A DNA stretch of 64,000 nt. Source: Escherichia phage vB_EcoM_ESCO47. The notes beneath the pieces are model-generated. The model saw only the letters and a program-made list of their open reading frames with translations. It made no database searches and was not told the DNA's origin. The stretch lies in the sequence record OM386662.1. One strand, 5' to 3'. This document shows, piece after piece, positions 1 to 64,000 of the stretch. Positions within the stretch are counted from its first letter, which is position 1; each line of letters starts with the position of its first letter. The translations under genes and the position numbers were made by a program.

Positions 1-1
1 G

Positions 2-334
2 TCAGCAGGTATAAATGTCAAAGACAAAAAGGGACACCATTCTTATGGTATGTTTCAAAATTATTTACCGACAATGAAATCAAGAACAAAGGAACTCGGA
101 TATAATATGTCCGATTCTCAAATTAAGAAAATGCTATCTAAGCGGTCTAATTCAGCAAGATGGGCTTATATCGAATTTTCTTATTGGTTAAATATACATA
201 ATGGGGATATAAGAAAAGCTATATCTTCGTATAATGCGGGATGGAACCAAAAAGCAGGCCAGAAATATGCTAGTGAAGTCCTGGAAAAGGCTAATTACCT
301 TAAATCGCATAAACTACTGGAAACACACGAATGA
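2..334 (+). CDS. 5'-truncated CDS, open to window start; possible lytic-transglycosylase-like protein (vs.1 position)
   Basis: Reading frame has no stop back to base 2; YNAGW motif resembles SLT-domain signature; lies upstream of vs/tk as in T4. Confidence 0.4.
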   Translation, partial: SAGINVKDKKGHHSYGMFQNYLPTMKSRTKELGYNMSDSQIKKMLSKRSNSARWAYIEFSYWLNIHNGDIRKAISSYNAGWNQKAGQKYASEVLEKANYLKSHKLLETHE

Positions 335-675
335 CCAAAATATTGCTTTTATTGGTTAGTATAGCTTCATTTGCAGCAAACGCAGTCACCAAATATGCGG
401 AAGTTGTGGAGTATACAAATAGAACGTCTTCTGATTATTGTGGTAAAAACAAAGCGTGCCAGGTGGATTTTGCACAAAAACTTTTATATGCATACAAAGA
501 TGGAGAAAAAGACGGAATGTCTCCCTATAAGTCAGAGACATTAATTAAACGATACAATAAAAAATGGCAAGTACTAGAATGTTCGGCAGCGGCACCAAAG
601 GATAAAGCATTATGTGATTCTATGGTAGACCGCTTAGTTGATTCATATACAAGAGGACTAACTTCTTGTGATTAA
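331..675 (+). CDS. Small secreted protein, 114 aa, in the T4 vs position
   Basis: N-terminal signal-peptide-like hydrophobic segment; size and position match T4 vs (positional only). Confidence 0.45.
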   Translation: MTKILLLLVSIASFAANAVTKYAEVVEYTNRTSSDYCGKNKACQVDFAQKLLYAYKDGEKDGMSPYKSETLIKRYNKKWQVLECSAAAPKDKALCDSMVDRLVDSYTRGLTSCD

Positions 676-1135
676 AAACTATATCAAGGGCGATATCGTC
701 GCCCTGTTTTCTGAAGGTAAAAATATTGCTCATGGGTGCAATTGTTTCCATACAATGGCTGCCGGTGTAGCAGGTCAATTGGCTAAAGCTTTTCCTAAAA
801 TATTAGAAGCTGATAAGCTTCAAACCGAATGGGGTGATGAGACTAAACTTGGTTCATTTTCTGTTTACGAAAAGTATTTTAAAACTCATAAGGCATATTG
901 CTTTAATCTTTATACACAGTTTGAGCCGGGACCTAATTTTGAGTACTCTGCTTTAATGAATTGTATGTTAGAATTAAATGACTTCGGTAAAAATAAATTA
1001 GCTAAACCGGTAATTTATATGCCACGAATTGGAGCCGGAATTGGTGGTGGAAATTGGGATGTCATCGAAGAGATTTTAGATACGTATTCCACTAAACTAG
1101 AAATTGTGATTGTTGATTGGGAACCGTTATTATGA
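668..1135 (+). CDS. Macro-domain-like protein (candidate ADP-ribose binding/hydrolase), tk.4 position
   Basis: GDI...HGCNCFHTMAAGVAGQL and C-terminal IGAGIGGGNW glycine-rich loops resemble macro domain motifs; GTG start overlapping upstream stop. Confidence 0.45.
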   Translation: MIKNYIKGDIVALFSEGKNIAHGCNCFHTMAAGVAGQLAKAFPKILEADKLQTEWGDETKLGSFSVYEKYFKTHKAYCFNLYTQFEPGPNFEYSALMNCMLELNDFGKNKLAKPVIYMPRIGAGIGGGNWDVIEEILDTYSTKLEIVIVDWEPLL

Positions 1136-1344
1136 ATATACATTATCCACATCCATATGACCCAAAGAATAAGGCAGTAATTATTCGTCAATGGGAACGC
1201 ATTTGTCGTACCAAATGTCCAATTAATAGTCCACATGATGTAGATAAAGACTACATCGGAACATTAGTTGAATATACCTTTATTGATAAGAAAGGCCGTA
1301 AACAACATGTAGAAGAATATTGCTTAAAGGTGACATGGCTATGA
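1117..1344 (+). CDS. Hypothetical protein (tk.3 position)
   Basis: 75-aa ORF, same strand, overlapping junctions typical of T4 early operons. Confidence 0.35.
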   Translation: MGTVIMNIHYPHPYDPKNKAVIIRQWERICRTKCPINSPHDVDKDYIGTLVEYTFIDKKGRKQHVEEYCLKVTWL

Positions 1345-1547
1345 GTCAAACAAAAATTCTTACAGGTGCTAAATGCGAAAAATGCGAATGGCCTGTAGTT
1401 TTTGCTTTATGCAATGACGAAATGGCTTGTGATTTTGATTATTGGTGTTACTGTTCGAACAAAGGTTGTAGCAATCATAAAGGTGAAGGTTTTTACTCAG
1501 GATTTTACCCTTACCCAGATTTCGTTAAAGAAGGTGAACCTAAATGA
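1320..1547 (+). CDS. Cys-rich small protein (putative zinc-binding)
   Basis: CEKCEW...CNDEMAC...CYCSNKGC cysteine clusters. Confidence 0.4.
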   Translation: MLKGDMAMSQTKILTGAKCEKCEWPVVFALCNDEMACDFDYWCYCSNKGCSNHKGEGFYSGFYPYPDFVKEGEPK

Positions 1548-1726
1548 AATTAACTAAAGAAGAGAAAGCTAAACTGTTCGAACTTATCCATGACCTATTG
1601 GATGAGCAAGCAGCCACCAATGCGTACGATGAATATGCTCCTTTAACAGATGAAGAATATCAAGCATTGATGGAATCATTTGACAGGAAAGAACAAGAAC
1701 TCATTGACTACGTGAATTCACTATAA
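1544..1726 (+). CDS. Hypothetical acidic small protein
   Basis: 60-aa ORF translationally coupled (ATGA overlap) to neighbours. Confidence 0.4.
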   Translation: MKLTKEEKAKLFELIHDLLDEQAATNAYDEYAPLTDEEYQALMESFDRKEQELIDYVNSL

Positions 1727-1735
1727 GGGACTCTT

Positions 1736-2317
1736 ATGGCTAGTTTAATTTTTACATATGCCGCTATGAACGCTGGTAAGTCTGCTTCATTACTTACTGC
1801 CGCACACAACTATAAAGAACGTGGCATGGGTGTATTAGTTCTTAAACCGGCTATTGATACTCGCGATTCAAAAGGTGAAATAGTCTCTCGTATTGGTATT
1901 CGTCAGGATGCCAATATAATTACAAAAGACATGGATATCTTTGAATTCTATAAATGGGCTGCAGCACAAAAGGATATTCATTGTGTATTTGTTGATGAAG
2001 CTCAGTTCTTAACTACTGAAAAGGTGTATCAACTTAGTCGTATTGTTGACGTGTACAATGTGCCGGTAATGGCATATGGACTACGAACAGATTTTAAAGG
2101 TAATCTATTTGAAGGTTCTCAAGCATTAATGGCTATTGCCGATAAGCTTGTTGAACTTAAAGGTGTCTGTCATTGTGGTAAAAAGGCCACAATGGTAGCT
2201 AGAGTCACGGAAGACGGACTTCCAATTACAGACGGCAGTCAAATTGAAATTGGTGATACCGATAGATATGTGTCATTATGCCGGAAGCATTGGAACGATT
2301 TGACAGGATTGTTATAA
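1736..2317 (+). CDS. tk: Thymidine kinase
   Basis: 193 aa; P-loop AAMNAGKS, DEAQF, C-terminal CxxC...C zinc motif; same length as T4 Tk. Confidence 0.9.
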   Translation: MASLIFTYAAMNAGKSASLLTAAHNYKERGMGVLVLKPAIDTRDSKGEIVSRIGIRQDANIITKDMDIFEFYKWAAAQKDIHCVFVDEAQFLTTEKVYQLSRIVDVYNVPVMAYGLRTDFKGNLFEGSQALMAIADKLVELKGVCHCGKKATMVARVTEDGLPITDGSQIEIGDTDRYVSLCRKHWNDLTGLL

Positions 2318-2338
2318 ATACTAATATCTAACTAAGAG

Positions 2339-2557
2339 GTGTATATGCAGCATTTAAACGAAAGACAACTTCGTAATCTTACTGTTAGCCAATTAGATGA
2401 AATTCGAAGAGAGATTGGACATTCAATTTCTCATTTAAAAGAAGATATCCGTCAAACTGGTTCTAAAGCAGATTATACCCGTATGCGTAAGCTGGAAAAA
2501 TACCTCACAGATGTTAAGGCCGTCCAAAGGCGTAAAATTAATACAGGTCAAAAATAA
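2339..2557 (+). CDS. Hypothetical protein (rI.-1 position)
   Basis: 72-aa ORF with RBS AGGAGG upstream. Confidence 0.45.
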
Positions 2558-2569
2558 CAGGAGGCCGTT

Positions 2570-2869
2570 ATGGCCTTAAGAGCAATGGCCTTATTGGCAA
2601 TGCTTGGGTTGTTTGTAGCAACTACACCTTTTGTAAGTACTGCATATGTTGACCCACATTTTGATAACTATATGGAATCAGGGATTAAAAATGTTTATTC
2701 TCTATTTGAAATCCATAATGTAGAGAATTCTGAAAAATTTTATTCTTATATGGCTAAAAGTTTTAAAGCTAATCCCTGTCAAGATGCATTTGAATGCCAT
2801 GAACAAGGAACCAGAACCGCTAGACAGTTCGCAGAGTTTATGAATATAAAATTAAACGACTCATTCTGA
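2570..2869 (+). CDS. rI: Lysis-inhibition regulator rI
   Basis: 99 aa; N-terminal signal-anchor MALRAMALLAMLGL and VDPHFDNYMESGI region match my recollection of T4 RI; adjacent to tk as in T4. Confidence 0.65.
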   Translation: MALRAMALLAMLGLFVATTPFVSTAYVDPHFDNYMESGIKNVYSLFEIHNVENSEKFYSYMAKSFKANPCQDAFECHEQGTRTARQFAEFMNIKLNDSF

Positions 2870-2892
2870 TGCATTTTAAATGCGACATAATC

Positions 2893-2920
2893 AAAGTCCC
2901 TTCCGAAAGGTTGGGACTTT
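2893..2920 (+). terminator. Rho-independent terminator
   Basis: AAAGTCCC...GGGACTTT stem followed by T-run. Confidence 0.55.
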
Positions 2921-2933
2921 TTGGCATTTAGCA

Positions 2934-2963
2934 GTTTACATCTCGGTAAAATGGTGTTATAGT
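2934..2963 (+). promoter_or_regulatory. T4-type early promoter (-35 GTTTAC, -10 TATAGT, conserved downstream box)
   Basis: GTTTACA, 18-nt spacer, TATAGT, then AGTCCTATCAA box and AGGAG RBS. Confidence 0.55.
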
Positions 2964-2991
2964 AGTCCTATCAAATAAAGAGGAGAACAAA

Positions 2992-3099
2992 ATGAAACTT
3001 TTGCTTATTGTATATGTTGTGATACAATACAACTATCCGATGTTCACATTCAATATGGTGAACAATATAATAAATCTTATTGAGAAGAGCATACAATGA
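2992..3099 (+). CDS. Small hydrophobic ORF (35 aa)
   Basis: ATG 7 nt after AGGAG; below ORF-track cutoff; ATGA overlap with next gene. Confidence 0.3.
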   Translation: MKLLLIVYVVIQYNYPMFTFNMVNNIINLIEKSIQ

Positions 3100-3305
3100 G
3101 TTTATACGATCCTAGCGGTGATTCTGAAAATGGCGTTATCCTTTTAAAAGGTGAACGAACCAAAGAAATGGATATTGATGATGTTGAAGTGTCAAGTTGG
3201 ACCTTGATACCTGGTGGGATTTGTCTTGAACAGGACGATAACTTCATTTGCCTAGACGCTGGCCAAGTAGAAGCTCTCTATAGTATTTTAAAACATAACC
3301 GTTAA
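3096..3305 (+). CDS. Hypothetical protein
   Basis: 69-aa ORF. Confidence 0.4.
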   Translation: MSLYDPSGDSENGVILLKGERTKEMDIDDVEVSSWTLIPGGICLEQDDNFICLDAGQVEALYSILKHNR

Positions 3306-3317
3306 GAGGAAATTATT

Positions 3318-3872
3318 ATGATTATTGAAACATCTGTTCTGTTTGGCGACCTGACAGCCGATGTAATTGATAATGCAATCGTGCTTAAACAAGAAGATGA
3401 TACAGTTGTTCTGACCATCCGGGATATTCAGAGTCTGTACGACTTGTCTATTATTGACACAGAGCAATATATTAGAGCGAACAGTCGACTTTTTAAAATC
3501 AATGATGAAGTCGTTGCCCGGTTACATCGTGGTGAAAACGGTTTTAATCTGGAAACCGAATGGGTTTGTTTATCCATTAATAACCGTTCAGAATTTTTAG
3601 AGAAAATTTTTAAACTGTTCCAAGAAGAGTGTGTACCTGAGCTTGAGTGGAAAGTCCCGGGTTGTGATGCAGTTATGCATTCAAGCGAAACCTTTGAAGG
3701 TGATGAAGAAGGTGATTATAATACTGAATTCAGTGTCCACCAACATCAAGGTCGCGATATGTTATCTATCATCCAAACCCACGATGGTGAAGCTGAAGTA
3801 GTATTCACTAAAGACGAATTGAAAGTTCTGGTAAAATACCTGAACACTATTATCCCAACTATGAACGCGTAA
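3318..3872 (+). CDS. Hypothetical protein
   Basis: 184-aa ORF with GAGG RBS. Confidence 0.5.
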   Translation: MIIETSVLFGDLTADVIDNAIVLKQEDDTVVLTIRDIQSLYDLSIIDTEQYIRANSRLFKINDEVVARLHRGENGFNLETEWVCLSINNRSEFLEKIFKLFQEECVPELEWKVPGCDAVMHSSETFEGDEEGDYNTEFSVHQHQGRDMLSIIQTHDGEAEVVFTKDELKVLVKYLNTIIPTMNA

Positions 3873-3881
3873 GGAATTATT

Positions 3882-4322
3882 ATGATTATTAATACAAACT
3901 CTTGGCACGCTAAATTACACGACCATTTTTATGACTGTCATTCTCGACCACACTCTTTATGTGCTTACTTCTGGAAAATTGTATGGGTCTGCTTTATTTG
4001 TTCTGTGCTTGCAGGCAGTACAGTCTTCGGTTTAACTGTTGCAGGTGCTGGTGTATTAGAGCATTTCTTTGTATTAAGTACTCCTGTTAGTTTGAGTCTT
4101 GGGTTTGTTTTAGGGCTGGCTATACTAGCGGTAGCATTTGGTTTAATGTACAGTCTAATGAATTTATGGTCCTGGTACGATTTACGTAAAGAAGAAAAAG
4201 AATTAGAACGAATTAAAGCCAAGCGTGAAGGCCGAGAAACTAAAGAAAACGTTTTCATTCAATATATCAAAGCTTGTAAATCTAAGATGTGTCCGGTAAT
4301 CCACTTCGAGGACATTAAATGA
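3882..4322 (+). CDS. Integral membrane protein
   Basis: Several hydrophobic helices (VWVCFICSVLAGSTVFGL..., LGFVLGLAILAVAFGLMY). Confidence 0.5.
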   Translation: MIINTNSWHAKLHDHFYDCHSRPHSLCAYFWKIVWVCFICSVLAGSTVFGLTVAGAGVLEHFFVLSTPVSLSLGFVLGLAILAVAFGLMYSLMNLWSWYDLRKEEKELERIKAKREGRETKENVFIQYIKACKSKMCPVIHFEDIK

Positions 4323-5305
4323 GAACTGTTATGAAGGGCTATTTTGGCTCACATCTTTATGGAACTAGTACGCCAGAATCTGACGTTGATTTTAAAGAAA
4401 TTTATGTCCCTCATGCTCGTGATATCTTGACCGGTAACGTTAAAGAACATATGAGCAAGAACACGAATAACACATCTTCTAAGAACACAAAAGACGACGT
4501 GGACCATGAGTTGTATAGTCTCAAATATTTCTTTAAACTAGCTGCGGACGGCGAAACCGTCGCATTAGATATGCTTCACACTCCACAAAGTCTAGTAGTT
4601 AAATCTGATTTGCCTGATGTATGGAAGTATATTCAAGATAACAGGTCTCGTTTCTATACAACTAACATGAAATCTTATTTAGGGTATGTCCGTAAGCAAG
4701 CTTCCAAATATGGTGTTAAGGGTTCTCGATTGGCTGTTCTTCGTCAAGCCCTTAAACGTTCTAATGAACGGGGACAATACTTTGATAATGGTGCAGTAAT
4801 TCGTTTATCACATATGAAGAATGTTCTGCCTGTAGGTGAATTTGCTTCGTGGGTTGAAACCGAAAACGAGAAAACAGGTAAGCAAACATTCTATAATCTG
4901 TTAGACCGTAAATTCCAAGACACGTTAACCAATAAAGAGTTCAATGCCATCCTGGTTAAACTGGAAGAGAACTATGGTGAACGTGCTCGTAAGGCGGAAG
5001 CCAACGAAGGTATTGACTGGAAAGCATTGAGTCATGCATGTCGTGGTGGACTTCAACTATTGGAAATTTACAAAACCGGCGACCTGGTTTACCCACTTCA
5101 GGATGCTCCATTTATTCTCGATGTTAAGCTTGGTAAACATACATTTAAAACTGTACAAGAATTCCTAGAAGATATCGTTGACCAAGTTGAACAAGCATCA
5201 GAACAAGCCGCTAAGAACGGTATGCAACAAAAAGTAGATATGAGTTTCTGGGATGATTTCCTTGAGCAAGTCTATCTCGAAAATCATAATTCTTACTATA
5301 AATAG
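4319..5305 (+). CDS. Predicted Pol-beta-fold nucleotidyltransferase-like protein
   Basis: GSHLYGTSTPESDVDF matches the hG[GS]...D.D minimal nucleotidyltransferase motif. Confidence 0.45.
   Translation: MRTVMKGYFGSHLYGTSTPESDVDFKEIYVPHARDILTGNVKEHMSKNTNNTSSKNTKDDVDHELYSLKYFFKLAADGETVALDMLHTPQSLVVKSDLPDVWKYIQDNRSRFYTTNMKSYLGYVRKQASKYGVKGSRLAVLRQALKRSNERGQYFDNGAVIRLSHMKNVLPVGEFASWVETENEKTGKQTFYNLLDRKFQDTLTNKEFNAILVKLEENYGERARKAEANEGIDWKALSHACRGGLQLLEIYKTGDLVYPLQDAPFILDVKLGKHTFKTVQEFLEDIVDQVEQASEQAAKNGMQQKVDMSFWDDFLEQVYLENHNSYYK
5297..5304 (+). promoter_or_regulatory. Late-promoter-like TATAAATA box
   Basis: Exact TATAAATA about 29 nt upstream of ATG 5333. Confidence 0.3.
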
Positions 5306-5332
5306 ATAAATAACTCTTAACTTGAGGTAAAT

Positions 5333-5614
5333 ATGAAAAAATTAGTAATTGGTTTATTTGCAGTAATGATGGCGTTCTCTGTTGGTGCTACCACGGGTGC
5401 TACCAGCGGTAGTGCAGGCGCTGGTGGTAACCAGTCTTCTGGGCCTTCCAATGGTTCGGTAAATGCGTCACATTCTCAGGGTATTGAGAACATTAAATCA
5501 AGCTATATTAATAGCACGGCCGGACAAGCAACTGAAGCATGGTCAAAGGGTCGAGTAGTTACTCGCTCCGTATTCTGTGATATGCCTAATTATGTTGCTA
5601 AGTGCGATAAGTAA
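5333..5614 (+). CDS. Secreted Gly/Ser/Asn-rich small protein
   Basis: Signal peptide MKKLVIGLFAVMMAFSVGA then low-complexity G/S/N stretch; two C-terminal Cys. Confidence 0.5.
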   Translation: MKKLVIGLFAVMMAFSVGATTGATSGSAGAGGNQSSGPSNGSVNASHSQGIENIKSSYINSTAGQATEAWSKGRVVTRSVFCDMPNYVAKCDK

Positions 5615-5619
5615 ATGTG

Positions 5620-5638
5620 GGGACCTTCGGGTCCCTTT
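5620..5638 (+). terminator. Rho-independent terminator with TTCG tetraloop
   Basis: GGGACC-TTCG-GGTCCC followed by TTT. Confidence 0.6.
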
Positions 5639-5666
5639 AGGGGGTTAAAATATTTTTAAAAAAGTA

Positions 5667-5695
5667 GTGTACATGCTTTTAGGATATGTTATTAT
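5667..5695 (+). promoter_or_regulatory. T4-type early promoter
   Basis: GTGTAC -35, 17-nt spacer, TATTAT -10, then AGACCTATC box. Confidence 0.5.
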
Positions 5696-5712
5696 AGACC
5701 TATCGAAACGAA

Positions 5713-6714
5713 ATGAGTAAATTGGAGAATAAAATGTTCAACGTTCAAATCAAAAAAGGTATCTATCGTAATAACGAAATCTCTGGTTCTTATGTCGCCA
5801 CAAAGACCTGGTTCCCGGCAAAGCTTAATCCTGAGTGTTCTCACCTCGGTGATGGTAAAGTTTTCATTATGATTGATGGTTCTGAACGTGGAGTATGGGT
5901 CTTTAAATCAGATATCGTTATGGAAGGAGTTGAGACCTCTCCAGTTACAGTTGTTGAAAGCAACGAAGACATGAAAACTCGTATCAATAAACGCTTTAAA
6001 GTAATGAATATGATGACGAATGGCATTATCAATGGCAAAATTCGTTCACTCATTATTTCAGGTGCAGCTGGTATTGGTAAAACGTATTCTCTGGATAAAG
6101 CACTTAATAACGCTAATGATAATGGTTTCATCAAATACAAAAGCATTAATGGTAAAATCTCTGGTATTGGCCTTTACGAACAACTTTGGCTCAACCGTGA
6201 TGCAGACAGCGTTCTCTTAATCGACGACGTTGATGTATTCTCAGATATGGACATCTTGAACCTTCTTAAAGCAGCATTAGATACTGGTGATAAACGCAAA
6301 GTTTGTTGGAGCACTGCGTCATCTTATCTCGATGATAAGGGTATTGATAAAGAATTTGAGTTTGAAGGTACTATCGTTTTCATTACAAACGTTGATATCG
6401 ATAAAGAGTTAGAACGCGGTTCGAAACTTGCTCCACACCTTCAGGCTTTAGTATCTCGTTCAGTGTATCTTGACCTTGGAGTACACTCTAATGAAGAGAT
6501 TATGGTTCGAGTTGAAGATGTAATATTATCTACTGACATGATGCAGAAACGTGGTCTGACTGATGCAGAAACGTATAAAGCATTATCTTGGATGAAGGCT
6601 AACGTATCTCGTCTTCGCAATGTATCATTACGTACGGCTCTTTATGTAGCAGATTTTATTTCAACTGATAAAGATGGTTGGGAGGAAATCTCTGAAGTAA
6701 CTTTACTGAAATAA
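5713..6714 (+). CDS. P-loop ATPase (AAA-like)
   Basis: Walker A GAAGIGKT and Walker-B-like LLIDDVD. Confidence 0.55.
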   Translation: MSKLENKMFNVQIKKGIYRNNEISGSYVATKTWFPAKLNPECSHLGDGKVFIMIDGSERGVWVFKSDIVMEGVETSPVTVVESNEDMKTRINKRFKVMNMMTNGIINGKIRSLIISGAAGIGKTYSLDKALNNANDNGFIKYKSINGKISGIGLYEQLWLNRDADSVLLIDDVDVFSDMDILNLLKAALDTGDKRKVCWSTASSYLDDKGIDKEFEFEGTIVFITNVDIDKELERGSKLAPHLQALVSRSVYLDLGVHSNEEIMVRVEDVILSTDMMQKRGLTDAETYKALSWMKANVSRLRNVSLRTALYVADFISTDKDGWEEISEVTLLK

Positions 6715-6852
6715 GCTTATAGGAAGTTCTGAGATAACAAAAGCCATAAAGATGAATAATCATATGGCTTACCTCAAAGAAGGACACCAGGAACCTACTG
6801 AGGGCATAGAAATATTTAAAAATAATGATGTACAAATCAAAGAGGATATGTT

Positions 6853-7140
6853 ATGGATTTTATGCAAAAAATTAAAGCCGCAGTCGAACTCTATGCTCAT
6901 CGTATGGTTAGTTCTACGATGCAATATAGCGAGGAGGTTCGCCAGGACTCTTCCTTGAAAGGAAAAACTAAAGCCTTAATTACCTTAGATCGTTTGCAAA
7001 AGAATGCCGTAGAGATGCTCCAGTACGACAAGGGTGTATATAAGAAAGAACAGGAAGAGAAACTTAAATCTGAAAAATTAAAGAAAATCCCGAAGTCGGT
7101 TTGGTTCAGTGGAAAAAATACCGAAAAAAGTTTCTTTTAG
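6853..7140 (+). CDS. Hypothetical protein
   Basis: 95-aa ORF; overlapping alternative ORF 6752..6958 is less likely. Confidence 0.35.
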   Translation: MDFMQKIKAAVELYAHRMVSSTMQYSEEVRQDSSLKGKTKALITLDRLQKNAVEMLQYDKGVYKKEQEEKLKSEKLKKIPKSVWFSGKNTEKSFF

Positions 7141-7142
7141 TT

Positions 7143-7171
7143 GTTTACAAGGTCTATGGTTATGTTATTAT
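7143..7171 (+). promoter_or_regulatory. T4-type early promoter
   Basis: GTTTAC, 17-nt spacer, TATTAT, AGACCTATCAA box, GGAGG RBS. Confidence 0.55.
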
Positions 7172-7198
7172 AGACCTATCAACTACTGGAGGTAAAAC

Positions 7199-7723
7199 AT
7201 GAACGCTAAAGATATTTTCAATCTGGTAAATTATAACGACGGTAAATTTAAATCTGAAGCACAAAGCAAGTTCTTTAATGATGTTGCTTATGGTAACGAG
7301 ATTACCGTAGACGGAGGTCAGATTTTCAAATCTCGCTGGAATTGGATTGTTATCATCGATTCAGTTGGAATTGTGGAAGTCTACAAAAACACCAACAAAA
7401 AACGTACTCTTCACTGGAGTCGTGCTACAAACGCAGAGTATCAGGCAAAACGTAAAGCACATAACATGCCTACTGAGTCTGATATCCAAAACATTAAATC
7501 AGATATCGAATACTACGACAGTCTGATTGCAGAACAACAAGCAGTTATTGACAAGTTCGACGAAATCAAAGCTTGTAAAGAAATTCCTGAATTTATGCGG
7601 GAATCAGTAAACGAACAGTACGCCCTCACTTCAGGTCGTATCGAGCAGTACAAATCACAACGAGCAGAACGCCAAGCACTTCTTCGGAAATTTGAAGAAC
7701 GTTTAAAGACGGTTCACGCATAA
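7199..7723 (+). CDS. Hypothetical protein
   Basis: 174-aa ORF after early promoter and RBS. Confidence 0.5.
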   Translation: MNAKDIFNLVNYNDGKFKSEAQSKFFNDVAYGNEITVDGGQIFKSRWNWIVIIDSVGIVEVYKNTNKKRTLHWSRATNAEYQAKRKAHNMPTESDIQNIKSDIEYYDSLIAEQQAVIDKFDEIKACKEIPEFMRESVNEQYALTSGRIEQYKSQRAERQALLRKFEERLKTVHA

Positions 7724-7785
7724 ACGCTTTACCCAAGGATGGGTTATAATGGTTTTGAGTTCCAATTCAATCTGAGGAAATAGAT

Positions 7786-8763
7786 ATGAGTATTACATCA
7801 AACGCAGTAAAACATGAAATCAATGTATTATGCTCCAAACAACTTCCGATTTGGTTTGCTACCAGCAATCGTCGCGAATCTCTTAATTATGAAGCGATCG
7901 CTGTTCAAGTTCATCAACTGTTAATTACTAAATTTGATTTCCATGTACCGTCAGAAATCTATATTAAGTTGGCTATTACGTTGCTTAAAGAGTGCAAAAA
8001 TTATGGTCGCTCTATGGCAGACGGTATTTTCAACGCGTTGAACAAGCTTAATGTTCTGTCAATGGTTAACTCAAACAATATTTTGCGTAATCTCGGACGT
8101 ACTGATCTGTTCTGTCGTGAAAAAGGTAAAATGACACTCAAACAGATCGCCCATCATCTCAACCAGAACCAGTCTAGGTTTATCGCAGTATCGGCACGGT
8201 TACAGACTGGTCTGAATCGTCAGATGAATTTTAAAACGTTTTCAAAATATCCGGGTTATAACGAATTCTTTAAATGCGAAGTCCAGAACATTGGTGGTAA
8301 AACCGTGTTGGTTGTTCGTGTAACATTTGAAGGACGTCGTCAGCATTATTTTAATATTATCGGGTCCGGCCTTCAACATTTAGGTTTTATCGACGAAGTT
8401 AAGATTTTACGTCAACCGAACGGATTCTCGATTGGGTACGAATGCACGTTAAAAGATGAGTTTTTAGAAAAAGCTCCTCCTAAATTCGTTGAAGCACCGC
8501 CGATTATGGCAACACGTGATATTGCCGAAGAAGACAAGCTTCAAGAGCTTATCGACAATCTTGAATCAGGATTTGATCAACCTGTACAGAAATTTAAATC
8601 AAAACATGCTGAACAAATCAAATATTTTGAAGAACTGATTAATGAGCTTAATGTAACTATTCAACAGACTGACGATGAAATCTCTCGATTAGCCGGTATG
8701 AATGGTAAAAATAAAACCGAACGAGCTAATCTTATTCAGGTTGTAAAACTTCTTAAGGAATGA
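7786..8763 (+). CDS. Hypothetical protein
   Basis: 325-aa ORF. Confidence 0.5.
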   Translation: MSITSNAVKHEINVLCSKQLPIWFATSNRRESLNYEAIAVQVHQLLITKFDFHVPSEIYIKLAITLLKECKNYGRSMADGIFNALNKLNVLSMVNSNNILRNLGRTDLFCREKGKMTLKQIAHHLNQNQSRFIAVSARLQTGLNRQMNFKTFSKYPGYNEFFKCEVQNIGGKTVLVVRVTFEGRRQHYFNIIGSGLQHLGFIDEVKILRQPNGFSIGYECTLKDEFLEKAPPKFVEAPPIMATRDIAEEDKLQELIDNLESGFDQPVQKFKSKHAEQIKYFEELINELNVTIQQTDDEISRLAGMNGKNKTERANLIQVVKLLKE

Positions 8764-8821
8764 TGTACAACCAAGGACGGATGGAGTATAATCATTCTAT
8801 CTTAACCAAGAGGAGAACATT

Positions 8822-9775
8822 ATGAAAACTCGTTCACATTACATTGATTACTTTGCAGGTCTTATCGCTAACGTTCATGCCCAACGTGCTTCTGGTGTAC
8901 TAGGATTTGATGTTCCACACCGAGATGTAGTAAGTGGTATTCTTCGAGATTTTGGTACATACATAGGCCAAGAAAATCATATCTGTAAAGATACTCAAAA
9001 TGCATATTCTCATTCATTAGGGACACTGCTTCAATGGTTCAAACGTTCTCGTTTATTATCTTCTACTGTAGCTCGCGATAACATTAAAAACTTTATGAAG
9101 CCGAGCTTTATTAAATCTGTGACATCTAAAACCGATTTGGTTGAATTCACTATTGTTAATGATGTTAAAAAGACTCGTTTGGCTGATTGGTTAACTACCA
9201 TTCCTGAAACTAAATTTGCTGATAAATTTGCTTGTGAATTCAATAACCAAGTGAATATGCTTTTTAAACATTCTCGTAAATTATTCACAGGCGGCGATGA
9301 TCGTACAAATACAGTTCATGCTAAAGATTGGGTTACTGCAGTGTTCAAACCAACCGGTAATGGTACCGCATCATTATCAATTGATATTCAGGTTCCTTAT
9401 TATTACTCACGTAATCTCGGCACCATGAAAGCTGAAGAAATTAAGAAGCACAATAAAACCATTCGTTCGCTGACTTATAAACTTCGCATGATGTTAAGAA
9501 TCATGGACGTGGTAGAAATGTATGATGAAACCGAAGATAACGGTTCAATGTTATTCAGTTCTCGTATTCAAATTAAGCTGAAGAACCCTAATACGTATAA
9601 ACCTAAGCCTATTAAAGAACCTAAAGTAGAAAAAGTTGATAATTTAAGAGAAGAACGCGAATATCTCAAATCTCGTCTGAAAGAAGTCGAAGCCCAGATT
9701 GCAGAACAAACTAAATCGTTAAAAGCTCTGAATGCGAAAGCGGATGGTTTACGAAATGCCATTGAGGTTTTATAA
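8822..9775 (+). CDS. Hypothetical protein with C-terminal coiled coil
   Basis: 317-aa ORF; AGGAG RBS; heptad-like charged C-terminus. Confidence 0.5.
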   Translation: MKTRSHYIDYFAGLIANVHAQRASGVLGFDVPHRDVVSGILRDFGTYIGQENHICKDTQNAYSHSLGTLLQWFKRSRLLSSTVARDNIKNFMKPSFIKSVTSKTDLVEFTIVNDVKKTRLADWLTTIPETKFADKFACEFNNQVNMLFKHSRKLFTGGDDRTNTVHAKDWVTAVFKPTGNGTASLSIDIQVPYYYSRNLGTMKAEEIKKHNKTIRSLTYKLRMMLRIMDVVEMYDETEDNGSMLFSSRIQIKLKNPNTYKPKPIKEPKVEKVDNLREEREYLKSRLKEVEAQIAEQTKSLKALNAKADGLRNAIEVL

Positions 9776-10080
9776 TGAAACTACGTCTTTTAGAGGATAT
9801 TGATATGAACACTAATCACCGCTTGGTTAAGTTTATTGACGATAGTTCAAAGATTGAATTTGTTCAGCGAGATAAAATCCACGGTGAAGAAGAGTTCGTT
9901 CCTCCGGCATGGAACGAAATAATGAAAATGGTTGAACGACGTGAAAATGCTGCCAAATCGGCAGCAAAACATCCATGCCCGGAATGTGGAACTATCCAAG
10001 TCCAACTGGTTAACTGGACCACTGATAACTTGAAATTGAAATGTCGTAAATGCTTCCACAAATTTGAGAGAACATTATAA
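9775..10080 (+). CDS. Zinc-ribbon protein
   Basis: CPECG...CRKC motif; ATGA coupling to upstream gene. Confidence 0.45.
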   Translation: MKLRLLEDIDMNTNHRLVKFIDDSSKIEFVQRDKIHGEEEFVPPAWNEIMKMVERRENAAKSAAKHPCPECGTIQVQLVNWTTDNLKLKCRKCFHKFERTL

Positions 10081-10493
10081 TGAGATATAGCCTTCGTTGT
10101 TTTATTGCAGCTTTAGTTTTTGTCATCATTCCATTCATTTGGAGCAGCCAGAATACTTACATGGAAACTAAAGTAATTCCTGTGGAGGTAGTGGAATTAA
10201 TCTCAGGCCAATCTACAGGAAAATATTCTAAATTGGAATTTATTGCAGTTTATAAAGATGAACAAGGTCGAGTTTTTGACAGGCATGTATCTCCATCATT
10301 TTATACGCTTCTGAATAAAGGTGATACGATAGCTATAGAAATTCGTGAGATGGATATCAAACAAACTACTAAAGATAACCTGATTTGGTTCTTTGGTACA
10401 GTGTTGATGTTCTCTATCGGTATCACAGGTTTTATTACATGTATTGTATTTGGTGTTGCATATTTAATCGATGAAAGGAAAAATAATGTTTAA
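10080..10493 (+). CDS. Membrane protein
   Basis: N- and C-terminal hydrophobic helices. Confidence 0.45.
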   Translation: MRYSLRCFIAALVFVIIPFIWSSQNTYMETKVIPVEVVELISGQSTGKYSKLEFIAVYKDEQGRVFDRHVSPSFYTLLNKGDTIAIEIREMDIKQTTKDNLIWFFGTVLMFSIGITGFITCIVFGVAYLIDERKNNV

Positions 10494-10749
10494 AGTGTAT
10501 GGTTATGACTCTACTATTCATAAATGCATTTATTGTGATAATGCGAAACGATTGCTGACTGTTAAGAAACAGCCATTCGAATTCATTAATGTTATGCCAG
10601 AAAAAGGTGTGTTCGACGATGAGAAAATTGCTGAGCTTCTGGTTAAGCTTGGACGTGAATCACAAGTCGGATTGACTATGCCTCAAGTGTTTGCTCCTGA
10701 CGGAAGTCACATTGGTGGATTTGACCAACTGCGAGAATATTTTAAATGA
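10486..10749 (+). CDS. nrdC: Glutaredoxin/thioredoxin NrdC
   Basis: 87 aa from MFKVYGYD; CIYC active-site motif; same length as T4 NrdC. Confidence 0.8.
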   Translation: MFKVYGYDSTIHKCIYCDNAKRLLTVKKQPFEFINVMPEKGVFDDEKIAELLVKLGRESQVGLTMPQVFAPDGSHIGGFDQLREYFK

Positions 10750-11081
10750 ACGATATTGATTTCGCCAAAGCATATAAATTTGTAGCAACTCTTCTCGGCC
10801 CTGACGCTCCTACTAAGCTTGAAGTTTTAAATTCGATTCCGACTTCATTGGTTCGAGATGCTGAAATATGGACATGGGACGACCCGGCTGTTTGTGAAGA
10901 CCTGTATATTCTGATGAATGACTTGATGGTTAAAAAGCCTGAAACAATGGTTACTATTACTGCTGAAGAATATAATCGCCTACAAGCCATAGAAGAGCTT
11001 CTGTGGAACATTGAATCAGCTTTGCCGTCTGGACTAGAATCCTGGATTGATTATGAAGAGCTCAATAAACTCCGCGGTTAA
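10746..11081 (+). CDS. Hypothetical acidic protein
   Basis: 111-aa ORF, ATGA coupled to nrdC. Confidence 0.45.
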   Translation: MNDIDFAKAYKFVATLLGPDAPTKLEVLNSIPTSLVRDAEIWTWDDPAVCEDLYILMNDLMVKKPETMVTITAEEYNRLQAIEELLWNIESALPSGLESWIDYEELNKLRG

Positions 11082-11130
11082 ACCGTGGTATTCGGCTCGA
11101 TGGGAGACTGTCGAGCCGGACGTCGAAACA

Positions 11131-11160
11131 GTTTACAACGACGAAGAAACATGTTATGAT
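11131..11160 (+). promoter_or_regulatory. T4-type early promoter
   Basis: GTTTAC, 18-nt spacer, TATGAT; preceded by an 8-bp inverted repeat at about 11092-11117. Confidence 0.45.
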
Positions 11161-11200
11161 GAACCTTCAATAAATGAATTAATTGATATGGAGTATGGTT

Positions 11201-11614
11201 ATGAATATTTCTGAAACTCGCGGTAAATGGTTCAAGATTGTTAAAGAAGATGAAGAACTACAAGCCAAGTTTCCTGAATTAAAGAAAGGAACAATCATCA
11301 AGGTAATTGGTATTTCAACAACGGCTGACCTGTCTGGTGGCATCGTTGAAGTGATGTTGTCTACTGGCGAGAAACTTTGCATCAACGACCGTGATATTGG
11401 TTTTTGGTGTTTCTGGGAATCTGATTCAATAGATGAACTCGAAGAAATTGACCAAGTAGTTCGTGACAGTGAACTACTTGGTGAATTCGAAGGGGAACGT
11501 ATTTCTTATGCTTTAGCTAAATTAGCCGCACAAGAAAATAATGACGGCTATGAAGGTAATCTGATGCAAGCCGCAGCGGAATACATTGAATATTTAGAAA
11601 GACGTTTAAGTTAA
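11201..11614 (+). CDS. Hypothetical acidic protein
   Basis: ORF-track 11183 start is TTG; ATG at 11201 has GGAG at good spacing. Confidence 0.45.
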   Translation: MNISETRGKWFKIVKEDEELQAKFPELKKGTIIKVIGISTTADLSGGIVEVMLSTGEKLCINDRDIGFWCFWESDSIDELEEIDQVVRDSELLGEFEGERISYALAKLAAQENNDGYEGNLMQAAAEYIEYLERRLS

Positions 11615-11623
11615 AGGTTTATT

Positions 11624-11803
11624 ATGAAAACTGAATTATTTTATGGCGAAAGAAAAAATGGACAAAAATCCTGGAAATTTGTTATGACTGGGGCTCCAAA
11701 CAATCCGACTATGGCTACTTCAATTATTTCAGTAACACGTCCTACTAAGAAAATGATTCGTCAATATAAACGTTTTCATCGAGACTTTTATAACGTTTAC
11801 TAA
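11624..11803 (+). CDS. Small ORF (59 aa)
   Basis: Just below ORF-track cutoff; fills gap before gene 49. Confidence 0.3.
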   Translation: MKTELFYGERKNGQKSWKFVMTGAPNNPTMATSIISVTRPTKKMIRQYKRFHRDFYNVY

Positions 11804-11805
11804 AT

Positions 11806-11837
11806 TATAAATACCCTTATCTATTTAAGGTAAGGGT
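11806..11837 (+). promoter_or_regulatory. Late-promoter-like TATAAATA box plus hairpin covering the gene 49 ribosome-binding site
   Basis: TATAAATA 11806-11813; ACCCTTA/TAAGGGT stem 11813-11837 spans the AAGG/AGGG upstream of ATG 11843. Confidence 0.45.
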
Positions 11838-11842
11838 TTATC

Positions 11843-12316
11843 ATGTTATTATCAGGCGCAAAATATAAAGAAGAAAAACAAAAATTTTATGATGCACAGA
11901 ATGGTAAGTGTCCTATTTGCCACCGTGAATTAGACCCTGATGTTCAAGGTAACCATCTTGACCACGACCACGAATTAAACGGGCCAAAAGCCGGTAGAGT
12001 TCGTGGATTACTCTGTAATCTGTGCAACGCAGCAGAAGGTCAAATGAAGCATAAGTTCAACCGTTCCGGTCTTAAAGGCTGTGATGTCGACTACCTAGAA
12101 TGGCTTGAAGCTCTTCTTGCTTATTTGAAACAAGATTATTCTGATAATAATATCCATCCTAATTTTGTTCCAGACAAAACTAAAGAGTTCTCAAGACTAT
12201 GTAAAGAGGAAATGATGGCTGAGATGCTTCAAAGAGGATTTGAATATAATGAATCTGATACTAAAACACAATTAATAGCTTCATTCAAAAAGCAGCTTAG
12301 AAAGAGTTTAAAATGA
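11843..12316 (+). CDS. 49: Endonuclease VII (Holliday-junction resolvase)
   Basis: 157 aa; CPICHREL...HLDHDHEL...CNLCN zinc/HNH-like motifs as in T4 gp49. Confidence 0.85.
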   Translation: MLLSGAKYKEEKQKFYDAQNGKCPICHRELDPDVQGNHLDHDHELNGPKAGRVRGLLCNLCNAAEGQMKHKFNRSGLKGCDVDYLEWLEALLAYLKQDYSDNNIHPNFVPDKTKEFSRLCKEEMMAEMLQRGFEYNESDTKTQLIASFKKQLRKSLK

Positions 12317-14130
12317 AAATCGAAAAAGAAATTGAAGGATTAATTCATAAAACTAATAAAGATCTTTTGAACGAGAATGCTAATAAAGATTCTCGTGTTT
12401 TTCCAACTCAACGGGACCTTATGGCTGGTATTGTGTCTAAGCACATTGCCAAAAATATGGTCCCGTCTTTTATTATGAATGCGCATGAAAGCGGAATCAT
12501 TCACATGCATGATATTGATTATTCTCCTGCTCTTCCGTTTACTAATTGCTGTTTAGTCGATTTAAAGGGGATGCTTGAGAATGGATTTAAATTAGGCAAT
12601 GCTCAAATTGAAACGCCTAAATCTATTGGCGTTGCTACTGCAATTATGGCACAAATTACTGCACAAGTTGCTTCACACCAGTATGGCGGAACTACATTTG
12701 CGAATGTTGATAAAGTTCTTTCTCCTTATGTTAAACGCACATACGCTAAACATGTTGAAGATGCAGAAAAATGGCAAATACCAGACATTCTGAATTATGC
12801 TCAATCCAAAACAGAAAAAGATGTCTATGACGCATTCCAAGCTTACGAATATGAAGTGAACACGTTATTCAGTTCAAACGGACAAACTCCTTTTGTTACT
12901 ATAACATTTGGAACAGGAACTGATTGGACTGAACGAATGATTCAGAAGGCAATTCTTAAAAACCGCATTAAAGGCCTTGGTCGTGATGGAATAACTCCTA
13001 TTTTTCCTAAACTTGTTATGTTTGTTGAAGAAGGTGTTAATCTTTATAAAGATGATCCGAACTATGATATTAAACAGCTTGCTCTAGAGTGCGCAAGCAA
13101 AAGAATGTATCCTGATATTATTTCAGCTAAGAACAATAAAGCTATCACTGGCTCATCTATTCCTGTTTCTCCAATGGGTTGCCGCAGTTTCTTGAGTGTG
13201 TGGAAAGATTCAACCTGTAATGAAATTCTTGACGGACGTAATAATCTCGGTGTTGTAACACTGAATCTTCCTCGTATCGCATTGGATTCTTATATTGGAA
13301 CACAGTTCAATGAACAGAAATTTATCGAATTATTTAATGAACGAATGGATTTATGTTTTGAAGCTTTGATGTGTAGAATTAGTTCCTTAAAAGGAGTTAA
13401 AGCGACTGTTGCTCCTATTCTTTATCAAGAAGGTGCATTCGGGGTTCGTCTTAAACCTGATGACGACATAATTGAGTTATTTAAAAACGGTAGAAGTTCA
13501 GTGTCTTTGGGATACATTGGTATTCACGAATTGAATATTCTTGTTGGACGCGATATTGGGCAAGAAATTTTAACTAAAATGAATGCTCATCTTAAACAGT
13601 GGACTGAAAGAACTGGATTTGCTTTTAGTTTATATTCTACTCCTGCTGAAAACCTTTGTTATCGCTTCTGTAAACTCGATACAGAAAAATATGGAAGTGT
13701 AAAAGATGTTACCGATAAAGGTTGGTACACTAACAGTTTCCATGTTTCAGTAGAAGAAAATATTACTCCATTTGAAAAGATTTCTCGTGAAGCGCCATAT
13801 CATTTCATTGCGACAGGTGGTCACATTTCTTATGTCGAACTTCCTGATATGAAAAATAACTTAAAAGGACTTGAGGCTGTGTGGGATTATGCTGTACAAC
13901 ATTTAGATTATTTTGGTGTTAATATGCCAGTAGATAAATGTTTTACATGTGGAAGTACCCATGAAATGACTCCTACTGAAAACGGATTTGTTTGTTCAGT
14001 TTGTGGAGAAACTGATCCTAAAAAGATGAATACCATAAGAAGAACATGTGGTTATTTGGGAAATCCGAACGAACGCGGATTTAATCTAGGTAAAAATAAA
14101 GAAATCATGCATAGGGTTAAACACCAATGA
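12313..14130 (+). CDS. nrdD: Anaerobic ribonucleoside-triphosphate reductase
   Basis: 605 aa; C-terminal glycyl-radical region and CxxC...CxxC zinc ribbon; uninterrupted. Confidence 0.9.
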   Translation: MKIEKEIEGLIHKTNKDLLNENANKDSRVFPTQRDLMAGIVSKHIAKNMVPSFIMNAHESGIIHMHDIDYSPALPFTNCCLVDLKGMLENGFKLGNAQIETPKSIGVATAIMAQITAQVASHQYGGTTFANVDKVLSPYVKRTYAKHVEDAEKWQIPDILNYAQSKTEKDVYDAFQAYEYEVNTLFSSNGQTPFVTITFGTGTDWTERMIQKAILKNRIKGLGRDGITPIFPKLVMFVEEGVNLYKDDPNYDIKQLALECASKRMYPDIISAKNNKAITGSSIPVSPMGCRSFLSVWKDSTCNEILDGRNNLGVVTLNLPRIALDSYIGTQFNEQKFIELFNERMDLCFEALMCRISSLKGVKATVAPILYQEGAFGVRLKPDDDIIELFKNGRSSVSLGYIGIHELNILVGRDIGQEILTKMNAHLKQWTERTGFAFSLYSTPAENLCYRFCKLDTEKYGSVKDVTDKGWYTNSFHVSVEENITPFEKISREAPYHFIATGGHISYVELPDMKNNLKGLEAVWDYAVQHLDYFGVNMPVDKCFTCGSTHEMTPTENGFVCSVCGETDPKKMNTIRRTCGYLGNPNERGFNLGKNKEIMHRVKHQ

Positions 14131-14597
14131 ATTATGATAGATTTTATCCTTGTGATTTTGTGAATGGCCCTGGTTGCAGGGTCGTTCTTTTCGTTACAGG
14201 TTGTTTGCATAAATGCGAAGGGTGTTATAATAAATCAACATGGAATGCTAGAAATGGTATTCCATTCACTGGTGAAACACTAGAACAATTAATTGAATGT
14301 TTGAATAATGATTATATAGAAGGATTGACTATAACCGGAGGTGACCCTCTCTATCCTGATAACAGAGATGTGATTCACTCCGTGGTTCAAACTATTAAAA
14401 ATCTTTATCCAAATAAAAGCATTTGGTTGTGGACAGGATATAAGTTTGAAGATATTAAACAACTAGAAATGCTTAAATATGTTGATGTTATTATTGATGG
14501 GAAGTATGAGAAAAATCTTCCGACCAAAAAACTGTGGCGAGGATCAGATAATCAGCGACTTTGGTCAAATACCGATGGGGTGTGGAAACATGATTAA
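14127..14597 (+). CDS. nrdG: Anaerobic RNR activating enzyme (radical SAM)
   Basis: 156 aa; CDFVNGPGCRVVLFVTGCLHKCEGC radical-SAM cysteine motif. Confidence 0.85.
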   Translation: MNYDRFYPCDFVNGPGCRVVLFVTGCLHKCEGCYNKSTWNARNGIPFTGETLEQLIECLNNDYIEGLTITGGDPLYPDNRDVIHSVVQTIKNLYPNKSIWLWTGYKFEDIKQLEMLKYVDVIIDGKYEKNLPTKKLWRGSDNQRLWSNTDGVWKHD

Positions 14598-14712
14598 ATT
14601 GAATTACATTATGGATACTATAAATGGTATGATTTTTAATTTTGGTCCAGAATTTTATTCGCAATACAGTTTAGTGCTTATCAATGCTTGGTTAATCAAT
14701 TAAGGGTAAAAT

Positions 14713-14928
14713 ATGTATAAATTTCGTAAAGGTTTAGCTGATTTTCTTACAACTGTAACGTTCTTTTTGTTTATGGCAGTTGGAGCTATTTTTCTTATTC
14801 CTTTTACTGTTGTATTTTTCATGATTAGTTTAATTTCTCCGGAAAAGGGTTTATCCTCCAGCGAATTCAATGAACGTTTGGACAAAATTACTAATAAACT
14901 GAATTCTGTTCTTGATAAAAAGGCTTAA
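14713..14928 (+). CDS. Small membrane protein
   Basis: Hydrophobic segment TVTFFLFMAVGAIFLIPFTVVFFMISLI. Confidence 0.4.
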   Translation: MYKFRKGLADFLTTVTFFLFMAVGAIFLIPFTVVFFMISLISPEKGLSSSEFNERLDKITNKLNSVLDKKA

Positions 14929-14930
14929 TT

Positions 14931-15242
14931 ATGATTAGTTTTGAGCGGTATGTGGTGGAGAGATGGAATGGGTTTGATATGTTCGGTAATGACTATTATT
15001 TCTATGAATGTAGTCTAAATCCTAGTTTCTGGGCCGGACGTGAATCTGATCTCGAAGAAATTAATGCTCGCGCCGACCTGTTAGGTGAACTCCCTACAGT
15101 ATACTTTAGCTTTGACGAGTCAGGTTTCGTTATCCAAGTTTATTTTCCTGAAGAAAATTCAGGTGATGATTCTGTTAACCCGCCTTATTGGGCTTACCAG
15201 GGGATTATTTCTCGTGGAACAAAACAAGAACCTACAGAATAA
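14931..15242 (+). CDS. Hypothetical acidic protein
   Basis: 103-aa ORF, ATTATG coupling. Confidence 0.45.
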   Translation: MISFERYVVERWNGFDMFGNDYYFYECSLNPSFWAGRESDLEEINARADLLGELPTVYFSFDESGFVIQVYFPEENSGDDSVNPPYWAYQGIISRGTKQEPTE

Positions 15243-15243
15243 A

Positions 15244-15537
15244 ATTGAAATCTACGGTATCCCTGAAGAAGTTGGTCGTTGTCCTGGATGCCATATGGTC
15301 ACAAAACTTTTAAAGGAACTCAATGCTCCTTTTACCTTTTATAAAGTCCTCACTAATAATGGTAAGATTGAATATGACCGTCCTTTAATCGTATCTCTTG
15401 CTAAACGTGCAGGATTCACTTCACTTAATATTCGTTATCCTGTCATATTTTTAAATGATAAGAAACAAAAGAATATTGCAGAGTTTAAAGAGTCTCTAAT
15501 TTCATTAGGATATGACTCTGATATAATCGAAGATTGA
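15244..15537 (+). CDS. nrdH: NrdH-like glutaredoxin (start codon uncertain)
   Basis: IEIYGIPEEVGRCPGCHMV with CPGC redox motif; no in-frame ATG/GTG/TTG between upstream stop (15240-15242) and the motif. Confidence 0.4.
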   Translation: MEIYGIPEEVGRCPGCHMVTKLLKELNAPFTFYKVLTNNGKIEYDRPLIVSLAKRAGFTSLNIRYPVIFLNDKKQKNIAEFKESLISLGYDSDIIED

Positions 15538-15645
15538 CCAGGAGCCGTCTGGTCTTCTTTAACCCACTTCCTATATAATCTATTAGATTTCTTTCCTCTT
15601 TATCACAGTGTGCCCCTCTCAAATCAAAAATATTTTCATAAAGCA

Positions 15646-15674
15646 GTTTACTTTTGCCTATGGTGTGATACAGT
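15646..15674 (+). promoter_or_regulatory. T4-type early promoter
   Basis: GTTTAC, 17-nt spacer, TACAGT. Confidence 0.4.
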
Positions 15675-15702
15675 AGTATTAACAACGTGTAAAGGAGCTC
15701 GT

Positions 15703-16113
15703 ATGAAGATACAAACTGATTCTACCCTAACCGAGCTCCATGAGCAAATAGAAGAACTCGGACTACCATGGTTTGAAGTTCCAATTTATGATTTCACAAT
15801 AGTGCCCTTGACTCCTGAAGATGAGGATGTCGCATCAGAGATATTTGAAGATGTTGAAATCGGTGATTCGTATGGTGTGACTCTTTCGTACAGTTCTGTT
15901 ATAGTTCTTACGATAAACTTGAATGAATCATGGGTGAACACCTTAGCGCATGAAATCGTTCATATCAAAAACAGTATTGCGGCGCATAAAGGGATAAAGT
16001 GGTGTGTAAACAATGACGAGGCTGAAGCCTACCTAGTCGGATGGTTATCTGAACAACTTTTTAAATTTTACACAAATCGTTTAAAAACAGTTTACACACC
16101 AAATGATAAGTGA
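15703..16113 (+). CDS. HExxH-motif protein (possible small metallopeptidase)
   Basis: ATG after AGGAG; LAHEIVHIKNS contains HExxH. Confidence 0.4.
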   Translation: MKIQTDSTLTELHEQIEELGLPWFEVPIYDFTIVPLTPEDEDVASEIFEDVEIGDSYGVTLSYSSVIVLTINLNESWVNTLAHEIVHIKNSIAAHKGIKWCVNNDEAEAYLVGWLSEQLFKFYTNRLKTVYTPNDK

Positions 16114-16119
16114 TACTAT
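16090..16119 (+). promoter_or_regulatory. T4-type early promoter overlapping end of upstream CDS
   Basis: GTTTACA ... GATACTATCGACCTATCAA box. Confidence 0.4.
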
Positions 16120-16330
16120 CGACCTATCAACTACCGATGAGAACATTATGCTTATCAAAGATAAAGAAATTAAAGTTGACTGGTATTATTCGGTAAATGG
16201 CTATCCTGTACAGGTAACCAAAGTGACTGACCAAGATGTATGGTATCGTCCTTTGAAACGGCCTGACTCACCATTAATGGTATGTAATCATTCGGTGTTT
16301 TGTTCGGTAGCAAAGGAAATTAAATCATGA
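16103..16330 (+). CDS. Hypothetical protein (start may be ATG 16148)
   Basis: 75-aa ORF; first 45 nt lie inside predicted promoter. Confidence 0.35.
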   Translation: MISDTIDLSTTDENIMLIKDKEIKVDWYYSVNGYPVQVTKVTDQDVWYRPLKRPDSPLMVCNHSVFCSVAKEIKS

Positions 16331-16575
16331 GCCTGAAAATACACGCAAAGAGAAATGTTATTACCCTGAATCTTGACGACGAACGTTTGATTTTTATTAC
16401 TATCACAGATAAAAATATTGAAATTGCTAATGGTCCTAAGGCTTATTGCTGTCCTGTTAAGAATTGGAAACACGTAACATTTCTTACTTTAGGCGACCTC
16501 CTTGAAGATATTAAATTGGATTTAGGAATTCGAGATATCCAATACATTAAAAATATTATTGATGCTAACTGCTGA
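16327..16575 (+). CDS. Hypothetical protein
   Basis: 82-aa ORF, ATGA coupling. Confidence 0.4.
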   Translation: MSLKIHAKRNVITLNLDDERLIFITITDKNIEIANGPKAYCCPVKNWKHVTFLTLGDLLEDIKLDLGIRDIQYIKNIIDANC

Positions 16576-16582
16576 GGTAACT

Positions 16583-16876
16583 ATGGGTAAAACTATCCGT
16601 CGTAAAGAATTGACTGTAAAAGATTTTTATTATTCAGGACGCCGTAAAGCACCTGACGGTGTAAGTCAGGATCAAGTTGAAGAAAATATCTTCCGTTCCG
16701 ATAAGTGGAAACGTATGCGCGGAACCAGTTCTGAAGTTAAAAAGCATCAAAGCAGCCTTTTACGAGGCGAAGTAAGAAAATTGAAAAAAGATGTTTACAG
16801 TAAAGAGGATTATGATTATAATACTTCTCATACTGAAGCCAAACGTAAAGCCAATGAATGTTTCAAATACAGTTGA
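16583..16876 (+). CDS. Basic small protein
   Basis: Start MGKTIRRKEL after GAGG; Lys/Arg-rich. Confidence 0.4.
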   Translation: MGKTIRRKELTVKDFYYSGRRKAPDGVSQDQVEENIFRSDKWKRMRGTSSEVKKHQSSLLRGEVRKLKKDVYSKEDYDYNTSHTEAKRKANECFKYS

Positions 16877-16886
16877 GGAAATTGAT

Positions 16887-17036
16887 ATGACTATTTTAAC
16901 AGAATCCGTAAAACGCACTCTCTACAAGCAAGGTCTTTATTCACTGCCACGTGCTCCTAAAGCAGATTCAAGCAAATGGACCCTGGCAAAGTGGATTAAG
17001 TTTATTGACGAAAATGGGACTTGGAACACAAAATGA
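16887..17036 (+). CDS. Small ORF (49 aa)
   Basis: ATG preceded by GAGGAAATTGAT, the same 15-mer that precedes ATG 17309. Confidence 0.3.
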   Translation: MTILTESVKRTLYKQGLYSLPRAPKADSSKWTLAKWIKFIDENGTWNTK

Positions 17037-17233
17037 ACACTGAAAATATTGTGTCATGGCAACTTCGTGAAGAACGCGCCGAATTCTTTGCCAACATGAA
17101 ACTCAACGGTGTTGAGGACGAAGACTTTTTACGCTGGTTCTGGATTTACAAATATAAAGAATGCCAACATGCCGTGCTATTGACTTGCGCAGTTATGTAC
17201 GAAGGCTGGAAAGGTGCCAAAAAGTTCGGATAA
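17033..17233 (+). CDS. Hypothetical protein
   Basis: ATGA coupling; 66 aa. Confidence 0.4.
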   Translation: MNTENIVSWQLREERAEFFANMKLNGVEDEDFLRWFWIYKYKECQHAVLLTCAVMYEGWKGAKKFG

Positions 17234-17308
17234 CGATTTACAAACTCTTGGGAGTAGAGTATAATACTCCCAATGGATAATAAAATTTTAATTACCGAGG
17301 AAATTGAT

Positions 17309-17641
17309 ATGTCTACTGAAATCAAAAATGTTGTTAACTCCTTTGCCTACGATAAAGTTGTAGATCTGATGGAAAAAGGCAATTCTGTTACTCCTCAAAT
17401 TCTTGATGCATGGGAAGCGCGCCTTTATGAAATCATGCAGAAACATGATCAAAAAATCGGACGTAATTCAATTCGTGAAATTCTGGTTCAGTACATTCTC
17501 TCTGAATTTGATGTTGCAGCATTTGGTGTTGAATCAAAAGCTTACCAGAAACATGAAATCTCTGAAACGACTATCCGTCGTATGAAGAATCAGCGTAAGA
17601 AAAAATTCGTTGACCTGAAAATTGTTAAGGCGGCAAAATGA
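17309..17641 (+). CDS. Hypothetical protein
   Basis: Start MSTEIKNV after GAGGAAATTGAT. Confidence 0.45.
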   Translation: MSTEIKNVVNSFAYDKVVDLMEKGNSVTPQILDAWEARLYEIMQKHDQKIGRNSIREILVQYILSEFDVAAFGVESKAYQKHEISETTIRRMKNQRKKKFVDLKIVKAAK

Positions 17642-17865
17642 GCTTAAACGAAACTTTGATTAATGACCTTCGTTTAGCTGGTTATGAAGTAAACACCAAT
17701 AACATTGGTTTGATTCAGATCGAAGGTCCTGGATTTATTTTAGAACATGAATTCAATCAGTGGTGGTTATATGAATCATATGACGATTCACTGCATTTTG
17801 AATACGTCGACCAGTTTGATCGTTTAGATGATGCTCTGGAAGCGGCTAAGTCGATGAGTCTATAG
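17638..17865 (+). CDS. Hypothetical acidic protein
   Basis: 75-aa ORF, ATGA coupling. Confidence 0.4.
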   Translation: MSLNETLINDLRLAGYEVNTNNIGLIQIEGPGFILEHEFNQWWLYESYDDSLHFEYVDQFDRLDDALEAAKSMSL

Positions 17866-17879
17866 TCGATAGTATCTCG

Positions 17880-17915
17880 TGCTTTAAGACGGGTCTTCAA
17901 ATATTATGATATAAT
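17880..17915 (+). promoter_or_regulatory. Putative promoter upstream of gene 55 (atypical)
   Basis: TGCTTTA box 17880-17886; TATAAT 17910-17915 followed by AGACCTATGAA box; no clear -35. Confidence 0.3.
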
Positions 17916-17944
17916 AGACCTATGAATTGAGCCAAGAGGTACTT

Positions 17945-18505
17945 ATGACTAATGTAAAGTTAACCAAAAATAACTATGTAAATAACAAAGAGCTTCTCGC
18001 TGCTATAACGGAGTGGAAAAAGGAGCTCCTAAATAATAAAGACCATAATAAAATTGTTCGACAGAATGATACAATAGGGTTGGCAATTATGCTAATTGCT
18101 GAAGGTCTCTCTAAACGTTTTAACTTTTCAGGATACACCCAGTCTTGGAAACAAGAAATGATTGCCGACGGAATTGAAGCTTCTATTAAAGGACTTCATA
18201 ATTTTGATGAGACTAAATACACTAACCCACATGCATACATAACTCAAGCTTGTTTTAATGCTTTTGTCCAACGTATCAAAAAAGAGCGTAAGGAAGTTGC
18301 AAAGAAATATAGTTACTTCGTTCATAATGTCTATGACAGCCATGACGATGATATGGTAGCGTTGGTAGATGAAACCTTTATTCAGGACATTTACGATAAA
18401 ATGACGCATTACGAAGAATCTGCTTATAAAGCTCCTGGGGCTGAAAAGAAGGAAACTGTTCGCGATTCACCAAGTTTGGATTTTTTATATGAGGACGACA
18501 ATTGA
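17945..18505 (+). CDS. 55: Late-transcription sigma factor gp55
   Basis: 186 aa from MTNVKL after GAGGT; [12 protein letters not shown]...EWKKEL region matches my recollection of T4 gp55. Confidence 0.8.
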
Positions 18506-18707
18506 CATCTCTAATTTTTTAGAAGAACCATTTGATGAAGCATTACCTTATTCCGTAAAAATGTTGGGTCGAGAAGCATTTAAAATTAATTTCGATATCG
18601 ACCCTTTAAATCCACATGACGTATCCTTTTCAATTAATGGACAAGAAGTTGAGTACACGTTTAGTATTGAAGAGGATGGACGTTTTTATTTTAATTTGAT
18701 GAGATAA
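18489..18707 (+). CDS. Hypothetical protein
   Basis: 72-aa ORF overlapping end of gene 55. Confidence 0.35.
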
Positions 18708-18708
18708 T

Positions 18709-19074
18709 ATGAATACCGAGATTATTGAAAGCGCTGAACATAAATTGGCTAAAGAATTTGAAGAAATTCGTGAAGCCGAAAACAAAGAAGCCGAAGATAA
18801 AGTAGCCAAAATGCTACAAGAAATCCAAAAGAAAAATGAAGCTGAAGCCGCTAAGAAAGCCGAAAAGATTCTTAAAAAGAATCGCGGTGAACTCAACCGT
18901 CTTTATGCTCATGCGCAAGAAGCTGCAATTCAAAATAACTTCGAAGCTTATGAATACGCTATTAAAAAATCTCGTGATATTCTGCGTCAACCTTACACCG
19001 ACGAATTGATTAAAATTCAGTGGGTTACCACTCGTCAGGCTATTGAGGATATCATTAATGGCATTAGTAAATAA
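18709..19074 (+). CDS. Coiled-coil protein
   Basis: 121 aa, charged E/K/A-rich. Confidence 0.45.
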   Translation: MNTEIIESAEHKLAKEFEEIREAENKEAEDKVAKMLQEIQKKNEAEAAKKAEKILKKNRGELNRLYAHAQEAAIQNNFEAYEYAIKKSRDILRQPYTDELIKIQWVTTRQAIEDIINGISK

Positions 19075-19258
19075 ACCATTTAAACGGCTTCTAGTAGGAG
19101 CCGCTTTTAGACTTCGCTCTTATGGTGATATTTGTATCAAGCAGTCCGAAACCGAATACAAAATGATTGGACGTACGTCTGATGGTATTTTTCAGATTGA
19201 GCCTGTAGCGAAGGTATGGGTAGATTCACATCAACTTAAAAAATGGTGGCAGCGTTGA
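19058..19258 (+). CDS. Hypothetical protein
   Basis: ORF-track 19043..19258; internal ATG 19058 more plausible. Confidence 0.3.
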   Translation: MALVNKPFKRLLVGAAFRLRSYGDICIKQSETEYKMIGRTSDGIFQIEPVAKVWVDSHQLKKWWQR

Positions 19259-19267
19259 ATAATTTAA

Positions 19268-19293
19268 AGGAAGCACTAGTGCTTCCTTTTTTT
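19268..19293 (+). terminator. Rho-independent terminator
   Basis: AGGAAGCAC-TA-GTGCTTCCT then TTTTTT. Confidence 0.6.
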
Positions 19294-19317
19294 GCTTTCT
19301 ATACGGGATGATAGAAT
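19293..19317 (+). promoter_or_regulatory. MotA-box middle promoter upstream of gene 47
   Basis: TGCTTTC then 19 nt to TAGAAT; shares GGATGATAGAAT with the gene 39 promoter. Confidence 0.45.
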
Positions 19318-19341
19318 GAATTATCTTAATGAGGAAATGAT

Positions 19342-20361
19342 ATGAAAATTTTGCAATTAGGTGACTTCCATATCGGGGTCAAACAAGACGACCCATGGGT
19401 TCAAGATATTCAGCGTGACGGCATTCGACAAGCAATTGAGTATTCTAAGAAAAACGGAATTAACACATGGATTCAATATGGTGATTGGTTTGATGTCCGT
19501 AAAGCAATAACACATCGCACAATGGAATTTAACCGTGAACTGGTCAACATGATTACTAAAGCTGGTATTCGTGTCCATGTAACTATCGGGAATCATGACA
19601 TTGCGTTCAAGAATACAATAACACCAAATACGGTTTCTGAACTACTTACCCAATTTGAAAACTTTACAATCTATGAACATCCAACTACAGTAGATTTCGA
19701 CGGTTGTCTTATTGATATTATTCCATGGATGTGTGAAGAGAATACAGGCGAAATCTTAGAACATATCAAAACGAGTTCAGCCGCGTATTGTGTTGGGCAC
19801 TGGGAACTGAATGGCTTTTATTTCTATAAAGGAATGAAGTCTCATGGGCTTGAACCTGATTTCTTAAAGACTTATAAACAAGTCTGGTCCGGCCACTTCC
19901 ACACAATCTCTGAAGCTGCTAACGTCAAATATATTGGGACACCATGGACCCTTACTGCAGGTGATGAGAATGATCCTCGCGGATTCTGGGTATTTGACAC
20001 TGATGTTGAACGTATGGAATTTATTCCTAATGAAACAACATGGCATCGACGAATCACTTATCCGTTTAAAGGCAAAATCAATTATTCTGATTATACTAAT
20101 CTAGCCGTACGTGTTATAGTATCAGAAATTGATTCAGAGTTGACTAAGTTTGAATCTGAACTTGAAAAAGTAGTTCACTCTCTTCGTATGGTTTCTAAAG
20201 TTGATAACAGTGTTGAATCTGATGACGACCAGGAAATCGAGATTAAATCACTTCAAGATATCATTAAAGAATATATTGACGCGATTCCAGATATCTCGGA
20301 CGAAGACAGAGAAGCGCTGGTCAAATATTCCAACGAACTTTATATTGAGGCAACACAATGA
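19342..20361 (+). CDS. 47: Recombination nuclease subunit gp47 (Mre11-like)
   Basis: 339 aa; MKILQLGDFH, GNHD phosphoesterase motifs. Confidence 0.85.
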   Translation: MKILQLGDFHIGVKQDDPWVQDIQRDGIRQAIEYSKKNGINTWIQYGDWFDVRKAITHRTMEFNRELVNMITKAGIRVHVTIGNHDIAFKNTITPNTVSELLTQFENFTIYEHPTTVDFDGCLIDIIPWMCEENTGEILEHIKTSSAAYCVGHWELNGFYFYKGMKSHGLEPDFLKTYKQVWSGHFHTISEAANVKYIGTPWTLTAGDENDPRGFWVFDTDVERMEFIPNETTWHRRITYPFKGKINYSDYTNLAVRVIVSEIDSELTKFESELEKVVHSLRMVSKVDNSVESDDDQEIEIKSLQDIIKEYIDAIPDISDEDREALVKYSNELYIEATQ

Positions 20362-20615
20362 CTTTAGATGAATTTAACAATGCTGGACTCAGGCTTGAAG
20401 TTGAAATGGACGTTAAAGATGATGATGGATTCGAGAACACTATCAAGTATTGGATTGAGCCATTACGCGTTGAAGGCAATGAAGTTAAAGCAGTTCATGT
20501 CTGCACCGACTGGGCTATTGAATTTAGCTTTAATATAATGGACGACGATACTCCTGGCTCTATTCTTAAAATGGCTGAAGCATGTATCAAGGATGCGTAT
20601 AATGACGAAGACTGA
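20358..20615 (+). CDS. Hypothetical acidic protein
   Basis: 85-aa ORF, ATGA coupling. Confidence 0.45.
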   Translation: MTLDEFNNAGLRLEVEMDVKDDDGFENTIKYWIEPLRVEGNEVKAVHVCTDWAIEFSFNIMDDDTPGSILKMAEACIKDAYNDED

Positions 20616-20841
20616 TTATGAAATCCATCGTCATGAATTTAGTATTGATGACGGTTATATTGGTGTCGTTGAATGGACTGAGAATTACGAGGAGACAACT
20701 CCTCGTTTCTTTGGAACAATGTATGTTACCTGTGAGTACGCACCGGGTGTTGTTATGTATGCAGAACTAGATGAATATTTTGCTGATAGAGATGACATGT
20801 TAAAATATGTAGAGGACTTCATTCGAAGAGAATACATATGA
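20593..20841 (+). CDS. Hypothetical protein
   Basis: 82-aa ORF. Confidence 0.45.
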   Translation: MRIMTKTDYEIHRHEFSIDDGYIGVVEWTENYEETTPRFFGTMYVTCEYAPGVVMYAELDEYFADRDDMLKYVEDFIRREYI

Positions 20842-22526
20842 AATCATTTAAATTAAATCGTGTTCGTTATAAAAATATAATGTCTGTTGGGCAAAATTTT
20901 ATCGATATCCAATTAGATAAAGTCCAAAAGACCTTAATCACAGGTAAAAATGGTGGTGGTAAATCTACGATGTTAGAAGCCATCACTTTTGGACTTTTCG
21001 GCAAACCATTTCGTGATGTTAAGAAAGGACAAATCATTAATAGCACGAACAAGAAAGAGCTCTTAGTTGAGCTTTGGATGGAATTCGATGATAAAAAATA
21101 CTTCATCAAACGAGGTCAAAAGCCCAATATTTTCGAAATCTCCGTTGACGGTGTTCGTCTCGATGAATCTGCCAGCAGTCGTGACTTCCAAGAAGAATTT
21201 GAACGTAGCATCGGAATGTCCTATGCGTCTTTTAAACAAATCGTCGTTCTTGGTACAGCAGGGTATACCCCTTTCATGGCTCTTAGCACCCCAGCTCGTA
21301 GAAAACTTGTCGAAGACCTTTTAGAAGTCGGCACACTCGCTGAAATGGATAAAATCAATAAGTCTCAAGTTCGCGAACTTAATTCCCGGGGGCAAGTTCT
21401 CGATGCCAAGAAAGATGGTGTTATCCAACAAATTAAGATTTATAATGAGAATATCGAACGTCAAAAGAAATTATCCGGTGATAATGTAGCTCGTCTACAG
21501 AATATGTATGATGACCTGGCTAAAGAAGCTCGGTCATTAAAAGCAGAAATCGAAGAAGCTAATGAGCGACTACTTAATATCGTTCTTGACGAAGACCCTA
21601 CTGAGGCATTCAACAAGATAGGACAAGAAGCATTATTGATTAAATCTAAAATTGACTCATATAACAAAGTTATTAAGATGTATCATGACGGCGGTACATG
21701 TCCTACTTGTGCATCACAGTTGCACCAGGGTGATCCTATTGTCTCTAAGATTACCGATAAGCTTCATGAATGTAATCACTCATTCGAGCAACTTACCTGT
21801 CACAGAGATAATCTGAGTGTCCTAGTGGACGAATATAGAGCTAATGTTAAGACTAAACAGGACCTTGCATCTGATATTCGTACCAAGAAACAAGCAATGA
21901 TTGCCACTATTGATAAAGCTAAGAAAGTTAAAGCTGCAATAGAGCAAGCCTCAGCAGAATTTATCGACCATGCCGATGAGATAGCTTTGCTTCAAAAAGA
22001 ACTTGATAAAATCATTAAAACAAAATCGGATATCGTTCTTGAAAAATACCATCGTGGTATTATCACAGATATGTTAAAAGATTCTGGTATTAAAGGTGCT
22101 ATCATTAAAAAATATGTGCCTCTGTTCAACAAGCAGATTAACCATTACCTTAAAATCATGGAAGCTGATTACGTGTTTTCTATTGATGAAGAATTCAATG
22201 AATCTATAAAATCCCGTGGTCGTGAAGATTTTAGTTATGCTTCATTTAGCCAAGGTGAAAAAGCACGTATTGATATCGCTTTATTGTTCACATGGCGAGA
22301 TATTGCTGAAAAGGTTTCTGGTGTTAGAATCAATACATTAATTATGGACGAAGTCATGGATTCCGCGACTGATTCTGAAGGTATTAAAGCTATTTCAACA
22401 ATTCTTAACTCTCTAACCGATGCAAACGTGTTTATAATTAGTCACAGAGACCATGACCCACAAGCTTATGGACAACATCTTCAAATGAGCAAAGTTGGAC
22501 GATTTACTGTAATGAAAGCCTCTTAA
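20838..22526 (+). CDS. 46: Recombination ATPase gp46 (Rad50/SbcC-like)
   Basis: 562 aa; Walker A GKNGGGKST, CPTC zinc hook, C-terminal LIMDEV Walker B. Confidence 0.9.
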   Translation: MKSFKLNRVRYKNIMSVGQNFIDIQLDKVQKTLITGKNGGGKSTMLEAITFGLFGKPFRDVKKGQIINSTNKKELLVELWMEFDDKKYFIKRGQKPNIFEISVDGVRLDESASSRDFQEEFERSIGMSYASFKQIVVLGTAGYTPFMALSTPARRKLVEDLLEVGTLAEMDKINKSQVRELNSRGQVLDAKKDGVIQQIKIYNENIERQKKLSGDNVARLQNMYDDLAKEARSLKAEIEEANERLLNIVLDEDPTEAFNKIGQEALLIKSKIDSYNKVIKMYHDGGTCPTCASQLHQGDPIVSKITDKLHECNHSFEQLTCHRDNLSVLVDEYRANVKTKQDLASDIRTKKQAMIATIDKAKKVKAAIEQASAEFIDHADEIALLQKELDKIIKTKSDIVLEKYHRGIITDMLKDSGIKGAIIKKYVPLFNKQINHYLKIMEADYVFSIDEEFNESIKSRGREDFSYASFSQGEKARIDIALLFTWRDIAEKVSGVRINTLIMDEVMDSATDSEGIKAISTILNSLTDANVFIISHRDHDPQAYGQHLQMSKVGRFTVMKAS

Positions 22527-23239
22527 TGAGGCTTATGTTTACAGTTATCAAAATGCCAACGATGCATATTAGCAGGGATCCCTATTTTATCGCAATGAGG
22601 ACATTTAATTTTCTTGTCCTCTTTTTTCTTTCTGTTAGGATTTGATTTACAGAATTTTATATGCGGCTTTAACGCCGATAACTTAGTAGTTAAGCCACAA
22701 AACGGGCAAGAATCTTCTTTCCAAATTTTCGTGGCCATGGTTTTAATTATTTTATCCTTTGTTTCTTGATCAAGTTTTACTATTTTAGGCGTAGGGCCTT
22801 GTTTACAGTTATCAAAATGCCAACGTCTCATGTTTCCTTCAGTGCCAGTTAAACCGCAGTGTGGACATGTAATCTTTGGTTTATTTTTTGCAGACTCGGA
22901 CATTTTCTTACGAGTTTCAGCAGTGAATTCTTTGTTCTTTTGAACTTCTTGATTCTTACGTCGAAGCCATCCAAATAATTTGTTTTTGCTTCTATCTGCT
23001 TTAGGAGATGAGATAGTCATCATACGAGCAGCATATATTAAAGAGGCATTATCTGGATGGATTTTTACTAGCAGTTGATGTGCCAAATAATGTTCTTCTG
23101 GTGTTAAATCTACTAAGTTTAAAGCATCATCACTTCCACCTAAACATTGTGGTATAATGTAATGACGTTCTGTATAACCATCTAAACTTCTTGATTTAGC
23201 ATTGGTGATAAGCTTTTCGTATATTGAGTTATAATTCAT
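22523..23239 (-). CDS. Free-standing HNH homing endonuclease with three C-terminal zinc-finger-like repeats
   Basis: HYIIPQCLGGSDDALNLVDLTPEEHYLAHQL HNH motif; three CP(H/F)CG...H(F/I)...CK repeats; only sizeable minus-strand gene in the block. Confidence 0.65.
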   Translation of the reverse strand: MNYNSIYEKLITNAKSRSLDGYTERHYIIPQCLGGSDDALNLVDLTPEEHYLAHQLLVKIHPDNASLIYAARMMTISSPKADRSKNKLFGWLRRKNQEVQKNKEFTAETRKKMSESAKNKPKITCPHCGLTGTEGNMRRWHFDNCKQGPTPKIVKLDQETKDKIIKTMATKIWKEDSCPFCGLTTKLSALKPHIKFCKSNPNRKKKEDKKIKCPHCDKIGIPANMHRWHFDNCKHKPH

Positions 23240-23293
23240 TTACTAAATCCTTATTTGATACAGCAACAGATAAATTGATAAACCTATTTATAT

Positions 23294-23318
23294 TGCTTTA
23301 AACACGGAGATTTATAAT
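23294..23318 (+). promoter_or_regulatory. MotA-box middle promoter upstream of rpbA/45
   Basis: TGCTTTA then 19 nt to TATAAT (23313-23318). Confidence 0.4.
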
Positions 23319-23508
23319 GGCTGAATTTTCAACCGGACAACAACTTCTAGCTGTTCCAGAAATTAAAAAATATGTTCTGACTAATACCTTTTCAGGTGAA
23401 GAACATATTGTTACTGAAGAAATGCTCAAAAATGCTTTTAAAAATGAGTATTATAAAATAATGTCTAATCGTTCAAATGCTTTTATTGTTAGCGACTACT
23501 ATGACTAA
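23317..23508 (+). CDS. Hypothetical protein (45.2 position)
   Basis: 63-aa ORF with GGAGA RBS; its ATG overlaps the predicted -10. Confidence 0.35.
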   Translation: MAEFSTGQQLLAVPEIKKYVLTNTFSGEEHIVTEEMLKNAFKNEYYKIMSNRSNAFIVSDYYD

Positions 23509-23521
23509 AGAGAGAAATAAT

Positions 23522-23938
23522 ATGTTTACTACTGCTAAAGGTTTTACTGCTGCTGATCTGAAAGTTACTTCTATTCGTACTGACGCTAACCCACATAACC
23601 GGAATCGTGTTCGTAAAGCATGGGTCCTGCATTGTGATGATGTAAGCGCTAAGAAACTTCAGTCTCTGCCACAAGAAATTAAATTCATGCTGTATGGTTT
23701 CATTGATAATGATGTTTCCGATAAGTGGATCGAACTAATGCGCAAACATCGTGAAAATGCTATCGCAGCTGGTGGTAAAATGATTCTAGATAAAGATGGT
23801 TCAGAACGATTGGAAGACTTCTATTGTGTAGACTCAAATGACCAACTTATTGCAGCCGGTGAAATTGTAGCTGCTAAGATTCCAGAATATATTGAAACAC
23901 TGCCTGAAGCTATTAAAAAGCAAATGGTTGCTGCATAA
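23522..23938 (+). CDS. rpbA: RNA polymerase-binding protein RpbA
   Basis: Position between 46 and 45 and size as in T4; start chosen at MFTTAKGF. Confidence 0.55.
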   Translation: MFTTAKGFTAADLKVTSIRTDANPHNRNRVRKAWVLHCDDVSAKKLQSLPQEIKFMLYGFIDNDVSDKWIELMRKHRENAIAAGGKMILDKDGSERLEDFYCVDSNDQLIAAGEIVAAKIPEYIETLPEAIKKQMVAA

Positions 23939-23987
23939 TATTTTTGATATAAAATAAACTTCTTGATTTGAATTGAAAGGAAATAAA

Positions 23988-24674
23988 ATGAAACTGACTA
24001 AAGACACCATCGCTATTCTTAAAAACTTTGCTTCCATTAACTCTGGTGTCATGCTTACTCCAGGTAAGTTTATTATGACTCGGGCTATTAACGGAACCAC
24101 ATATGCTGAAGCAACTATTACTGACGAAATTGATTTTGAAGTTGCTCTTTATGACCTTAACAGTTTTTTAAGTATTCTGAGTCTTGTTTCTGATGATGCA
24201 GAAATTTCTATGAATGAAGACGGTAATATTAAAATCGCCGACACTCGTTCTACTGTTTACTGGCCAGCCGCAGACAAGAGTACAATCGTATTCCCTAACA
24301 AACCAATTCAGTTCCCGGTAGCATCGGTTATCACTGAAATTAAAGCTGAAGACCTTCAGCAATTGCTTCGAGTTTCACGTGGACTCCAGATCGATACAAT
24401 TGCTATCACTAATAAAGATGGTAAAATCGTTGTAAATGGTTATAACAAAGTTGAAGACTCTGGTCTTACTCGTCCTAAGTATTCTTTGACTCTGACTGAT
24501 TATGATGGTTCTAATAACTTCAACTTTGTAATCAATATGGCTAACATGAAAATTCAACCAGGCAATTACAAAGTTATGCTCTGGGGAGCTGGTGATAAAG
24601 TTGCAGCCAAGTTCGAAAGCTCTCAAGTTAGTTATGTTATTGCAATGGAAGCTGATTCCACTCACGATTTCTAA
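23988..24674 (+). CDS. 45: Sliding clamp gp45
   Basis: 228 aa from MKLTKDT; same length as T4 gp45. Confidence 0.85.
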   Translation: MKLTKDTIAILKNFASINSGVMLTPGKFIMTRAINGTTYAEATITDEIDFEVALYDLNSFLSILSLVSDDAEISMNEDGNIKIADTRSTVYWPAADKSTIVFPNKPIQFPVASVITEIKAEDLQQLLRVSRGLQIDTIAITNKDGKIVVNGYNKVEDSGLTRPKYSLTLTDYDGSNNFNFVINMANMKIQPGNYKVMLWGAGDKVAAKFESSQVSYVIAMEADSTHDF

Positions 24675-24741
24675 GCTTTACGTTTAATATGTTATGATTT
24701 GGAGGAGAAATCCTCCACTTTTTGATAATGAGGAAAATTAT

Positions 24742-25704
24742 ATGATTACCATCAATTCCAAAGAACACATTCTAGAACAGAAATATCGTCCTTCTTCCAT
24801 TGACGAATGTATTCTGCCTGCGTATGACCATGAAACATTCAAGTCTTTAGTATCTAAAGGAAAACTTCCTCATATTATTTTGCACTCTCCTTCTCCTGGC
24901 ACAGGTAAAACAACCGTAGCAAAAGCATTATGTAATGATATCAATGCAGAAATGATGTTCGTCAACGGTTCTGATTGTAAGATTGATTTTGTGCGTGGCC
25001 CGTTAACTGCATTCGCTCGTTCAGTCTCAATGGAAGGCAAGCCTAAAGTTATTGTTATTGATGAATTTGACCGTAGTGGCCTCGCCGAATCACAACGTCA
25101 CCTTCGTACGTTTATGGAAGAATTCTCTAGTAACTGCTCTATTGTTATTACTGCTAACAACATCGATGGAATTATTGAACCATTACGTAGTCGTTGTCGA
25201 GTTATCGAATTCGGACGTCCAACCGAAGAAGATAAAATCTCAATGATGAAGAAAATGATTCATCGTATGGTTGAAATCTGTAAGAATGAAAATATCGAAA
25301 TCGCTGATATGAAAGTTGTTGCAGCTCTGGTTAAAAAGAACTTCCCGGACTTTCGTCGTACAATCGGTCAATTAGACCAGTACTCGTCTAAAGGTGTTCT
25401 TGATGCTGGTATTTTGTCTATCGTAACTAATGACCGTGGCACGGTCTCTGATGTTATCGAAGCAATGAAGAACAAAGATATCAAACAGCTTCGTGCATTA
25501 GCTCCAAAATACGCTGCAGATTATTCATGGTTCATCGATAAATTAGTTTCAGAATGTTATGACCAAGTTGCACCTGGTAAAAGTATTATTTCGCTTTATG
25601 AAATCGCAGGCGAAAATAATAAGTTTCATGGATTAGCAAGTAATATTGAATTACATGTTATGTATATGCTTCTTCAACTGACCTGTGAACTGACTTGGAA
25701 ATAA
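24742..25704 (+). CDS. 44: Clamp-loader large subunit gp44
   Basis: 320 aa from MITINSKE; Walker [18 protein letters not shown] motif. Confidence 0.85.
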
Positions 25705-25705
25705 T

Positions 25706-26269
25706 ATGAACTTATTCGATGATGACGTCCGGCTTAACGAGCACCAAATTGCATGGAAGTCTAATGACGCTGATGCGATTCAAAAATGTGCTGATATGTT
25801 TAAAGAAAAACCTGAGAATGAATTCTTTAAAATCATTAATGCTATTAATGAAAAGAAATCTATGTCAATTGCTCAGGTCGACTACTCAAAATTTATGGTT
25901 GAGAACTCATTATCCCAGTTCCCAGAATGTATGCCAGCTGTTTACATGATGAACTTAGTCGGTTCTGAATTAAGTGATGAAGCGCACTTCAACTATATGA
26001 TGGCGGCAATTCCGCGCGGTCGTCGATTCTCTAAATGGGCTAAACTAGTCGAAGACACTTCAGAGTTACTAGTTATCAAACTGTTGATGAAACATTACAC
26101 AATCAACATGAATGATGCTACAGAGTATAAGCGGCTCCTTGAAAAAAATAACAAGTTGCCAATAGTCCTTAAAGAACTGAAGGCCATGGTCACTGATGAA
26201 TTTCTCAAAGAAGTTACCAAAAACGTGAAAGAACAAAAACAATTTAAAAAAATAGCATTGGAATGGTAA
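25706..26269 (+). CDS. 62: Clamp-loader small subunit gp62
   Basis: 187 aa, same as T4 gp62; immediately downstream of 44. Confidence 0.8.
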
Positions 26270-26271
26270 AA

Positions 26272-26640
26272 ATGATTGAAATTAAATTGAAGAACCCTGA
26301 AGATTTTCTGAAAGTCAAAGAGACTTTGACCCGTATGGGCATCGCTAATAACAAGGATAAAGTCCTTTACCAGTCTTGTCATATCCTCCAAAAGCAAGGT
26401 AAGTATTATATCGTCCACTTTAAAGAAATGTTGCGTATGGATGGACGTCAGGTTGATATTGACGGTGAAGACTATCAGCGACGTGATTCGATTGCCCAGT
26501 TGCTTGAAGACTGGGGATTGATTGTTATTGAAGACTCTGCTCGTGAAGATCTATTTAGCCTGACTAATAACTTCCGAGTTATCTCTTTTAAACAGAAAGA
26601 TGACTGGACTTTGAAAGCAAAATATACAATTGGTAATTAA
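26272..26640 (+). CDS. regA: Translational repressor RegA
   Basis: 122 aa from MIEIKLKNPEDFLKVKETLTRMGIANNKD, closely matching T4 RegA as I recall it. Confidence 0.85.
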   Translation: MIEIKLKNPEDFLKVKETLTRMGIANNKDKVLYQSCHILQKQGKYYIVHFKEMLRMDGRQVDIDGEDYQRRDSIAQLLEDWGLIVIEDSAREDLFSLTNNFRVISFKQKDDWTLKAKYTIGN

Positions 26641-26645
26641 AGCAA

Positions 26646-26664
26646 TGGGACTTCGGTCCCATTT
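26646..26664 (+). terminator. Rho-independent terminator with TTCG tetraloop
   Basis: TGGGAC-TTCG-GTCCCA then TTT. Confidence 0.55.
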
Positions 26665-26722
26665 GGAGTATAATGTCTATAACAACAAACAAAGACAATA
26701 ACTCGTCTATAAAGGAAAAATA

Positions 26723-29434
26723 ATGCAAGAATTTTATTTGACAGTAGAACAGATTGGTGACTCAATTTTCGAACGTTATATCGATTCTAACGGTCGTGAA
26801 CGTGTTCGTGAAGTAGAGTATAAGCCATCATTGTTTGCACATTGTCCCGAAAGTCAGGCTACAAAATATTTTGATATCTATGGTAAACCATGTACTCGTA
26901 AGTTATTCGCTAATATGCGTGACGCATCTCAGTGGATTAAACGCATGGAAGATATCGGTCTTGAAGCATTAGGTATGGACGATTTTAAATTGTCTTATAT
27001 CAGTGATACGTATCCGGTTGATATCAAATACGACCATACTAAAATTCGTGTAGCGAACTTTGACATCGAAGTAACATCTCCTGACGGGTTCCCTGAGCCG
27101 TCACAAGCAAAACATCCTATTGATGCTATCACTCATTATGACTCAATTGATGACAGGTTTTATGTATTTGACCTTTTGAATTCTCCATATGGTAATGTAG
27201 AAGAATGGTCTATCGAAATTGCGGCTAAGCTTCAAGAACAAGGCGGTGATGAAGTTCCATCCGAAATTATCGACAAAATTGTTTATATGCCGTTTGATAA
27301 TGAAAAAGAATTATTGATGGAATATCTCAATTTCTGGCAACAGAAAACTCCTGTCATTTTAACCGGATGGAACGTTGAGACATTTGATATTCCATATGTG
27401 TATAACAGAATCAAGAATATTTTTGGTGAATCCACAGCAAAACGGTTGTCACCACATCGCAAGACTCGTGTTAAAGTTATTGAAAACATGTATGGTTCAC
27501 GAGAAATCATTACATTGTTTGGTATCTCTGTTCTTGATTATATCGACCTTTACAAAAAGTTCTCTTTCACGAACCAACCGTCATATTCTCTGGACTATGT
27601 TTCAGAATTTGAATTGAATGTTGGTAAACTGAAATACGACGGTCCTATTTCTAAACTTCGCGAAAGTAATCATCAACGATATATAAGCTATAACATCATC
27701 GACGTATATCGTGTATTGCAAATTGATGCTAAACGCCAGTTCATTAACTTGAGCTTGGACATGGGTTATTATGCTAAAATTCAGATTCAATCTGTGTTCA
27801 GTCCAATTAAAACTTGGGACGCTATTATTTTTAATAGCCTTAAAGAACAAAACAAGGTGATTCCACAAGGTCGTTCGCATCCAGTTCAACCTTACCCGGG
27901 TGCTTTTGTTAAGGAACCTATTCCAAATCGATACAAATATGTGATGAGCTTCGACCTCACATCTCTGTATCCAAGCATCATTCGCCAAGTGAATATTAGC
28001 CCAGAAACAATAGCAGGAACGTTTAAAGTAGCTCCATTACATGATTATATTAACGCTGTTGCTGAACGTCCTTCTGATGTGTACAGTTGTTCTCCTAACG
28101 GCATGATGTATTATAAAGACCGTGACGGTGTTGTTCCAACTGAAATCACTAAAGTCTTTAATCAACGTAAAGAACATAAAGGTTATATGCTTGCGGCTCA
28201 ACGTAATGGTGAAATAATTAAAGAGGCCTTACATAATCCTAATCTTTCTGTTGATGAACCATTAGATGTTGATTATCGTTTTGACTTCACTGACGAGATT
28301 AAAGAAAAGATTAAAAAGTTGTCTGCTAAATCTCTTAATGAAATGTTGTTTAGAGCTCAACGTACTGAAGTTGCAGGTATGACTGCACAAATTAACCGTA
28401 AATTGCTCATCAACTCGCTTTATGGTGCACTTGGAAACGTTTGGTTCCGTTATTACGATTTGCGTAATGCAACTGCAATCACAACATTCGGTCAAATGGC
28501 TTTACAATGGATTGAACGTAAAGTTAATGAATATCTTAACGAAGTTTGTGGTACACAAGGCGAAGCTTTCGTTCTATATGGTGATACAGACTCCATTTAC
28601 GTATCTGTAGATAAAATTATTGATAAGGTTGGTGAATCTAAATTCCGCGATACTAACCATTGGGTAGACTTCTTAGATAAGTTCGCTCGTGAACGTATGG
28701 AACCTGCTATTGATAGAGGTTTCCGTGAAATGTGCGAATACATGAATAATAAGCAACATTTGATGTTCATGGACCGAGAAGCTATCGCTGGGCCTCCGCT
28801 TGGTTCTAAAGGTATTGGTGGATTCTGGACTGGTAAGAAACGTTATGCATTAAACGTGTGGGATATGGAAGGAACCAGATACGCTGAACCTAAGCTTAAA
28901 ATCATGGGTCTCGAAACACAGAAATCTTCGACTCCTAAAGCAGTACAGAAAGCTCTTAAGGAATGTATTCGTCGTATGCTTCAGGAAGGCGAAGAATCAT
29001 TACAAGAATATTTTAAAGAGTTTGAAAAAGAGTTCCGTCAGCTGGATTATATTAGCATCTCATCAGTGTCATCGGCAAATAACATTGCTAAATATGATGT
29101 CGGTGGATTCCCAGGTCCTAAATGTCCATTCCATATTCGTGGAATTCTGACATATAACCGAGCTATCAAAGGTAATATTGATGCTCCACAAGTTGTAGAA
29201 GGTGAAAAGGTATACGTTCTGCCTTTACGTGATGGAAACCCGTTCGGTGATAAATGTATCGCATGGCCATCTGGTACAGAAATCACTGATTTGATTAAAG
29301 ACGACGTGCTTCGTTGGATGGACTACACTGTTCTCCTTGAGAAGACATTTATTAACCCACTTGAAGGATTCACGTCAGCAGCGAAACTCGATTATGAGAA
29401 GAAAGCATCTCTGTTCGATATGTTCGATTTTTGA
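26723..29434 (+). CDS. 43: DNA polymerase gp43 (family B)
   Basis: 903 aa; exonuclease FDIE and polymerase YGDTDS motifs; near-identical to my recollection of RB69 gp43. Confidence 0.95.
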   Translation: MQEFYLTVEQIGDSIFERYIDSNGRERVREVEYKPSLFAHCPESQATKYFDIYGKPCTRKLFANMRDASQWIKRMEDIGLEALGMDDFKLSYISDTYPVDIKYDHTKIRVANFDIEVTSPDGFPEPSQAKHPIDAITHYDSIDDRFYVFDLLNSPYGNVEEWSIEIAAKLQEQGGDEVPSEIIDKIVYMPFDNEKELLMEYLNFWQQKTPVILTGWNVETFDIPYVYNRIKNIFGESTAKRLSPHRKTRVKVIENMYGSREIITLFGISVLDYIDLYKKFSFTNQPSYSLDYVSEFELNVGKLKYDGPISKLRESNHQRYISYNIIDVYRVLQIDAKRQFINLSLDMGYYAKIQIQSVFSPIKTWDAIIFNSLKEQNKVIPQGRSHPVQPYPGAFVKEPIPNRYKYVMSFDLTSLYPSIIRQVNISPETIAGTFKVAPLHDYINAVAERPSDVYSCSPNGMMYYKDRDGVVPTEITKVFNQRKEHKGYMLAAQRNGEIIKEALHNPNLSVDEPLDVDYRFDFTDEIKEKIKKLSAKSLNEMLFRAQRTEVAGMTAQINRKLLINSLYGALGNVWFRYYDLRNATAITTFGQMALQWIERKVNEYLNEVCGTQGEAFVLYGDTDSIYVSVDKIIDKVGESKFRDTNHWVDFLDKFARERMEPAIDRGFREMCEYMNNKQHLMFMDREAIAGPPLGSKGIGGFWTGKKRYALNVWDMEGTRYAEPKLKIMGLETQKSSTPKAVQKALKECIRRMLQEGEESLQEYFKEFEKEFRQLDYISISSVSSANNIAKYDVGGFPGPKCPFHIRGILTYNRAIKGNIDAPQVVEGEKVYVLPLRDGNPFGDKCIAWPSGTEITDLIKDDVLRWMDYTVLLEKTFINPLEGFTSAAKLDYEKKASLFDMFDF

Positions 29435-29475
29435 TATAATGCCATGGACGGCAAACTAACCTAAATGAGAGAAAT

Positions 29476-30108
29476 ATGAAAACCACTCCTATTACTATCG
29501 CAATTGACGCAATCGTAAAGCAAGCTTCATCTCTGGCTACTATGGCTAAAGTAATTAGTCAAAATTCAGCTCGATACAATGCCATTCTTGAAACCTTGCG
29601 ACGTCCTGGTCTGAGTAATTATGAAAGTCGTGTAATTATTACCGGTGTCGGTAAAAATGCTAATATCGCAACTAAAGCTTCTGAAACATTTGCTTCACTC
29701 GGTATCCCGAGTATGTACTTGAACACTGGGCATTATTCTCACGGTGATGCAGGATTCATTGCGCCTAATGATGTGTTGATTCATATTAGTCGTTCTGGTA
29801 AAACTGAAGAAATGATTGGCGTGGCTAAGCATCTTAAAATGATTCGTCCGAACGTCAAACAGATTCTGTTGCATTGTAACCCGGACATTCCACAAGAAAA
29901 TGAAGCCCTTTTTGATTACTCTTTCTGTACAGGCATCGCAGTAGAGGTTGATGAGAATTCTCTGGCTCCGACTATGTCAACTACATTGTTGTTAGCGCTT
30001 ATCGATACGTTTGCTATCAACCTTTCATCTGAACGTGGATTTACCTCTAATGACTTCCTTAAGTTCCACCCTGGTGGTGCACTAGGTGCCATGTTACGAG
30101 GCGAATAA
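29476..30108 (+). CDS. SIS-domain sugar-phosphate isomerase, KdsD/GutQ-like (putative arabinose-5-phosphate isomerase)
   Basis: VIITGVGKNANIATKASETFASLG...HGDAGFI...ISRSGKTEE...LAPT.STT...HPGGALG parallels the KdsD SIS domain; no CBS domains. Confidence 0.65.
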   Translation: MKTTPITIAIDAIVKQASSLATMAKVISQNSARYNAILETLRRPGLSNYESRVIITGVGKNANIATKASETFASLGIPSMYLNTGHYSHGDAGFIAPNDVLIHISRSGKTEEMIGVAKHLKMIRPNVKQILLHCNPDIPQENEALFDYSFCTGIAVEVDENSLAPTMSTTLLLALIDTFAINLSSERGFTSNDFLKFHPGGALGAMLRGE

Positions 30109-30251
30109 TGAAAGCAATAGCAATAGGACTTTTACTATTGATGCTTGTTATGACTATCTACTGGAGCTTAACTGCTCCAGTAATGGTTCCGACTCTTATA
30201 ATCGGATGGATTATGATTGGACTACAAGCAAAGTATGAATGCTTTAACTAG
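30108..30251 (+). CDS. Small membrane ORF (47 aa)
   Basis: TAATG coupling to SIS gene; two hydrophobic segments; below ORF-track cutoff. Confidence 0.3.
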   Translation: MKAIAIGLLLLMLVMTIYWSLTAPVMVPTLIIGWIMIGLQAKYECFN

Positions 30252-30292
30252 AATAGTGTACAATACTCCTACTTACCAATGAGGACCACAAC

Positions 30293-31978
30293 ATGAAAAA
30301 AGCTGTTATTCTTGGTGCTGGACTGGCAACTCGTTTGTATCCAATAACGCATCATATTCCTAAGGTGCTTGTTAACTATAAACAAGACACTATTCTGAGC
30401 AATTTGTATACAATTTATTCTGATCTTGGCGCAGACGAAATTATTGTAGTAGTTCATTCAAAATTTGCTGAAACTGTTCGAGCTTATTGTGAGCAAGAAG
30501 GGTTCAATGTGACTATTCGTACAGTTGATGAAGCGTATGGATCTGCTTATGCTCTTGCTAAATTACACAAAGATTTAGACGGCCATAATGTAATTGTTAA
30601 CTGGTGTGATATTATTCCTGATTTTGGTTCATGGTCATGGAATGTTAACGCAATCTATGTTAAGGGCGACGAATGTCGATATAATTTCGACGGTGAAAAT
30701 ATCACTAACGTAGGTTCAACAGGTGGTAATGTTGTAGGAATTTATCAGTTCAAAGACTGGGAATTCTATATGGGTTCTACCGATGAGGAAATTCATGAAT
30801 ACTGCAAAGGACGTGATTTCGTAGAATTCCTTTACGGCAGCGCATTCAATAAATCAGAGCTTATGAATCTAATTGATTTAGGTGATATGCCTAAACTTGA
30901 AAAAGCTCATGAAGTTCGTGAACTTAATCGTAGTTTTAATGCAGTTGAAATTGGTGAAGAAACTGTAACTAAATTCGCATTAACCGAACAGGGTCGAGCT
31001 CTTCAGAAAGATGAGATTTCATGGTATCTTAAAGTGAAATCAGATTCAGTTCCTCAGTTAGTTTCTGTTAATGAAAATAACTTTGAAATGGAACGCATTA
31101 AAGGTAGGCCGGCATTTGAATATATTAAATCCAAATCAAGTCTTGCTCGTCCACAAATTGTTGATGCAATTTTAGATGCACTGAAATTCAGCACAGACAC
31201 TTATTTTGTAAGTCCTGAAACTGTTCGTCGTGATTTCACTAAAGAATTCTATACTAAAGTTATTGATCGTTGTGAAAGCATTCAACCATTGATTGATTCA
31301 TTTGGTAAAATCACACATGTGAACTACACCAAGATTGGACGTCTGAAGCCAATGCTGAAACAAGCTTTAGAACACCTTATTCGTTATCATAACCGTTCTC
31401 AGGGACAGTACTCTGTTATTCATGGTGACCCGAACTTCAGTAATACTATGATTACTGATAACGGCGAAGTCAAGTTTATCGACCCTCGTGGATATTTTGG
31501 CGAAACCAAGATTTACGGCCCGAAATTGTATGATGAAGCTAAAGTGCTTTATGCTGTTTCAGGTTATGATGAATTCAATGCTAATCCGACCTGGGGGCAG
31601 TTTACTATTGATGAAACAACTTGTAATGTGTCTATTAACATCAATCCATTAGTTTACAAATATGGAAAGATGAGTTCGTTTAACGAGTATCATCATTTGG
31701 CAGTGGCAATTATCTGGATTGCATTAGGTGGTTATTTCAAGAATAATCCACTTAAAGCGGTAGCCGCATATTATAAAGGTATGGAACTTCTGACTAAGCA
31801 ATTACGTAACATGGGCCGTGTACTTCAGGACGGCTCTATTAGTTATGACGTAGCAGAACCTGTAACGGCTACACTGATTACAAAAAATCCTGGTAAATGG
31901 GTACTAACTGATAAAGAAACTGGTGTTTCCTATCGTCCAATCGGTGGCGATATCACTCATCAATGGGAACGAATCTAA
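30293..31978 (+). CDS. Bifunctional sugar-1-phosphate nucleotidyltransferase (N-terminal) / kinase-like (C-terminal) protein
   Basis: N-terminal AVILGAGLATRLYPIT...PKVLV nucleotidyltransferase signature; C-terminal HGDPNFSNTMI...FIDPRGYF resembles the APH/choline-kinase catalytic loop. Confidence 0.6.
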   Translation: MKKAVILGAGLATRLYPITHHIPKVLVNYKQDTILSNLYTIYSDLGADEIIVVVHSKFAETVRAYCEQEGFNVTIRTVDEAYGSAYALAKLHKDLDGHNVIVNWCDIIPDFGSWSWNVNAIYVKGDECRYNFDGENITNVGSTGGNVVGIYQFKDWEFYMGSTDEEIHEYCKGRDFVEFLYGSAFNKSELMNLIDLGDMPKLEKAHEVRELNRSFNAVEIGEETVTKFALTEQGRALQKDEISWYLKVKSDSVPQLVSVNENNFEMERIKGRPAFEYIKSKSSLARPQIVDAILDALKFSTDTYFVSPETVRRDFTKEFYTKVIDRCESIQPLIDSFGKITHVNYTKIGRLKPMLKQALEHLIRYHNRSQGQYSVIHGDPNFSNTMITDNGEVKFIDPRGYFGETKIYGPKLYDEAKVLYAVSGYDEFNANPTWGQFTIDETTCNVSININPLVYKYGKMSSFNEYHHLAVAIIWIALGGYFKNNPLKAVAAYYKGMELLTKQLRNMGRVLQDGSISYDVAEPVTATLITKNPGKWVLTDKETGVSYRPIGGDITHQWERI

Positions 31979-32364
31979 TGCACCGTGTAGAAAACATGCT
32001 TAATCTTTGTTTTGATGTCGATGATTGCATCACGGAATGGAATAACACTCGTGATTACGTGAACTTCAAGCCAGACAGCGAAATGGTGTCTGCTATTAAT
32101 GCCTTGTATGATGCAGGGCATACCATAACGCTTTACACTGCTCGCGGTATGAAGTCGGTAGGTCCTGGTCGTATAGCAATTGACATTCTCCCAAGTCTGA
32201 TTCAGAACTTGGAAAACATTGGTTTGAAGTACCATAATTTGCTAACACATAAACCAGTATATGATTGGATTATCGACGACAAAGCTATGCGTCCTGACGA
32301 ATTCAAAGCTCTTATGAATAAAGGCGAATTCGAAACATTTAAATCATATAAACCTAATCTATAA
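31978..32364 (+). CDS. Small HAD-like phosphatase (putative)
   Basis: LCFDVDDCIT (motif I-like), HTITLYTARG (motif II), YDWIIDDKA (motif IV-like); TAATG coupling. Confidence 0.45.
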   Translation: MHRVENMLNLCFDVDDCITEWNNTRDYVNFKPDSEMVSAINALYDAGHTITLYTARGMKSVGPGRIAIDILPSLIQNLENIGLKYHNLLTHKPVYDWIIDDKAMRPDEFKALMNKGEFETFKSYKPNL

Positions 32365-32421
32365 TAATTTAAGTAAGACCTGCAAAAACCATCGCGTCAA
32401 TTAACGTGAGATGCAAAAAAA

Positions 32422-33582
32422 ATGAATACTTTTAAAATCGGAACGAATTTTGATTTAGCTCTTCTTGATAAAATCGTAGAGCTCAATAAAACTTATCCTA
32501 ATAGCTTAATAAACGAAGTATACGGCTCTACAAGAGAAATGGCTTTTGTAGCAGCCAGACCTGATTTTAGGCTTCCTGACGTTGACAAAAAGATGTTAGA
32601 AGATTACGTTAAACGTTGTAACGAATTAGGTATTTGCTTTAACTATACACTCAACACGATAAATCCTGGTTCAAAAAGAGAACTAGTTGAGTGGAAGAAG
32701 AAAGCTATTCAGGATTATGTTCAGTATCTTTGGTCAATAGGCGTATGGCGTATTACTATCGCTAACCCTGTTGTTATGGAAATTGTTCGTGAAGTCAATA
32801 AAGACATTGAGATTGAAGTTTCAACAATTCTACATGTCGATGCTGTAACTCAAATCAAATACTTGCATGACCAATATAATATTAAAAAGGTCTGTTGCGG
32901 AATTCATAAGAACCGTTCAGTTTCTTTCCTGAAGCGTGCAGCAGAGTTTTGCAATAAGAACAATATAATATTTGAAGTTCTTGTAAATGAGTTCTGTTCT
33001 AATGCTGGTAAAGGGTATACAACACATTGTAGTTATCGTGACTCTTGCTATATTTTCCATAGTACTGATGTTACAGTTGATGATGCTAAATCCTTAAACG
33101 GATATCCAATGCAACACTGCATTAAAGCTCGTGATACAGACCCATTTAACTGGTTGAGAACTCGTTTTGTTCGTCCTCAAGATTTGAAACTTTATAATGA
33201 TATTGGTATCACTCAATTCAAAGTTTCAGGACGTACAGGTAGCACAGACTACATTTTGAAAGTTCTTGAAGCATACGCTTCTGAAAAGTTTGAAGGTAAT
33301 TTGTTAGAACTGTGGAAGCCTTTAGAGACTATTTTCACTCTTGAAAATGAAACTGAGTTTTCACATACAGTAAATATTGAAACCTCTTTGTTAGATGGCT
33401 TTTTAGAAAAAAGGTGGTTCAGACATCCAGATTTCGATTGTGCTAATGAAATCTGCGGGACGACGTGTACATATTGTGAAAGATATTATAAACGTCAATT
33501 ATCTAAAAACGGGTTATCAGAAAATTCTATATCTATTATTGATATAACTAACTCTGATGACGCTTTGAGGTACCCGGAATGA
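32422..33582 (+). CDS. Peptidase-U32-family protein (PrtC/RlhA/TrhP/UbiU-like putative Fe-S enzyme)
   Basis: Architecture and blocks ITIANPVVMEIVRE, IEIEVST, IFEVLVNEFCSNAGKGYTTHCSYRDSC parallel the U32 core as I recall it. Confidence 0.5.
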   Translation: MNTFKIGTNFDLALLDKIVELNKTYPNSLINEVYGSTREMAFVAARPDFRLPDVDKKMLEDYVKRCNELGICFNYTLNTINPGSKRELVEWKKKAIQDYVQYLWSIGVWRITIANPVVMEIVREVNKDIEIEVSTILHVDAVTQIKYLHDQYNIKKVCCGIHKNRSVSFLKRAAEFCNKNNIIFEVLVNEFCSNAGKGYTTHCSYRDSCYIFHSTDVTVDDAKSLNGYPMQHCIKARDTDPFNWLRTRFVRPQDLKLYNDIGITQFKVSGRTGSTDYILKVLEAYASEKFEGNLLELWKPLETIFTLENETEFSHTVNIETSLLDGFLEKRWFRHPDFDCANEICGTTCTYCERYYKRQLSKNGLSENSISIIDITNSDDALRYPE

Positions 33583-33818
33583 TTTCTAGAAAAACTTTTA
33601 ACCACCAACTTAATGAAGAGATTTTGACTATGAAAATTAACAGCATCGAACAAATTCTTAAAAAGGCCCTTATGGGCCTGTTTGAAACTAAAGCGGCTAA
33701 AGTGATTAAAGAACCTGTTCAACTAGAATATTACGCTGATGCATTTCTTCATAGTGTTCTTGGAAGTATCGATGCTGAAGCTTTACGTTATATCAACATC
33801 GCTAAGAAATTCAAATAA
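33579..33818 (+). CDS. Hypothetical protein
   Basis: 79-aa ORF (alternative start ATG 33630). Confidence 0.35.
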   Translation: MISRKTFNHQLNEEILTMKINSIEQILKKALMGLFETKAAKVIKEPVQLEYYADAFLHSVLGSIDAEALRYINIAKKFK

Positions 33819-33860
33819 GCTTTATGAATTGAGTATATAATAAATTGTATTGAGGTAAAC

Positions 33861-34577
33861 ATGGGAAAACATAACACAATGAAATATATCAAAGCCGCAG
33901 ATTTTCAAGCCGCATTTAAAGCAGTCAATCGTGAAATTTTAGAAAACCCGGAATTCGTAACTGATTCTCGTATTGGTCGTTGTAATGAAATTGGGTCTAT
34001 GACAGTAGTTGTTGACACTCCATCATCATTCAAAATGACCGACCCACGTATTAACCGCATCTCTTATGAATATGCCGAAGACTTCTGGAAATTTATGATT
34101 TCTGGTGGTACTGATGCAGAAGAAGCATTTAAGGCATATCCTAACGTTGCTAAATTTATTTCTAAACCAAAATCAGATGCTTTGCCTGCGAACTTCAACA
34201 CTTTCTATGGTCCTCGCATTGCGGCCCAATTACCAACTCTTCTAAAAGAACTTAAAGAGAAGCCTAACTCTCGAAGAGTTGTGTTCCAAATTCTAGAAAG
34301 TTCTGATCAGGCTTTGCTTGATTCGGACGAAACACTTGAATATCCATGTACTGACTCGGTGACTTATTATATTCGCGATGGTAAGCTTTATACCCACTGT
34401 CATATGCGTTCTCAGAACTGTGCTGTTGTTATGCAGTTGGATTTTTATCTCCAAGGAAAATTACTTCATTATATCGCTAACGAATGTGGTGTAGAAGTTG
34501 GTGATTATACTCATACCATGGTAAGTGCCCATGTGTTTGAACGTGATTTTGATTATGTTAAAGGATTCCTTGACTAA
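33861..34577 (+). CDS. 42: dCMP hydroxymethylase gp42 (thymidylate-synthase family)
   Basis: 238 aa; EYPCTDSVTYYIRDGKLY...HMRSQN thymidylate-synthase-like catalytic Cys region; position as in T4. Confidence 0.8.
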   Translation: MGKHNTMKYIKAADFQAAFKAVNREILENPEFVTDSRIGRCNEIGSMTVVVDTPSSFKMTDPRINRISYEYAEDFWKFMISGGTDAEEAFKAYPNVAKFISKPKSDALPANFNTFYGPRIAAQLPTLLKELKEKPNSRRVVFQILESSDQALLDSDETLEYPCTDSVTYYIRDGKLYTHCHMRSQNCAVVMQLDFYLQGKLLHYIANECGVEVGDYTHTMVSAHVFERDFDYVKGFLD

Positions 34578-35476
34578 TGGCTATTTTCCGCGTACCTATC
34601 TTGAGTATGCGGTCTTATGAAACCGGACAGTATGCTATCCTTAAGGATGGCAACTTCCAACTTCATTTGCACCGTGCTAATCCAGGTGATGTGATTACAT
34701 ATCCACGTAATGCATCTGATATTAAAGAATGTGAACGTCTTTTCCCAGAATTTAAGTTTGTTCCATTATGGTATAAAGATAACGCGTATAACACTCGTAA
34801 ATATTTCTGGTCTGAAAATGAATTTGTGGTTGATTCATTAATTGCTTATTATGATTGTGATTTTCTAATCACAGATATCACTGGATATGATGGTGTTTTT
34901 GATGTAGAATTCAATTTCAATATCACTGCAGACCCTAATAAACCACGTTTTTATATTGACGAATTCTTAAAAACCGATATGTTGTCGGTTAATCGTTCAC
35001 TTCAAACTACTGTGTTGAATGAACGTCAAAAAGAAGTGCTGGTTAACGCAGGTGCAGATGGTAATAAGATTATCGTAACGCAGAAAGTTATACGTCCTTC
35101 CATCATGCAGCGTCTTGTAGGTGATTTGGCTCCTATTCATCTAGATGGTATTTTTCATCCATTTCGAATTAGTGACCCGTGCTATCGTTTTGAACAAGTG
35201 GTTGAATGTGCAATTCAATTAGGCCAACCACTTTATATAACCGATCCAAATAATAGCTTCGACAGAAATAAGTATCCTGAAGAAGCGCTGATTCGAATTT
35301 TTAAACCAACTAAAACTGAGTACTATCAAATTCTTAAAGGACGTCCGAAGATTCAATATTTCGAAAATCCTGAAGAAGTATTCCATCCAGGTCTTGGTGA
35401 GTTCATCTACTTTAACGCTTTAATTTCTTCGCCGTATAATATACCTAAATATGAAGATGTCGTAATCGAGGAATAA
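34577..35476 (+). CDS. Unknown 299-aa protein in the T4 beta-glucosyltransferase position (candidate DNA glycosyltransferase)
   Basis: ATGGC overlap with gene 42 stop; no resemblance to T4 beta-gt as I recall it; function inferred from position only. Confidence 0.3.
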   Translation: MAIFRVPILSMRSYETGQYAILKDGNFQLHLHRANPGDVITYPRNASDIKECERLFPEFKFVPLWYKDNAYNTRKYFWSENEFVVDSLIAYYDCDFLITDITGYDGVFDVEFNFNITADPNKPRFYIDEFLKTDMLSVNRSLQTTVLNERQKEVLVNAGADGNKIIVTQKVIRPSIMQRLVGDLAPIHLDGIFHPFRISDPCYRFEQVVECAIQLGQPLYITDPNNSFDRNKYPEEALIRIFKPTKTEYYQILKGRPKIQYFENPEEVFHPGLGEFIYFNALISSPYNIPKYEDVVIEE

Positions 35477-35477
35477 A

Positions 35478-36026
35478 ATGGCTAAAATTATTTTAGTAGA
35501 TGGCCCAGATAATGCTGGTAAAACAACTTTCATTAATGACATAATGGAAATTAGTGAAAGATATGTAAAGATTGATTTCCCTAAACGAACTGTAGATGGA
35601 CGCTTTGATGTTAAGTCTCGAAATGAAGTAGGCTGTTTCGAAACAATGCTAAATTATTTAGACCCTACTAAGATTTATCTGTTAGACCGTGGATATATTA
35701 GTAACTGGGTTTACGGACGTATTCGACAAGATGCGGACTCGGTTCTTGACGTTTATGAACAGGATTATGTTCGTCTTTGCCAAAACCATGATGTGTTCAC
35801 AATTATTTTAACACGTAACGAAATGACTGAAAGTTTTGAAGACGACCTTATCACGTTGTCTGCTCATGGCTTTAATTTTGTTATCTCACTTTTTGAAGAG
35901 TTTGCTGCTCATAATGGAATACAATCTTATCAGTTATTAAACCATGATGGTGCTAACAAAGTTATAGGATTTAATGTAAGTGAACGCAATGCATTGATTG
36001 CAGAAATTATCAAATGGGCTCGTTAA
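35478..36026 (+). CDS. P-loop nucleotide kinase, thymidylate-kinase-like
   Basis: Walker A ILVDGPDNAGKTT and LDRGYISNWVYG resembling the TMK DRY motif. Confidence 0.5.
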   Translation: MAKIILVDGPDNAGKTTFINDIMEISERYVKIDFPKRTVDGRFDVKSRNEVGCFETMLNYLDPTKIYLLDRGYISNWVYGRIRQDADSVLDVYEQDYVRLCQNHDVFTIILTRNEMTESFEDDLITLSAHGFNFVISLFEEFAAHNGIQSYQLLNHDGANKVIGFNVSERNALIAEIIKWAR

Positions 36027-36047
36027 GAGCCTATTTAAAGTTTAAAA

Positions 36048-36072
36048 TGCTGTATAACCTGTAGTATATAAT
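36048..36072 (+). promoter_or_regulatory. MotA-box middle promoter upstream of uvsX
   Basis: TGCTGTA then 19 nt to TATAAT. Confidence 0.45.
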
Positions 36073-36126
36073 CATCCTATCTTTTAAACGTGAGTAAAAT
36101 ATAATGACGCCTATGGAAAAAATACA

Positions 36127-37299
36127 ATGTCTGATTTAAAATCTCGTCTGATTAAAGCTTCTACTTCCAAAATGACCGCTGACTTGACTAAGTCTAAGCT
36201 CTTTAATAATCGTGATGAAGTCCCTACTCGTATTCCTATGTTGAATATTGCATTAGGTGGTGCATTGAATGCTGGTTTGCAGTCTGGTTTGACTATTTTT
36301 GCTGCCCCGTCTAAACACTTTAAAACATTGTTTGGGTTGACAATGGTTGCCGCATATATGAAGAAATACCCAGATGCGATCTGTTTGTTCTATGATTCAG
36401 AATTTGGTGCTTCAGAATCTTATTTCCGTTCAATGGGTGTTGATTTGGACCGCGTAGTTCACACTCCAATCCAATCAGTAGAACAACTTAAAGTTGATAT
36501 GACTAATCAGCTTGATGCAATCGAACGCGGTGAAAAGGTTATCATCTTTATTGACTCAATCGGTAACACAGCGTCTAAGAAAGAAACTGAAGATGCATTG
36601 AACGAAAAAGTTGTTGGTGATATGTCTCGTGCTAAGGCACTTAAATCTCTGTTCCGCATTGTGACCCCGTATCTGACTATTAAAGATATTCCGTGTGTTG
36701 CAATTAACCATACAGCAATGGAAATCGGCGGATTGTATCCTAAAGAGATTATGGGCGGCGGTACAGGTATTCTTTATTCTGCCAACACGGTATTTTTTAT
36801 CTCTAAACGTCAGGTTAAAGAAGGTACAGAATTGGCCGGTTATGACTTCACGTTGAAAGCAGAAAAATCTCGCACAGTTAAAGAGAAATCTACATTCCCG
36901 ATCACTGTTAATTTTGATGGTGGTATCGACCCATTCAGTGGCTTGTTAGAAATGGCAACTGAAATTGGTTTTGTAGTTAAGCCTAAAGCAGGTTGGTATG
37001 CTCGTGAATTCCTTGACGAAGAAACCGGTGAAATGGTTCGTGAAGAAAAATCCTGGCGAGCTAAAGCCACAGATTGCGTAGAATTCTGGGGACCTTTGTT
37101 TAAACACAAACCTTTCCGAGATGCAATTGAAACTAAATATAAACTAGGTGCTATCTCTTCTATTAAAGAAGTTGACGACGCAGTTAACGAATTAATCAAT
37201 GCTAAAACGTCTTCGAAAATTCCGGTAAAAGCTTCTGGTGCTCCATCTGCAGCTGATATCGAAAATGATTTAGACGATATGGAAGATTTTGATGAATAA
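36127..37299 (+). CDS. uvsX: RecA-like recombinase UvsX
   Basis: 390 aa; RecA-fold Walker A region; acidic C-terminus. Confidence 0.9.
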   Translation: MSDLKSRLIKASTSKMTADLTKSKLFNNRDEVPTRIPMLNIALGGALNAGLQSGLTIFAAPSKHFKTLFGLTMVAAYMKKYPDAICLFYDSEFGASESYFRSMGVDLDRVVHTPIQSVEQLKVDMTNQLDAIERGEKVIIFIDSIGNTASKKETEDALNEKVVGDMSRAKALKSLFRIVTPYLTIKDIPCVAINHTAMEIGGLYPKEIMGGGTGILYSANTVFFISKRQVKEGTELAGYDFTLKAEKSRTVKEKSTFPITVNFDGGIDPFSGLLEMATEIGFVVKPKAGWYAREFLDEETGEMVREEKSWRAKATDCVEFWGPLFKHKPFRDAIETKYKLGAISSIKEVDDAVNELINAKTSSKIPVKASGAPSAADIENDLDDMEDFDE

Positions 37300-37633
37300 T
37301 CTTGATGATTTGAATCTAGAAATCGTTGATGAATCCCCTTCTTCGGAAGGGGAGGACATTCGCAAAGAACGTGTGTTTAATGAATCTCTTAAAGTTATCC
37401 AATCGGCAATGGAGAACGTCATTCAAGAGATTCTTATTACACTTGAAGATGGTTCTCATCATATAGTCTATATTACAAAATTAGACTGGGTTGATGGAAA
37501 AATCGTAATGGACTTTGCAGTTCTTGATCAGGACAGAAAAGCAGAACTTGTGCCGCATGTTGAAAAGTGTGTTACAATGCAAGTACAACAAGCTTTTAAT
37601 GAACGAACCAAGAAAAAATTTAAATTCTTTTAA
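37289..37633 (+). CDS. 40: gp40-position protein (head-vertex assembly chaperone in T4)
   Basis: 114 aa between uvsX and 41 as in T4; positional. Confidence 0.5.
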   Translation: MMNNLDDLNLEIVDESPSSEGEDIRKERVFNESLKVIQSAMENVIQEILITLEDGSHHIVYITKLDWVDGKIVMDFAVLDQDRKAELVPHVEKCVTMQVQQAFNERTKKKFKFF

Positions 37634-37642
37634 GGAGTTATC

Positions 37643-39085
37643 GTGGTAGAAATTATTTTGTCTCATCTTGTATATGACCAGACTTATTTTTCTAAAGTCT
37701 GGCCGTATATGGATTCTGAGTATTTTGAGCGTGGACCGGCAAAAAATGTCTTTAAAATTATAAAGAACCACGTTAACGAATACAGTGCTATGCCATCTAT
37801 TAACGCATTAAAGGTGGCTTTAGATAATAGTTCTTTAACCGAAAACGAGTATAAAGGAACTTCCGATTTAATCGATAAATTGGTCGATTCTCCTGAAGAC
37901 CCTGATTGGTTGGTTAAAGAAACCGAGAAATATGTCCAGCAAAAAGCAATGTATAATGCTACGTCTAAAATCATTGAGATTCAGACTAATGCTGAACTTC
38001 CACCTGAACAACGTAATAAGAAAATGCCTGACGTAGGAGCTATTCCAGACATTATGCGTCAAGCACTTTCAATCTCATTTGATAGTTATGTCGGTCATGA
38101 CTGGATGGATGACTATGAAGCTCGTTGGTTATCTTATCAGAATAAAGCACGTAAGGTCCCGTTCAAATTAAACATTTTGAATAAAATCACTAAAGGTGGT
38201 GCTGAAACCGGTACACTGAATGTTTTAATGGCTGGTGTTAACGTCGGTAAATCTTTAGGCCTTTGTTCACTTGCTGCAGATTATCTTCAAACAGGTCATA
38301 ATGTTCTTTATATTTCCATGGAAATGGCTGAAGAAGTTTGTGCTAAGCGTATAGATGCAAACATGCTTGACGTATCACTTGATGATATCGATGATGGTAA
38401 TGTATCTTATGCTGAATATAAAGCCAAGATGGAAAAATGGCGTTCAAAATCCACATTAGGACGTTTAGTAGTTAAACAGTATCCTACCGGCGGAGCTAAT
38501 GCTAATACATTCCGTGCATTACTTAACGAATTAAAACTCAAGAAGAACTTCGTTCCTTCTGTAATCATGATTGACTACTTGGGTATTTGTGGGTCTTGTC
38601 GTATCAGAGTTTACACTGAAAATAGCTACACATTAGTTAAAGCTATCGCAGAAGAACTTCGTGCTTTAGCGGTAGAATCTGAAACTGTTCTATGGACTGC
38701 AGCTCAGGTTGGTCGAGCAGCATGGGACGCTTCTGATATGAACATGAGTGATATCGCAGAATCAGCAGGTTTACCGGCGACAGCAGACTTCATGTTAGCA
38801 GTAATTGAGACCGAAGAACTTGCTCAAGCAGAACAGCAGCTCATTAAACAAATCAAATCACGGTATGGTGATAAGAACAAATGGAATAAATTCCTGATGG
38901 GTGTACGTAAAGGCAATCAGAAGTGGGTTGAAATTGAACAAGAAGGTATGAACACCACAAACACGGTAAATGAAAACGCAGGTGCTCAGATGCGTCACGC
39001 GGAAGCGAATCGTACGGAACGCGTAGGAAAAGCTAAAGCGACTAGAGCAGATTTAGACAATCTAGCCAATGAATTAAAATTTTAA
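37643..39085 (+). CDS. 41: Replicative helicase gp41 (DnaB-like)
   Basis: 480 aa; GTG start after AGGAG; Walker A GVNVGKS. Confidence 0.9.
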   Translation: MVEIILSHLVYDQTYFSKVWPYMDSEYFERGPAKNVFKIIKNHVNEYSAMPSINALKVALDNSSLTENEYKGTSDLIDKLVDSPEDPDWLVKETEKYVQQKAMYNATSKIIEIQTNAELPPEQRNKKMPDVGAIPDIMRQALSISFDSYVGHDWMDDYEARWLSYQNKARKVPFKLNILNKITKGGAETGTLNVLMAGVNVGKSLGLCSLAADYLQTGHNVLYISMEMAEEVCAKRIDANMLDVSLDDIDDGNVSYAEYKAKMEKWRSKSTLGRLVVKQYPTGGANANTFRALLNELKLKKNFVPSVIMIDYLGICGSCRIRVYTENSYTLVKAIAEELRALAVESETVLWTAAQVGRAAWDASDMNMSDIAESAGLPATADFMLAVIETEELAQAEQQLIKQIKSRYGDKNKWNKFLMGVRKGNQKWVEIEQEGMNTTNTVNENAGAQMRHAEANRTERVGKAKATRADLDNLANELKF

Positions 39086-39090
39086 TAAAA

Positions 39091-39108
39091 AGGAGACTTC
39101 GGTCTCCT
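39091..39108 (+). terminator. Putative terminator hairpin with TTCG tetraloop
   Basis: AGGAGAC-TTCG-GTCTCCT then TTTCGGGG (weak T-run). Confidence 0.45.
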
Positions 39109-39114
39109 TTCGGG

Positions 39115-39144
39115 GTTTACACCGCTCTTAAATCATGTTACTAT
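39115..39144 (+). promoter_or_regulatory. T4-type early promoter
   Basis: GTTTAC, 18-nt spacer, TACTAT, AGACCTATCAA box, GGAG RBS. Confidence 0.55.
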
Positions 39145-39170
39145 AGACCTATCAACTACTGGAGAACAAA

Positions 39171-39488
39171 ATGAAAACTATCGATTGCAAAGCAGAGTTT
39201 AAAGTTTTTTACCATGGCTCAAGCAGTGCAGCAAACATCGAAAACATGCTTTGTCCTCCTGAAGAAACAGGTGTACTGTCTGAAACCGGACGTAAGAAAA
39301 ACCTAAATCGAGTATTCTTTACTGAAGACATTGGTTTAGCAAAGATTTATGCAGGACGAGCAGCACGATCCTATGGAGGTGAACCACGTCTTTATCGAGT
39401 AATCACTCCGGTAGACGTAGTTCAAATGAATGATACTAAAGGTGCTACGGTATATCACGCCGAATGGGCCTTCTGTGAGGAAATATGA
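39171..39488 (+). CDS. Hypothetical protein
   Basis: 105-aa ORF. Confidence 0.45.
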   Translation: MKTIDCKAEFKVFYHGSSSAANIENMLCPPEETGVLSETGRKKNLNRVFFTEDIGLAKIYAGRAARSYGGEPRLYRVITPVDVVQMNDTKGATVYHAEWAFCEEI

Positions 39489-39673
39489 GCAAATTAACTA
39501 AAGTTACTTTTATCGGTTGGTTTAAAAGCGGTGAGATGTTCACTAAAGATATCATGTTATCAGGTGATCGCGAAGAAATCGAGTGGGTTACGGTACAACT
39601 TGCTGAAGTGAACAACGCATTAGTTAAAGCATTTGTTAATGACGAGAAAGTTTTCGAAGCAGATTTTCGATAA
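39485..39673 (+). CDS. Hypothetical protein
   Basis: 62-aa ORF, ATGA coupling. Confidence 0.4.
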   Translation: MSKLTKVTFIGWFKSGEMFTKDIMLSGDREEIEWVTVQLAEVNNALVKAFVNDEKVFEADFR

Positions 39674-39686
39674 TTTTAAAATAACT

Positions 39687-39716
39687 GTTTACAGGCCCCA
39701 CATACTGTGTTACTAT
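39687..39716 (+). promoter_or_regulatory. T4-type early promoter
   Basis: GTTTAC, 18-nt spacer, TACTAT, TCTATCAACTACAGAGG box. Confidence 0.5.
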
Positions 39717-39744
39717 CTTTCTATCAACTACAGAGGAAATTGAA

Positions 39745-40113
39745 ATGAAAAAATTAATCGCTTTAGCAATGGTATTTGGATTAACCGGATGTGGTGCCCA
39801 TGGCTTTATCCCTAATAACGTCGGCCAATTGATTTACAATCCGAATGTTAAACAGTATGACCAACCTAAAGTTGAAGTGGAAGACCCAGTTACTGTAGGT
39901 AATCGAATGATTCAAGCTGATGCTCATGCTCAACGTTATCGTGATTCTGATACTGTAGCTGTGTCAAAAGAACAGCGCGTTAAAGAACATTGCTTACAGG
40001 CTACTGAAATCGCATTCATTCGCTATGTTGAAACAACTGGTAAAGAGCCTTCCCAGAAACAAATCGCGAATAACTACGTCCAGTGTATTGAACGTTTAAA
40101 CAAATTTAATTAA
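39745..40113 (+). CDS. Putative lipoprotein
   Basis: MKKLIALAMVFGLTGCG lipobox-like signal. Confidence 0.5.
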   Translation: MKKLIALAMVFGLTGCGAHGFIPNNVGQLIYNPNVKQYDQPKVEVEDPVTVGNRMIQADAHAQRYRDSDTVAVSKEQRVKEHCLQATEIAFIRYVETTGKEPSQKQIANNYVQCIERLNKFN

Positions 40114-40174
40114 TTGGTTTACGCCAAAGTTAAAACAAGATACTATAAACATAACAAATCAAGAGGAAATTAAC

Positions 40175-40423
40175 ATGGAATTATTCGTAGCTAGTTCAGT
40201 AGCAGTTTTAATCGCAGGTATTGGTTCAATCATCATTTACATGTTGCCTTGGGTAATCGCACTTATTCGTGGCACAAAAAGCACAACAGCAATCTTCTTT
40301 GTATCTTTACTCTTTAACTGGACGATGGTTGGTTGGATTGGAACTTTAATTTGGTCTATCGTTGCCAAAAAGAAATCGGCTCAGCAGCCTCAACAAGTAA
40401 TTATTATTCGAGAAAAAGAATAA
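40175..40423 (+). CDS. Small membrane protein
   Basis: Two hydrophobic helices. Confidence 0.45.
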   Translation: MELFVASSVAVLIAGIGSIIIYMLPWVIALIRGTKSTTAIFFVSLLFNWTMVGWIGTLIWSIVAKKKSAQQPQQVIIIREKE

Positions 40424-40427
40424 ACTT

Positions 40428-40458
40428 GTTTACATTATAGATGGACTATAGTATAGTA
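40428..40458 (+). promoter_or_regulatory. T4-type early promoter
   Basis: GTTTAC ... TATAGTAGTCCTATCAA box. Confidence 0.5.
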
Positions 40459-40486
40459 GTCCTATCAAATCAACTAAGGAGATAAA

Positions 40487-40780
40487 ATGAAAAAGTTATC
40501 ATTGGCAGCAATCTTACTTGCAGTATCATGCGCACCGGCTCCAGTTACGGCAGGTTATGATAAAGACCTCTGTGAGTGGTCAATGACTGCAAATCAAGAA
40601 GATGTTGAACAACAAATCTTCTCTGATATCATGAACATCACTAAACGAGACCGTCCTAATATGGTTAATAAAGTTGTTGAACAACTTAAGTCTGGCGGTA
40701 TCATGCAGTACAATTATGTTTTGTATTGTGACCCTAATTTTGATAACAAAGATATCGTAACCGAAATCACAGGTGAATAA
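40487..40780 (+). CDS. sp: Spackle-like periplasmic protein
   Basis: 97 aa with signal peptide; GYDKDLCEWSM segment matches my recollection of T4 Sp; 61.x position. Confidence 0.55.
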   Translation: MKKLSLAAILLAVSCAPAPVTAGYDKDLCEWSMTANQEDVEQQIFSDIMNITKRDRPNMVNKVVEQLKSGGIMQYNYVLYCDPNFDNKDIVTEITGE

Positions 40781-40781
40781 T

Positions 40782-41432
40782 ATGATTTATTATATGCACA
40801 AAAATGCGCCATTTAAATATGGTAAATTTCCTAATGCACAATGTTATAATATAACGCCGAATGAAAATAATAACGGATATCATCTCGGTGTAATTTTTGT
40901 AATTGTTAAAGATAACGAAATCGTCGCCTGGGCGGATTTTAAAGGTACAACATATGATGTTAATCCTGTGCCTTTCACATATTACAATATAACGGATTTG
41001 GCATATGATTATAATTGGTTTAATCATGACACGTTGGCTCATATTGAAGGTGTAGGATTTGACATCTCTTATTCTAGCTATTCATTATGTCCTATGAGCC
41101 GAGCTCACGGTAAAGATGCATCATATCTTTCAATTCGTAAACGTGTAAACTTCAAACGTAGTACAGATTATGTTGGTGGTCTCTTTGTTAAAGATAATAA
41201 AATAACCCGTATTAGTTATCCTTTAAGTGTAGGTCAAAAAGATGTTGATGTTGATTTAGACTTAACTGAAAATAACATTAATCGTATTGCTTCTGTATAT
41301 TTTGATATCGATGAAAAAATTGTAGTGTGTGGATACGAATTACCACCTGAAGAAAAGGCTGAAGCAATTGAAGTCGAATTAGAAATTTCTGTTGATGACC
41401 AAATATTTAATGCATTTATGAATCGAGGTTAA
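40782..41432 (+). CDS. Hypothetical protein
   Basis: ORF-track start 40773 is GTG; ATG 40782 follows upstream stop. Confidence 0.45.
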   Translation: MIYYMHKNAPFKYGKFPNAQCYNITPNENNNGYHLGVIFVIVKDNEIVAWADFKGTTYDVNPVPFTYYNITDLAYDYNWFNHDTLAHIEGVGFDISYSSYSLCPMSRAHGKDASYLSIRKRVNFKRSTDYVGGLFVKDNKITRISYPLSVGQKDVDVDLDLTENNINRIASVYFDIDEKIVVCGYELPPEEKAEAIEVELEISVDDQIFNAFMNRG

Positions 41433-41433
41433 A

Positions 41434-41631
41434 ATGGCTACTGCAATTTGCACTGGTTCTAAAATTAGTGTTTTTACAAGTTTTGAAGATTATGAAGTTG
41501 TTTCAAAACACCAATGCCATATTAGCGTAAAAGCTAATGACGGTGTAATTTGGAATATTCCACAGTATGAAGGCACTACATATGAAGTCACAGATATAAA
41601 TGGTGACAAAGCAATCTTTGTAATTGATTAA
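41434..41631 (+). CDS. Hypothetical small protein
   Basis: 65-aa ORF. Confidence 0.4.
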   Translation: MATAICTGSKISVFTSFEDYEVVSKHQCHISVKANDGVIWNIPQYEGTTYEVTDINGDKAIFVID

Positions 41632-41650
41632 ATATACTCAGGAGGTACCT

Positions 41651-42118
41651 ATGGGTATTATTAACACCGCAATAGATTCTGTTTACGCATATAAGTTTAT
41701 TCGACTAATGCAAAAACCTTTTACCGAATGGAAAGCATACGAAGCCAAAATTATCGATGAACGTGGAAGTGTTCTTAAACGTCCTTCTACTCCCGAAGAA
41801 AAAGCGGCGTATACACCTTTTCATGCTTCAGTTCGTTCAATGAAGCGAATGATGAGCACTGTTCCGGGTCTTAATGGAATGGCCTCAATGATGTCTGCCT
41901 GGAGTGCTGTAGCTTCACGCTATAACATTACGGAAGAACAACAGAAAGAAATATTTAAAGAACTCCCTTTATTTGAGGATATGGTTGCTGGTGATTCAGG
42001 CGGCAGTCCTCAAGCTATTGCATCAGGAACAACTACAGGTGCAGTCGTAAATAAAGGTCCAGACCAAATTCCTTCCAAGAAAAGAAAGCGAATTAAAGTA
42101 AATATTAATAAGTTGTGA
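41651..42118 (+). CDS. Hypothetical protein
   Basis: ATG after AGGAGGT. Confidence 0.45.
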   Translation: MGIINTAIDSVYAYKFIRLMQKPFTEWKAYEAKIIDERGSVLKRPSTPEEKAAYTPFHASVRSMKRMMSTVPGLNGMASMMSAWSAVASRYNITEEQQKEIFKELPLFEDMVAGDSGGSPQAIASGTTTGAVVNKGPDQIPSKKRKRIKVNINKL

Positions 42119-42157
42119 TAAGATGGCCTTATTAATTTAAGGCCTCTGGAGAATACT

Positions 42158-43180
42158 ATGGCTGAATGGATAGATAATGAATTTGCTTATCGTGCGTTTT
42201 CTCACCTACCTCGTTTTAGACAAATCAATAATTCAAGCACATTTAAATTAACATTTCGTTGTCCAGTTTGTGGCGACTCCCAGACAGATGCAATGAAAGC
42301 CCGCGGTTGGTATTATGGCGGTACTCCTGGCAATGTACATTGTTATAACTGTCAATATCATAATACAATTTCTGGATACTTAAAAGAGTATGATGAAGAG
42401 CTTTATCGCGAATATCTAATGGAAGTTCGTAAAGAAAAAGCTAGAATGGAACCAAAGATTGAAAAGTTTCCTGAAGCTAAGCCGGAACCAGAGAAAAAGA
42501 CTATAAATTCTTTGCCGTCTTGTTCTCGTCTGGACAAGTTGCCTGAAGAGCATCCTATTGTGAAATATGTTAAGTCTCGATGCATTCCTAAAGAATCATG
42601 GAATAGACTATGGTTCACATTAGAATGGCCTAAATTGGTCAACAAGATTCAACCAGGGACATACAAGAAAGAGATTCCTGAACCACGTTTAGTGATTCCT
42701 ATTTTTAATAAAGATGGGAAGGCCGAGTCATTCCAAGGACGTGCACTTCGTAAAGATGCTCCTCAGAAATATATCACTATTAAAGCGTTTGAGACGGCAA
42801 CGAAAATATACGGTGTTGAACGTGTTAAGGAAGGAGATGTCTGGGTAATGGAAGGTCCTATTGATAGTTTATTCATACCCAATTCAATAGCTATTACAGG
42901 CGGCTCGATAGATTTAGATATGGTACCATTTAAAGAACGTCGGGTATGGGTAATGGATAATGAACCTAGGCATCCGGATACTATAGCTCGTATGAAACGT
43001 TTGGTAGATGCAGGCGAACGTGTCATGTTCTGGGATAAAGCTCCATGGAGATCAAAGGATGTGAATGATATGGTAATGAAAGAAAATGCAACACCAAATG
43101 AAATCCTTGAATATATGAAACAGAATATTTCAAGTGGGTTGCATGCTAAAATGAGATTATCTAAATATTCTAAAATTTAG
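42158..43180 (+). CDS. 61: DNA primase gp61
   Basis: 340 aa; N-terminal zinc ribbon CPVCGDS...CYNC; TOPRIM-like core. Confidence 0.85.
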   Translation: MAEWIDNEFAYRAFSHLPRFRQINNSSTFKLTFRCPVCGDSQTDAMKARGWYYGGTPGNVHCYNCQYHNTISGYLKEYDEELYREYLMEVRKEKARMEPKIEKFPEAKPEPEKKTINSLPSCSRLDKLPEEHPIVKYVKSRCIPKESWNRLWFTLEWPKLVNKIQPGTYKKEIPEPRLVIPIFNKDGKAESFQGRALRKDAPQKYITIKAFETATKIYGVERVKEGDVWVMEGPIDSLFIPNSIAITGGSIDLDMVPFKERRVWVMDNEPRHPDTIARMKRLVDAGERVMFWDKAPWRSKDVNDMVMKENATPNEILEYMKQNISSGLHAKMRLSKYSKI

Positions 43181-43374
43181 ACCAATCCTACTAGTGCAAA
43201 AGCAATATCAACTACTGTGTCAAGAGGCACAGAAGGAACGATAATACCGTTAGCAACTAGCAATGGAGCAATACCGAAATTCCAAGAAATGATTCCACCA
43301 ATAACAACAGCGGCTAAAATCGTTTTCTTTTTATGTCCTTTGATAGCGGCGATTAACAACGGTAACTTAAGCAT
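43177..43374 (-). CDS. Small hydrophobic membrane protein (paralog of 43367..43570)
   Basis: Minus-strand ORF with GGAG upstream; sits between 61 and 56 where T4 has dam. Confidence 0.4.
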   Translation of the reverse strand: MLKLPLLIAAIKGHKKKTILAAVVIGGIISWNFGIAPLLVANGIIVPSVPLDTVVDIAFALVGLV

Positions 43375-43570
43375 GCAAATTAACTCCGATTGCTTTGATT
43401 ATTGAAAGTATATGCTGTAACTCCACTTGTGGTAATATAATAGCTTGAGTTGCGGCCAATGGAACTATTACTAGATTCCATACTAAAACGTCCACAGCAA
43501 GAAAAAAGAATATCAACTTACGTGATTCTTTATTTGTTAACTTCCAGATTTGATAGAACACAGTTCCCAT
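43367..43570 (-). CDS. Small hydrophobic membrane protein (paralog of 43177..43374)
   Basis: Strong AGGAGG 5 nt upstream of ATG on minus strand; shares W-N-x-x-I-x-P-L...I-I-x-P-x-V pattern with its neighbour. Confidence 0.45.
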   Translation of the reverse strand: MGTVFYQIWKLTNKESRKLIFFFLAVDVLVWNLVIVPLAATQAIILPQVELQHILSIIKAIGVNLHA

Positions 43571-43658
43571 AAATCCTCCTACGTTATAGGTTTATTTATG
43601 CTTTTTATCAGGTTTGGTATAATTAACATCTCTTAAACATGAATTGAAAGGAAATAAA

Positions 43659-44180
43659 ATGGCGCACTTTAACGAATGTTCACAACTGATTGCTGGTGTT
43701 GATAAAGCTGAAGAAGCTTATTTTAATGCTCTTATTCACGAAGATAAAGACCCGTTGCAGGTAATGCTTGATATGCAGAAATCTTTACAGGTTCGTCTGG
43801 CAAATGACAAGCCTGAACATAACAAACATCCTGATGAATTGGCCACTGCTGGTGAAGTCGTTGATTGGCTACGCAATCAGAAAGATTATATTGACGATGA
43901 ATTCCGTGAACTTCTGACTTCTCTTGGTGGTATGAGCAATGGTGAAAAAGCCGCCAGCAGTGTATGGAAGCCGTGGAAGGCGCAACATGCTGAATATCGA
44001 AATCGTCGTATCGATGAACTGTCTCCTGAAGACCAGCTTGAAATCAAATTTGAAATGATTGATATTCTCCATTTCGTTCTGAATATGTTCCAAGGTCTTG
44101 GTCTTACTGCTGAAGAAATCTTTAAATTGTACTACCTGAAGAACAAACATAATTTTGAACGCCAGGATAATGGATATTAA
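43659..44180 (+). CDS. 56: dCTPase/dUTPase gp56 (MazG-like)
   Basis: 173 aa from MAHFNEC; position between 61 and soc as in T4. Confidence 0.75.
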   Translation: MAHFNECSQLIAGVDKAEEAYFNALIHEDKDPLQVMLDMQKSLQVRLANDKPEHNKHPDELATAGEVVDWLRNQKDYIDDEFRELLTSLGGMSNGEKAASSVWKPWKAQHAEYRNRRIDELSPEDQLEIKFEMIDILHFVLNMFQGLGLTAEEIFKLYYLKNKHNFERQDNGY

Positions 44181-44182
44181 GA

Positions 44183-44190
44183 TATAAATA
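44183..44190 (+). promoter_or_regulatory. Late-promoter TATAAATA box upstream of soc
   Basis: Exact TATAAATA about 29 nt upstream of soc ATG. Confidence 0.4.
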
Positions 44191-44218
44191 CACCTGTAAT
44201 TAACTAAAGGAGTAAATT

Positions 44219-44470
44219 ATGGGTGGATATGTAAATATCAAAACGTTCGACCATGAAGTAGCAGGTGGTACAGTAGAAGGTACCGAGGTTTCTGTTGCAT
44301 TTGAAGTTTATTCTAATGCTCATCGAATCTCAGGTGCGCACTATCAGACTTTCCCGTCTGAAGAACCAGCCTATGATACTGTGGTTGACACCGCAGATGA
44401 TTGGGCAACAGCAAATGAAGCTATGTTTACCCCAGAACCTGCACCGGTTCCTCCAGGACCCGGTGCATAA
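44219..44470 (+). CDS. soc: Small outer capsid protein Soc
   Basis: 83 aa; GYVNIKTF...ISGAHYQTFPSE matches my recollection of T4 Soc. Confidence 0.8.
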   Translation: MGGYVNIKTFDHEVAGGTVEGTEVSVAFEVYSNAHRISGAHYQTFPSEEPAYDTVVDTADDWATANEAMFTPEPAPVPPGPGA

Positions 44471-44480
44471 GTTAATTATA

Positions 44481-44505
44481 AGGAATCCTTCGGGATTCCT
44501 TTTTT
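44481..44505 (+). terminator. Rho-independent terminator with TTCG tetraloop
   Basis: AGGAATCC-TTCG-GGATTCCT then TTTTT. Confidence 0.6.
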
Positions 44506-44515
44506 CGTTTCTACA

Positions 44516-44545
44516 GTTTACATCCTTGTAAAACAGTGTTATAGT
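44516..44545 (+). promoter_or_regulatory. T4-type early promoter
   Basis: GTTTAC, 18-nt spacer, TATAGT, AGTCCTATCAA box, GAGGAG RBS. Confidence 0.55.
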
Positions 44546-44573
44546 AGTCCTATCAAAACAAGAGGAGAACACT

Positions 44574-44789
44574 ATGTTAAATCGTTGGATTAAACCTAAT
44601 CAAACCTTAGATGAAGTTATTGCTCGTCAGGTTATACAGAAATATGATCTTCAACTATGGTATGCTGAAGTTGTTGTGCATTCATTCATGATGCATGCTG
44701 ATGGCTCAGTCGAATTTAATGCAGAAATCCGTAATGATTTTGAAGATGAAGGCCTGCCTAAAGTTGCATTTGTAAGAGGGTTCTTATAA
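44574..44789 (+). CDS. Hypothetical protein
   Basis: 71-aa ORF. Confidence 0.4.
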   Translation: MLNRWIKPNQTLDEVIARQVIQKYDLQLWYAEVVVHSFMMHADGSVEFNAEIRNDFEDEGLPKVAFVRGFL

Positions 44790-45130
44790 TGTTTAAGTGG
44801 TTTAAAGAATTGTTTGCTTCCACCCCAGGACAAGGAATGGTTCCTATTGATACCCATGCACCTAAAAAAGAGTATATCTACGCGGGTGATGGTATGATGG
44901 AAGAAGTGGTTTGTCCGGCTGAAAAAGCAGATAATGTTGGACAGGTGGCATCTAGTTTAAACGCGTCAGAGTTAAAGTCTCAATTAGAAAAATTAAAAGA
45001 AGAACGTTCTCAAAGGCAAACATACATAGACGCTGCGGCAATAACGACAGTAGCTTCTGTAAGCTCATGGTCTGGGGATTCCTGTTCAAGTTCTTCTGAT
45101 TGTAGTTCAAGCTCTGGGAGCTGCGACTAA
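44789..45130 (+). CDS. Hypothetical protein with Ser/Cys-rich low-complexity C-terminus
   Basis: C-terminal SVSSWSGDSCSSSSDCSSSSGSCD. Confidence 0.4.
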   Translation: MFKWFKELFASTPGQGMVPIDTHAPKKEYIYAGDGMMEEVVCPAEKADNVGQVASSLNASELKSQLEKLKEERSQRQTYIDAAAITTVASVSSWSGDSCSSSSDCSSSSGSCD

Positions 45131-45309
45131 TGAATAAAATTGTCAAGTGGTTTAAAAGTTGGAACGATGGTATTGAGCATAAAGACTGGCTTGATGTTCT
45201 TGATGAGAATTTATCTAAAGAGATTCAAGAACACGAAAAGAAGCAAGTTGAAGCCGAAGGTATCCGTCTTGTGAAACTTTATATGGGCGAACCTAGGAGA
45301 ACATTATGA
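45130..45309 (+). CDS. Small ORF (59 aa)
   Basis: TAATG coupling; N-terminus [11 protein letters not shown] resembles MFKWFKELF of upstream ORF. Confidence 0.3.
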
Positions 45310-45455
45310 CGTGTACCAAAGAAGCTGAAGCCAGAGCAAAGGAAGCTTTAGATTTGCTTCTCAAAATCGGTAGTAAAATGATGGAAGAGAACGAAAAATA
45401 CATCCAAGAAAATAAAACTCCGGATGGTCCATTAGTTGGTAAGAGGAAATCATAA
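45306..45455 (+). CDS. Small ORF (49 aa)
   Basis: ATGA coupling on both sides. Confidence 0.3.
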
Positions 45456-45853
45456 TGAAAGCTAATTTATACCACATACATATCGACGGTCAAAAATTCC
45501 CTATTGAAGTATTGATCCCTAGTGAGTGGTCAGCGTATAACACTGAAATGTACCGGCGCATTGAAGAACAGTTTTTAACGAGTATTTCTCCTAAAGGTTA
45601 CGAAGTAGAAATCCGACTGGCCGGTGAATTCCACTATGACCCATCTTCGCCATTTGACGTAAGTGAAATCATCATTAATAAAGGATTCGTTAGTCCTGGC
45701 AATAGTTCGTCTCTTTATGGTTACATAAACGATATCATTATCTGCGGAAATAAATTCAGTATATTCCATGAAGAAGACTTGAGAGAGTTCAAAAAGTTGG
45801 TATGGAACTACTTCGGTGAAACCGGGTTTAATTTTATTAAGGCGCCTAAATGA
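45455..45853 (+). CDS. Hypothetical protein
   Basis: 132-aa ORF. Confidence 0.4.
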   Translation: MKANLYHIHIDGQKFPIEVLIPSEWSAYNTEMYRRIEEQFLTSISPKGYEVEIRLAGEFHYDPSSPFDVSEIIINKGFVSPGNSSSLYGYINDIIICGNKFSIFHEEDLREFKKLVWNYFGETGFNFIKAPK

Positions 45854-46332
45854 TGGCTAAAATACTCGAATTAGAATTTTATATTCGTGATAACCGTGGC
45901 CAAACTCGTCCTTATGATGACACAGTTTGCGTTATCTTAGTACCATCTGACACTAGTAACAGTTCATCTGAAAGCCTCGAAAAGGCTATTAATAGTATGG
46001 CTCTTCCTGAAAACGTTATGCTTAAAATAAAGCATAATAAAAATGTTGAGATGCAACCAGGTAGCCCATTTACAGTAGTAGAAGCATTGCTGATTAAAGG
46101 TTATAGTTATCCTAACAACAGATCAGAAGGCGAGAACTCTAAAGAAATTTTCTTTACAACTCCTGATAAAGACTGTCTCGAAGGACGAAGCTATCTTGTA
46201 GGAAGCACTTCTGACGTACTCGAAATCCAACGTCAGATCTGGACGCATTTTGATATCGGACTTCGCTTTACGTTAACAGAGTCAGCCCTTCTAGAACAAT
46301 CTCTTCGTCGACGCATGTACGGTGGTTTCTAA
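45850..46332 (+). CDS. Hypothetical protein
   Basis: 160-aa ORF. Confidence 0.4.
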   Translation: MMAKILELEFYIRDNRGQTRPYDDTVCVILVPSDTSNSSSESLEKAINSMALPENVMLKIKHNKNVEMQPGSPFTVVEALLIKGYSYPNNRSEGENSKEIFFTTPDKDCLEGRSYLVGSTSDVLEIQRQIWTHFDIGLRFTLTESALLEQSLRRRMYGGF

Positions 46333-46511
46333 TGGATTTAATGAGCATGTTTGATGAGCCTGAAGTTGAGGCTCCTAAAGCACAACGTGGAGAACTCGTT
46401 GACGAACTGGACATTATTATACAGCGTCACGGGTTTAATCTTCCTATAGAAGTCCTGAAAGACCTAGCGTCTTACTACGATGATCCACCTCCTTGGGCCC
46501 CTTGGTCATAA
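46332..46511 (+). CDS. Small acidic ORF (59 aa)
   Basis: TAATG coupling; below ORF-track cutoff. Confidence 0.3.
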   Translation: MDLMSMFDEPEVEAPKAQRGELVDELDIIIQRHGFNLPIEVLKDLASYYDDPPPWAPWS

Positions 46512-46596
46512 CAGTTATCCCTCCTTAACGACGTGGTATCCAACTATCACGTCGCCTCTTAGAGTATACATCACTCACAATTTAGCCGAATTTTTA

Positions 46597-46626
46597 GTGT
46601 ACATCCTTAAAGAACAGTGTTACTAT
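46597..46626 (+). promoter_or_regulatory. T4-type early promoter
   Basis: GTGTAC, 18-nt spacer, TACTAT, TCTCCTATCAA box. Confidence 0.5.
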
Positions 46627-46654
46627 TCTCCTATCAACTTCAGGAGAAATCAAA

Positions 46655-47266
46655 ATGTTTTTACCTTATAATGAATGTGAAATTGAAGAAATGGTTCGCC
46701 GAGCACAAGACCCTGTGTTCCAAGAAGACCTGCAATACAAAATTGATGAAGTGTTCAGTGATTCTGAGCAGAGCACTCTTTGGCAGTGCATGGAAAATAA
46801 ACCGGATTGCATTCAACAAGAGTTGGATTCAATCATTCGTAAAAATTGGTCATCTTCTGTGCCAACGGTCCTTTATCGTGGAATTTCTAAGAAAACTCTA
46901 AAAATGTTAGATTCTGTAGGATGTGTAGGAGCTACTATCAAGTTTGACCGAGTAATGAGCTTTAGTTCAGTATTTGGTGTAGCACGTAATTTTGCTTCAC
47001 ACAATTTTTATGGAACTAAACAAATATTCTGTGTTAAGAATGCTCCATTCGCTTTTAACTTCAGAGAAACAATGCTTGACATGATTTTGGCTGCGCCATC
47101 TTGCGAGTTCAGCGGAGCTTTCCCTGAAGCGACTAGACGGTCTAATGTTCGTTTAGTATCTGATGAGTGTGAATTTATGTTCCCGATCGGGACTACACTA
47201 CGTGTAGATTCTGTTACTGAAGAAGGAACTTATCGGATATGGAATCTGTCTATTATCGGTTACTGA
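46655..47266 (+). CDS. ADP-ribosyltransferase, ModA/ModB-like
   Basis: 203 aa; LYRG (Arg motif), FSS, and ECEFMF (ExE) in the order expected for R-S-E ADP-ribosyltransferases; mod position. Confidence 0.55.
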   Translation: MFLPYNECEIEEMVRRAQDPVFQEDLQYKIDEVFSDSEQSTLWQCMENKPDCIQQELDSIIRKNWSSSVPTVLYRGISKKTLKMLDSVGCVGATIKFDRVMSFSSVFGVARNFASHNFYGTKQIFCVKNAPFAFNFRETMLDMILAAPSCEFSGAFPEATRRSNVRLVSDECEFMFPIGTTLRVDSVTEEGTYRIWNLSIIGY

Positions 47267-47339
47267 CCGGATTGGAATAACCGGAAGGAACTCAGAACCA
47301 TTATAATACATAAATTTTTAAAGCATTTTACGAAAAAGA

Positions 47340-47368
47340 GTGTACAATACCTGAGAACATGATACTAC
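47340..47368 (+). promoter_or_regulatory. T4-type early promoter
   Basis: GTGTAC, 17-nt spacer, TACTAC, AGACTTATCAG box. Confidence 0.4.
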
Positions 47369-47417
47369 AGACTTATCAGCTAAATGCCCCAACGTCCGTA
47401 AGACGGAAGAAAATATT

Positions 47418-48170
47418 ATGAAATTATCAAACATCCAAATCAAGAAAATCGAACGTCGTTTAGATCACACCAGAGCTTCTGCAAAGAGGCGCTCTAAGGA
47501 TTTTAACTTAGACTTTAATTACCTTAAAAACATTCTTGATCAAAAGGTCTGCGCTTACTCAGGTGAAACCTTTGATAACAAGGTTGAAGGTGAGAAATTA
47601 TCCTTAGAACGTTTTAATAACGATATCGGTTACATTAAAGGTAACGTTATTCCTGTCAAGAAAAAATATAACGCAGCACGTTCAGATTTTACTTTAGCCG
47701 AACTCATCGAGAAACGTGAAATAATCGCTGGACGTATCGCTACTCCTAGCGCAAAGAAAGTTGAAAAGCTTAATCTCGATGAAAAGAAATGGGCTGAAAT
47801 CAAACACACTTATACACAAATTAAAAATATCCAAAACAAACGTAAGAGCCGTATCGATCATATTGAAAAAATGACTAAAGGTAAAAGCACCTTATCTAAA
47901 GAAGACCAATTAAAAGTTGTCGGATTAAAAGCCCGCATCGATGGTTCCAGAGTTGCCGAAGGACGTGAAGTAACAAAGTTAAATGTTCTTCTTAAAGGTT
48001 CTGATTGGAAAACTAAAACCAAGTTATCCGACGCAGAAACGCTTTTTGATACATATGATAAAGTTATCCAAGGATTACAACGTTTCGAAAAGATTGGTTT
48101 CATCGGTAAATTAAAATTGAAACGTGGTTTACCACTTAACACTTCTATCTTTAAATTGATTAAAGGTTGA
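47418..48170 (+). CDS. Basic 250-aa protein in the T4 srd position
   Basis: Positional only; Lys/Arg-rich. Confidence 0.35.
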   Translation: MKLSNIQIKKIERRLDHTRASAKRRSKDFNLDFNYLKNILDQKVCAYSGETFDNKVEGEKLSLERFNNDIGYIKGNVIPVKKKYNAARSDFTLAELIEKREIIAGRIATPSAKKVEKLNLDEKKWAEIKHTYTQIKNIQNKRKSRIDHIEKMTKGKSTLSKEDQLKVVGLKARIDGSRVAEGREVTKLNVLLKGSDWKTKTKLSDAETLFDTYDKVIQGLQRFEKIGFIGKLKLKRGLPLNTSIFKLIKG

Positions 48171-48171
48171 T

Positions 48172-48483
48172 ATGATGTATTATGCTTATTCAATAGCTTA
48201 TCGGGATTTCGAAGGATTCGTCCAACCGGTTCAGCTAGACTCTGAAAAACCGGCAATATTTTTTAAAAAGGAAGTTGCTGACAAAGTTTTCGATTATATT
48301 AAAAAGGAATACAAACAGGCTTTACGCATGGGAAGAATGAAAATGGTGGTTACACCTCGTAAGTTTTGGTTTGATAAAGTCGAAATGAAACATATAAAAT
48401 TAGATGAGGAGACTGAAAAATTATACCGACGAATTCTTGAAACAGGACGAGTCATTCGTGTACAGGTGGCAGGATTATTATGA
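48172..48483 (+). CDS. Hypothetical protein (dda.1 position)
   Basis: 103-aa ORF, ATGA coupling to dda. Confidence 0.4.
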   Translation: MMYYAYSIAYRDFEGFVQPVQLDSEKPAIFFKKEVADKVFDYIKKEYKQALRMGRMKMVVTPRKFWFDKVEMKHIKLDEETEKLYRRILETGRVIRVQVAGLL

Positions 48484-49793
48484 AATTTGATGATTTGACG
48501 GACGGCCAGAAAAACGCCTTTAATGTTGTTATGAAGGCAATCAAAGAAAAGAAACACCATGTAACTATTAATGGTCCGGCTGGTACAGGTAAAACAACAC
48601 TCACACGGTTTATTGTTGAAGCTCTTATTTCAGCAGGTGAATCAGGTGTTATCTTAGCAGCCCCGACTCACGCCGCCAAAAAGGTTCTAAGTAAATTGGC
48701 CGGACAAGAAGCATCTACTATCCATAGTATTCTTAAAATCAACCCAACAACATACGAAGAAAACGTGTTATTTGAACAGAAACAGGCTCCTGATCTGGCA
48801 CTATGTCGAGTATTAGTGTTTGATGAAGCATCGATGTGTGATCGAAAACTTTTCCAGATTATGTTGGCAAGTATTCCAAAATGGTGTACAGTAATTGGCG
48901 TAGGTGACAGATGTCAGATTCGTCCTGTTGACCCAGGTGAAACAACAGCATATTTGAGCCCATTCTTTACGCATAAAGATTTTGTCCAATGTGACCTTAC
49001 AGAAGTCAAACGTAGTAATGCACCAATTATTGATGTTGCTACCGATATTCGTAATGGTAAATGGATTTATGATAAAATTGTTGACGGACATGGCGTTCAT
49101 GGCTACACTGATTTAAAATCATATATGATGAACTATTTTAATATCGTCAAAACGCCGGAAGACCTTTTCGAAAATCGAATGATGGCCTTCACAAATAAAT
49201 CTGTGGATAAATTAAATTCTGTTATTCGACGTAAGCTTTATCAAACAGAAGCTCCATTTATTAAAGATGAAGTTATTGTCCTTCAAGAACCTGTCACCAA
49301 GTCGTATAAACTCGATGGCAAAAATATGACTGAAATGCTTTTCAATAATGGCCAATTCGTTCGTATTAGAGACGCAGTTGAAACGTCCACATTTGTTAAA
49401 GCAAAGGGTGTTCCAGGCGAATATATGATACGATACTGGAATCTTAGTATTGAAACCTACGGTGATGATGAAGAATATAACAGAGAAGATATAAAGGTTA
49501 TTTCTTCGGATGAAGAGCTTTACAAATTTAATCTATTTTTAGCAAAAACAGCTGAAACGTATAAGTTCTGGAATAAAGGCGGTAAAGCTCCTTGGAATGA
49601 TTTCTGGGATGCTAAGCGAATGTTCACAAAGGTTAAAGCCCTTCCGGTATCAACCTTCCATAAAGCACAAGGTATGTCTGTTGATACGGCCTTTGTTTAT
49701 ACACCGTGTATCCATTACGCTGATTCTGAATTAGCAAAACAACTTCTGTACGTCGGTGCCACTCGTGGACGATTTGACGTCCATTATATTTGA
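48480..49793 (+). CDS. dda: DNA helicase Dda (SF1)
   Basis: 437 aa; MKFDDLTDGQKNAFNVVMKAIKEKKHHVTINGPAGTGKTT matches my recollection of T4 Dda. Confidence 0.9.
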   Translation: MKFDDLTDGQKNAFNVVMKAIKEKKHHVTINGPAGTGKTTLTRFIVEALISAGESGVILAAPTHAAKKVLSKLAGQEASTIHSILKINPTTYEENVLFEQKQAPDLALCRVLVFDEASMCDRKLFQIMLASIPKWCTVIGVGDRCQIRPVDPGETTAYLSPFFTHKDFVQCDLTEVKRSNAPIIDVATDIRNGKWIYDKIVDGHGVHGYTDLKSYMMNYFNIVKTPEDLFENRMMAFTNKSVDKLNSVIRRKLYQTEAPFIKDEVIVLQEPVTKSYKLDGKNMTEMLFNNGQFVRIRDAVETSTFVKAKGVPGEYMIRYWNLSIETYGDDEEYNREDIKVISSDEELYKFNLFLAKTAETYKFWNKGGKAPWNDFWDAKRMFTKVKALPVSTFHKAQGMSVDTAFVYTPCIHYADSELAKQLLYVGATRGRFDVHYI

Positions 49794-49804
49794 TTGAGGA
49801 AATT

Positions 49805-50482
49805 ATGAATAATGATGTTATTATAGACTTTGAAACATTCGGTAATACGTCTAAAGCTGCGGTTATTGACCTTGCAGTTATTGCGTATAATTCCAACCCT
49901 GAAGTCGTAGAGACGTTTGAAGAACTCGTTCAACGTGGTAAACGAATTAAATTTAATCTTGCTTCACAGAAAGGAAAACGTGTTTTTGCTAAGACTACTA
50001 TGAAATGGTGGAAAGAGCAGTCAGATGAAGCTCGCAAAAACTTGGCACCAACTGAAGACGATGTTACCACTTTAGAGGGTATTAAAATCTTTTTGGACTA
50101 TTGCCGAGATAATAAAGTGGACCAATGGAAATCACAGATGTGGTGTCGTGGTATGAGCTTTGACTTTCCGATTCTGGTTGATTTAATTCGAGATCTTTAT
50201 CGTGACGAAGGTGTCCCAGAAGCAGAAATCGATACTGATAAACTTGAACCGGTTAAATTCTGGGCTCAACGTGACATCCGTACTGCAATTGAAGCTTACT
50301 CGTTGACGCGTGGATTAAGTATGTGTCCATTGCCAATGGGTACATTAAAAGGATTCGTTGCCCACGACAGTATTCATGATTGTGCTAAAGATATTTTGAT
50401 GTTAAAATATGCTCAACGTTATGCACTTGGACTTGAAGATGTGCCCGAGAATCCAGACCCATTAAGTGTAAAACAACGATAA
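49805..50482 (+). CDS. dexA: Exonuclease A (DEDD 3'-5' exonuclease)
   Basis: VIIDFETFGN exo I motif, HDSIHDCAKD exo III-like; position after dda. Confidence 0.7.
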   Translation: MNNDVIIDFETFGNTSKAAVIDLAVIAYNSNPEVVETFEELVQRGKRIKFNLASQKGKRVFAKTTMKWWKEQSDEARKNLAPTEDDVTTLEGIKIFLDYCRDNKVDQWKSQMWCRGMSFDFPILVDLIRDLYRDEGVPEAEIDTDKLEPVKFWAQRDIRTAIEAYSLTRGLSMCPLPMGTLKGFVAHDSIHDCAKDILMLKYAQRYALGLEDVPENPDPLSVKQR

Positions 50483-50486
50483 AACA

Positions 50487-50515
50487 GTTTACATCCTCTG
50501 TAGATATGTTATAAT
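50487..50515 (+). promoter_or_regulatory. T4-type early promoter
   Basis: GTTTAC, 17-nt spacer, TATAAT, TCTATCAACTACAGAGG box. Confidence 0.55.
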
Positions 50516-50556
50516 TCGTTCTATCAACTACAGAGGTAAGTAATACGATTACTGAT

Positions 50557-51048
50557 ATGGATCTAGCAAGTATGTACGGCACTCTTATTAAACCATTAAA
50601 AATTAAGGAACCAAAAATGGCTATCAAAATCGGCAAAACCTACAAACTGGTTGAACCTGAAATTAAAACTCCTGTACTGGTCGCTTCATATCATACTTTA
50701 AGCCTCCTTTTAGGTGATGAAGATTTCGAAATCGTATCTTTTAAAAGACATGTTTGGTTTGAAGGTTATGAAATAACGACTCGTCATCGTTCTTCAGGCC
50801 GAGTGGAAAATATTACTGTTTATACACACGAACTCGAGTTGTTTGAAGAATTGGTTCAAAAAGTTGTTGAAGACCCCACCGATCTTCTGTGTAAAGCAGT
50901 AAGCATTCGTCGTCCATTTGATAATCGTCGGATTTGTGGATGGGTAACTGATCAGTGGATTGAAGATGGTGTTGAGCTCTTGAACGTGGTCCATGATGGT
51001 GATTTTACTGTATGTCCACGTAGTGCAGTGGTTAATGTATTGAATTAA
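50557..51048 (+). CDS. Hypothetical protein in motB position (start may be ATG 50617)
   Basis: 163-aa ORF; positional. Confidence 0.4.
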   Translation: MDLASMYGTLIKPLKIKEPKMAIKIGKTYKLVEPEIKTPVLVASYHTLSLLLGDEDFEIVSFKRHVWFEGYEITTRHRSSGRVENITVYTHELELFEELVQKVVEDPTDLLCKAVSIRRPFDNRRICGWVTDQWIEDGVELLNVVHDGDFTVCPRSAVVNVLN

Positions 51049-51051
51049 TAG

Positions 51052-51080
51052 TTTTACTTCTCCTCTAGACATGATACTAT
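51052..51080 (+). promoter_or_regulatory. T4-type early promoter
   Basis: TTTTAC, 17-nt spacer, TACTAT, AACTTATCAACTAGAGGAG box. Confidence 0.45.
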
Positions 51081-51106
51081 AAACTTATCAACTAGAGGAG
51101 AATAAT

Positions 51107-51634
51107 ATGTTAGTTTATCGAGTAGAACGTAGTTTTTGTACCCAAAGAGAATATTTGCCTTCAGTCGGATACGAAAACGGTGAAATGGTTCGTACCTGGG
51201 AGATATCCTGGAATAAAGAACCACGCTCACCTTACGGATGGTCTGGCACCGACAACTCTGAAGAAACCTGGGAATTCCTTGATAAACACGGGATATTGTC
51301 AGGCAACTTCTATCATAACGACGGCAATATAAACGCCCCTAATCGTCCTACAATCAAAAATGATCACCTCTTATCAAAAAATATTTTAAAACAAAATAAC
51401 CTTGATTTCATAGACCAAATAGCTGATTGGTTAGAGACAGGTGAATTTTACTTTGCGTTTGATACGGTCGACACGGTGTACCGATGGTTTGATAACTCCG
51501 ATGACATAGAACTCTTGAAGGCTAAAGGTTACTACATCGCGGTCTATGATGCTCCTGACGTCATTTTAGGCGACTCTCAACTTTTGTTCAAACGTTCTTC
51601 GGCAGAACAAGTTGATTTTATTTTAATAAAATGA
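51107..51634 (+). CDS. Hypothetical protein
   Basis: 175-aa ORF. Confidence 0.45.
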   Translation: MLVYRVERSFCTQREYLPSVGYENGEMVRTWEISWNKEPRSPYGWSGTDNSEETWEFLDKHGILSGNFYHNDGNINAPNRPTIKNDHLLSKNILKQNNLDFIDQIADWLETGEFYFAFDTVDTVYRWFDNSDDIELLKAKGYYIAVYDAPDVILGDSQLLFKRSSAEQVDFILIK

Positions 51635-51663
51635 TGTACAAACTGATAGTATTTTGTTACTAT
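51635..51663 (+). promoter_or_regulatory. T4-type early promoter
   Basis: TGTACA, 17-nt spacer, TACTAT, AGACCTATCAA box, GAGGAG RBS. Confidence 0.5.
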
Positions 51664-51691
51664 AGACCTATCAAAACAAGAGGAGAACATT

Positions 51692-51886
51692 ATGAAAACT
51701 TTATTAACTCAAGATCAATTTGAAGATATCCTTTTCGACCCAGAATTAGTTGTTGTTCAAAAAGAAATTACTAGTGGTCTTGAACACCATTCTTACGTAT
51801 ACGTTTATGAAAATGACAAACCAGTTATGGTTGCAGTACGTCACATCACAGGCGAAGGCACAACTTACTGGAAGGAAGCAATCTAA
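51692..51886 (+). CDS. Hypothetical protein
   Basis: 64-aa ORF. Confidence 0.4.
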
Positions 51887-52308
51887 TGGCTATTAAATTT
51901 GAAGTTAACAAATGGTACCAATTTAAAGATAAACGTGCCCAAGAAGAGTTTATTAAAGACCACACTGATAATGGGATTTATGCACGACGTCTTGGCATGG
52001 AACCATTTAAAGTATTAGATGTTGACCATCTTGGTCGTCCTACTAAAATTGTGACATCTACTGGCATGGTTGGATACGCAACAGGCGGTGATATCCTTGA
52101 TGAAAACTTTATCTGGCTCTCCACGAATGAAGCAGAGTTCTTTGTCGAAGTTGGAAATCCATACCAGGCAGCTGAAGAACAAGAACATGAAGAGCAAGAA
52201 CCAATGCCAGAATTGACTGAGTTCCCTTTACTGAAAGTTACTATTGAAAATAATGAACAAGCATGGTCTTTGTATCAAATGTTGAAAGCTCACTTTAAGG
52301 AACAATAA
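51886..52308 (+). CDS. Hypothetical acidic protein
   Basis: 140-aa ORF, TAATG coupling. Confidence 0.45.
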
Positions 52309-52487
52309 TGCCGTTATACGACTATAAATGCCAATCTGAAGATTGTGGTCATGAATATGAAAAAATTAAAAGAATTTCTGAACGAGAAAACGATGTTTGC
52401 CCTGAATGTCATCGTCTGTCTACTCGTCGGGTTTCTGCTCCTAAACATGTGAACGGTGGTTTTTACGACTTACTTAAGAAGGATTGA
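52308..52487 (+). CDS. FmdB-like zinc-ribbon small protein (59 aa)
   Basis: [18 protein letters not shown]...CPECH; below ORF-track cutoff. Confidence 0.4.
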   Translation: MPLYDYKCQSEDCGHEYEKIKRISERENDVCPECHRLSTRRVSAPKHVNGGFYDLLKKD

Positions 52488-52489
52488 TT

Positions 52490-52915
52490 ATGGCTTTTAA
52501 AGGTTTTGAAGTTGGTAAGAAATATCGTATTATCAAAGGACAGGAAGATAATTTCTTGAGAATTCTTAATACGACTGGTAAACGTCTTAATACTAATCTG
52601 CATACTACTTTATTGTCCAAAGATTTTATTGTGGAAGAGATGATTGGTTATGGTGTTTCGATTATTGCTGTAGAAGCTGTAGGCGATTACGGCCGAACTA
52701 TTCATAGTATGCAAGGTGATATTCTGCTTTATGGTGCAGAATTTAAATTCTTTGAAGAAGTTCCGGAACCAGATACAGCTGTCGATTTCAAAAAAGGCTC
52801 TATAGAATTTGTTGATGGTTCGGTGATCGTATCAGGCGATGTGGTCATTACAGTTAAAAGTGAACAAGGGCGTTTGGCTGCAATTGATGCACTTCAGAAA
52901 ATTAAATTTAAATAA
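52490..52915 (+). CDS. Hypothetical protein
   Basis: ORF-track start 52484 is TTG; ATG 52490 more plausible. Confidence 0.45.
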   Translation: MAFKGFEVGKKYRIIKGQEDNFLRILNTTGKRLNTNLHTTLLSKDFIVEEMIGYGVSIIAVEAVGDYGRTIHSMQGDILLYGAEFKFFEEVPEPDTAVDFKKGSIEFVDGSVIVSGDVVITVKSEQGRLAAIDALQKIKFK

Positions 52916-52932
52916 GGGCTTCGGCCCTTTTT
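52915..52932 (+). terminator. Rho-independent terminator with TTCG tetraloop
   Basis: AGGGC-TTCG-GCCCT then TTTTT. Confidence 0.55.
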
Positions 52933-52956
52933 GCTTTAGATTTCGGATGATAGAAT
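52932..52956 (+). promoter_or_regulatory. MotA-box middle promoter upstream of gene 39
   Basis: TGCTTTA then 19 nt to TAGAAT; GGATGATAGAAT shared with the gene 47 promoter. Confidence 0.45.
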
Positions 52957-52978
52957 ACCTTCATAACGAGGAGACAAC

Positions 52979-54796
52979 ATGATTAAAAATGAAATTAAAG
53001 TATTATCAGACGTAGAACATATTAAGAAACGTAGTGGTATGTATATTGGTTCTTCGGCTAAAGAAGCACATGAGCGTTTTTTGTTTGGTAAATATCAACA
53101 AGTTGAATATGTTCCTGGTCTGGTTAAATTAATCGATGAGATTATTGACAACTCGGTTGATGAAGCTATTCGTACATCATTTAAGTTCGCAAATAAAATT
53201 GATGTGCAAATTAAAAATAATCAAGTTTCGGTGGAAGATAACGGACGTGGTATTCCTCAAGGTTTAGTTACCGACCAAACAGGTGAACAAATTCCTGGGC
53301 CTGTAGCAGCCTGGACTATTCCAAAGGCCGGCGGTAACTTTGGCGATGACTCTGAACGCAAGACCGGTGGTATGAACGGCGTCGGGAGTAGTTTAACTAA
53401 TATCTTCTCTACGTTGTTTACAGGCATCACGTCAGATGGCGAAAATGAAATCACTGTTAATTGTTCAAACGGAATGGAAAACAAATCATGGTCTTCTAAG
53501 AAATCTAAAGGTAAAGGAACTAAAGTAATCTTCACTCCTGATTTCTCTTCATTTGAAGAGCATAATTTATCTCAAATTTATTTAGATATTACTTTAGACC
53601 GACTTCAAACATTGGCAGTCGTTTATCCTGATATCAAGTTCACATTTAATGGTAAAAAGGTTGATGGTAATTTTAAACGATTTGCTAAACAATTTGGCGA
53701 AGATAACATCATTCAAGAAAACGATAAAGTGTCAATCGCATTCACAACATCGCCTGACGGTTTTCGACATTTGACGTATGTGAACAACATTCATACTAAA
53801 AATGGTGGACATCATGTTGAATGTGTAATGGATGATATCTGCGAACATCTTTTGCCCGGTATTAAAAAGAAATATAAGGGTATTGAGGTAACTAAAGCTC
53901 GTGTTAAAGAATGTCTCACGATGCTGATGTTTATTCGTGATATGAGCAACATGCGTTTTGATTCTCAGACTAAAGAACGTTTAACGTCAACGTATGGTGA
54001 TATTCGTAATCATATCCAATTAGATGCTAAGAAAATTGCTCAGTCACTTCTTAAAAATGAAGCTCTGATTATGCCTATTGTTGAAGCAGCATTAGCTCGT
54101 AAATTAGCAGCAGAAAAGGCCGCCGAAACTAAAGCAGCTAAAAAGGCCACTAAAGCAAAAGTTCATAAGCATATTAAAGCTAATCAATGTGGTAAAGATG
54201 CAGATACGACATTGTTCTTAACAGAAGGTGATTCGGCAATTGGTTATCTCATTGATGTTCGTGACCGTGAACTACACGGCGGATTCCCATTACGTGGTAA
54301 GGTGATGAATAGCTGGGGTATGTCATATGCTGATATGATGAAGAACAAAGAGCTCTTTGATATCTGTGCTATCACAGGTCTTATTCTCGGTGAAAAGGCA
54401 GAGAACACGAACTATCGTAATATCGCAATTATGACCGATGCCGATCATGACGGTCTTGGAAGTATCTATCCGGCTTTGCTTGCTTTCTTTAGTAATTGGC
54501 CTGAATTGTTTGAACAAGGACGTATTCGCTTTGTTAAAACTCCGGTAATTATTGCACAAATTGGCAAAACACAAAAATGGTTTTATACTGTAGCTGAGTA
54601 TGAAGAAGCTAAAGAATCATTACCAAAACACGGTATTCGATATATTAAAGGACTTGGTTCACTTGAAAAATCCGAATACCGTGAAATGATTCAGAATCCA
54701 GTTTATGACGTAGTTAAATTGCCTGAAAACTGGAAAGAGTTGTTTGAAATGTTGATGGGTAATGACCCGGATCTTCGTAAAGAATGGATGTCCTAA
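52979..54796 (+). CDS. 39: Topoisomerase II large subunit gp39 (GyrB-like), single uninterrupted ORF covering the gene 60 region
   Basis: 605 aa; GHKL ATPase motifs (ELIDNSVDE, GRGIP) and TOPRIM-like C-terminus in one frame. Confidence 0.9.
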   Translation: MIKNEIKVLSDVEHIKKRSGMYIGSSAKEAHERFLFGKYQQVEYVPGLVKLIDEIIDNSVDEAIRTSFKFANKIDVQIKNNQVSVEDNGRGIPQGLVTDQTGEQIPGPVAAWTIPKAGGNFGDDSERKTGGMNGVGSSLTNIFSTLFTGITSDGENEITVNCSNGMENKSWSSKKSKGKGTKVIFTPDFSSFEEHNLSQIYLDITLDRLQTLAVVYPDIKFTFNGKKVDGNFKRFAKQFGEDNIIQENDKVSIAFTTSPDGFRHLTYVNNIHTKNGGHHVECVMDDICEHLLPGIKKKYKGIEVTKARVKECLTMLMFIRDMSNMRFDSQTKERLTSTYGDIRNHIQLDAKKIAQSLLKNEALIMPIVEAALARKLAAEKAAETKAAKKATKAKVHKHIKANQCGKDADTTLFLTEGDSAIGYLIDVRDRELHGGFPLRGKVMNSWGMSYADMMKNKELFDICAITGLILGEKAENTNYRNIAIMTDADHDGLGSIYPALLAFFSNWPELFEQGRIRFVKTPVIIAQIGKTQKWFYTVAEYEEAKESLPKHGIRYIKGLGSLEKSEYREMIQNPVYDVVKLPENWKELFEMLMGNDPDLRKEWMS

Positions 54797-54818
54797 GCTC
54801 CTTCGGGAGCTTTATTTT
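54796..54818 (+). terminator. Putative terminator with TTCG tetraloop
   Basis: AGCTCC-TTCG-GGAGCT then TTATTTT. Confidence 0.5.
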
Positions 54819-54838
54819 AATTTTAATAAGGCTTAATT

Positions 54839-55939
54839 ATGAAAGTTATGTTTATCCCATCTCGTGCAGTCCCATTTAATCCTGACCGTGTACAAGGTGG
54901 TCTTGAAGCGGTACATTTAAATGTGTTGAAATATTTAGTTTCTATCGGTGCCGATATTGATTATATCGGTTTTGATAACGACACATTTGGTGATTGGAAA
55001 GTTACACACCATCCTGTTGGCCATCTTACTAAATTCAGTCTAGGTATGAGTTATACTATGGCTCGTAAGATTGTTGAACTGGCCGGCATCCATGAATACG
55101 ATTTTGTTGTTACTATGGAACCGACTAAACTAACCGTTCAGGCAATTAAAGACGCAGGTCTCTCTAAAGTTCATAAGAATTTTATGGCAACACCATTTGA
55201 ACCTGTATCTCGTGGCATTGTTCAAATTTGGGACCAGACTATTCAAATTCATAAGAACGGTGGTAAGAGTTATGCTCCTACTAAAGCCTTCCGTGAATTT
55301 GAACGCAAATATTGTCATATGACTTCAGGTCTGACAGACAAAATTGATTATGATTATTGGCGAGCAAATCCGTTGTTTGAAGCCGAAGATTATCCGGTTA
55401 TTTGTTTGAATGAGAAACCTGAAGTTCTTCCAGCAACTGATCTGATTATTAGTGCACAACGTTATGACACTAAAATGCGTCGTACTGATGTTGCTCTTGA
55501 AGCGATTAAAGCGCTCGGCGAAAATGGTGCAGGATACTGTCCTAGTAAATGGGCACCACCGGCTAAGTATCCAGTAACTATTGATGCTCCACATAGTGAA
55601 ATCATGGAACGCCTTAAAACAGCTAAAGCACTTATCAATACGTGTCCTGACACCGGCACGGTAGAGAATAGTTCTATTGAAGCTATTTCTAAAGGTGTAC
55701 CTGTGATTCAGCTAGTCTTTAAAGATTATCCACATGCTACGTTTGAATATGACCCTGACACGGTACGTGTAGAGATTGATGCTTCCACCCCTAAGAAAGA
55801 AGTAGTTATGCTTTACACAAAAGCTGTATTAGAATTCACTGACACATACGAATCACGAGTCAAACGTGCAGAATATGTATGGCAAAAGTATAATCGGGAT
55901 GCAGTTGTAGCGATGTGGGATAAAATCTTCACAGCGTAA
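54839..55939 (+). CDS. GT-B (GT4-like) glycosyltransferase, candidate DNA hmC glycosyl/arabinosyl-transferase
   Basis: N-terminal MKVMFIPSR...GGLEAVHLNVLKYL and C-terminal ENSSIEAISKGVPVI resemble GT4 motifs; lies between 39 and rIIA. Confidence 0.55.
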   Translation: MKVMFIPSRAVPFNPDRVQGGLEAVHLNVLKYLVSIGADIDYIGFDNDTFGDWKVTHHPVGHLTKFSLGMSYTMARKIVELAGIHEYDFVVTMEPTKLTVQAIKDAGLSKVHKNFMATPFEPVSRGIVQIWDQTIQIHKNGGKSYAPTKAFREFERKYCHMTSGLTDKIDYDYWRANPLFEAEDYPVICLNEKPEVLPATDLIISAQRYDTKMRRTDVALEAIKALGENGAGYCPSKWAPPAKYPVTIDAPHSEIMERLKTAKALINTCPDTGTVENSSIEAISKGVPVIQLVFKDYPHATFEYDPDTVRVEIDASTPKKEVVMLYTKAVLEFTDTYESRVKRAEYVWQKYNRDAVVAMWDKIFTA

Positions 55940-56031
55940 ATCCTGAATAGCCTGAGGCACTATTACACATAAGATGATAAATTATATGGTCTTTGGTAAT
56001 AGTGTCATAGGAATCTACTGAAGAGAATATT

Positions 56032-56232
56032 ATGAGAACATATAACGTGGACTTGGAACTTTTTGATAAAGCGGTGCTCCGGGAATTCCGGCTTATCCAA
56101 AGATTTTTTGATATCGAGTCAGCAGAGTCCTTTAAAGAACGCTTTAAAGAAATTCGATATAAAATACAAACCGATACAGCTACTAAAGAAGAACTTCTTG
56201 AAGTAGCAGAAATTTTTAAACGTAACTTGTGA
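56032..56232 (+). CDS. Hypothetical protein (rIIA.1 position)
   Basis: 66-aa ORF. Confidence 0.4.
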   Translation: MRTYNVDLELFDKAVLREFRLIQRFFDIESAESFKERFKEIRYKIQTDTATKEELLEVAEIFKRNL

Positions 56233-56244
56233 CGAGAGAAAAAT

Positions 56245-58458
56245 ATGATTATTGAAACGGCTAAAGAAACGATTATTGGTTCAGGCGGTAAGAGCACAGC
56301 ATTCACTATTCAAGCAAACAGTAAAGTGTATAAGATTCTTTCTAACGATCTTTACACAAACAAAGAACGAGCTTGTGTACGTGAATTAATCACAAACTGT
56401 ATTGATGGGCAAATTCTTAATGGCTGCACTGATAAGTTTATTGTTCAGGCACCAGGTCGTTTAGACCCACGTTTTGTAGTTCGAGACTTTGGTCCTGGTA
56501 TGAGTGATTTCACCATTCGAGGTAATGACGAAGAGCCAGGAATTTATAACTCATATTTTGCTTCAACTAAAACATCGAGTAACGATTTCATTGGTGGATT
56601 CGGACTCGGTTCTAAAGCTCCATTAGCATATACTGATACGTTTAACATTACTTCTTATCATAATGGTGAAGTTCGTGGTTATGTAATTTATCAAGATGAC
56701 AGTGGTCCACAGATTAAGCCAACCTTCGTAGATAAGATGGGTCCTGATGACCGGACCGGTGTTGAAGTAGTTGTGCCTGTTAACCCAGAAGATTTTGAAA
56801 AGTTCGCATCCGAAATTGCTTATGTTATGCGTCCTCTCGGCGATATTGCAGAAGTTCGTGGTGTTAAAGATATCAAATACTTCCCTGATTTCGACGACGT
56901 TTATCTGGCCAAGGATGCTCCATGGGGTGAACGTGGTAACATCATGGCTGTTTATGGTGGTATTGTATATCCTATCAGTGACGCTATTAAAGAACAAACA
57001 TGGATGATGACGCGATGCACTACAGCTTATATTAAATTCCCCATGGGTGAACTAGATGTAGCCCCGTCTCGTGAAGCATTGTCATTTGATAAACGTACAG
57101 TAGCAAATATCCATAAACGTGTTGCAGAAATTGATGCAAAATTATTTGCTGAAGATTCTAAGAAATGGATTGATTGTGAATATCCACGTCATGTATTCCG
57201 TGAAATCGATTCTCTTGGTTACTCTGCTCGTAAATACATGGAAAAAGCTGGTTCTAATATTGAATCACTGAAATATTCTAAAGAACAGCTAACTTATTCT
57301 GAGTTGTACAAACGTTTTAAAATGGGTCCTGAATGGTGCAACCTTGGTGTTGTATACGATATCGTTTCAGACCCACGTCTTCGTCGTATTCGTGAAAGCG
57401 GAAGCTCGTCTGCAACTATTTCAATTAATAGCCTGCTAGGTATTAGCCGTAAGCATATTGATATTGTTATTGACGATGTGAAAGGCCGCGTACCAATGAT
57501 GCGTGCTCTGAACGATGCTTTGACTTCCACTGATGCATCAACACTCGTTGATAAGGTTCCTTCCGGATGGGGTAGTAGCGTATTATTCATTAACCCGGAA
57601 GATGAAGTTGCAATGAAACTTCTAGAACGATTAAAGGTTATTTTCGCTGGGGATAGCCTTAAATTTTATAAGACATCTGAAATTCTTGCATTAGTTAAAC
57701 CGTGGATTGAAGTTAAAGAACGTTCATCGCAGCCTCGTCCTAAATCCCCAAGTGCTCATCGGTTCTTTAAGAATGAAAACGATGTTTGGGTATCAGAAGA
57801 TCTCTTTATTCCAGCGAGTGAAGCTGATGAAATCCAAGGTTATGCTATAGTTCGTAATCGTTCTAATGCTGAATGTCTTGACGCAGATAAAGGTTGGTTG
57901 AACTATGACTCCAATTTCTTGACCCGTATTGCTGATTTGTCAGGTATTAAAGAGTTCACTGTAGTCCGTCCACAGATTGCTAAGAAAGTTCGTAAACTTG
58001 GTGAAGTAGAATGCTTGTTCGAAAAATCAATTAATGACTATATTACGCTAATTGATAAAGTGGATTATGATGAGTATGTATCACCAAGTCGTAGAGCACA
58101 GCCTTATTTGAATCATATTACTCGTAATGAAGAGCTTAACTTCCTTAGTAAGTATTTTAGCTCTAAGAACAAAGAAATCAGTAAAGATTTTGCAAAACTT
58201 TCAACAGTAAATAATCGTTGGGGATGGAATCGATTCTCAGGTGTTACTAACAGAGAACTGAATAAGAAGTTGGAATTGTGTGCTAAAATTTTCGATAAGC
58301 TTAAAGATAATGCTTACGATAATGATGATAAAATGGTTATTGAATTCGAAACCAATTATCATATTGTGTCAGACTACATGGGACGACGTGGTACTCTTTC
58401 CAAAGAACAGGTCGCTCAAATCGTTAAATTCATGAAGGCCGTGGAAGCGGCCAAATAA
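56245..58458 (+). CDS. rIIA: rIIA protein
   Basis: 737 aa; N-terminal VRELITNCIDG...DFGPGMSD...GGFGLGSK GHKL-type ATPase fold. Confidence 0.9.
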   Translation: MIIETAKETIIGSGGKSTAFTIQANSKVYKILSNDLYTNKERACVRELITNCIDGQILNGCTDKFIVQAPGRLDPRFVVRDFGPGMSDFTIRGNDEEPGIYNSYFASTKTSSNDFIGGFGLGSKAPLAYTDTFNITSYHNGEVRGYVIYQDDSGPQIKPTFVDKMGPDDRTGVEVVVPVNPEDFEKFASEIAYVMRPLGDIAEVRGVKDIKYFPDFDDVYLAKDAPWGERGNIMAVYGGIVYPISDAIKEQTWMMTRCTTAYIKFPMGELDVAPSREALSFDKRTVANIHKRVAEIDAKLFAEDSKKWIDCEYPRHVFREIDSLGYSARKYMEKAGSNIESLKYSKEQLTYSELYKRFKMGPEWCNLGVVYDIVSDPRLRRIRESGSSSATISINSLLGISRKHIDIVIDDVKGRVPMMRALNDALTSTDASTLVDKVPSGWGSSVLFINPEDEVAMKLLERLKVIFAGDSLKFYKTSEILALVKPWIEVKERSSQPRPKSPSAHRFFKNENDVWVSEDLFIPASEADEIQGYAIVRNRSNAECLDADKGWLNYDSNFLTRIADLSGIKEFTVVRPQIAKKVRKLGEVECLFEKSINDYITLIDKVDYDEYVSPSRRAQPYLNHITRNEELNFLSKYFSSKNKEISKDFAKLSTVNNRWGWNRFSGVTNRELNKKLELCAKIFDKLKDNAYDNDDKMVIEFETNYHIVSDYMGRRGTLSKEQVAQIVKFMKAVEAAK

Positions 58459-58467
58459 GGAAACATT

Positions 58468-59403
58468 ATGTACAATATCAAATGCTTGTCCCAAGAAGAA
58501 CAGTTAGAAGCTTACGGCCTGGTTGAATCAGGCAAATGGACCCGTAAAGAAATTGCCGATTACTTTGACATTTCAACAGATACTCTTCGTAAGATTGTTA
58601 AGAATTTTAAAGCTGAAGAGAAAGCCTCTGAATTTGAAGACGAAGAACAGGTCCCAGAAAATAATGAACCTATTATTACAGGTCATCGTCCAGAAATCGT
58701 ATGGAACGCGTCGTCTAAATTTATTTCAATTATTGAAGGACGCGATTCATATAATGCGACACCAACAAGCCATGCGAATTTTGAAGAAATTAAAGCTAAT
58801 TTGGTCGCAGGAAACTTTGCTAAAGCTATCGAACTTATTAACCTCAAGAAAGCTATTACTAAGTATGTTGATGGTAATATTATTATTGAAGGTGGTCGCC
58901 TATTTTATCAAGGAATAGAAATTCGTTCAGGACTTGTCGATCGTATTATCGACTCTATGGAAAAAGGCGAAGACTTTAAATTTTATCTGCCATTCCTTGA
59001 AAACTTGTTAGAAAACCCAAGTGAAAAAGCAGTTCAACGCTTATTCGACTTCTTGGTTGCAAACGATATTGAAATCACTGAAGACGGTCATTTCTACGCA
59101 TGGAAAGTAGTTCGTAAAGACTATTTAGATTGCTATAGTGGCACATTTGATAACTCGCCTGGTAAAGTTGTTTCAATGCCTCGTACTCGTGTTAACGATG
59201 ATGATACTCAAACTTGTTCCAGTGGTCTACATGTTTGTGCTAAATCATATATTCGTTACTTTGGTTCTAGCTCAGATAAAGTTGTTAAGGTTAAAGTTCA
59301 TCCACGTGATGTTGTATCCATCCCAGTTGACTACGGTGATGCTAAGATGCGTACTTGTCGTTATGAAGTAATTTCAGACGTTACTGAATTATTTGCAGAA
59401 TAA
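58468..59403 (+). CDS. rIIB: rIIB protein
   Basis: 311 aa; MYNIKCL start and FLENLLENPS...DFLVANDIEITEDG region match my recollection of T4 rIIB. Confidence 0.9.
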   Translation: MYNIKCLSQEEQLEAYGLVESGKWTRKEIADYFDISTDTLRKIVKNFKAEEKASEFEDEEQVPENNEPIITGHRPEIVWNASSKFISIIEGRDSYNATPTSHANFEEIKANLVAGNFAKAIELINLKKAITKYVDGNIIIEGGRLFYQGIEIRSGLVDRIIDSMEKGEDFKFYLPFLENLLENPSEKAVQRLFDFLVANDIEITEDGHFYAWKVVRKDYLDCYSGTFDNSPGKVVSMPRTRVNDDDTQTCSSGLHVCAKSYIRYFGSSSDKVVKVKVHPRDVVSIPVDYGDAKMRTCRYEVISDVTELFAE

Positions 59404-59408
59404 TAATT

Positions 59409-59430
59409 GGGGACTTCGGTCCCCTTTTTT
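59409..59430 (+). terminator. Rho-independent terminator with TTCG tetraloop
   Basis: GGGGAC-TTCG-GTCCCC then TTTTTT. Confidence 0.65.
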
Positions 59431-59444
59431 CTTTAGGGGTAATT

Positions 59445-59732
59445 ATGATTCATCCATTTGACGTATCAGAATCCAAAATTGCTAATCTTCGCGGTCATCA
59501 TAAGTGTAAATCAGTTTATTGTGCTAAATTGGTAAAACATCCTGGCGATGCACACTACGGCTGGTTAGAATGTGACGAAGTTGTTATTGAAATCCCTCCT
59601 GTGGATGCAGAATACCTTGAAGAAGGTGATCGCATTTATTTAGGTGAACTACATATTAGAGGTATCTATGGTAAAGACGAACTTGGGACTACTGAGACTG
59701 AAGAGTCTTCCGACATTTATCCTGTCGAATGA
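59445..59732 (+). CDS. Hypothetical protein
   Basis: 95-aa ORF. Confidence 0.4.
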   Translation: MIHPFDVSESKIANLRGHHKCKSVYCAKLVKHPGDAHYGWLECDEVVIEIPPVDAEYLEEGDRIYLGELHIRGIYGKDELGTTETEESSDIYPVE

Positions 59733-59748
59733 GTTTCTGACTAGCGAA

Positions 59749-60225
59749 ATGAAGGTAAAGATCGCGGATACAGCCAAGTATTCTCTTAGTCAAGACCCTG
59801 ATCAAATCAAAGAAGACGTAGTTCGTCGTTGTAAGGTTGCAGTCTTTGCCGAGTATGTAGTCGCTAATTGGTTAGATGGATATGTTAATAAAGGCATTGA
59901 AGATGTTGAAGACCCTTACACGTATGCATGGGATGTTCTAGCTCATCCTAAATACTGTGGATTGCGTGTAGAAGTCAAGACTCATCAGATGGACTCACGT
60001 TGGATTTCAGTCACTACAGGATATAGTGGCGATTATCCGGGTGGTAATGGAATCAATATAGGGCCCTTCTTGAATCATCGAGTCGCAGATTGCATTATTA
60101 TATTAAATGCCAAAGAAACCTCACCTGACGTCTTCTCTTATTCTATAAAGTTCGCGGGAGACCATGAAGACCTAAAGAAAATCGTCCGCAAGAGCAACTA
60201 CAACGGGTGGTATCTTCATCTTTAA
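59749..60225 (+). CDS. Hypothetical protein in the T4 denB position
   Basis: ATG 59749 follows upstream stop; ORF-track 59644 start overlaps previous gene; positional only. Confidence 0.35.
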   Translation: MKVKIADTAKYSLSQDPDQIKEDVVRRCKVAVFAEYVVANWLDGYVNKGIEDVEDPYTYAWDVLAHPKYCGLRVEVKTHQMDSRWISVTTGYSGDYPGGNGINIGPFLNHRVADCIIILNAKETSPDVFSYSIKFAGDHEDLKKIVRKSNYNGWYLHL

Positions 60226-60237
60226 TTTCATAAAAGT

Positions 60238-60268
60238 GTTTACAGCTAAGTAGGACTATGATATAGTA
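60238..60268 (+). promoter_or_regulatory. T4-type early promoter
   Basis: GTTTAC ... TATAGTAGTCCTATC box, GGAGG RBS. Confidence 0.5.
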
Positions 60269-60293
60269 GTCCTATCTAAAGGAGGATAACATC

Positions 60294-60557
60294 ATGAAAT
60301 TTAAATTTTTCTACGCAAAACATAAAGTGACCGGTGAGTTTGTTTCAATGTACAACACCGCAGATGACGAAGGGATGATTTATACCCATTTGGGTCTATC
60401 TCATTGGGATTCAGACGTGCCTTATATGTCATCTGAAGCCGAAATAACTCGTCTGGTTAATGGACATATGAACGACCATTTTGGTGTTATTCTTTCTAAA
60501 GACCTTAAAGAGGTTATCAACAAAGGATATATGGAACTCGCGGAAGTTGAGATATGA
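60294..60557 (+). CDS. Hypothetical protein
   Basis: 87-aa ORF. Confidence 0.4.
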   Translation: MKFKFFYAKHKVTGEFVSMYNTADDEGMIYTHLGLSHWDSDVPYMSSEAEITRLVNGHMNDHFGVILSKDLKEVINKGYMELAEVEI

Positions 60558-60749
60558 GCTCTAAAATGTGGATAGGAATATGGTTGCTTAGTATCCCAAT
60601 GATTTGTATAATATTTTCAATTGCATTGAGGTACTTATGAAAAATGCACTTCTTATTGTACTAAGAACAATTTGTGATACGGGTTTTTACATTGCATGTT
60701 CGTTCACTGGAACATGGTTGGCTTTAACATATTTTAATGTAATTTAATT

Positions 60750-60780
60750 GTTTACATCAAGGTAGGATTATGGTATAGTA
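60750..60780 (+). promoter_or_regulatory. T4-type early promoter
   Basis: GTTTAC ... TATAGTAGTCCTATCAA box. Confidence 0.5.
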
Positions 60781-60807
60781 GTCCTATCAAAATATGAGGA
60801 ACACAAA

Positions 60808-61008
60808 ATGACTAAGCTTTTTAAAGATGTTGAAATTGGTGAAAAATTTGTCCTGAATAATGGTCAGCAGCTTATTCGTGTAGCTTCTATAGCCGGACAA
60901 ACTCATAACTGCATCGCCCCGACGTATTGGACCCGATTCTTTATTGAGGATGACACCGAATGTTTAACTGTTGAAGAGCTTTTTGAACGTTCTGATATAA
61001 CCGAATAA
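60808..61008 (+). CDS. Hypothetical protein
   Basis: 66-aa ORF. Confidence 0.4.
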   Translation: MTKLFKDVEIGEKFVLNNGQQLIRVASIAGQTHNCIAPTYWTRFFIEDDTECLTVEELFERSDITE

Positions 61009-61084
61009 AATTGTACAAACTCCTGAGAGCAGAGTATAATGCTCTCATGGATTACAAAACATCAACTTACTTGAGGAAATTTAT

Positions 61085-61534
61085 ATGAACAATTACATGA
61101 CTCGTCGCGATATCCTGGCAGCTGGTGGTACTACGGTTGCTTACGTTCAGAATGGTAAATACCAGTCAGGTGAACCATCTAAAGCGGTTGCAGCACAACC
61201 TGGATTCTACTTCTTTGTTAAAGGTTTTAGTAACTCTCGTGTAGTAGCTGCCCGGTTTTATGTAGGTAATCAACGTTCTAAACAGGGACTTGATGGTATT
61301 GTAGCTAATATCCGTAAACAACGTTCTCAAGCTGCTCGCACCATGGCCACCAACAACGTAATTTACGAAGTGTTATACGTCCCAGCATCTAAGATGAAAC
61401 CTCTGACAACCGGCATTGGTAAAAGACAGTTAGTGATGGCTTTCACTCGCAATCACAGTTCAGATCTACAGACACTGGAAGAAATGAACCGAATTCTGGC
61501 CGACAACTTTAAATTCATCTTACAGAGTTACTAA
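61085..61534 (+). CDS. ndd: Ndd-position protein (nucleoid disruption in T4)
   Basis: 149 aa, position between rIIB and 52 as in T4; sequence identity not verifiable from memory. Confidence 0.45.
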
Positions 61535-61576
61535 TCCGGTAATAAAACGGCGTCTTAGGACGCCACTGGGGAAATT

Positions 61577-61741
61577 ATGCAACCGATTTTAACTTTTATC
61601 TGGTTAGTGACTGTTATTGTGTTGGTAACCCTTTTTGCAGCAGGTGTATGGGTTCCAGGTCCTTTTGTTGTTGGATTTATTTGTGTGTGGTTCATACTAG
61701 ACGCAATCGTTAAATTTTTAGTAACGGTATTTAACCGATGA
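61577..61741 (+). CDS. Small membrane ORF (54 aa) in the T4 ac position
   Basis: Hydrophobic; + strand alternative to the antisense ORF 61555..61749. Confidence 0.3.
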   Translation: MQPILTFIWLVTVIVLVTLFAAGVWVPGPFVVGFICVWFILDAIVKFLVTVFNR

Positions 61742-61882
61742 TTAAACAAATCTTTGGCTACTCGATAGCCCTTGCTGCTTTATTAGTGGCATTATATTAT
61801 GGTGTTATGTTCGGGCTAATCCAAGTCGTGCTTTTCATTTCTGATGTTATTATGGCACTACATTCACTAGTATGGTAAATTT

Positions 61883-63208
61883 ATGCAACTGAATAATCGT
61901 GATTTAAAAAGTATTATTGATAATGAAGCACTAGCGTATGCAATGTATACGGTTGAAAACCGTGCAATCCCAAACATGATTGATGGGTTTAAACCGGTTC
62001 AACGATTTGTTATTCATCGTGCATTGGACTTGGCTCGTGGAAACAAAGAAAAATTCCATAAACTGGCTTCAATCGCTGGTGGTGTAGCTGATCTCGGTTA
62101 TCACCACGGTGAATCTTCAGCACAAGATGCCGGTGCTCTGATGGCTAACACATGGAATAACAACTATCCATTATTAGATGGACAAGGCAACTTTGGTTCA
62201 CGAACGGTTCAAAAGGCTGCAGCATCTCGTTATATTTTTGCTCGTATCAGTAAAAATTTCTATAACGTCTATAAAGATTCTGAGTATGCTCCAGAACATG
62301 AAGATAAAGAACACGTTCCACCAAAATTCTATCTTCCAATTATCCCGACGGTTCTATTGAACGGTGTTTCTGGTATCGCAACCGGGTATGCAACAAGCAT
62401 TCTGCCTCATAGTTTTAAATCTGTTAAGAAGGCTGTATTACAAGCTCTTCAAGGTAAAAATATCACTAAGCCTAAAGTTGAATTCCCAGAGTTTCGCGGC
62501 GAAGTGCATGAAGTTGAAGACCGATATGAAATTCACGGCACATATAAATTCACATCTCGGACTCAAATGCAAATCACCGAGATTCCATATAAATTTGATC
62601 GTGAAACGTATGTGAGTAAAGTTCTCGACCCGTTAGAAGATAAAGGGTTGATTACATGGGAAGATGACTGCGGTGAACATGGTTTCGGATTTAAGGTGAA
62701 GTTCCGTAAAGAGTATTCGCTTCCGGACGATGAAGCTCTTCGTCATGAGAAAATCATGAAAGACTTTAGTCTTATTGAACGTCGTTCCCAGAACATTACT
62801 GTTATCAATGAAAAAGGCAAGTTGGCTGTATATGATAACGTTGTTGATTTGATTAAAGATTTTGTTGAAGTCCGTAAGACTTACGTTCAAAAACGTATTG
62901 ACAACAAAATCGTTGAATCAGAAAAAGCTTTTAAACTAGCTTTTGCCAAGGCGCATTTTATCAAGAAAGTTATTGCCGGTGAAATCGTGATTCAAGGCAA
63001 GACTCGTAAAGCTTTGACCGAAGAGTTATCACAAGTGGAAATGTATAAAGAACATGTAGACAAGTTAGTAGGTCTTAACATCTTCCATATCACATCAGAT
63101 GAAGCACGTAAACTAGCAGAAGAAGCTAAAGCTAAGAAAGAAGAAAATGAGTACTGGAAATCTACAGATGTCGTAGCAGAGTACACTAAAGACCTGGAGT
63201 CTCTATGA
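61883..63208 (+). CDS. 52: Topoisomerase II medium subunit gp52 (GyrA-like)
   Basis: 441 aa; N-terminus MQLNNRDLKSIIDNEALAYAMYTVENRAIPNMIDGFKPVQR matches my recollection of T4 gp52. Confidence 0.85.
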   Translation: MQLNNRDLKSIIDNEALAYAMYTVENRAIPNMIDGFKPVQRFVIHRALDLARGNKEKFHKLASIAGGVADLGYHHGESSAQDAGALMANTWNNNYPLLDGQGNFGSRTVQKAAASRYIFARISKNFYNVYKDSEYAPEHEDKEHVPPKFYLPIIPTVLLNGVSGIATGYATSILPHSFKSVKKAVLQALQGKNITKPKVEFPEFRGEVHEVEDRYEIHGTYKFTSRTQMQITEIPYKFDRETYVSKVLDPLEDKGLITWEDDCGEHGFGFKVKFRKEYSLPDDEALRHEKIMKDFSLIERRSQNITVINEKGKLAVYDNVVDLIKDFVEVRKTYVQKRIDNKIVESEKAFKLAFAKAHFIKKVIAGEIVIQGKTRKALTEELSQVEMYKEHVDKLVGLNIFHITSDEARKLAEEAKAKKEENEYWKSTDVVAEYTKDLESL

Positions 63209-63288
63209 GCTTCACAGGCCTAGCCCTCGGGTTCTTGGTCACAGTCACATTGTTAGTCATCTTACTTCTATGGTTAGACCGTGAATGA

Positions 63289-63309
63289 GGAGCCTTCGGG
63301 CTCCTTTTT
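63289..63309 (+). terminator. Rho-independent terminator with TTCG tetraloop
   Basis: GGAGCC-TTCG-GGCTCC then TTTTT. Confidence 0.6.
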
Positions 63310-63329
63310 GTGCATTTTTACACAAAACA

Positions 63330-63358
63330 GTTTACATGCGCGTCAAGCATGATATTAT
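63330..63358 (+). promoter_or_regulatory. T4-type early promoter
   Basis: GTTTAC, 17-nt spacer, TATTAT, AGACCTATCAA box. Confidence 0.55.
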
Positions 63359-63397
63359 AGACCTATCAAAACAAAACAACCATTTGGAGAAATAAAA

Positions 63398-64000
63398 TGT
63401 CTAAAGTTACTTACATCATCAAAGCTTCTGAAAACGTCCTGAATGAAAAAACCGCTGCGATAATGGTTTATATCATTAAGAACAACTTCTGCACCGCTGC
63501 TGATGTCCGTGAAGCCCTGGAAGCAGAATACAATGCATCAATTGTTAACTCTAACATTGGTGTACTGATTAAGAAAGGTTTAATCGAAAAATCAGGTGAT
63601 GGACTTGTAGCAACTGGTGAAGCAATGGATATAGTCCAGAAAGCAGCTGATCTGTTTGCTCAAGAAAATGCACCGGAACTTCTGCGGAAACGTAACACTC
63701 GTAAAGCTCGCGGAGTTACTCCTGAGATGCAAGTTCTTGCAGATTTTGTTTTCGAAAATATTAAAGACAAAGTTGAAGTTAAAGAAATTGGTGAAAACCG
63801 TAGTAACTTAGAAGTTCGATTCGCAAAACGAGTTTTAGGTATTCGTCAAATTGAAATTCGTCGAGATGGATGTCTTCGTATCTTTGCATACAACATGACA
63901 GAAACCGAGTCAAAACTGTTTACTTCTCTTGAAAACGGTGTTAAGATAAAAGTCGGTGGTAAATATACCTACATTGATTTCCCTAATGTAACAAAAGAAA
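63398..64000 (+). CDS. motA: Middle-transcription activator MotA (3'-truncated at window end)
   Basis: MSKVTYIIKASENVLNEKTA...NSNIGVLIKKGLIEKSGDGL matches my recollection of the T4 MotA N-terminal domain. Confidence 0.6.

Follow-up and report, generated by a model that had tools for sequence, protein, structure and literature searches.

Does the gene 39 locus of Escherichia phage vB_EcoM_ESCO47 (sequence record OM386662.1) hold a topoisomerase gene that was never interrupted, or does its continuous reading frame have some other origin? The question arises from phage T4, in which the same subunit is divided between genes 39 and 60. The split has been attributed to a mobile MobA element with a bypass cassette aboard, an unsplit 'parental' gene has been found in each clade investigated, and the region of insertion corresponds to about codons 466-492 in the numbering of the protein described here (bioRxiv 10.1101/2022.08.31.505936). 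The window referred to throughout is the whole 64,000-nt stretch of DNA that was analysed. According to an original prediction made from the letters of this window, gene 39 is a single 605-aa ORF at 52979-54796 with no gene 60 split, its GyrB-like ATPase and C-terminal region lie in one frame, and a glycosyltransferase gene comes next. We conclude that this is almost certainly an RB69-like T-even phage (Mosigvirus) with an intact gene 39 that was never interrupted by a MobA element. The features on which the analysis draws are collected in Table 1.

Table 1. Features of the gene 39 locus and its surroundings, in window coordinates
Feature	Position	Strand	Evidence
Terminator-like GC-rich CUUCGG hairpin and T run, at the end of the preceding 143-aa gene	52914..52929	+	Terminator scan
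Putative T4-type middle promoter, 5' of gene 39	52932..52956	+	Read by eye
Gene 39, one-piece GyrB/ParE-like large subunit of a phage type IIA DNA topoisomerase	52979..54796	+	phrog_543, T6/RB69 matches
GHKL ATPase domain, residues 47-189	53117..53545	+	PF02518, E 3.5e-11, above cut-off
Transducer domain, residues 249-385	53723..54133	+	PF00204, E 2.6e-14, above cut-off
Toprim and C-terminal associated domain, residues 411-604	54209..54790	+	PF01751, PF16898, motifs, gp60 identity
Empty site, codons 475-492, ENTNYRNIAIMTDADHDG	54401..54454	+	T4 gp39/gp60 alignment breakpoints; DNA reading
Terminator-like GC-rich CUUCGG hairpin and T run, overlapping the gene 39 stop codon	54795..54812	+	Terminator scan
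GT-B (GT4-like) glycosyltransferase, 366 aa, RB69 ORF003c/gp3 homologue	54839..55939	+	PDB 9IQZ, ORF003c, phrog_8302
rIIA.1, conserved downstream flank of the locus	56032..56232	+	PF24210, E 2.1e-30
Gene 52, GyrA/ParC-like DNA-cleavage subunit, 441 aa, gp39 partner	61883..63208	+	PF00521, E 1.6e-78

The ORF listing agrees exactly with the predicted coordinates and length, with the frame running from ATG to TAA on the plus strand. The probability that an open frame as long as gene 39 would arise by chance, given the base composition of the window, is about 3e-20. A Shine-Dalgarno sequence, GGAG, is found 6-9 nt 5' of the start codon, and the encoded protein begins with MIKNEIK, as do T4 and T6 gp39. 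All 605 residues of the protein match phrog_543, 'DNA topoisomerase II large subunit', in PHROGs (residues 1-605, E 1.5e-286).

Pfam and motif inspection found the GHKL, transducer and Toprim/C-terminal regions in this one frame, as had been predicted of the GyrB-like ATPase and the C-terminal region. The ATPase motifs comprise an N-box (EIIDNSVD, residues 54-61), a G1 box (DNGRG, 87-91) and a G2 box (GGMNGVG, 130-136), and the QTK loop of the transducer is at residues 330-332. Both Toprim motifs are intact: EGDSA, with the catalytic Glu, at residues 416-420 and DADHD, the DxDxD metal-binding motif, at residues 487-491. Scores for the two C-terminal Pfam families fall just under the curated cut-offs (PF01751 Toprim, 17.4 versus 23.1 bits; PF16898 TOPRIM_C, 27 versus 29 bits), which is to be expected in a divergent phage clade. 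We nevertheless assign the Toprim domain because this part of the protein shares 86% identity with T4 gp60 and is collinear with T6. With all ATPase and acidic catalytic motifs present, the product is predicted to be a complete GyrB/ParE-like subunit.

Alignment with the T4 proteins (from NC_000866) located the T4 split on the window sequence. In the window protein, T4 gp39 1-473 corresponds to residues 1-474 (79% identity, a single one-residue gap) and T4 gp60 27-159 to residues 473-605 (86% identity, E 2e-87). Since gp60 27-159 aligns within the 605-aa frame, the gp60-equivalent C-terminal region is present and in frame; a missing gp60 region, the result that would have spoken against an unsplit gene, was not what the alignment returned. 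Two parts of the T4 proteins have nothing equivalent in the window protein: the C-terminal 43 residues of gp39 and the N-terminal 26 of gp60. When mapped on the window, the location of the T4 MobA element, comprising the gp39 extension, mobA, 60.1 and the start of gene 60, falls after codon 474, and the 50-nt coding gap of T4 follows the Gly codon whose last base is 54454.

T4 divides the subunit as genes 39 and 60 with a translational bypass, as the original prediction stated. T4 DNA at this point reads GAT GGA TAG...GGA TTA, in which GAT GGA TAG is followed by 47 nt and then by TTA GGT TCT. The window reads ...GAT CAT GAC GGT CTT GGA AGT... without interruption at the same position, where Gly492 occupies 54452-54454 and Leu493 occupies 54455-54457. 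The T4 arrangement of a GGA take-off codon, in-frame stop, hairpin and GGA landing codon was not found at this site, which has neither a stop nor a gap. Over codons 467-497 the window is collinear with both T6 and RB69 with zero indels. The ORF therefore spans the T4 gp39 and gp60 regions as a single unit free of the bypass cassette, and the unsplit reading stands.

Searches for displaced or residual parts of the T4 insertion gave consistently negative results. Neither mobA nor a remnant of it occurs within the Toprim-coding region, where the ORF is unbroken over codons 466-493; the sole Mob-like ORF of the window is at 22523..23239, 30 kb from gene 39. A tblastn search of the whole window revealed no second gp60-like segment, with gp60-like sequence confined to 54395-54793, and the C-terminal extension of T4 gp39 gave only chance matches in the window by tblastn (E at least 0.6). 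The 50-nt bypass cassette is absent from the window as judged by blastn-short, which returned only short, AT-rich chance matches of at most 16 nt. The longest of these is a 16-mer at 7877-7892, within an unrelated ORF.

The frequency of the two forms was gauged by database searches with the protein and with the insertion site. Homologues of gene 39 were found by tblastn with the 605-aa query in 2199 phage records, and 2006 of these have 80% or more of the protein at a single location. Nearly all homologues are single-piece by the spread of their tblastn matches, and T4 appears as three pieces. When a 301-nt probe was placed across the T4 insertion site, 209 records matched, of which 198 carried it without a break and 160 were 90% or more identical to it. 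Partial matches to the probe, among the matches listed, are from two distant phages, the split T4-like phage HY03 and an Acinetobacter phage. No split gene 39 was seen among close relatives in these 209 matching records, with partial matches as listed. Records with some part of the T4 insert or cassette DNA number 283, all of them T4-like, and full-length MobA is found in just 73 records. Annotations carry the same information, as the gene of RB14 is labelled '60plus39' in GenBank and the RB69 record remarks that the subunit is split by insertion in T4. The one-piece gene 39 is the norm, represented by T2, T6, RB14 and RB69, and the T4 split is the exception and is derived. Hence the unsplit gene was correctly read, yet it is already known, being the default that has long been documented in T4-like phages.

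Other histories that would leave a continuous frame have to be set against this reading. An ancestor may have carried the MobA/bypass element and lost it precisely, in which case the one-piece gene would be a revertant. Lineages that lost the MobA element are known to retain extension peptides (bioRxiv 10.1101/2022.08.31.505936), whereas the window is without a trace of any. The freedom of codons 467-497 from indels relative to T6 and RB69 also counts against such a re-fusion, as does the finding that close relatives all appear uninterrupted when judged with the 301-nt probe, with the partial matches listed coming from distant phages. With no extension-peptide remnants and no junction indels, we rejected reversion after element loss and regard it as very improbable.

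It is also conceivable that the gene came from the host and encodes a B subunit of gyrase or topoisomerase IV instead of a T-even gp39; several GenBank records of related phages use the labels 'parE' or 'DNA gyrase subunit B', and its Pfam domains are common to GyrB and ParE. However, the protein and T6 gp39 are 82% identical from end to end, and the matches of the protein to ParE (E ~1e-47) and GyrB (E ~1e-37) are far weaker; it is without the longer C-terminal region of GyrB (605 versus ~800 aa), and its neighbourhood is the T-even rIIA-39-dexA region. A host parE or gyrB identity is excluded by the T6 identity together with the gene neighbourhood, and we give it next to no credence. A similarly negligible chance attaches to the continuous frame being an assembly artefact or an intact-looking pseudogene. 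The family is not immune to such errors, as the RB69 reference record has likely sequencing errors in gene 39, but the length and sequence of the window gene agree with those of ~150 independent Mosigvirus genomes, its catalytic motifs are all intact, and its differences from relatives are mostly synonymous. An intact, never-interrupted Mosigvirus gene 39 is the reading retained in what follows.

The surroundings of the gene are those of an RB69-like phage. Gene order in the window is dexA ... cef, goF, 39.2, 39.1-like, 39, ORF003c, rIIA.1, rIIA, rIIB ... ndd ... 52, which is the order of RB69 and Bas46. Gene 39 is placed between the 39.1/39.2/goF block and rIIA.1-rIIA, as in T4, T6, RB69 and Bas46. 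The partner protein gp52 matches two chains of T4 gp52, 8yo3_A and 8ylu_A, over its whole length (E ~1e-264), with Tyr116 situated within the motif AASRYIF (SRY motif).

Upstream of gene 39, a MotA-box-like TGCTTTA at 52932-52938 is separated by a 12-nt spacer from TAGAAT at 52951-52956, a combination that resembles the middle-promoter consensus and is a possible T4-type middle promoter. A scan for sigma-70 promoters revealed no enrichment over shuffled sequences (12 found versus 13.1 expected), and we therefore treat the transcription signals as provisional and propose no promoter beyond the MotA-box-like motif. The signals on either side of gene 39 may act as promoter and terminators.

The gene that follows gene 39 was predicted to encode a glycosyltransferase, and this proved accurate. 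The 366-aa protein shares ~97% identity with PDB 9IQZ/9IR0, whose deposited name is 'Glycosyltransferase subfamily 4-like N-terminal domain-containing protein', and 98% with RB69 ORF003c. A Pfam search of the 366-aa protein returned zero families at threshold; the objection that the glycosyltransferase call is unfounded on that account was rejected, given that the protein is nearly identical in sequence to both RB69 ORF003c and a GT4-like protein of solved structure. The counterpart in phage Bas46 is annotated 'putative hmC-arabinosyltransferase', and the remaining genes of the arabinosylation cluster are found in the window at 29476..36026, between gene 43 and uvsX. ORF003c has been proposed as the DNA arabinosyltransferase of RB69, with a GT-B fold (Thomas et al. 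2018, PMC6024577). The modified base of RB69 has since been revised to arabinosylated 5-hydroxycytosine, and RB69 gp3 has been proposed to add a second arabinose as a second (beta) arabinosyltransferase (2026 paper, PMC13326640). We regard the window protein as a putative DNA arabinosyltransferase, as proposed for its RB69 homologue.

Three states are known for the slot that separates gene 39 from rIIA.1: empty in T6, occupied by mobA/60.1/60 in T4, and occupied by the glycosyltransferase gene in RB69-like phages. T-even genomes are plastic at gene boundaries, and the variable slot is consistent with this plasticity.

The conservation of the insertion site raises the further suggestion that a Mosigvirus-type gene 39 resists MobA homing. 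It is made because the site is conserved and yet the close relatives examined, in one database, appear unsplit; we consider it unlikely. A failure of Mosigvirus phages to exchange DNA with T4-type phages is known. Such failed exchange could be the cause of resistance, as could arabinosylated cytosines. If resistance were real, base hypermodification would be a barrier against the spread of a homing endonuclease. Lack of co-infection or divergence of the target sequence would explain the missing split forms equally well, and the insertion site is only ~80% identical to that of T6 in DNA, as counted from the alignment.

The following picture of the enzyme is proposed. The gp39 subunit would begin with a GHKL ATPase gate at its N-terminus, continue with a transducer that carries the QTK loop, and finish with a metal-binding Toprim domain and its C-terminal tail. 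Since the gp52 gene is present in the window, ~7 kb downstream, a two-subunit type IIA topoisomerase is to be expected, in which gp39 and gp52 would assemble into a (gp39)2(gp52)2 enzyme like that of T2 and T6. Such an enzyme would relax and decatenate DNA with ATP during phage replication. This predicted activity and quaternary structure follow the T-even precedents. The topoisomerase II of T2 and T6 is a two-subunit enzyme of solved structure, and biochemical assays of the T6 and T4 enzymes have demonstrated ATP-dependent relaxation and decatenation (PMC11461880). The three-subunit state of T4 is derived: a ~1.1-kb mobile element with the gene for MobA, an HNH homing endonuclease, entered the Toprim domain together with a 50-nt bypass cassette, and the window locus represents the empty site corresponding to the T4 MobA insertion. 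As a clean, uninterrupted 'parental' allele, the locus can serve as a reference for defining the MobA/bypass insertion of T4. That the phage should make a T6-like two-subunit topoisomerase II matters little beyond correct annotation, and it raises no new question.

Comparison with known systems places the window protein firmly among T-even gp39 subunits. Its GHKL/transducer/Toprim architecture and motifs recur in bacterial GyrB/ParE and in the N-terminal half of eukaryotic topoisomerase II, although the relationship is distant; the best scores among these are to eukaryotic Top2 (E ~1e-61), ahead of ParE and then GyrB, and GyrB differs further in its much greater length. T-even topoisomerases relax DNA and are not known to supercoil it. 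T4 differs from the window in its extras, namely ~43 residues that end gp39, a mobA pseudogene, gene 60.1, ~26 residues that start gp60 and the 50-nt gap, none of which the window has.

Orthologues from Mosigvirus phages (such as Bas46, HY126 and phage SF) and RB69 are 95-99% identical in protein and have an identical flanking order that includes ORF003c. RB69 gp39 (RB69p004) is 95% identical to the window protein. The RB69 reference protein deviates over residues 12-48, and the pattern resembles frameshift errors in the RB69 record. Many Mosigvirus orthologues are 98.2-98.8% identical to the gene 39 protein and 94.5% identical in DNA, and most differences are therefore synonymous, which fits purifying selection. 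Gene 39 and the next gene share 94.5% DNA identity with ~150 Mosigvirus genomes, but the surrounding 24 kb is only ~89% identical to the best records; the phage is therefore a distinct isolate or lineage.

The likeness to T6 and T2 extends over the whole subunit. T6 gp39 (YP_010067157) is also 605 aa, encoded by an ORF of 1818 nt including the stop codon, and has the same domain order, motifs and gp52 partner. It is 82% identical to the window protein and collinear with it end to end with one 1-residue gap. Alignment with other T-even gene 39 sequences was the check named in the original prediction. Residues 1-605 give a full-length match to residues 1-604 of the T6 gp39 chain resolved by cryo-EM (8ylu_C), and 8YO1 and others are matched as well. 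The window protein differs from T6 gp39 in having an extra Gly301 and in being without the terminal Gln. At the level of the locus, rIIA.1 directly follows gene 39 in T6, whereas in the window the 366-aa glycosyltransferase gene stands in between.

The phage carries a Mob-family homing endonuclease, but it is located outside gene 39, the unsplit gene for the topoisomerase II large subunit. Its gene sits right at the 3' end of gene 46 (20838..22526), with all its neighbours encoded on the other strand, and the product shows 48% identity to the N-terminal HNH region of MobA from phage RB55. Only 19 phage records contain it, and its DNA identity is 97.8-99.4% among the matches listed, well above the roughly 89% seen for another part of the window. 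This combination of few carriers and elevated identity points to a recently mobile element.

Features in and around gene 39 and elsewhere in the window
Feature	Length	Window position	Strand	Remarks
Mob-type HNH homing endonuclease	238 aa	22523..23239	-	phrog_655, E 2.7e-64
Cluster matching RB69 arabinosyl-5-hydroxycytosine pathway		29476..36026	+	compared with PMC13326640
SIS-domain arabinose-5-phosphate isomerase	210 aa	in cluster	+	
Nucleotidyltransferase fusion	561 aa	in cluster	+	
Phosphatase-like ORF	133 aa	in cluster	+	
U32-peptidase-like protein	386 aa	in cluster	+	
Thymidylate-synthase homologue	238 aa	in cluster	+	
Protein without known family	299 aa	in cluster	+	
Thymidylate-kinase-like protein	182 aa	in cluster	+	
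ORF at 39.1 position, directly 5' of gene 39	143 aa	52484..52915	+	phrog_622, function unknown
GC-rich hairpin, CUUCGG loop, then T run		52914..52929		
Differing gp39 block		53012..53125		RB69 NC_004928 5340..5450
GC-rich hairpin, CUUCGG loop, then T run		54795..54812		

The 16 nt at 7877..7892 on the minus strand (CTCATAATTAAGAGAT) are identical to a stretch from the middle of the coding gap in T4 gene 60. They lie within an unrelated 325-aa ORF (7786..8763), are AT-rich, and give a blastn-short E-value of 6e-4; this is most likely a chance match. No tRNA or tmRNA genes were found by ARAGORN across the whole 64-kb window (1..64000).

In the RB69 reference record, gp39 has 606 aa and departs from the window protein and from its T4 and T6 counterparts in one block alone, residues 12-48 (VEPLLRNRMVCILVLS... 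against VEHIKKRSGMYIGSS...). This pattern looks typical of compensating frameshift errors, and similar sequencing errors have been described in other RB69 genes in a 2026 NAR paper (PMC13326640).

The modified-cytosine cluster, flanked by gene 43 (26723..29434) and uvsX (36127..37299), provides the functional context for the glycosyltransferase adjoining gene 39. Judged by its position, the 299-aa protein is probably the first arabinosyltransferase.

Immediately upstream of gene 39, the final 38 residues of the 143-aa ORF weakly match the goF family phrog_13003 (E 6e-6), and the goF position is held not by this ORF but by one of 140 aa (51886..52308). The content of the 39.1 position varies among T4, T6 and RB69. 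Gene 39 itself is bracketed by two closely alike hairpins, the second of which overlaps its stop codon, and terminator-like sites are enriched in the surrounding 4-kb stretch (8 versus 1.9 expected). The T4 bypass hairpin has a CUUCGG loop as well, a feature that it probably shares with the hairpins flanking gene 39 by coincidence.

Follow-up and report, generated by a model that had tools for sequence, protein, structure and literature searches.

A near-identical, already described counterpart of the gene considered here is ORF003c (gp3) of phage RB69, whose DNA chemistry has recently been revised. By MS/MS and NMR, the cytosines of RB69 were identified as beta-D-Araf-(1-3)-alpha-D-Araf-O-5-hydroxy-dC (Lee et al. 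2026, PMC13326640), DNA of the Mosigvirus NP contains 5-ara-dC and 5-ara-ara-dC at a ratio of 1:4, and the former hmC assignment for RB69 has been called erroneous (both PMC13390438). PMC13326640 showed RB69 gp48 to be a 5-hydroxy-dCMP synthase that depends on flavin, and Asn at the position of E. coli ThyA D169 to be diagnostic of such enzymes; for the sugar transfers it proposes that gp46:47 acts first and that gp3 is 'beta-arabinosyltransferase 2'. The same study showed that gp76 and gp77 of the Acinetobacter phage DLP3 together transfer arabinose from UDP-Araf onto RB69 DNA in vitro, either protein alone being inactive and tri-arabinosylation requiring both. ORF003c itself had been picked as the RB69 arabinosyltransferase by Thomas et al. 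2018 (PMC6024577), because it resembled T4 alpha-GT and GT4 enzymes in HMM and HHpred comparisons. Structures of the glycosyltransferase of phage HY126 were released on 2025-07-16 (PDB 9iqz, apo; 9ir0, with UDP), whose source, to judge by the phage name, is presumably the paper of He et al. 2026 (Nat Chem Biol). Mahler et al. 2025 is cited for a mutant of Mosigvirus Bas46 that lacks an arabinosyltransferase 'Aat'. Di-arabinosyl-5-hydroxycytosine is a recently corrected phage DNA hypermodification that blocks many restriction enzymes and has reported effects on CRISPR and glycosylase defences, and assigning genes to its individual sugars is useful for phage engineering and for prediction of defence sensitivity.

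We analyzed a stretch of 64,000 nucleotides of Escherichia phage vB_EcoM_ESCO47 (OM386662.1), hereafter the window, in which a glycosyltransferase gene lies downstream of gene 39 (Table 1). The encoded protein is 98% identical to RB69 ORF003c/gp3 (NP_861693.1) over the same length of 366 residues, and 358 of the 366 residues are identical to the sequence in PDB 9iqz/9ir0 (differences: G164A, A231V, T247I, A315F, M324A, S339A, Y346A and Q349K). None of these 8 differences falls at a family-invariant column, and all 9 substitutions relative to RB69 gp3 are at columns that vary within the family. We consider, with a probability of about 0.8, that the gene encodes an accessory DNA arabinosyltransferase of Mosigvirus, which would transfer the second, beta-1,3-linked arabinofuranose from UDP-Araf onto arabinosyl-5-hydroxycytosine DNA. 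The gene is already known: it was singled out in 2018, its structure became public in 2025 and a pathway role was proposed in 2025-2026. Nearly all of the 211 database records of the family go under the name 'DNA alpha-glucosyltransferase' or 'hypothetical protein', and what the analysis offers in practice is chiefly a corrected annotation, with arabinosyl-5-hydroxycytosine and not hmC as the acceptor. As for the origin of the DNA, 25 kb of the window (39001..64000) matched the nearest phage records with ~89% nucleotide identity at 88% coverage, and the window can be classed, from its letters, as RB69-like (Mosigvirus) phage DNA. The source genome is thus a somewhat divergent Mosigvirus-like one, yet its glycosyltransferase has diverged from that of RB69 by only 2% in protein sequence. 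In the HY126 genome, the GenBank protein differs from 9iqz solely at residues 288-289 (LG versus PV). Both residues belong to the GVPV motif, which is invariant elsewhere, and this points to an error in the sequence or to a difference in the construct.

Table 1. Features of the modification cluster and of the glycosyltransferase locus in the window.
Feature	Coordinates	Strand	Basis
Arabinose-5-phosphate isomerase (= RB69 gp55)	29476..30108	+	Pfam SIS, E=1e-10; RB69 annotation
Bifunctional sugar kinase/NDP-sugar pyrophosphorylase (= RB69 gp52:53, HY126 AfhE), intact, 561 aa	30293..31978	+	Pfam NTP_transferase N-terminal; weak kinase matches C-terminal
Small ORF at the RB69 gp51 / HY126 AfhF position	31963..32364	+	Synteny only; no Pfam match
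Peptidase U32-like gene (= RB69 gp50)	32422..33582	+	Pfam Peptidase_U32, E=6e-11; PMC13326640 Table 1
'Gene 42' homolog, predicted 5-hydroxy-dCMP synthase (ThyA superfamily)	33861..34577	+	Pfam Thymidylat_synt; D169N signature
Cluster glycosyltransferase GT1 (= RB69 gp46:47), intact, 299 aa	34577..35476	+	ORF; tblastn distribution; role proposed in PMC13326640
Nucleotide kinase-like gene (= RB69 gp45)	35478..36026	+	Synteny with RB69; no Pfam match; role from PMC13326640 Table 1
Gene 39, fused topoisomerase II large subunit, 605 aa	52979..54796	+	Pfam DNA_gyraseB, HATPase_c, Toprim/TOPRIM_C; RB69 and T4 annotation
Predicted terminator-like hairpin, AAGCTCC-TTCG-GGAGCTT then T-run	54795..54812	+	Consensus scan and reading of letters
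Target glycosyltransferase, 366 aa	54839..55939	+	ATG start; ortholog of RB69 ORF003c/gp3 and HY126 GT
rIIA.1, 66 aa	56032..56232	+	ORF; gene order as in annotated RB69 and HY126 records
rIIA, 737 aa	56245..58458	+	Positional ortholog of RB69 rIIA; gene order as RB69 and HY126

A first-pass annotation of the window, made from its letters alone, had described a 366-aa ORF between gene 39 and rIIA, and this description held for the ORF, for its flanks and for the terminal strings that it quoted: the N-terminus reads MKVMFIPSR...GGLEAV and the C-terminal motif reads ENSSIEAISKGVPVI, both exactly as given there. A succession of 366 sense codons has p ~1.5e-12 at the composition of the window (37% G+C). 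The gene shows 76 nucleotide differences from its RB69 ortholog, corresponding to 59 synonymous and 9 nonsynonymous codons, and its G+C contents at codon positions 1, 2 and 3 are 0.54, 0.38 and 0.27, respectively, which mark it as a genuine coding gene under strong purifying selection.

A gap of 42 nt separates the stop of gene 39 from the target gene, and the order gene 39–glycosyltransferase–rIIA.1 is identical to that in RB69 and in HY126, where the ortholog occupies the same slot (PP658200.1, 85243..86343); the Mosigvirus glycosyltransferase is likewise placed between gene 39 and rIIA.1 in PMC13390438. The gene order of T4 is rIIA-rIIA.1-60-60.1-mobA-39, in agreement with the first-pass remark that T4 has no glycosyltransferase here, and in Dhakavirus JS98 the same slot carries no gene, with 588 bp unannotated between rIIA.1 and gene 39 (segment 2437..3024). 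Because the contents of the slot differ between T4 (60, 60.1 and mobA) and JS98 (empty), the gene 39/rIIA.1 junction can be regarded as a variable slot. A recent foreign insertion was considered and rejected, as the G+C content of the target gene (0.38-0.41) is like that of its surroundings. Regarding the flanking genes, gene 39 of the window is fused and has neither the split into 39 and 60, nor the mobA insertion, nor the translational bypass seen in T4, and the 737-aa rIIA ORF gave zero matches to Pfam models.

The family assignment of the protein depended on the type of search. It hit no Pfam family at E<=10 and no NCBIfam model, and the gathering scores of Pfam Glycos_transf_1 (PF00534) and Glyco_transf_4 (PF13439) were not reached; relatives gave only sub-threshold GT4-conflict matches. 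In PHROGs, it matched an unknown-function family, 8302, over its full length (residues 1-366 of 366, E=2.6e-220), along with a weak match to a glycosyltransferase PHROG (E=0.086). A word-indexed homolog search returned 5 clusters and an exhaustive profile search returned 13, these being the only matches among 1.84 billion representative proteins; the family profile retrieved 9iqz alone from all PDB sequences. Pfam identifies the weakest 3 of the 13 matches (E=3e-5 to 3e-4) as Glyco_transf_4 or Glycos_transf_1 proteins, and alignment of the target family with these three GT4 proteins by hhalign gave 98.7% probability (E=1.6e-16, 253 columns). In this alignment, the invariant R208 falls on the invariant Arg of GT4 and the invariant E281 on the second Glu of EX7E, while the position of the first Glu is G273 in the target family, which instead has an invariant E276, giving E276-x4-E281.

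The structural comparison was in line with the profile alignment. An AlphaFold2 model of the target had a moderate pLDDT of 72, with residues 117-187 below 50, and a TM score of 0.55 to the HY126 crystal structure. With this model, Foldseek retrieved the HY126 structures at the top and only GT-B enzymes below them, the leading neighbours being the retaining GT4 enzymes PimA, LmbT, tetrahydrobiopterin glucosyltransferase, WaaG, MshA and BshA; the alpha- and beta-glucosyltransferases of T4 (AGT and BGT) were absent among the top neighbours. The protein thus has the two-Rossmann-domain GT-B fold, as the first-pass annotation had anticipated for structure prediction. The GT4 hallmarks that it had read from the letters stood at the level of profile and structure and failed in Pfam and NCBIfam, and the HMM classification that it had suggested came out in the same divided way, since no library model matched whereas the family profile reached Pfam-verified GT4 proteins. 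On the agreement of the fold search with the profile-profile alignment, we call the protein a GT4-like GT-B enzyme, but leave it outside the GT4 families of Pfam and CAZy. It shares with CAZy GT4 (PimA, MshA, BshA, WaaG, LmbT and sucrose-phosphate synthase) the two Rossmann domains of GT-B, the N-terminal GG loop, an Arg aligned with the invariant Arg of GT4 and an 'EAxxxGxPVI' motif with the second EX7E Glu, and differs from it in the E276-x4-E281 arrangement, in a conserved segment of its own (117-187) and in the proposed substrates, a sugar on DNA as the acceptor and a furanose as the donor sugar.

The remaining pathway genes lie in a cluster in the same window, which carries, as RB69 does alongside gp3, a 5hodCMP synthase, a UDP-Araf cluster and GT1 (Table 1). 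HY126 AfhE, the counterpart of the kinase/pyrophosphorylase, is reported to make UDP-arabinofuranose, as cited in PMC13326640, and RB69 gp51 / HY126 AfhF is given in the same paper as a HAD-like Araf-1,5-bisphosphate phosphatase. ORFs 46/47 and 52/53 of the RB69 record are single intact ORFs of 299 and 561 aa here, which supports the published view that the splits in RB69 are sequencing errors. Like the target, GT1 is covered by no Pfam or NCBIfam model and is named 'hypothetical protein', or 'DNA alpha-glucosyltransferase' in some Acinetobacter phages, in public records; the possibility that the two are paralogs was considered and rejected, as there is no sequence similarity between them. Alignment of the synthase revealed RSQN in the window, as in RB69 gp48 and DLP1_078, compared with RSND in T4 gp42 and RSCD in E. 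coli ThyA. This D169N signature, taken with the published chemistry of RB69 and NP DNA, points to 5-hydroxycytosine, not hmC, as the predicted acceptor base.

Three other readings of the target were weighed. The hexose reading, in which the target would transfer glucose onto hmC DNA like the T4 alpha- or beta-glucosyltransferase, has in its favor the HHpred similarity to T4 alpha-GT mentioned above (PMC6024577) and the name 'putative DNA alpha-glucosyltransferase' that the homolog bears in some Acinetobacter phage records. The T4 enzymes are indeed also phage GT-B proteins that act with a UDP-sugar on modified cytosine in DNA and serve against restriction; they differ, however, in base (hmC), in sugar (glucose), in acceptor (a hydroxyl of the base, compared with a sugar hydroxyl for the target) and in genome position, and the synthase of the window does not have the Asp of T4 gp42 at the D169 position that a gp42-type hmC acceptor would call for. 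We regard this reading as the least probable of all. Scarcely more probable is that the target glycosylates something other than DNA, for example a protein or glycans of the host envelope, and sits in an early-gene hot spot by chance. The enzymes nearest to it in structure work on lipids, small molecules and polysaccharides, the Mosigvirus gene is 20 kb away from the modification cluster, and a divergent family member is found in the structural-gene module of an unrelated phage contig. On the other hand, the Acinetobacter homologs are located directly 3' of the arabinosylation cluster, their DLP3 counterparts modify DNA in vitro, and all lineages in which the searched phage records showed the family are ones with known or predicted DNA arabinosylation.

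The more serious question is which of the sugars the target adds. That it would be the first-sugar enzyme, attaching arabinose to the modified base itself, was the original proposal of 2018 for ORF003c (PMC6024577) and the leading reading of the first-pass annotation. Purified DLP3 glycosyltransferases, including the presumed first enzyme gp79, were inactive on 5hoC DNA in vitro (PMC13326640), so that in this work GT1 is a proposed and not a demonstrated enzyme of the first step. The distribution speaks against it. By tblastn, GT1 was found in 348 phage records, covering Mosigvirus, Dhakavirus and phages of Klebsiella, Serratia, Yersinia, Edwardsiella, Pectobacterium, Proteus, Providencia and Acinetobacter, and it was present in each arabinosylating lineage sampled. 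The 211 records of the target family are made up of ~155 of Mosigvirus with one copy, 55 of Acinetobacter phages with two tandem copies, both directly after the cluster kinase, and one of Tegunavirus; GT1 was present in every target-GT genome as judged from genus counts and sampled rows. Dhakavirus JS98, Klebsiella Marfa-like phages, Serratia LC53, Yersinia TG1 and Proteus phages arabinosylate with GT1 and without the target family, and the mono-arabinosylated Thanatos reportedly has a single ara-GT, which is syntenic to GT1 (PMC13326640). Moreover, the number of target-family copies (0, 1 or 2) matches the DNAs reported as mono- (Thanatos), di- (RB69 and NP) and tri-arabinosylated (DLP3), that is, it follows the extra sugars and not arabinosylation as such. 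We therefore hold a base-proximal role to be unlikely.

The narrower distribution compared with GT1, the match of copy number to sugar number and the activity of the DLP3 homologs instead argue that the target is most likely an extension enzyme adding the second arabinose. Of the two activities offered at first pass, transfer of a sugar onto hmC DNA or extension of a first sugar, the latter is thus favored by distribution and copy number, while hmC is contradicted by the D169N signature and by the RB69 and NP chemistry. The DLP3 proteins gp77 and gp76 (DLP1_075 and DLP1_074) are 43% and 40-41% identical to the target over the full length, respectively, with ~100 invariant positions; in this Acinetobacter Lazarusvirus they are known as DNA arabinosyltransferases 2/3, form a tandem pair in the cluster and are associated with tri-arabinosylation. 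In a neighbour-joining tree, the Acinetobacter gp77 and gp76 paralogs clustered together with 96% bootstrap and the Mosigvirus clade fell outside, the duplication being specific to the Acinetobacter-phage lineage. Strict orthology of the target to gp77 was therefore rejected; the target is co-orthologous to gp76 and gp77, and the function of gp77 is not transferable to it by strict orthology. A rule of one enzyme for one sugar may also be too simple, since gp76 and gp77 are each inactive alone.

Taken as a pathway, the extension role would operate as follows. The ThyA-like synthase would lead to replacement of dC by 5-hydroxy-dC, the isomerase, kinase/pyrophosphorylase and phosphatase genes (29476..32364) would supply UDP-arabinofuranose, and GT1 would attach the first arabinofuranose, alpha-linked, to the 5-oxygen of the base. 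The target would then use UDP-Araf to link a further Araf, beta-1,3, to the O3 of this DNA-borne sugar, and the di-arabinosylated cytosine would make the genome resistant to restriction enzymes and other nucleases. That the target enzyme itself makes the second transfer is what we infer. Its UDP binding is expected from the 98%-identical HY126 protein (9ir0) and its use of UDP-Araf from the homologs gp76 and gp77, in both cases by analogy. The C-terminal domain would bind UDP-Araf, R208 and R214 lying close to the diphosphate and E281 at the ribose, and the segment 117-187, which is conserved and poorly modelled, may serve as an acceptor- or DNA-binding element. If the enzyme is retaining, as its GT4 relatives would suggest, a beta product would imply a beta-linked (1,2-cis) UDP-D-Araf donor.

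A broader proposal sees in the Mosigvirus enzyme the ancestral form, before duplication, of a GT4-like family of retaining furanosyltransferases with very few members, which would act on a sugar attached to duplex DNA and would be marked by the E-x4-E motif, by the 117-187 segment as a recognition element and by a beta-linked UDP-D-Araf donor. We consider this improbable; if true, and if not already settled by the HY126 structural work, it would define a new mechanistic subclass of DNA-modifying glycosyltransferase. Among the divergent members of the family, one of four contigs was long enough to inform on gene context. Its member, P0009 (~38% identity; contig L007, 10001..11140), is located within a structural and terminase module, and the contig does not look T4-like. 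The family may therefore not be limited to the modification clusters of Straboviridae.

As to regulatory-looking elements near the target gene, no dedicated promoter was found, sigma-70-like matches in the region numbering 12 against a shuffled expectation of 14.3. The gap between the glycosyltransferase and rIIA.1 contains an 11/12 sigma-70 consensus match on the minus strand (55981..56008), which is probably due to chance, as promoter-like matches in this region are no more frequent than shuffling predicts. An AAGG element resembling a Shine-Dalgarno sequence lies ~9 nt 5' of the target ATG. Terminator-like sites were enriched in the region (8 seen, 2.4 expected), and the predicted hairpin of Table 1 is located 27 nt 5' of the start codon of the glycosyltransferase, where it overlaps the gene 39 stop codon. 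A second GC-rich hairpin with a UUCG tetraloop and a T-run is present at 52914..52929, and the two hairpins flank gene 39.
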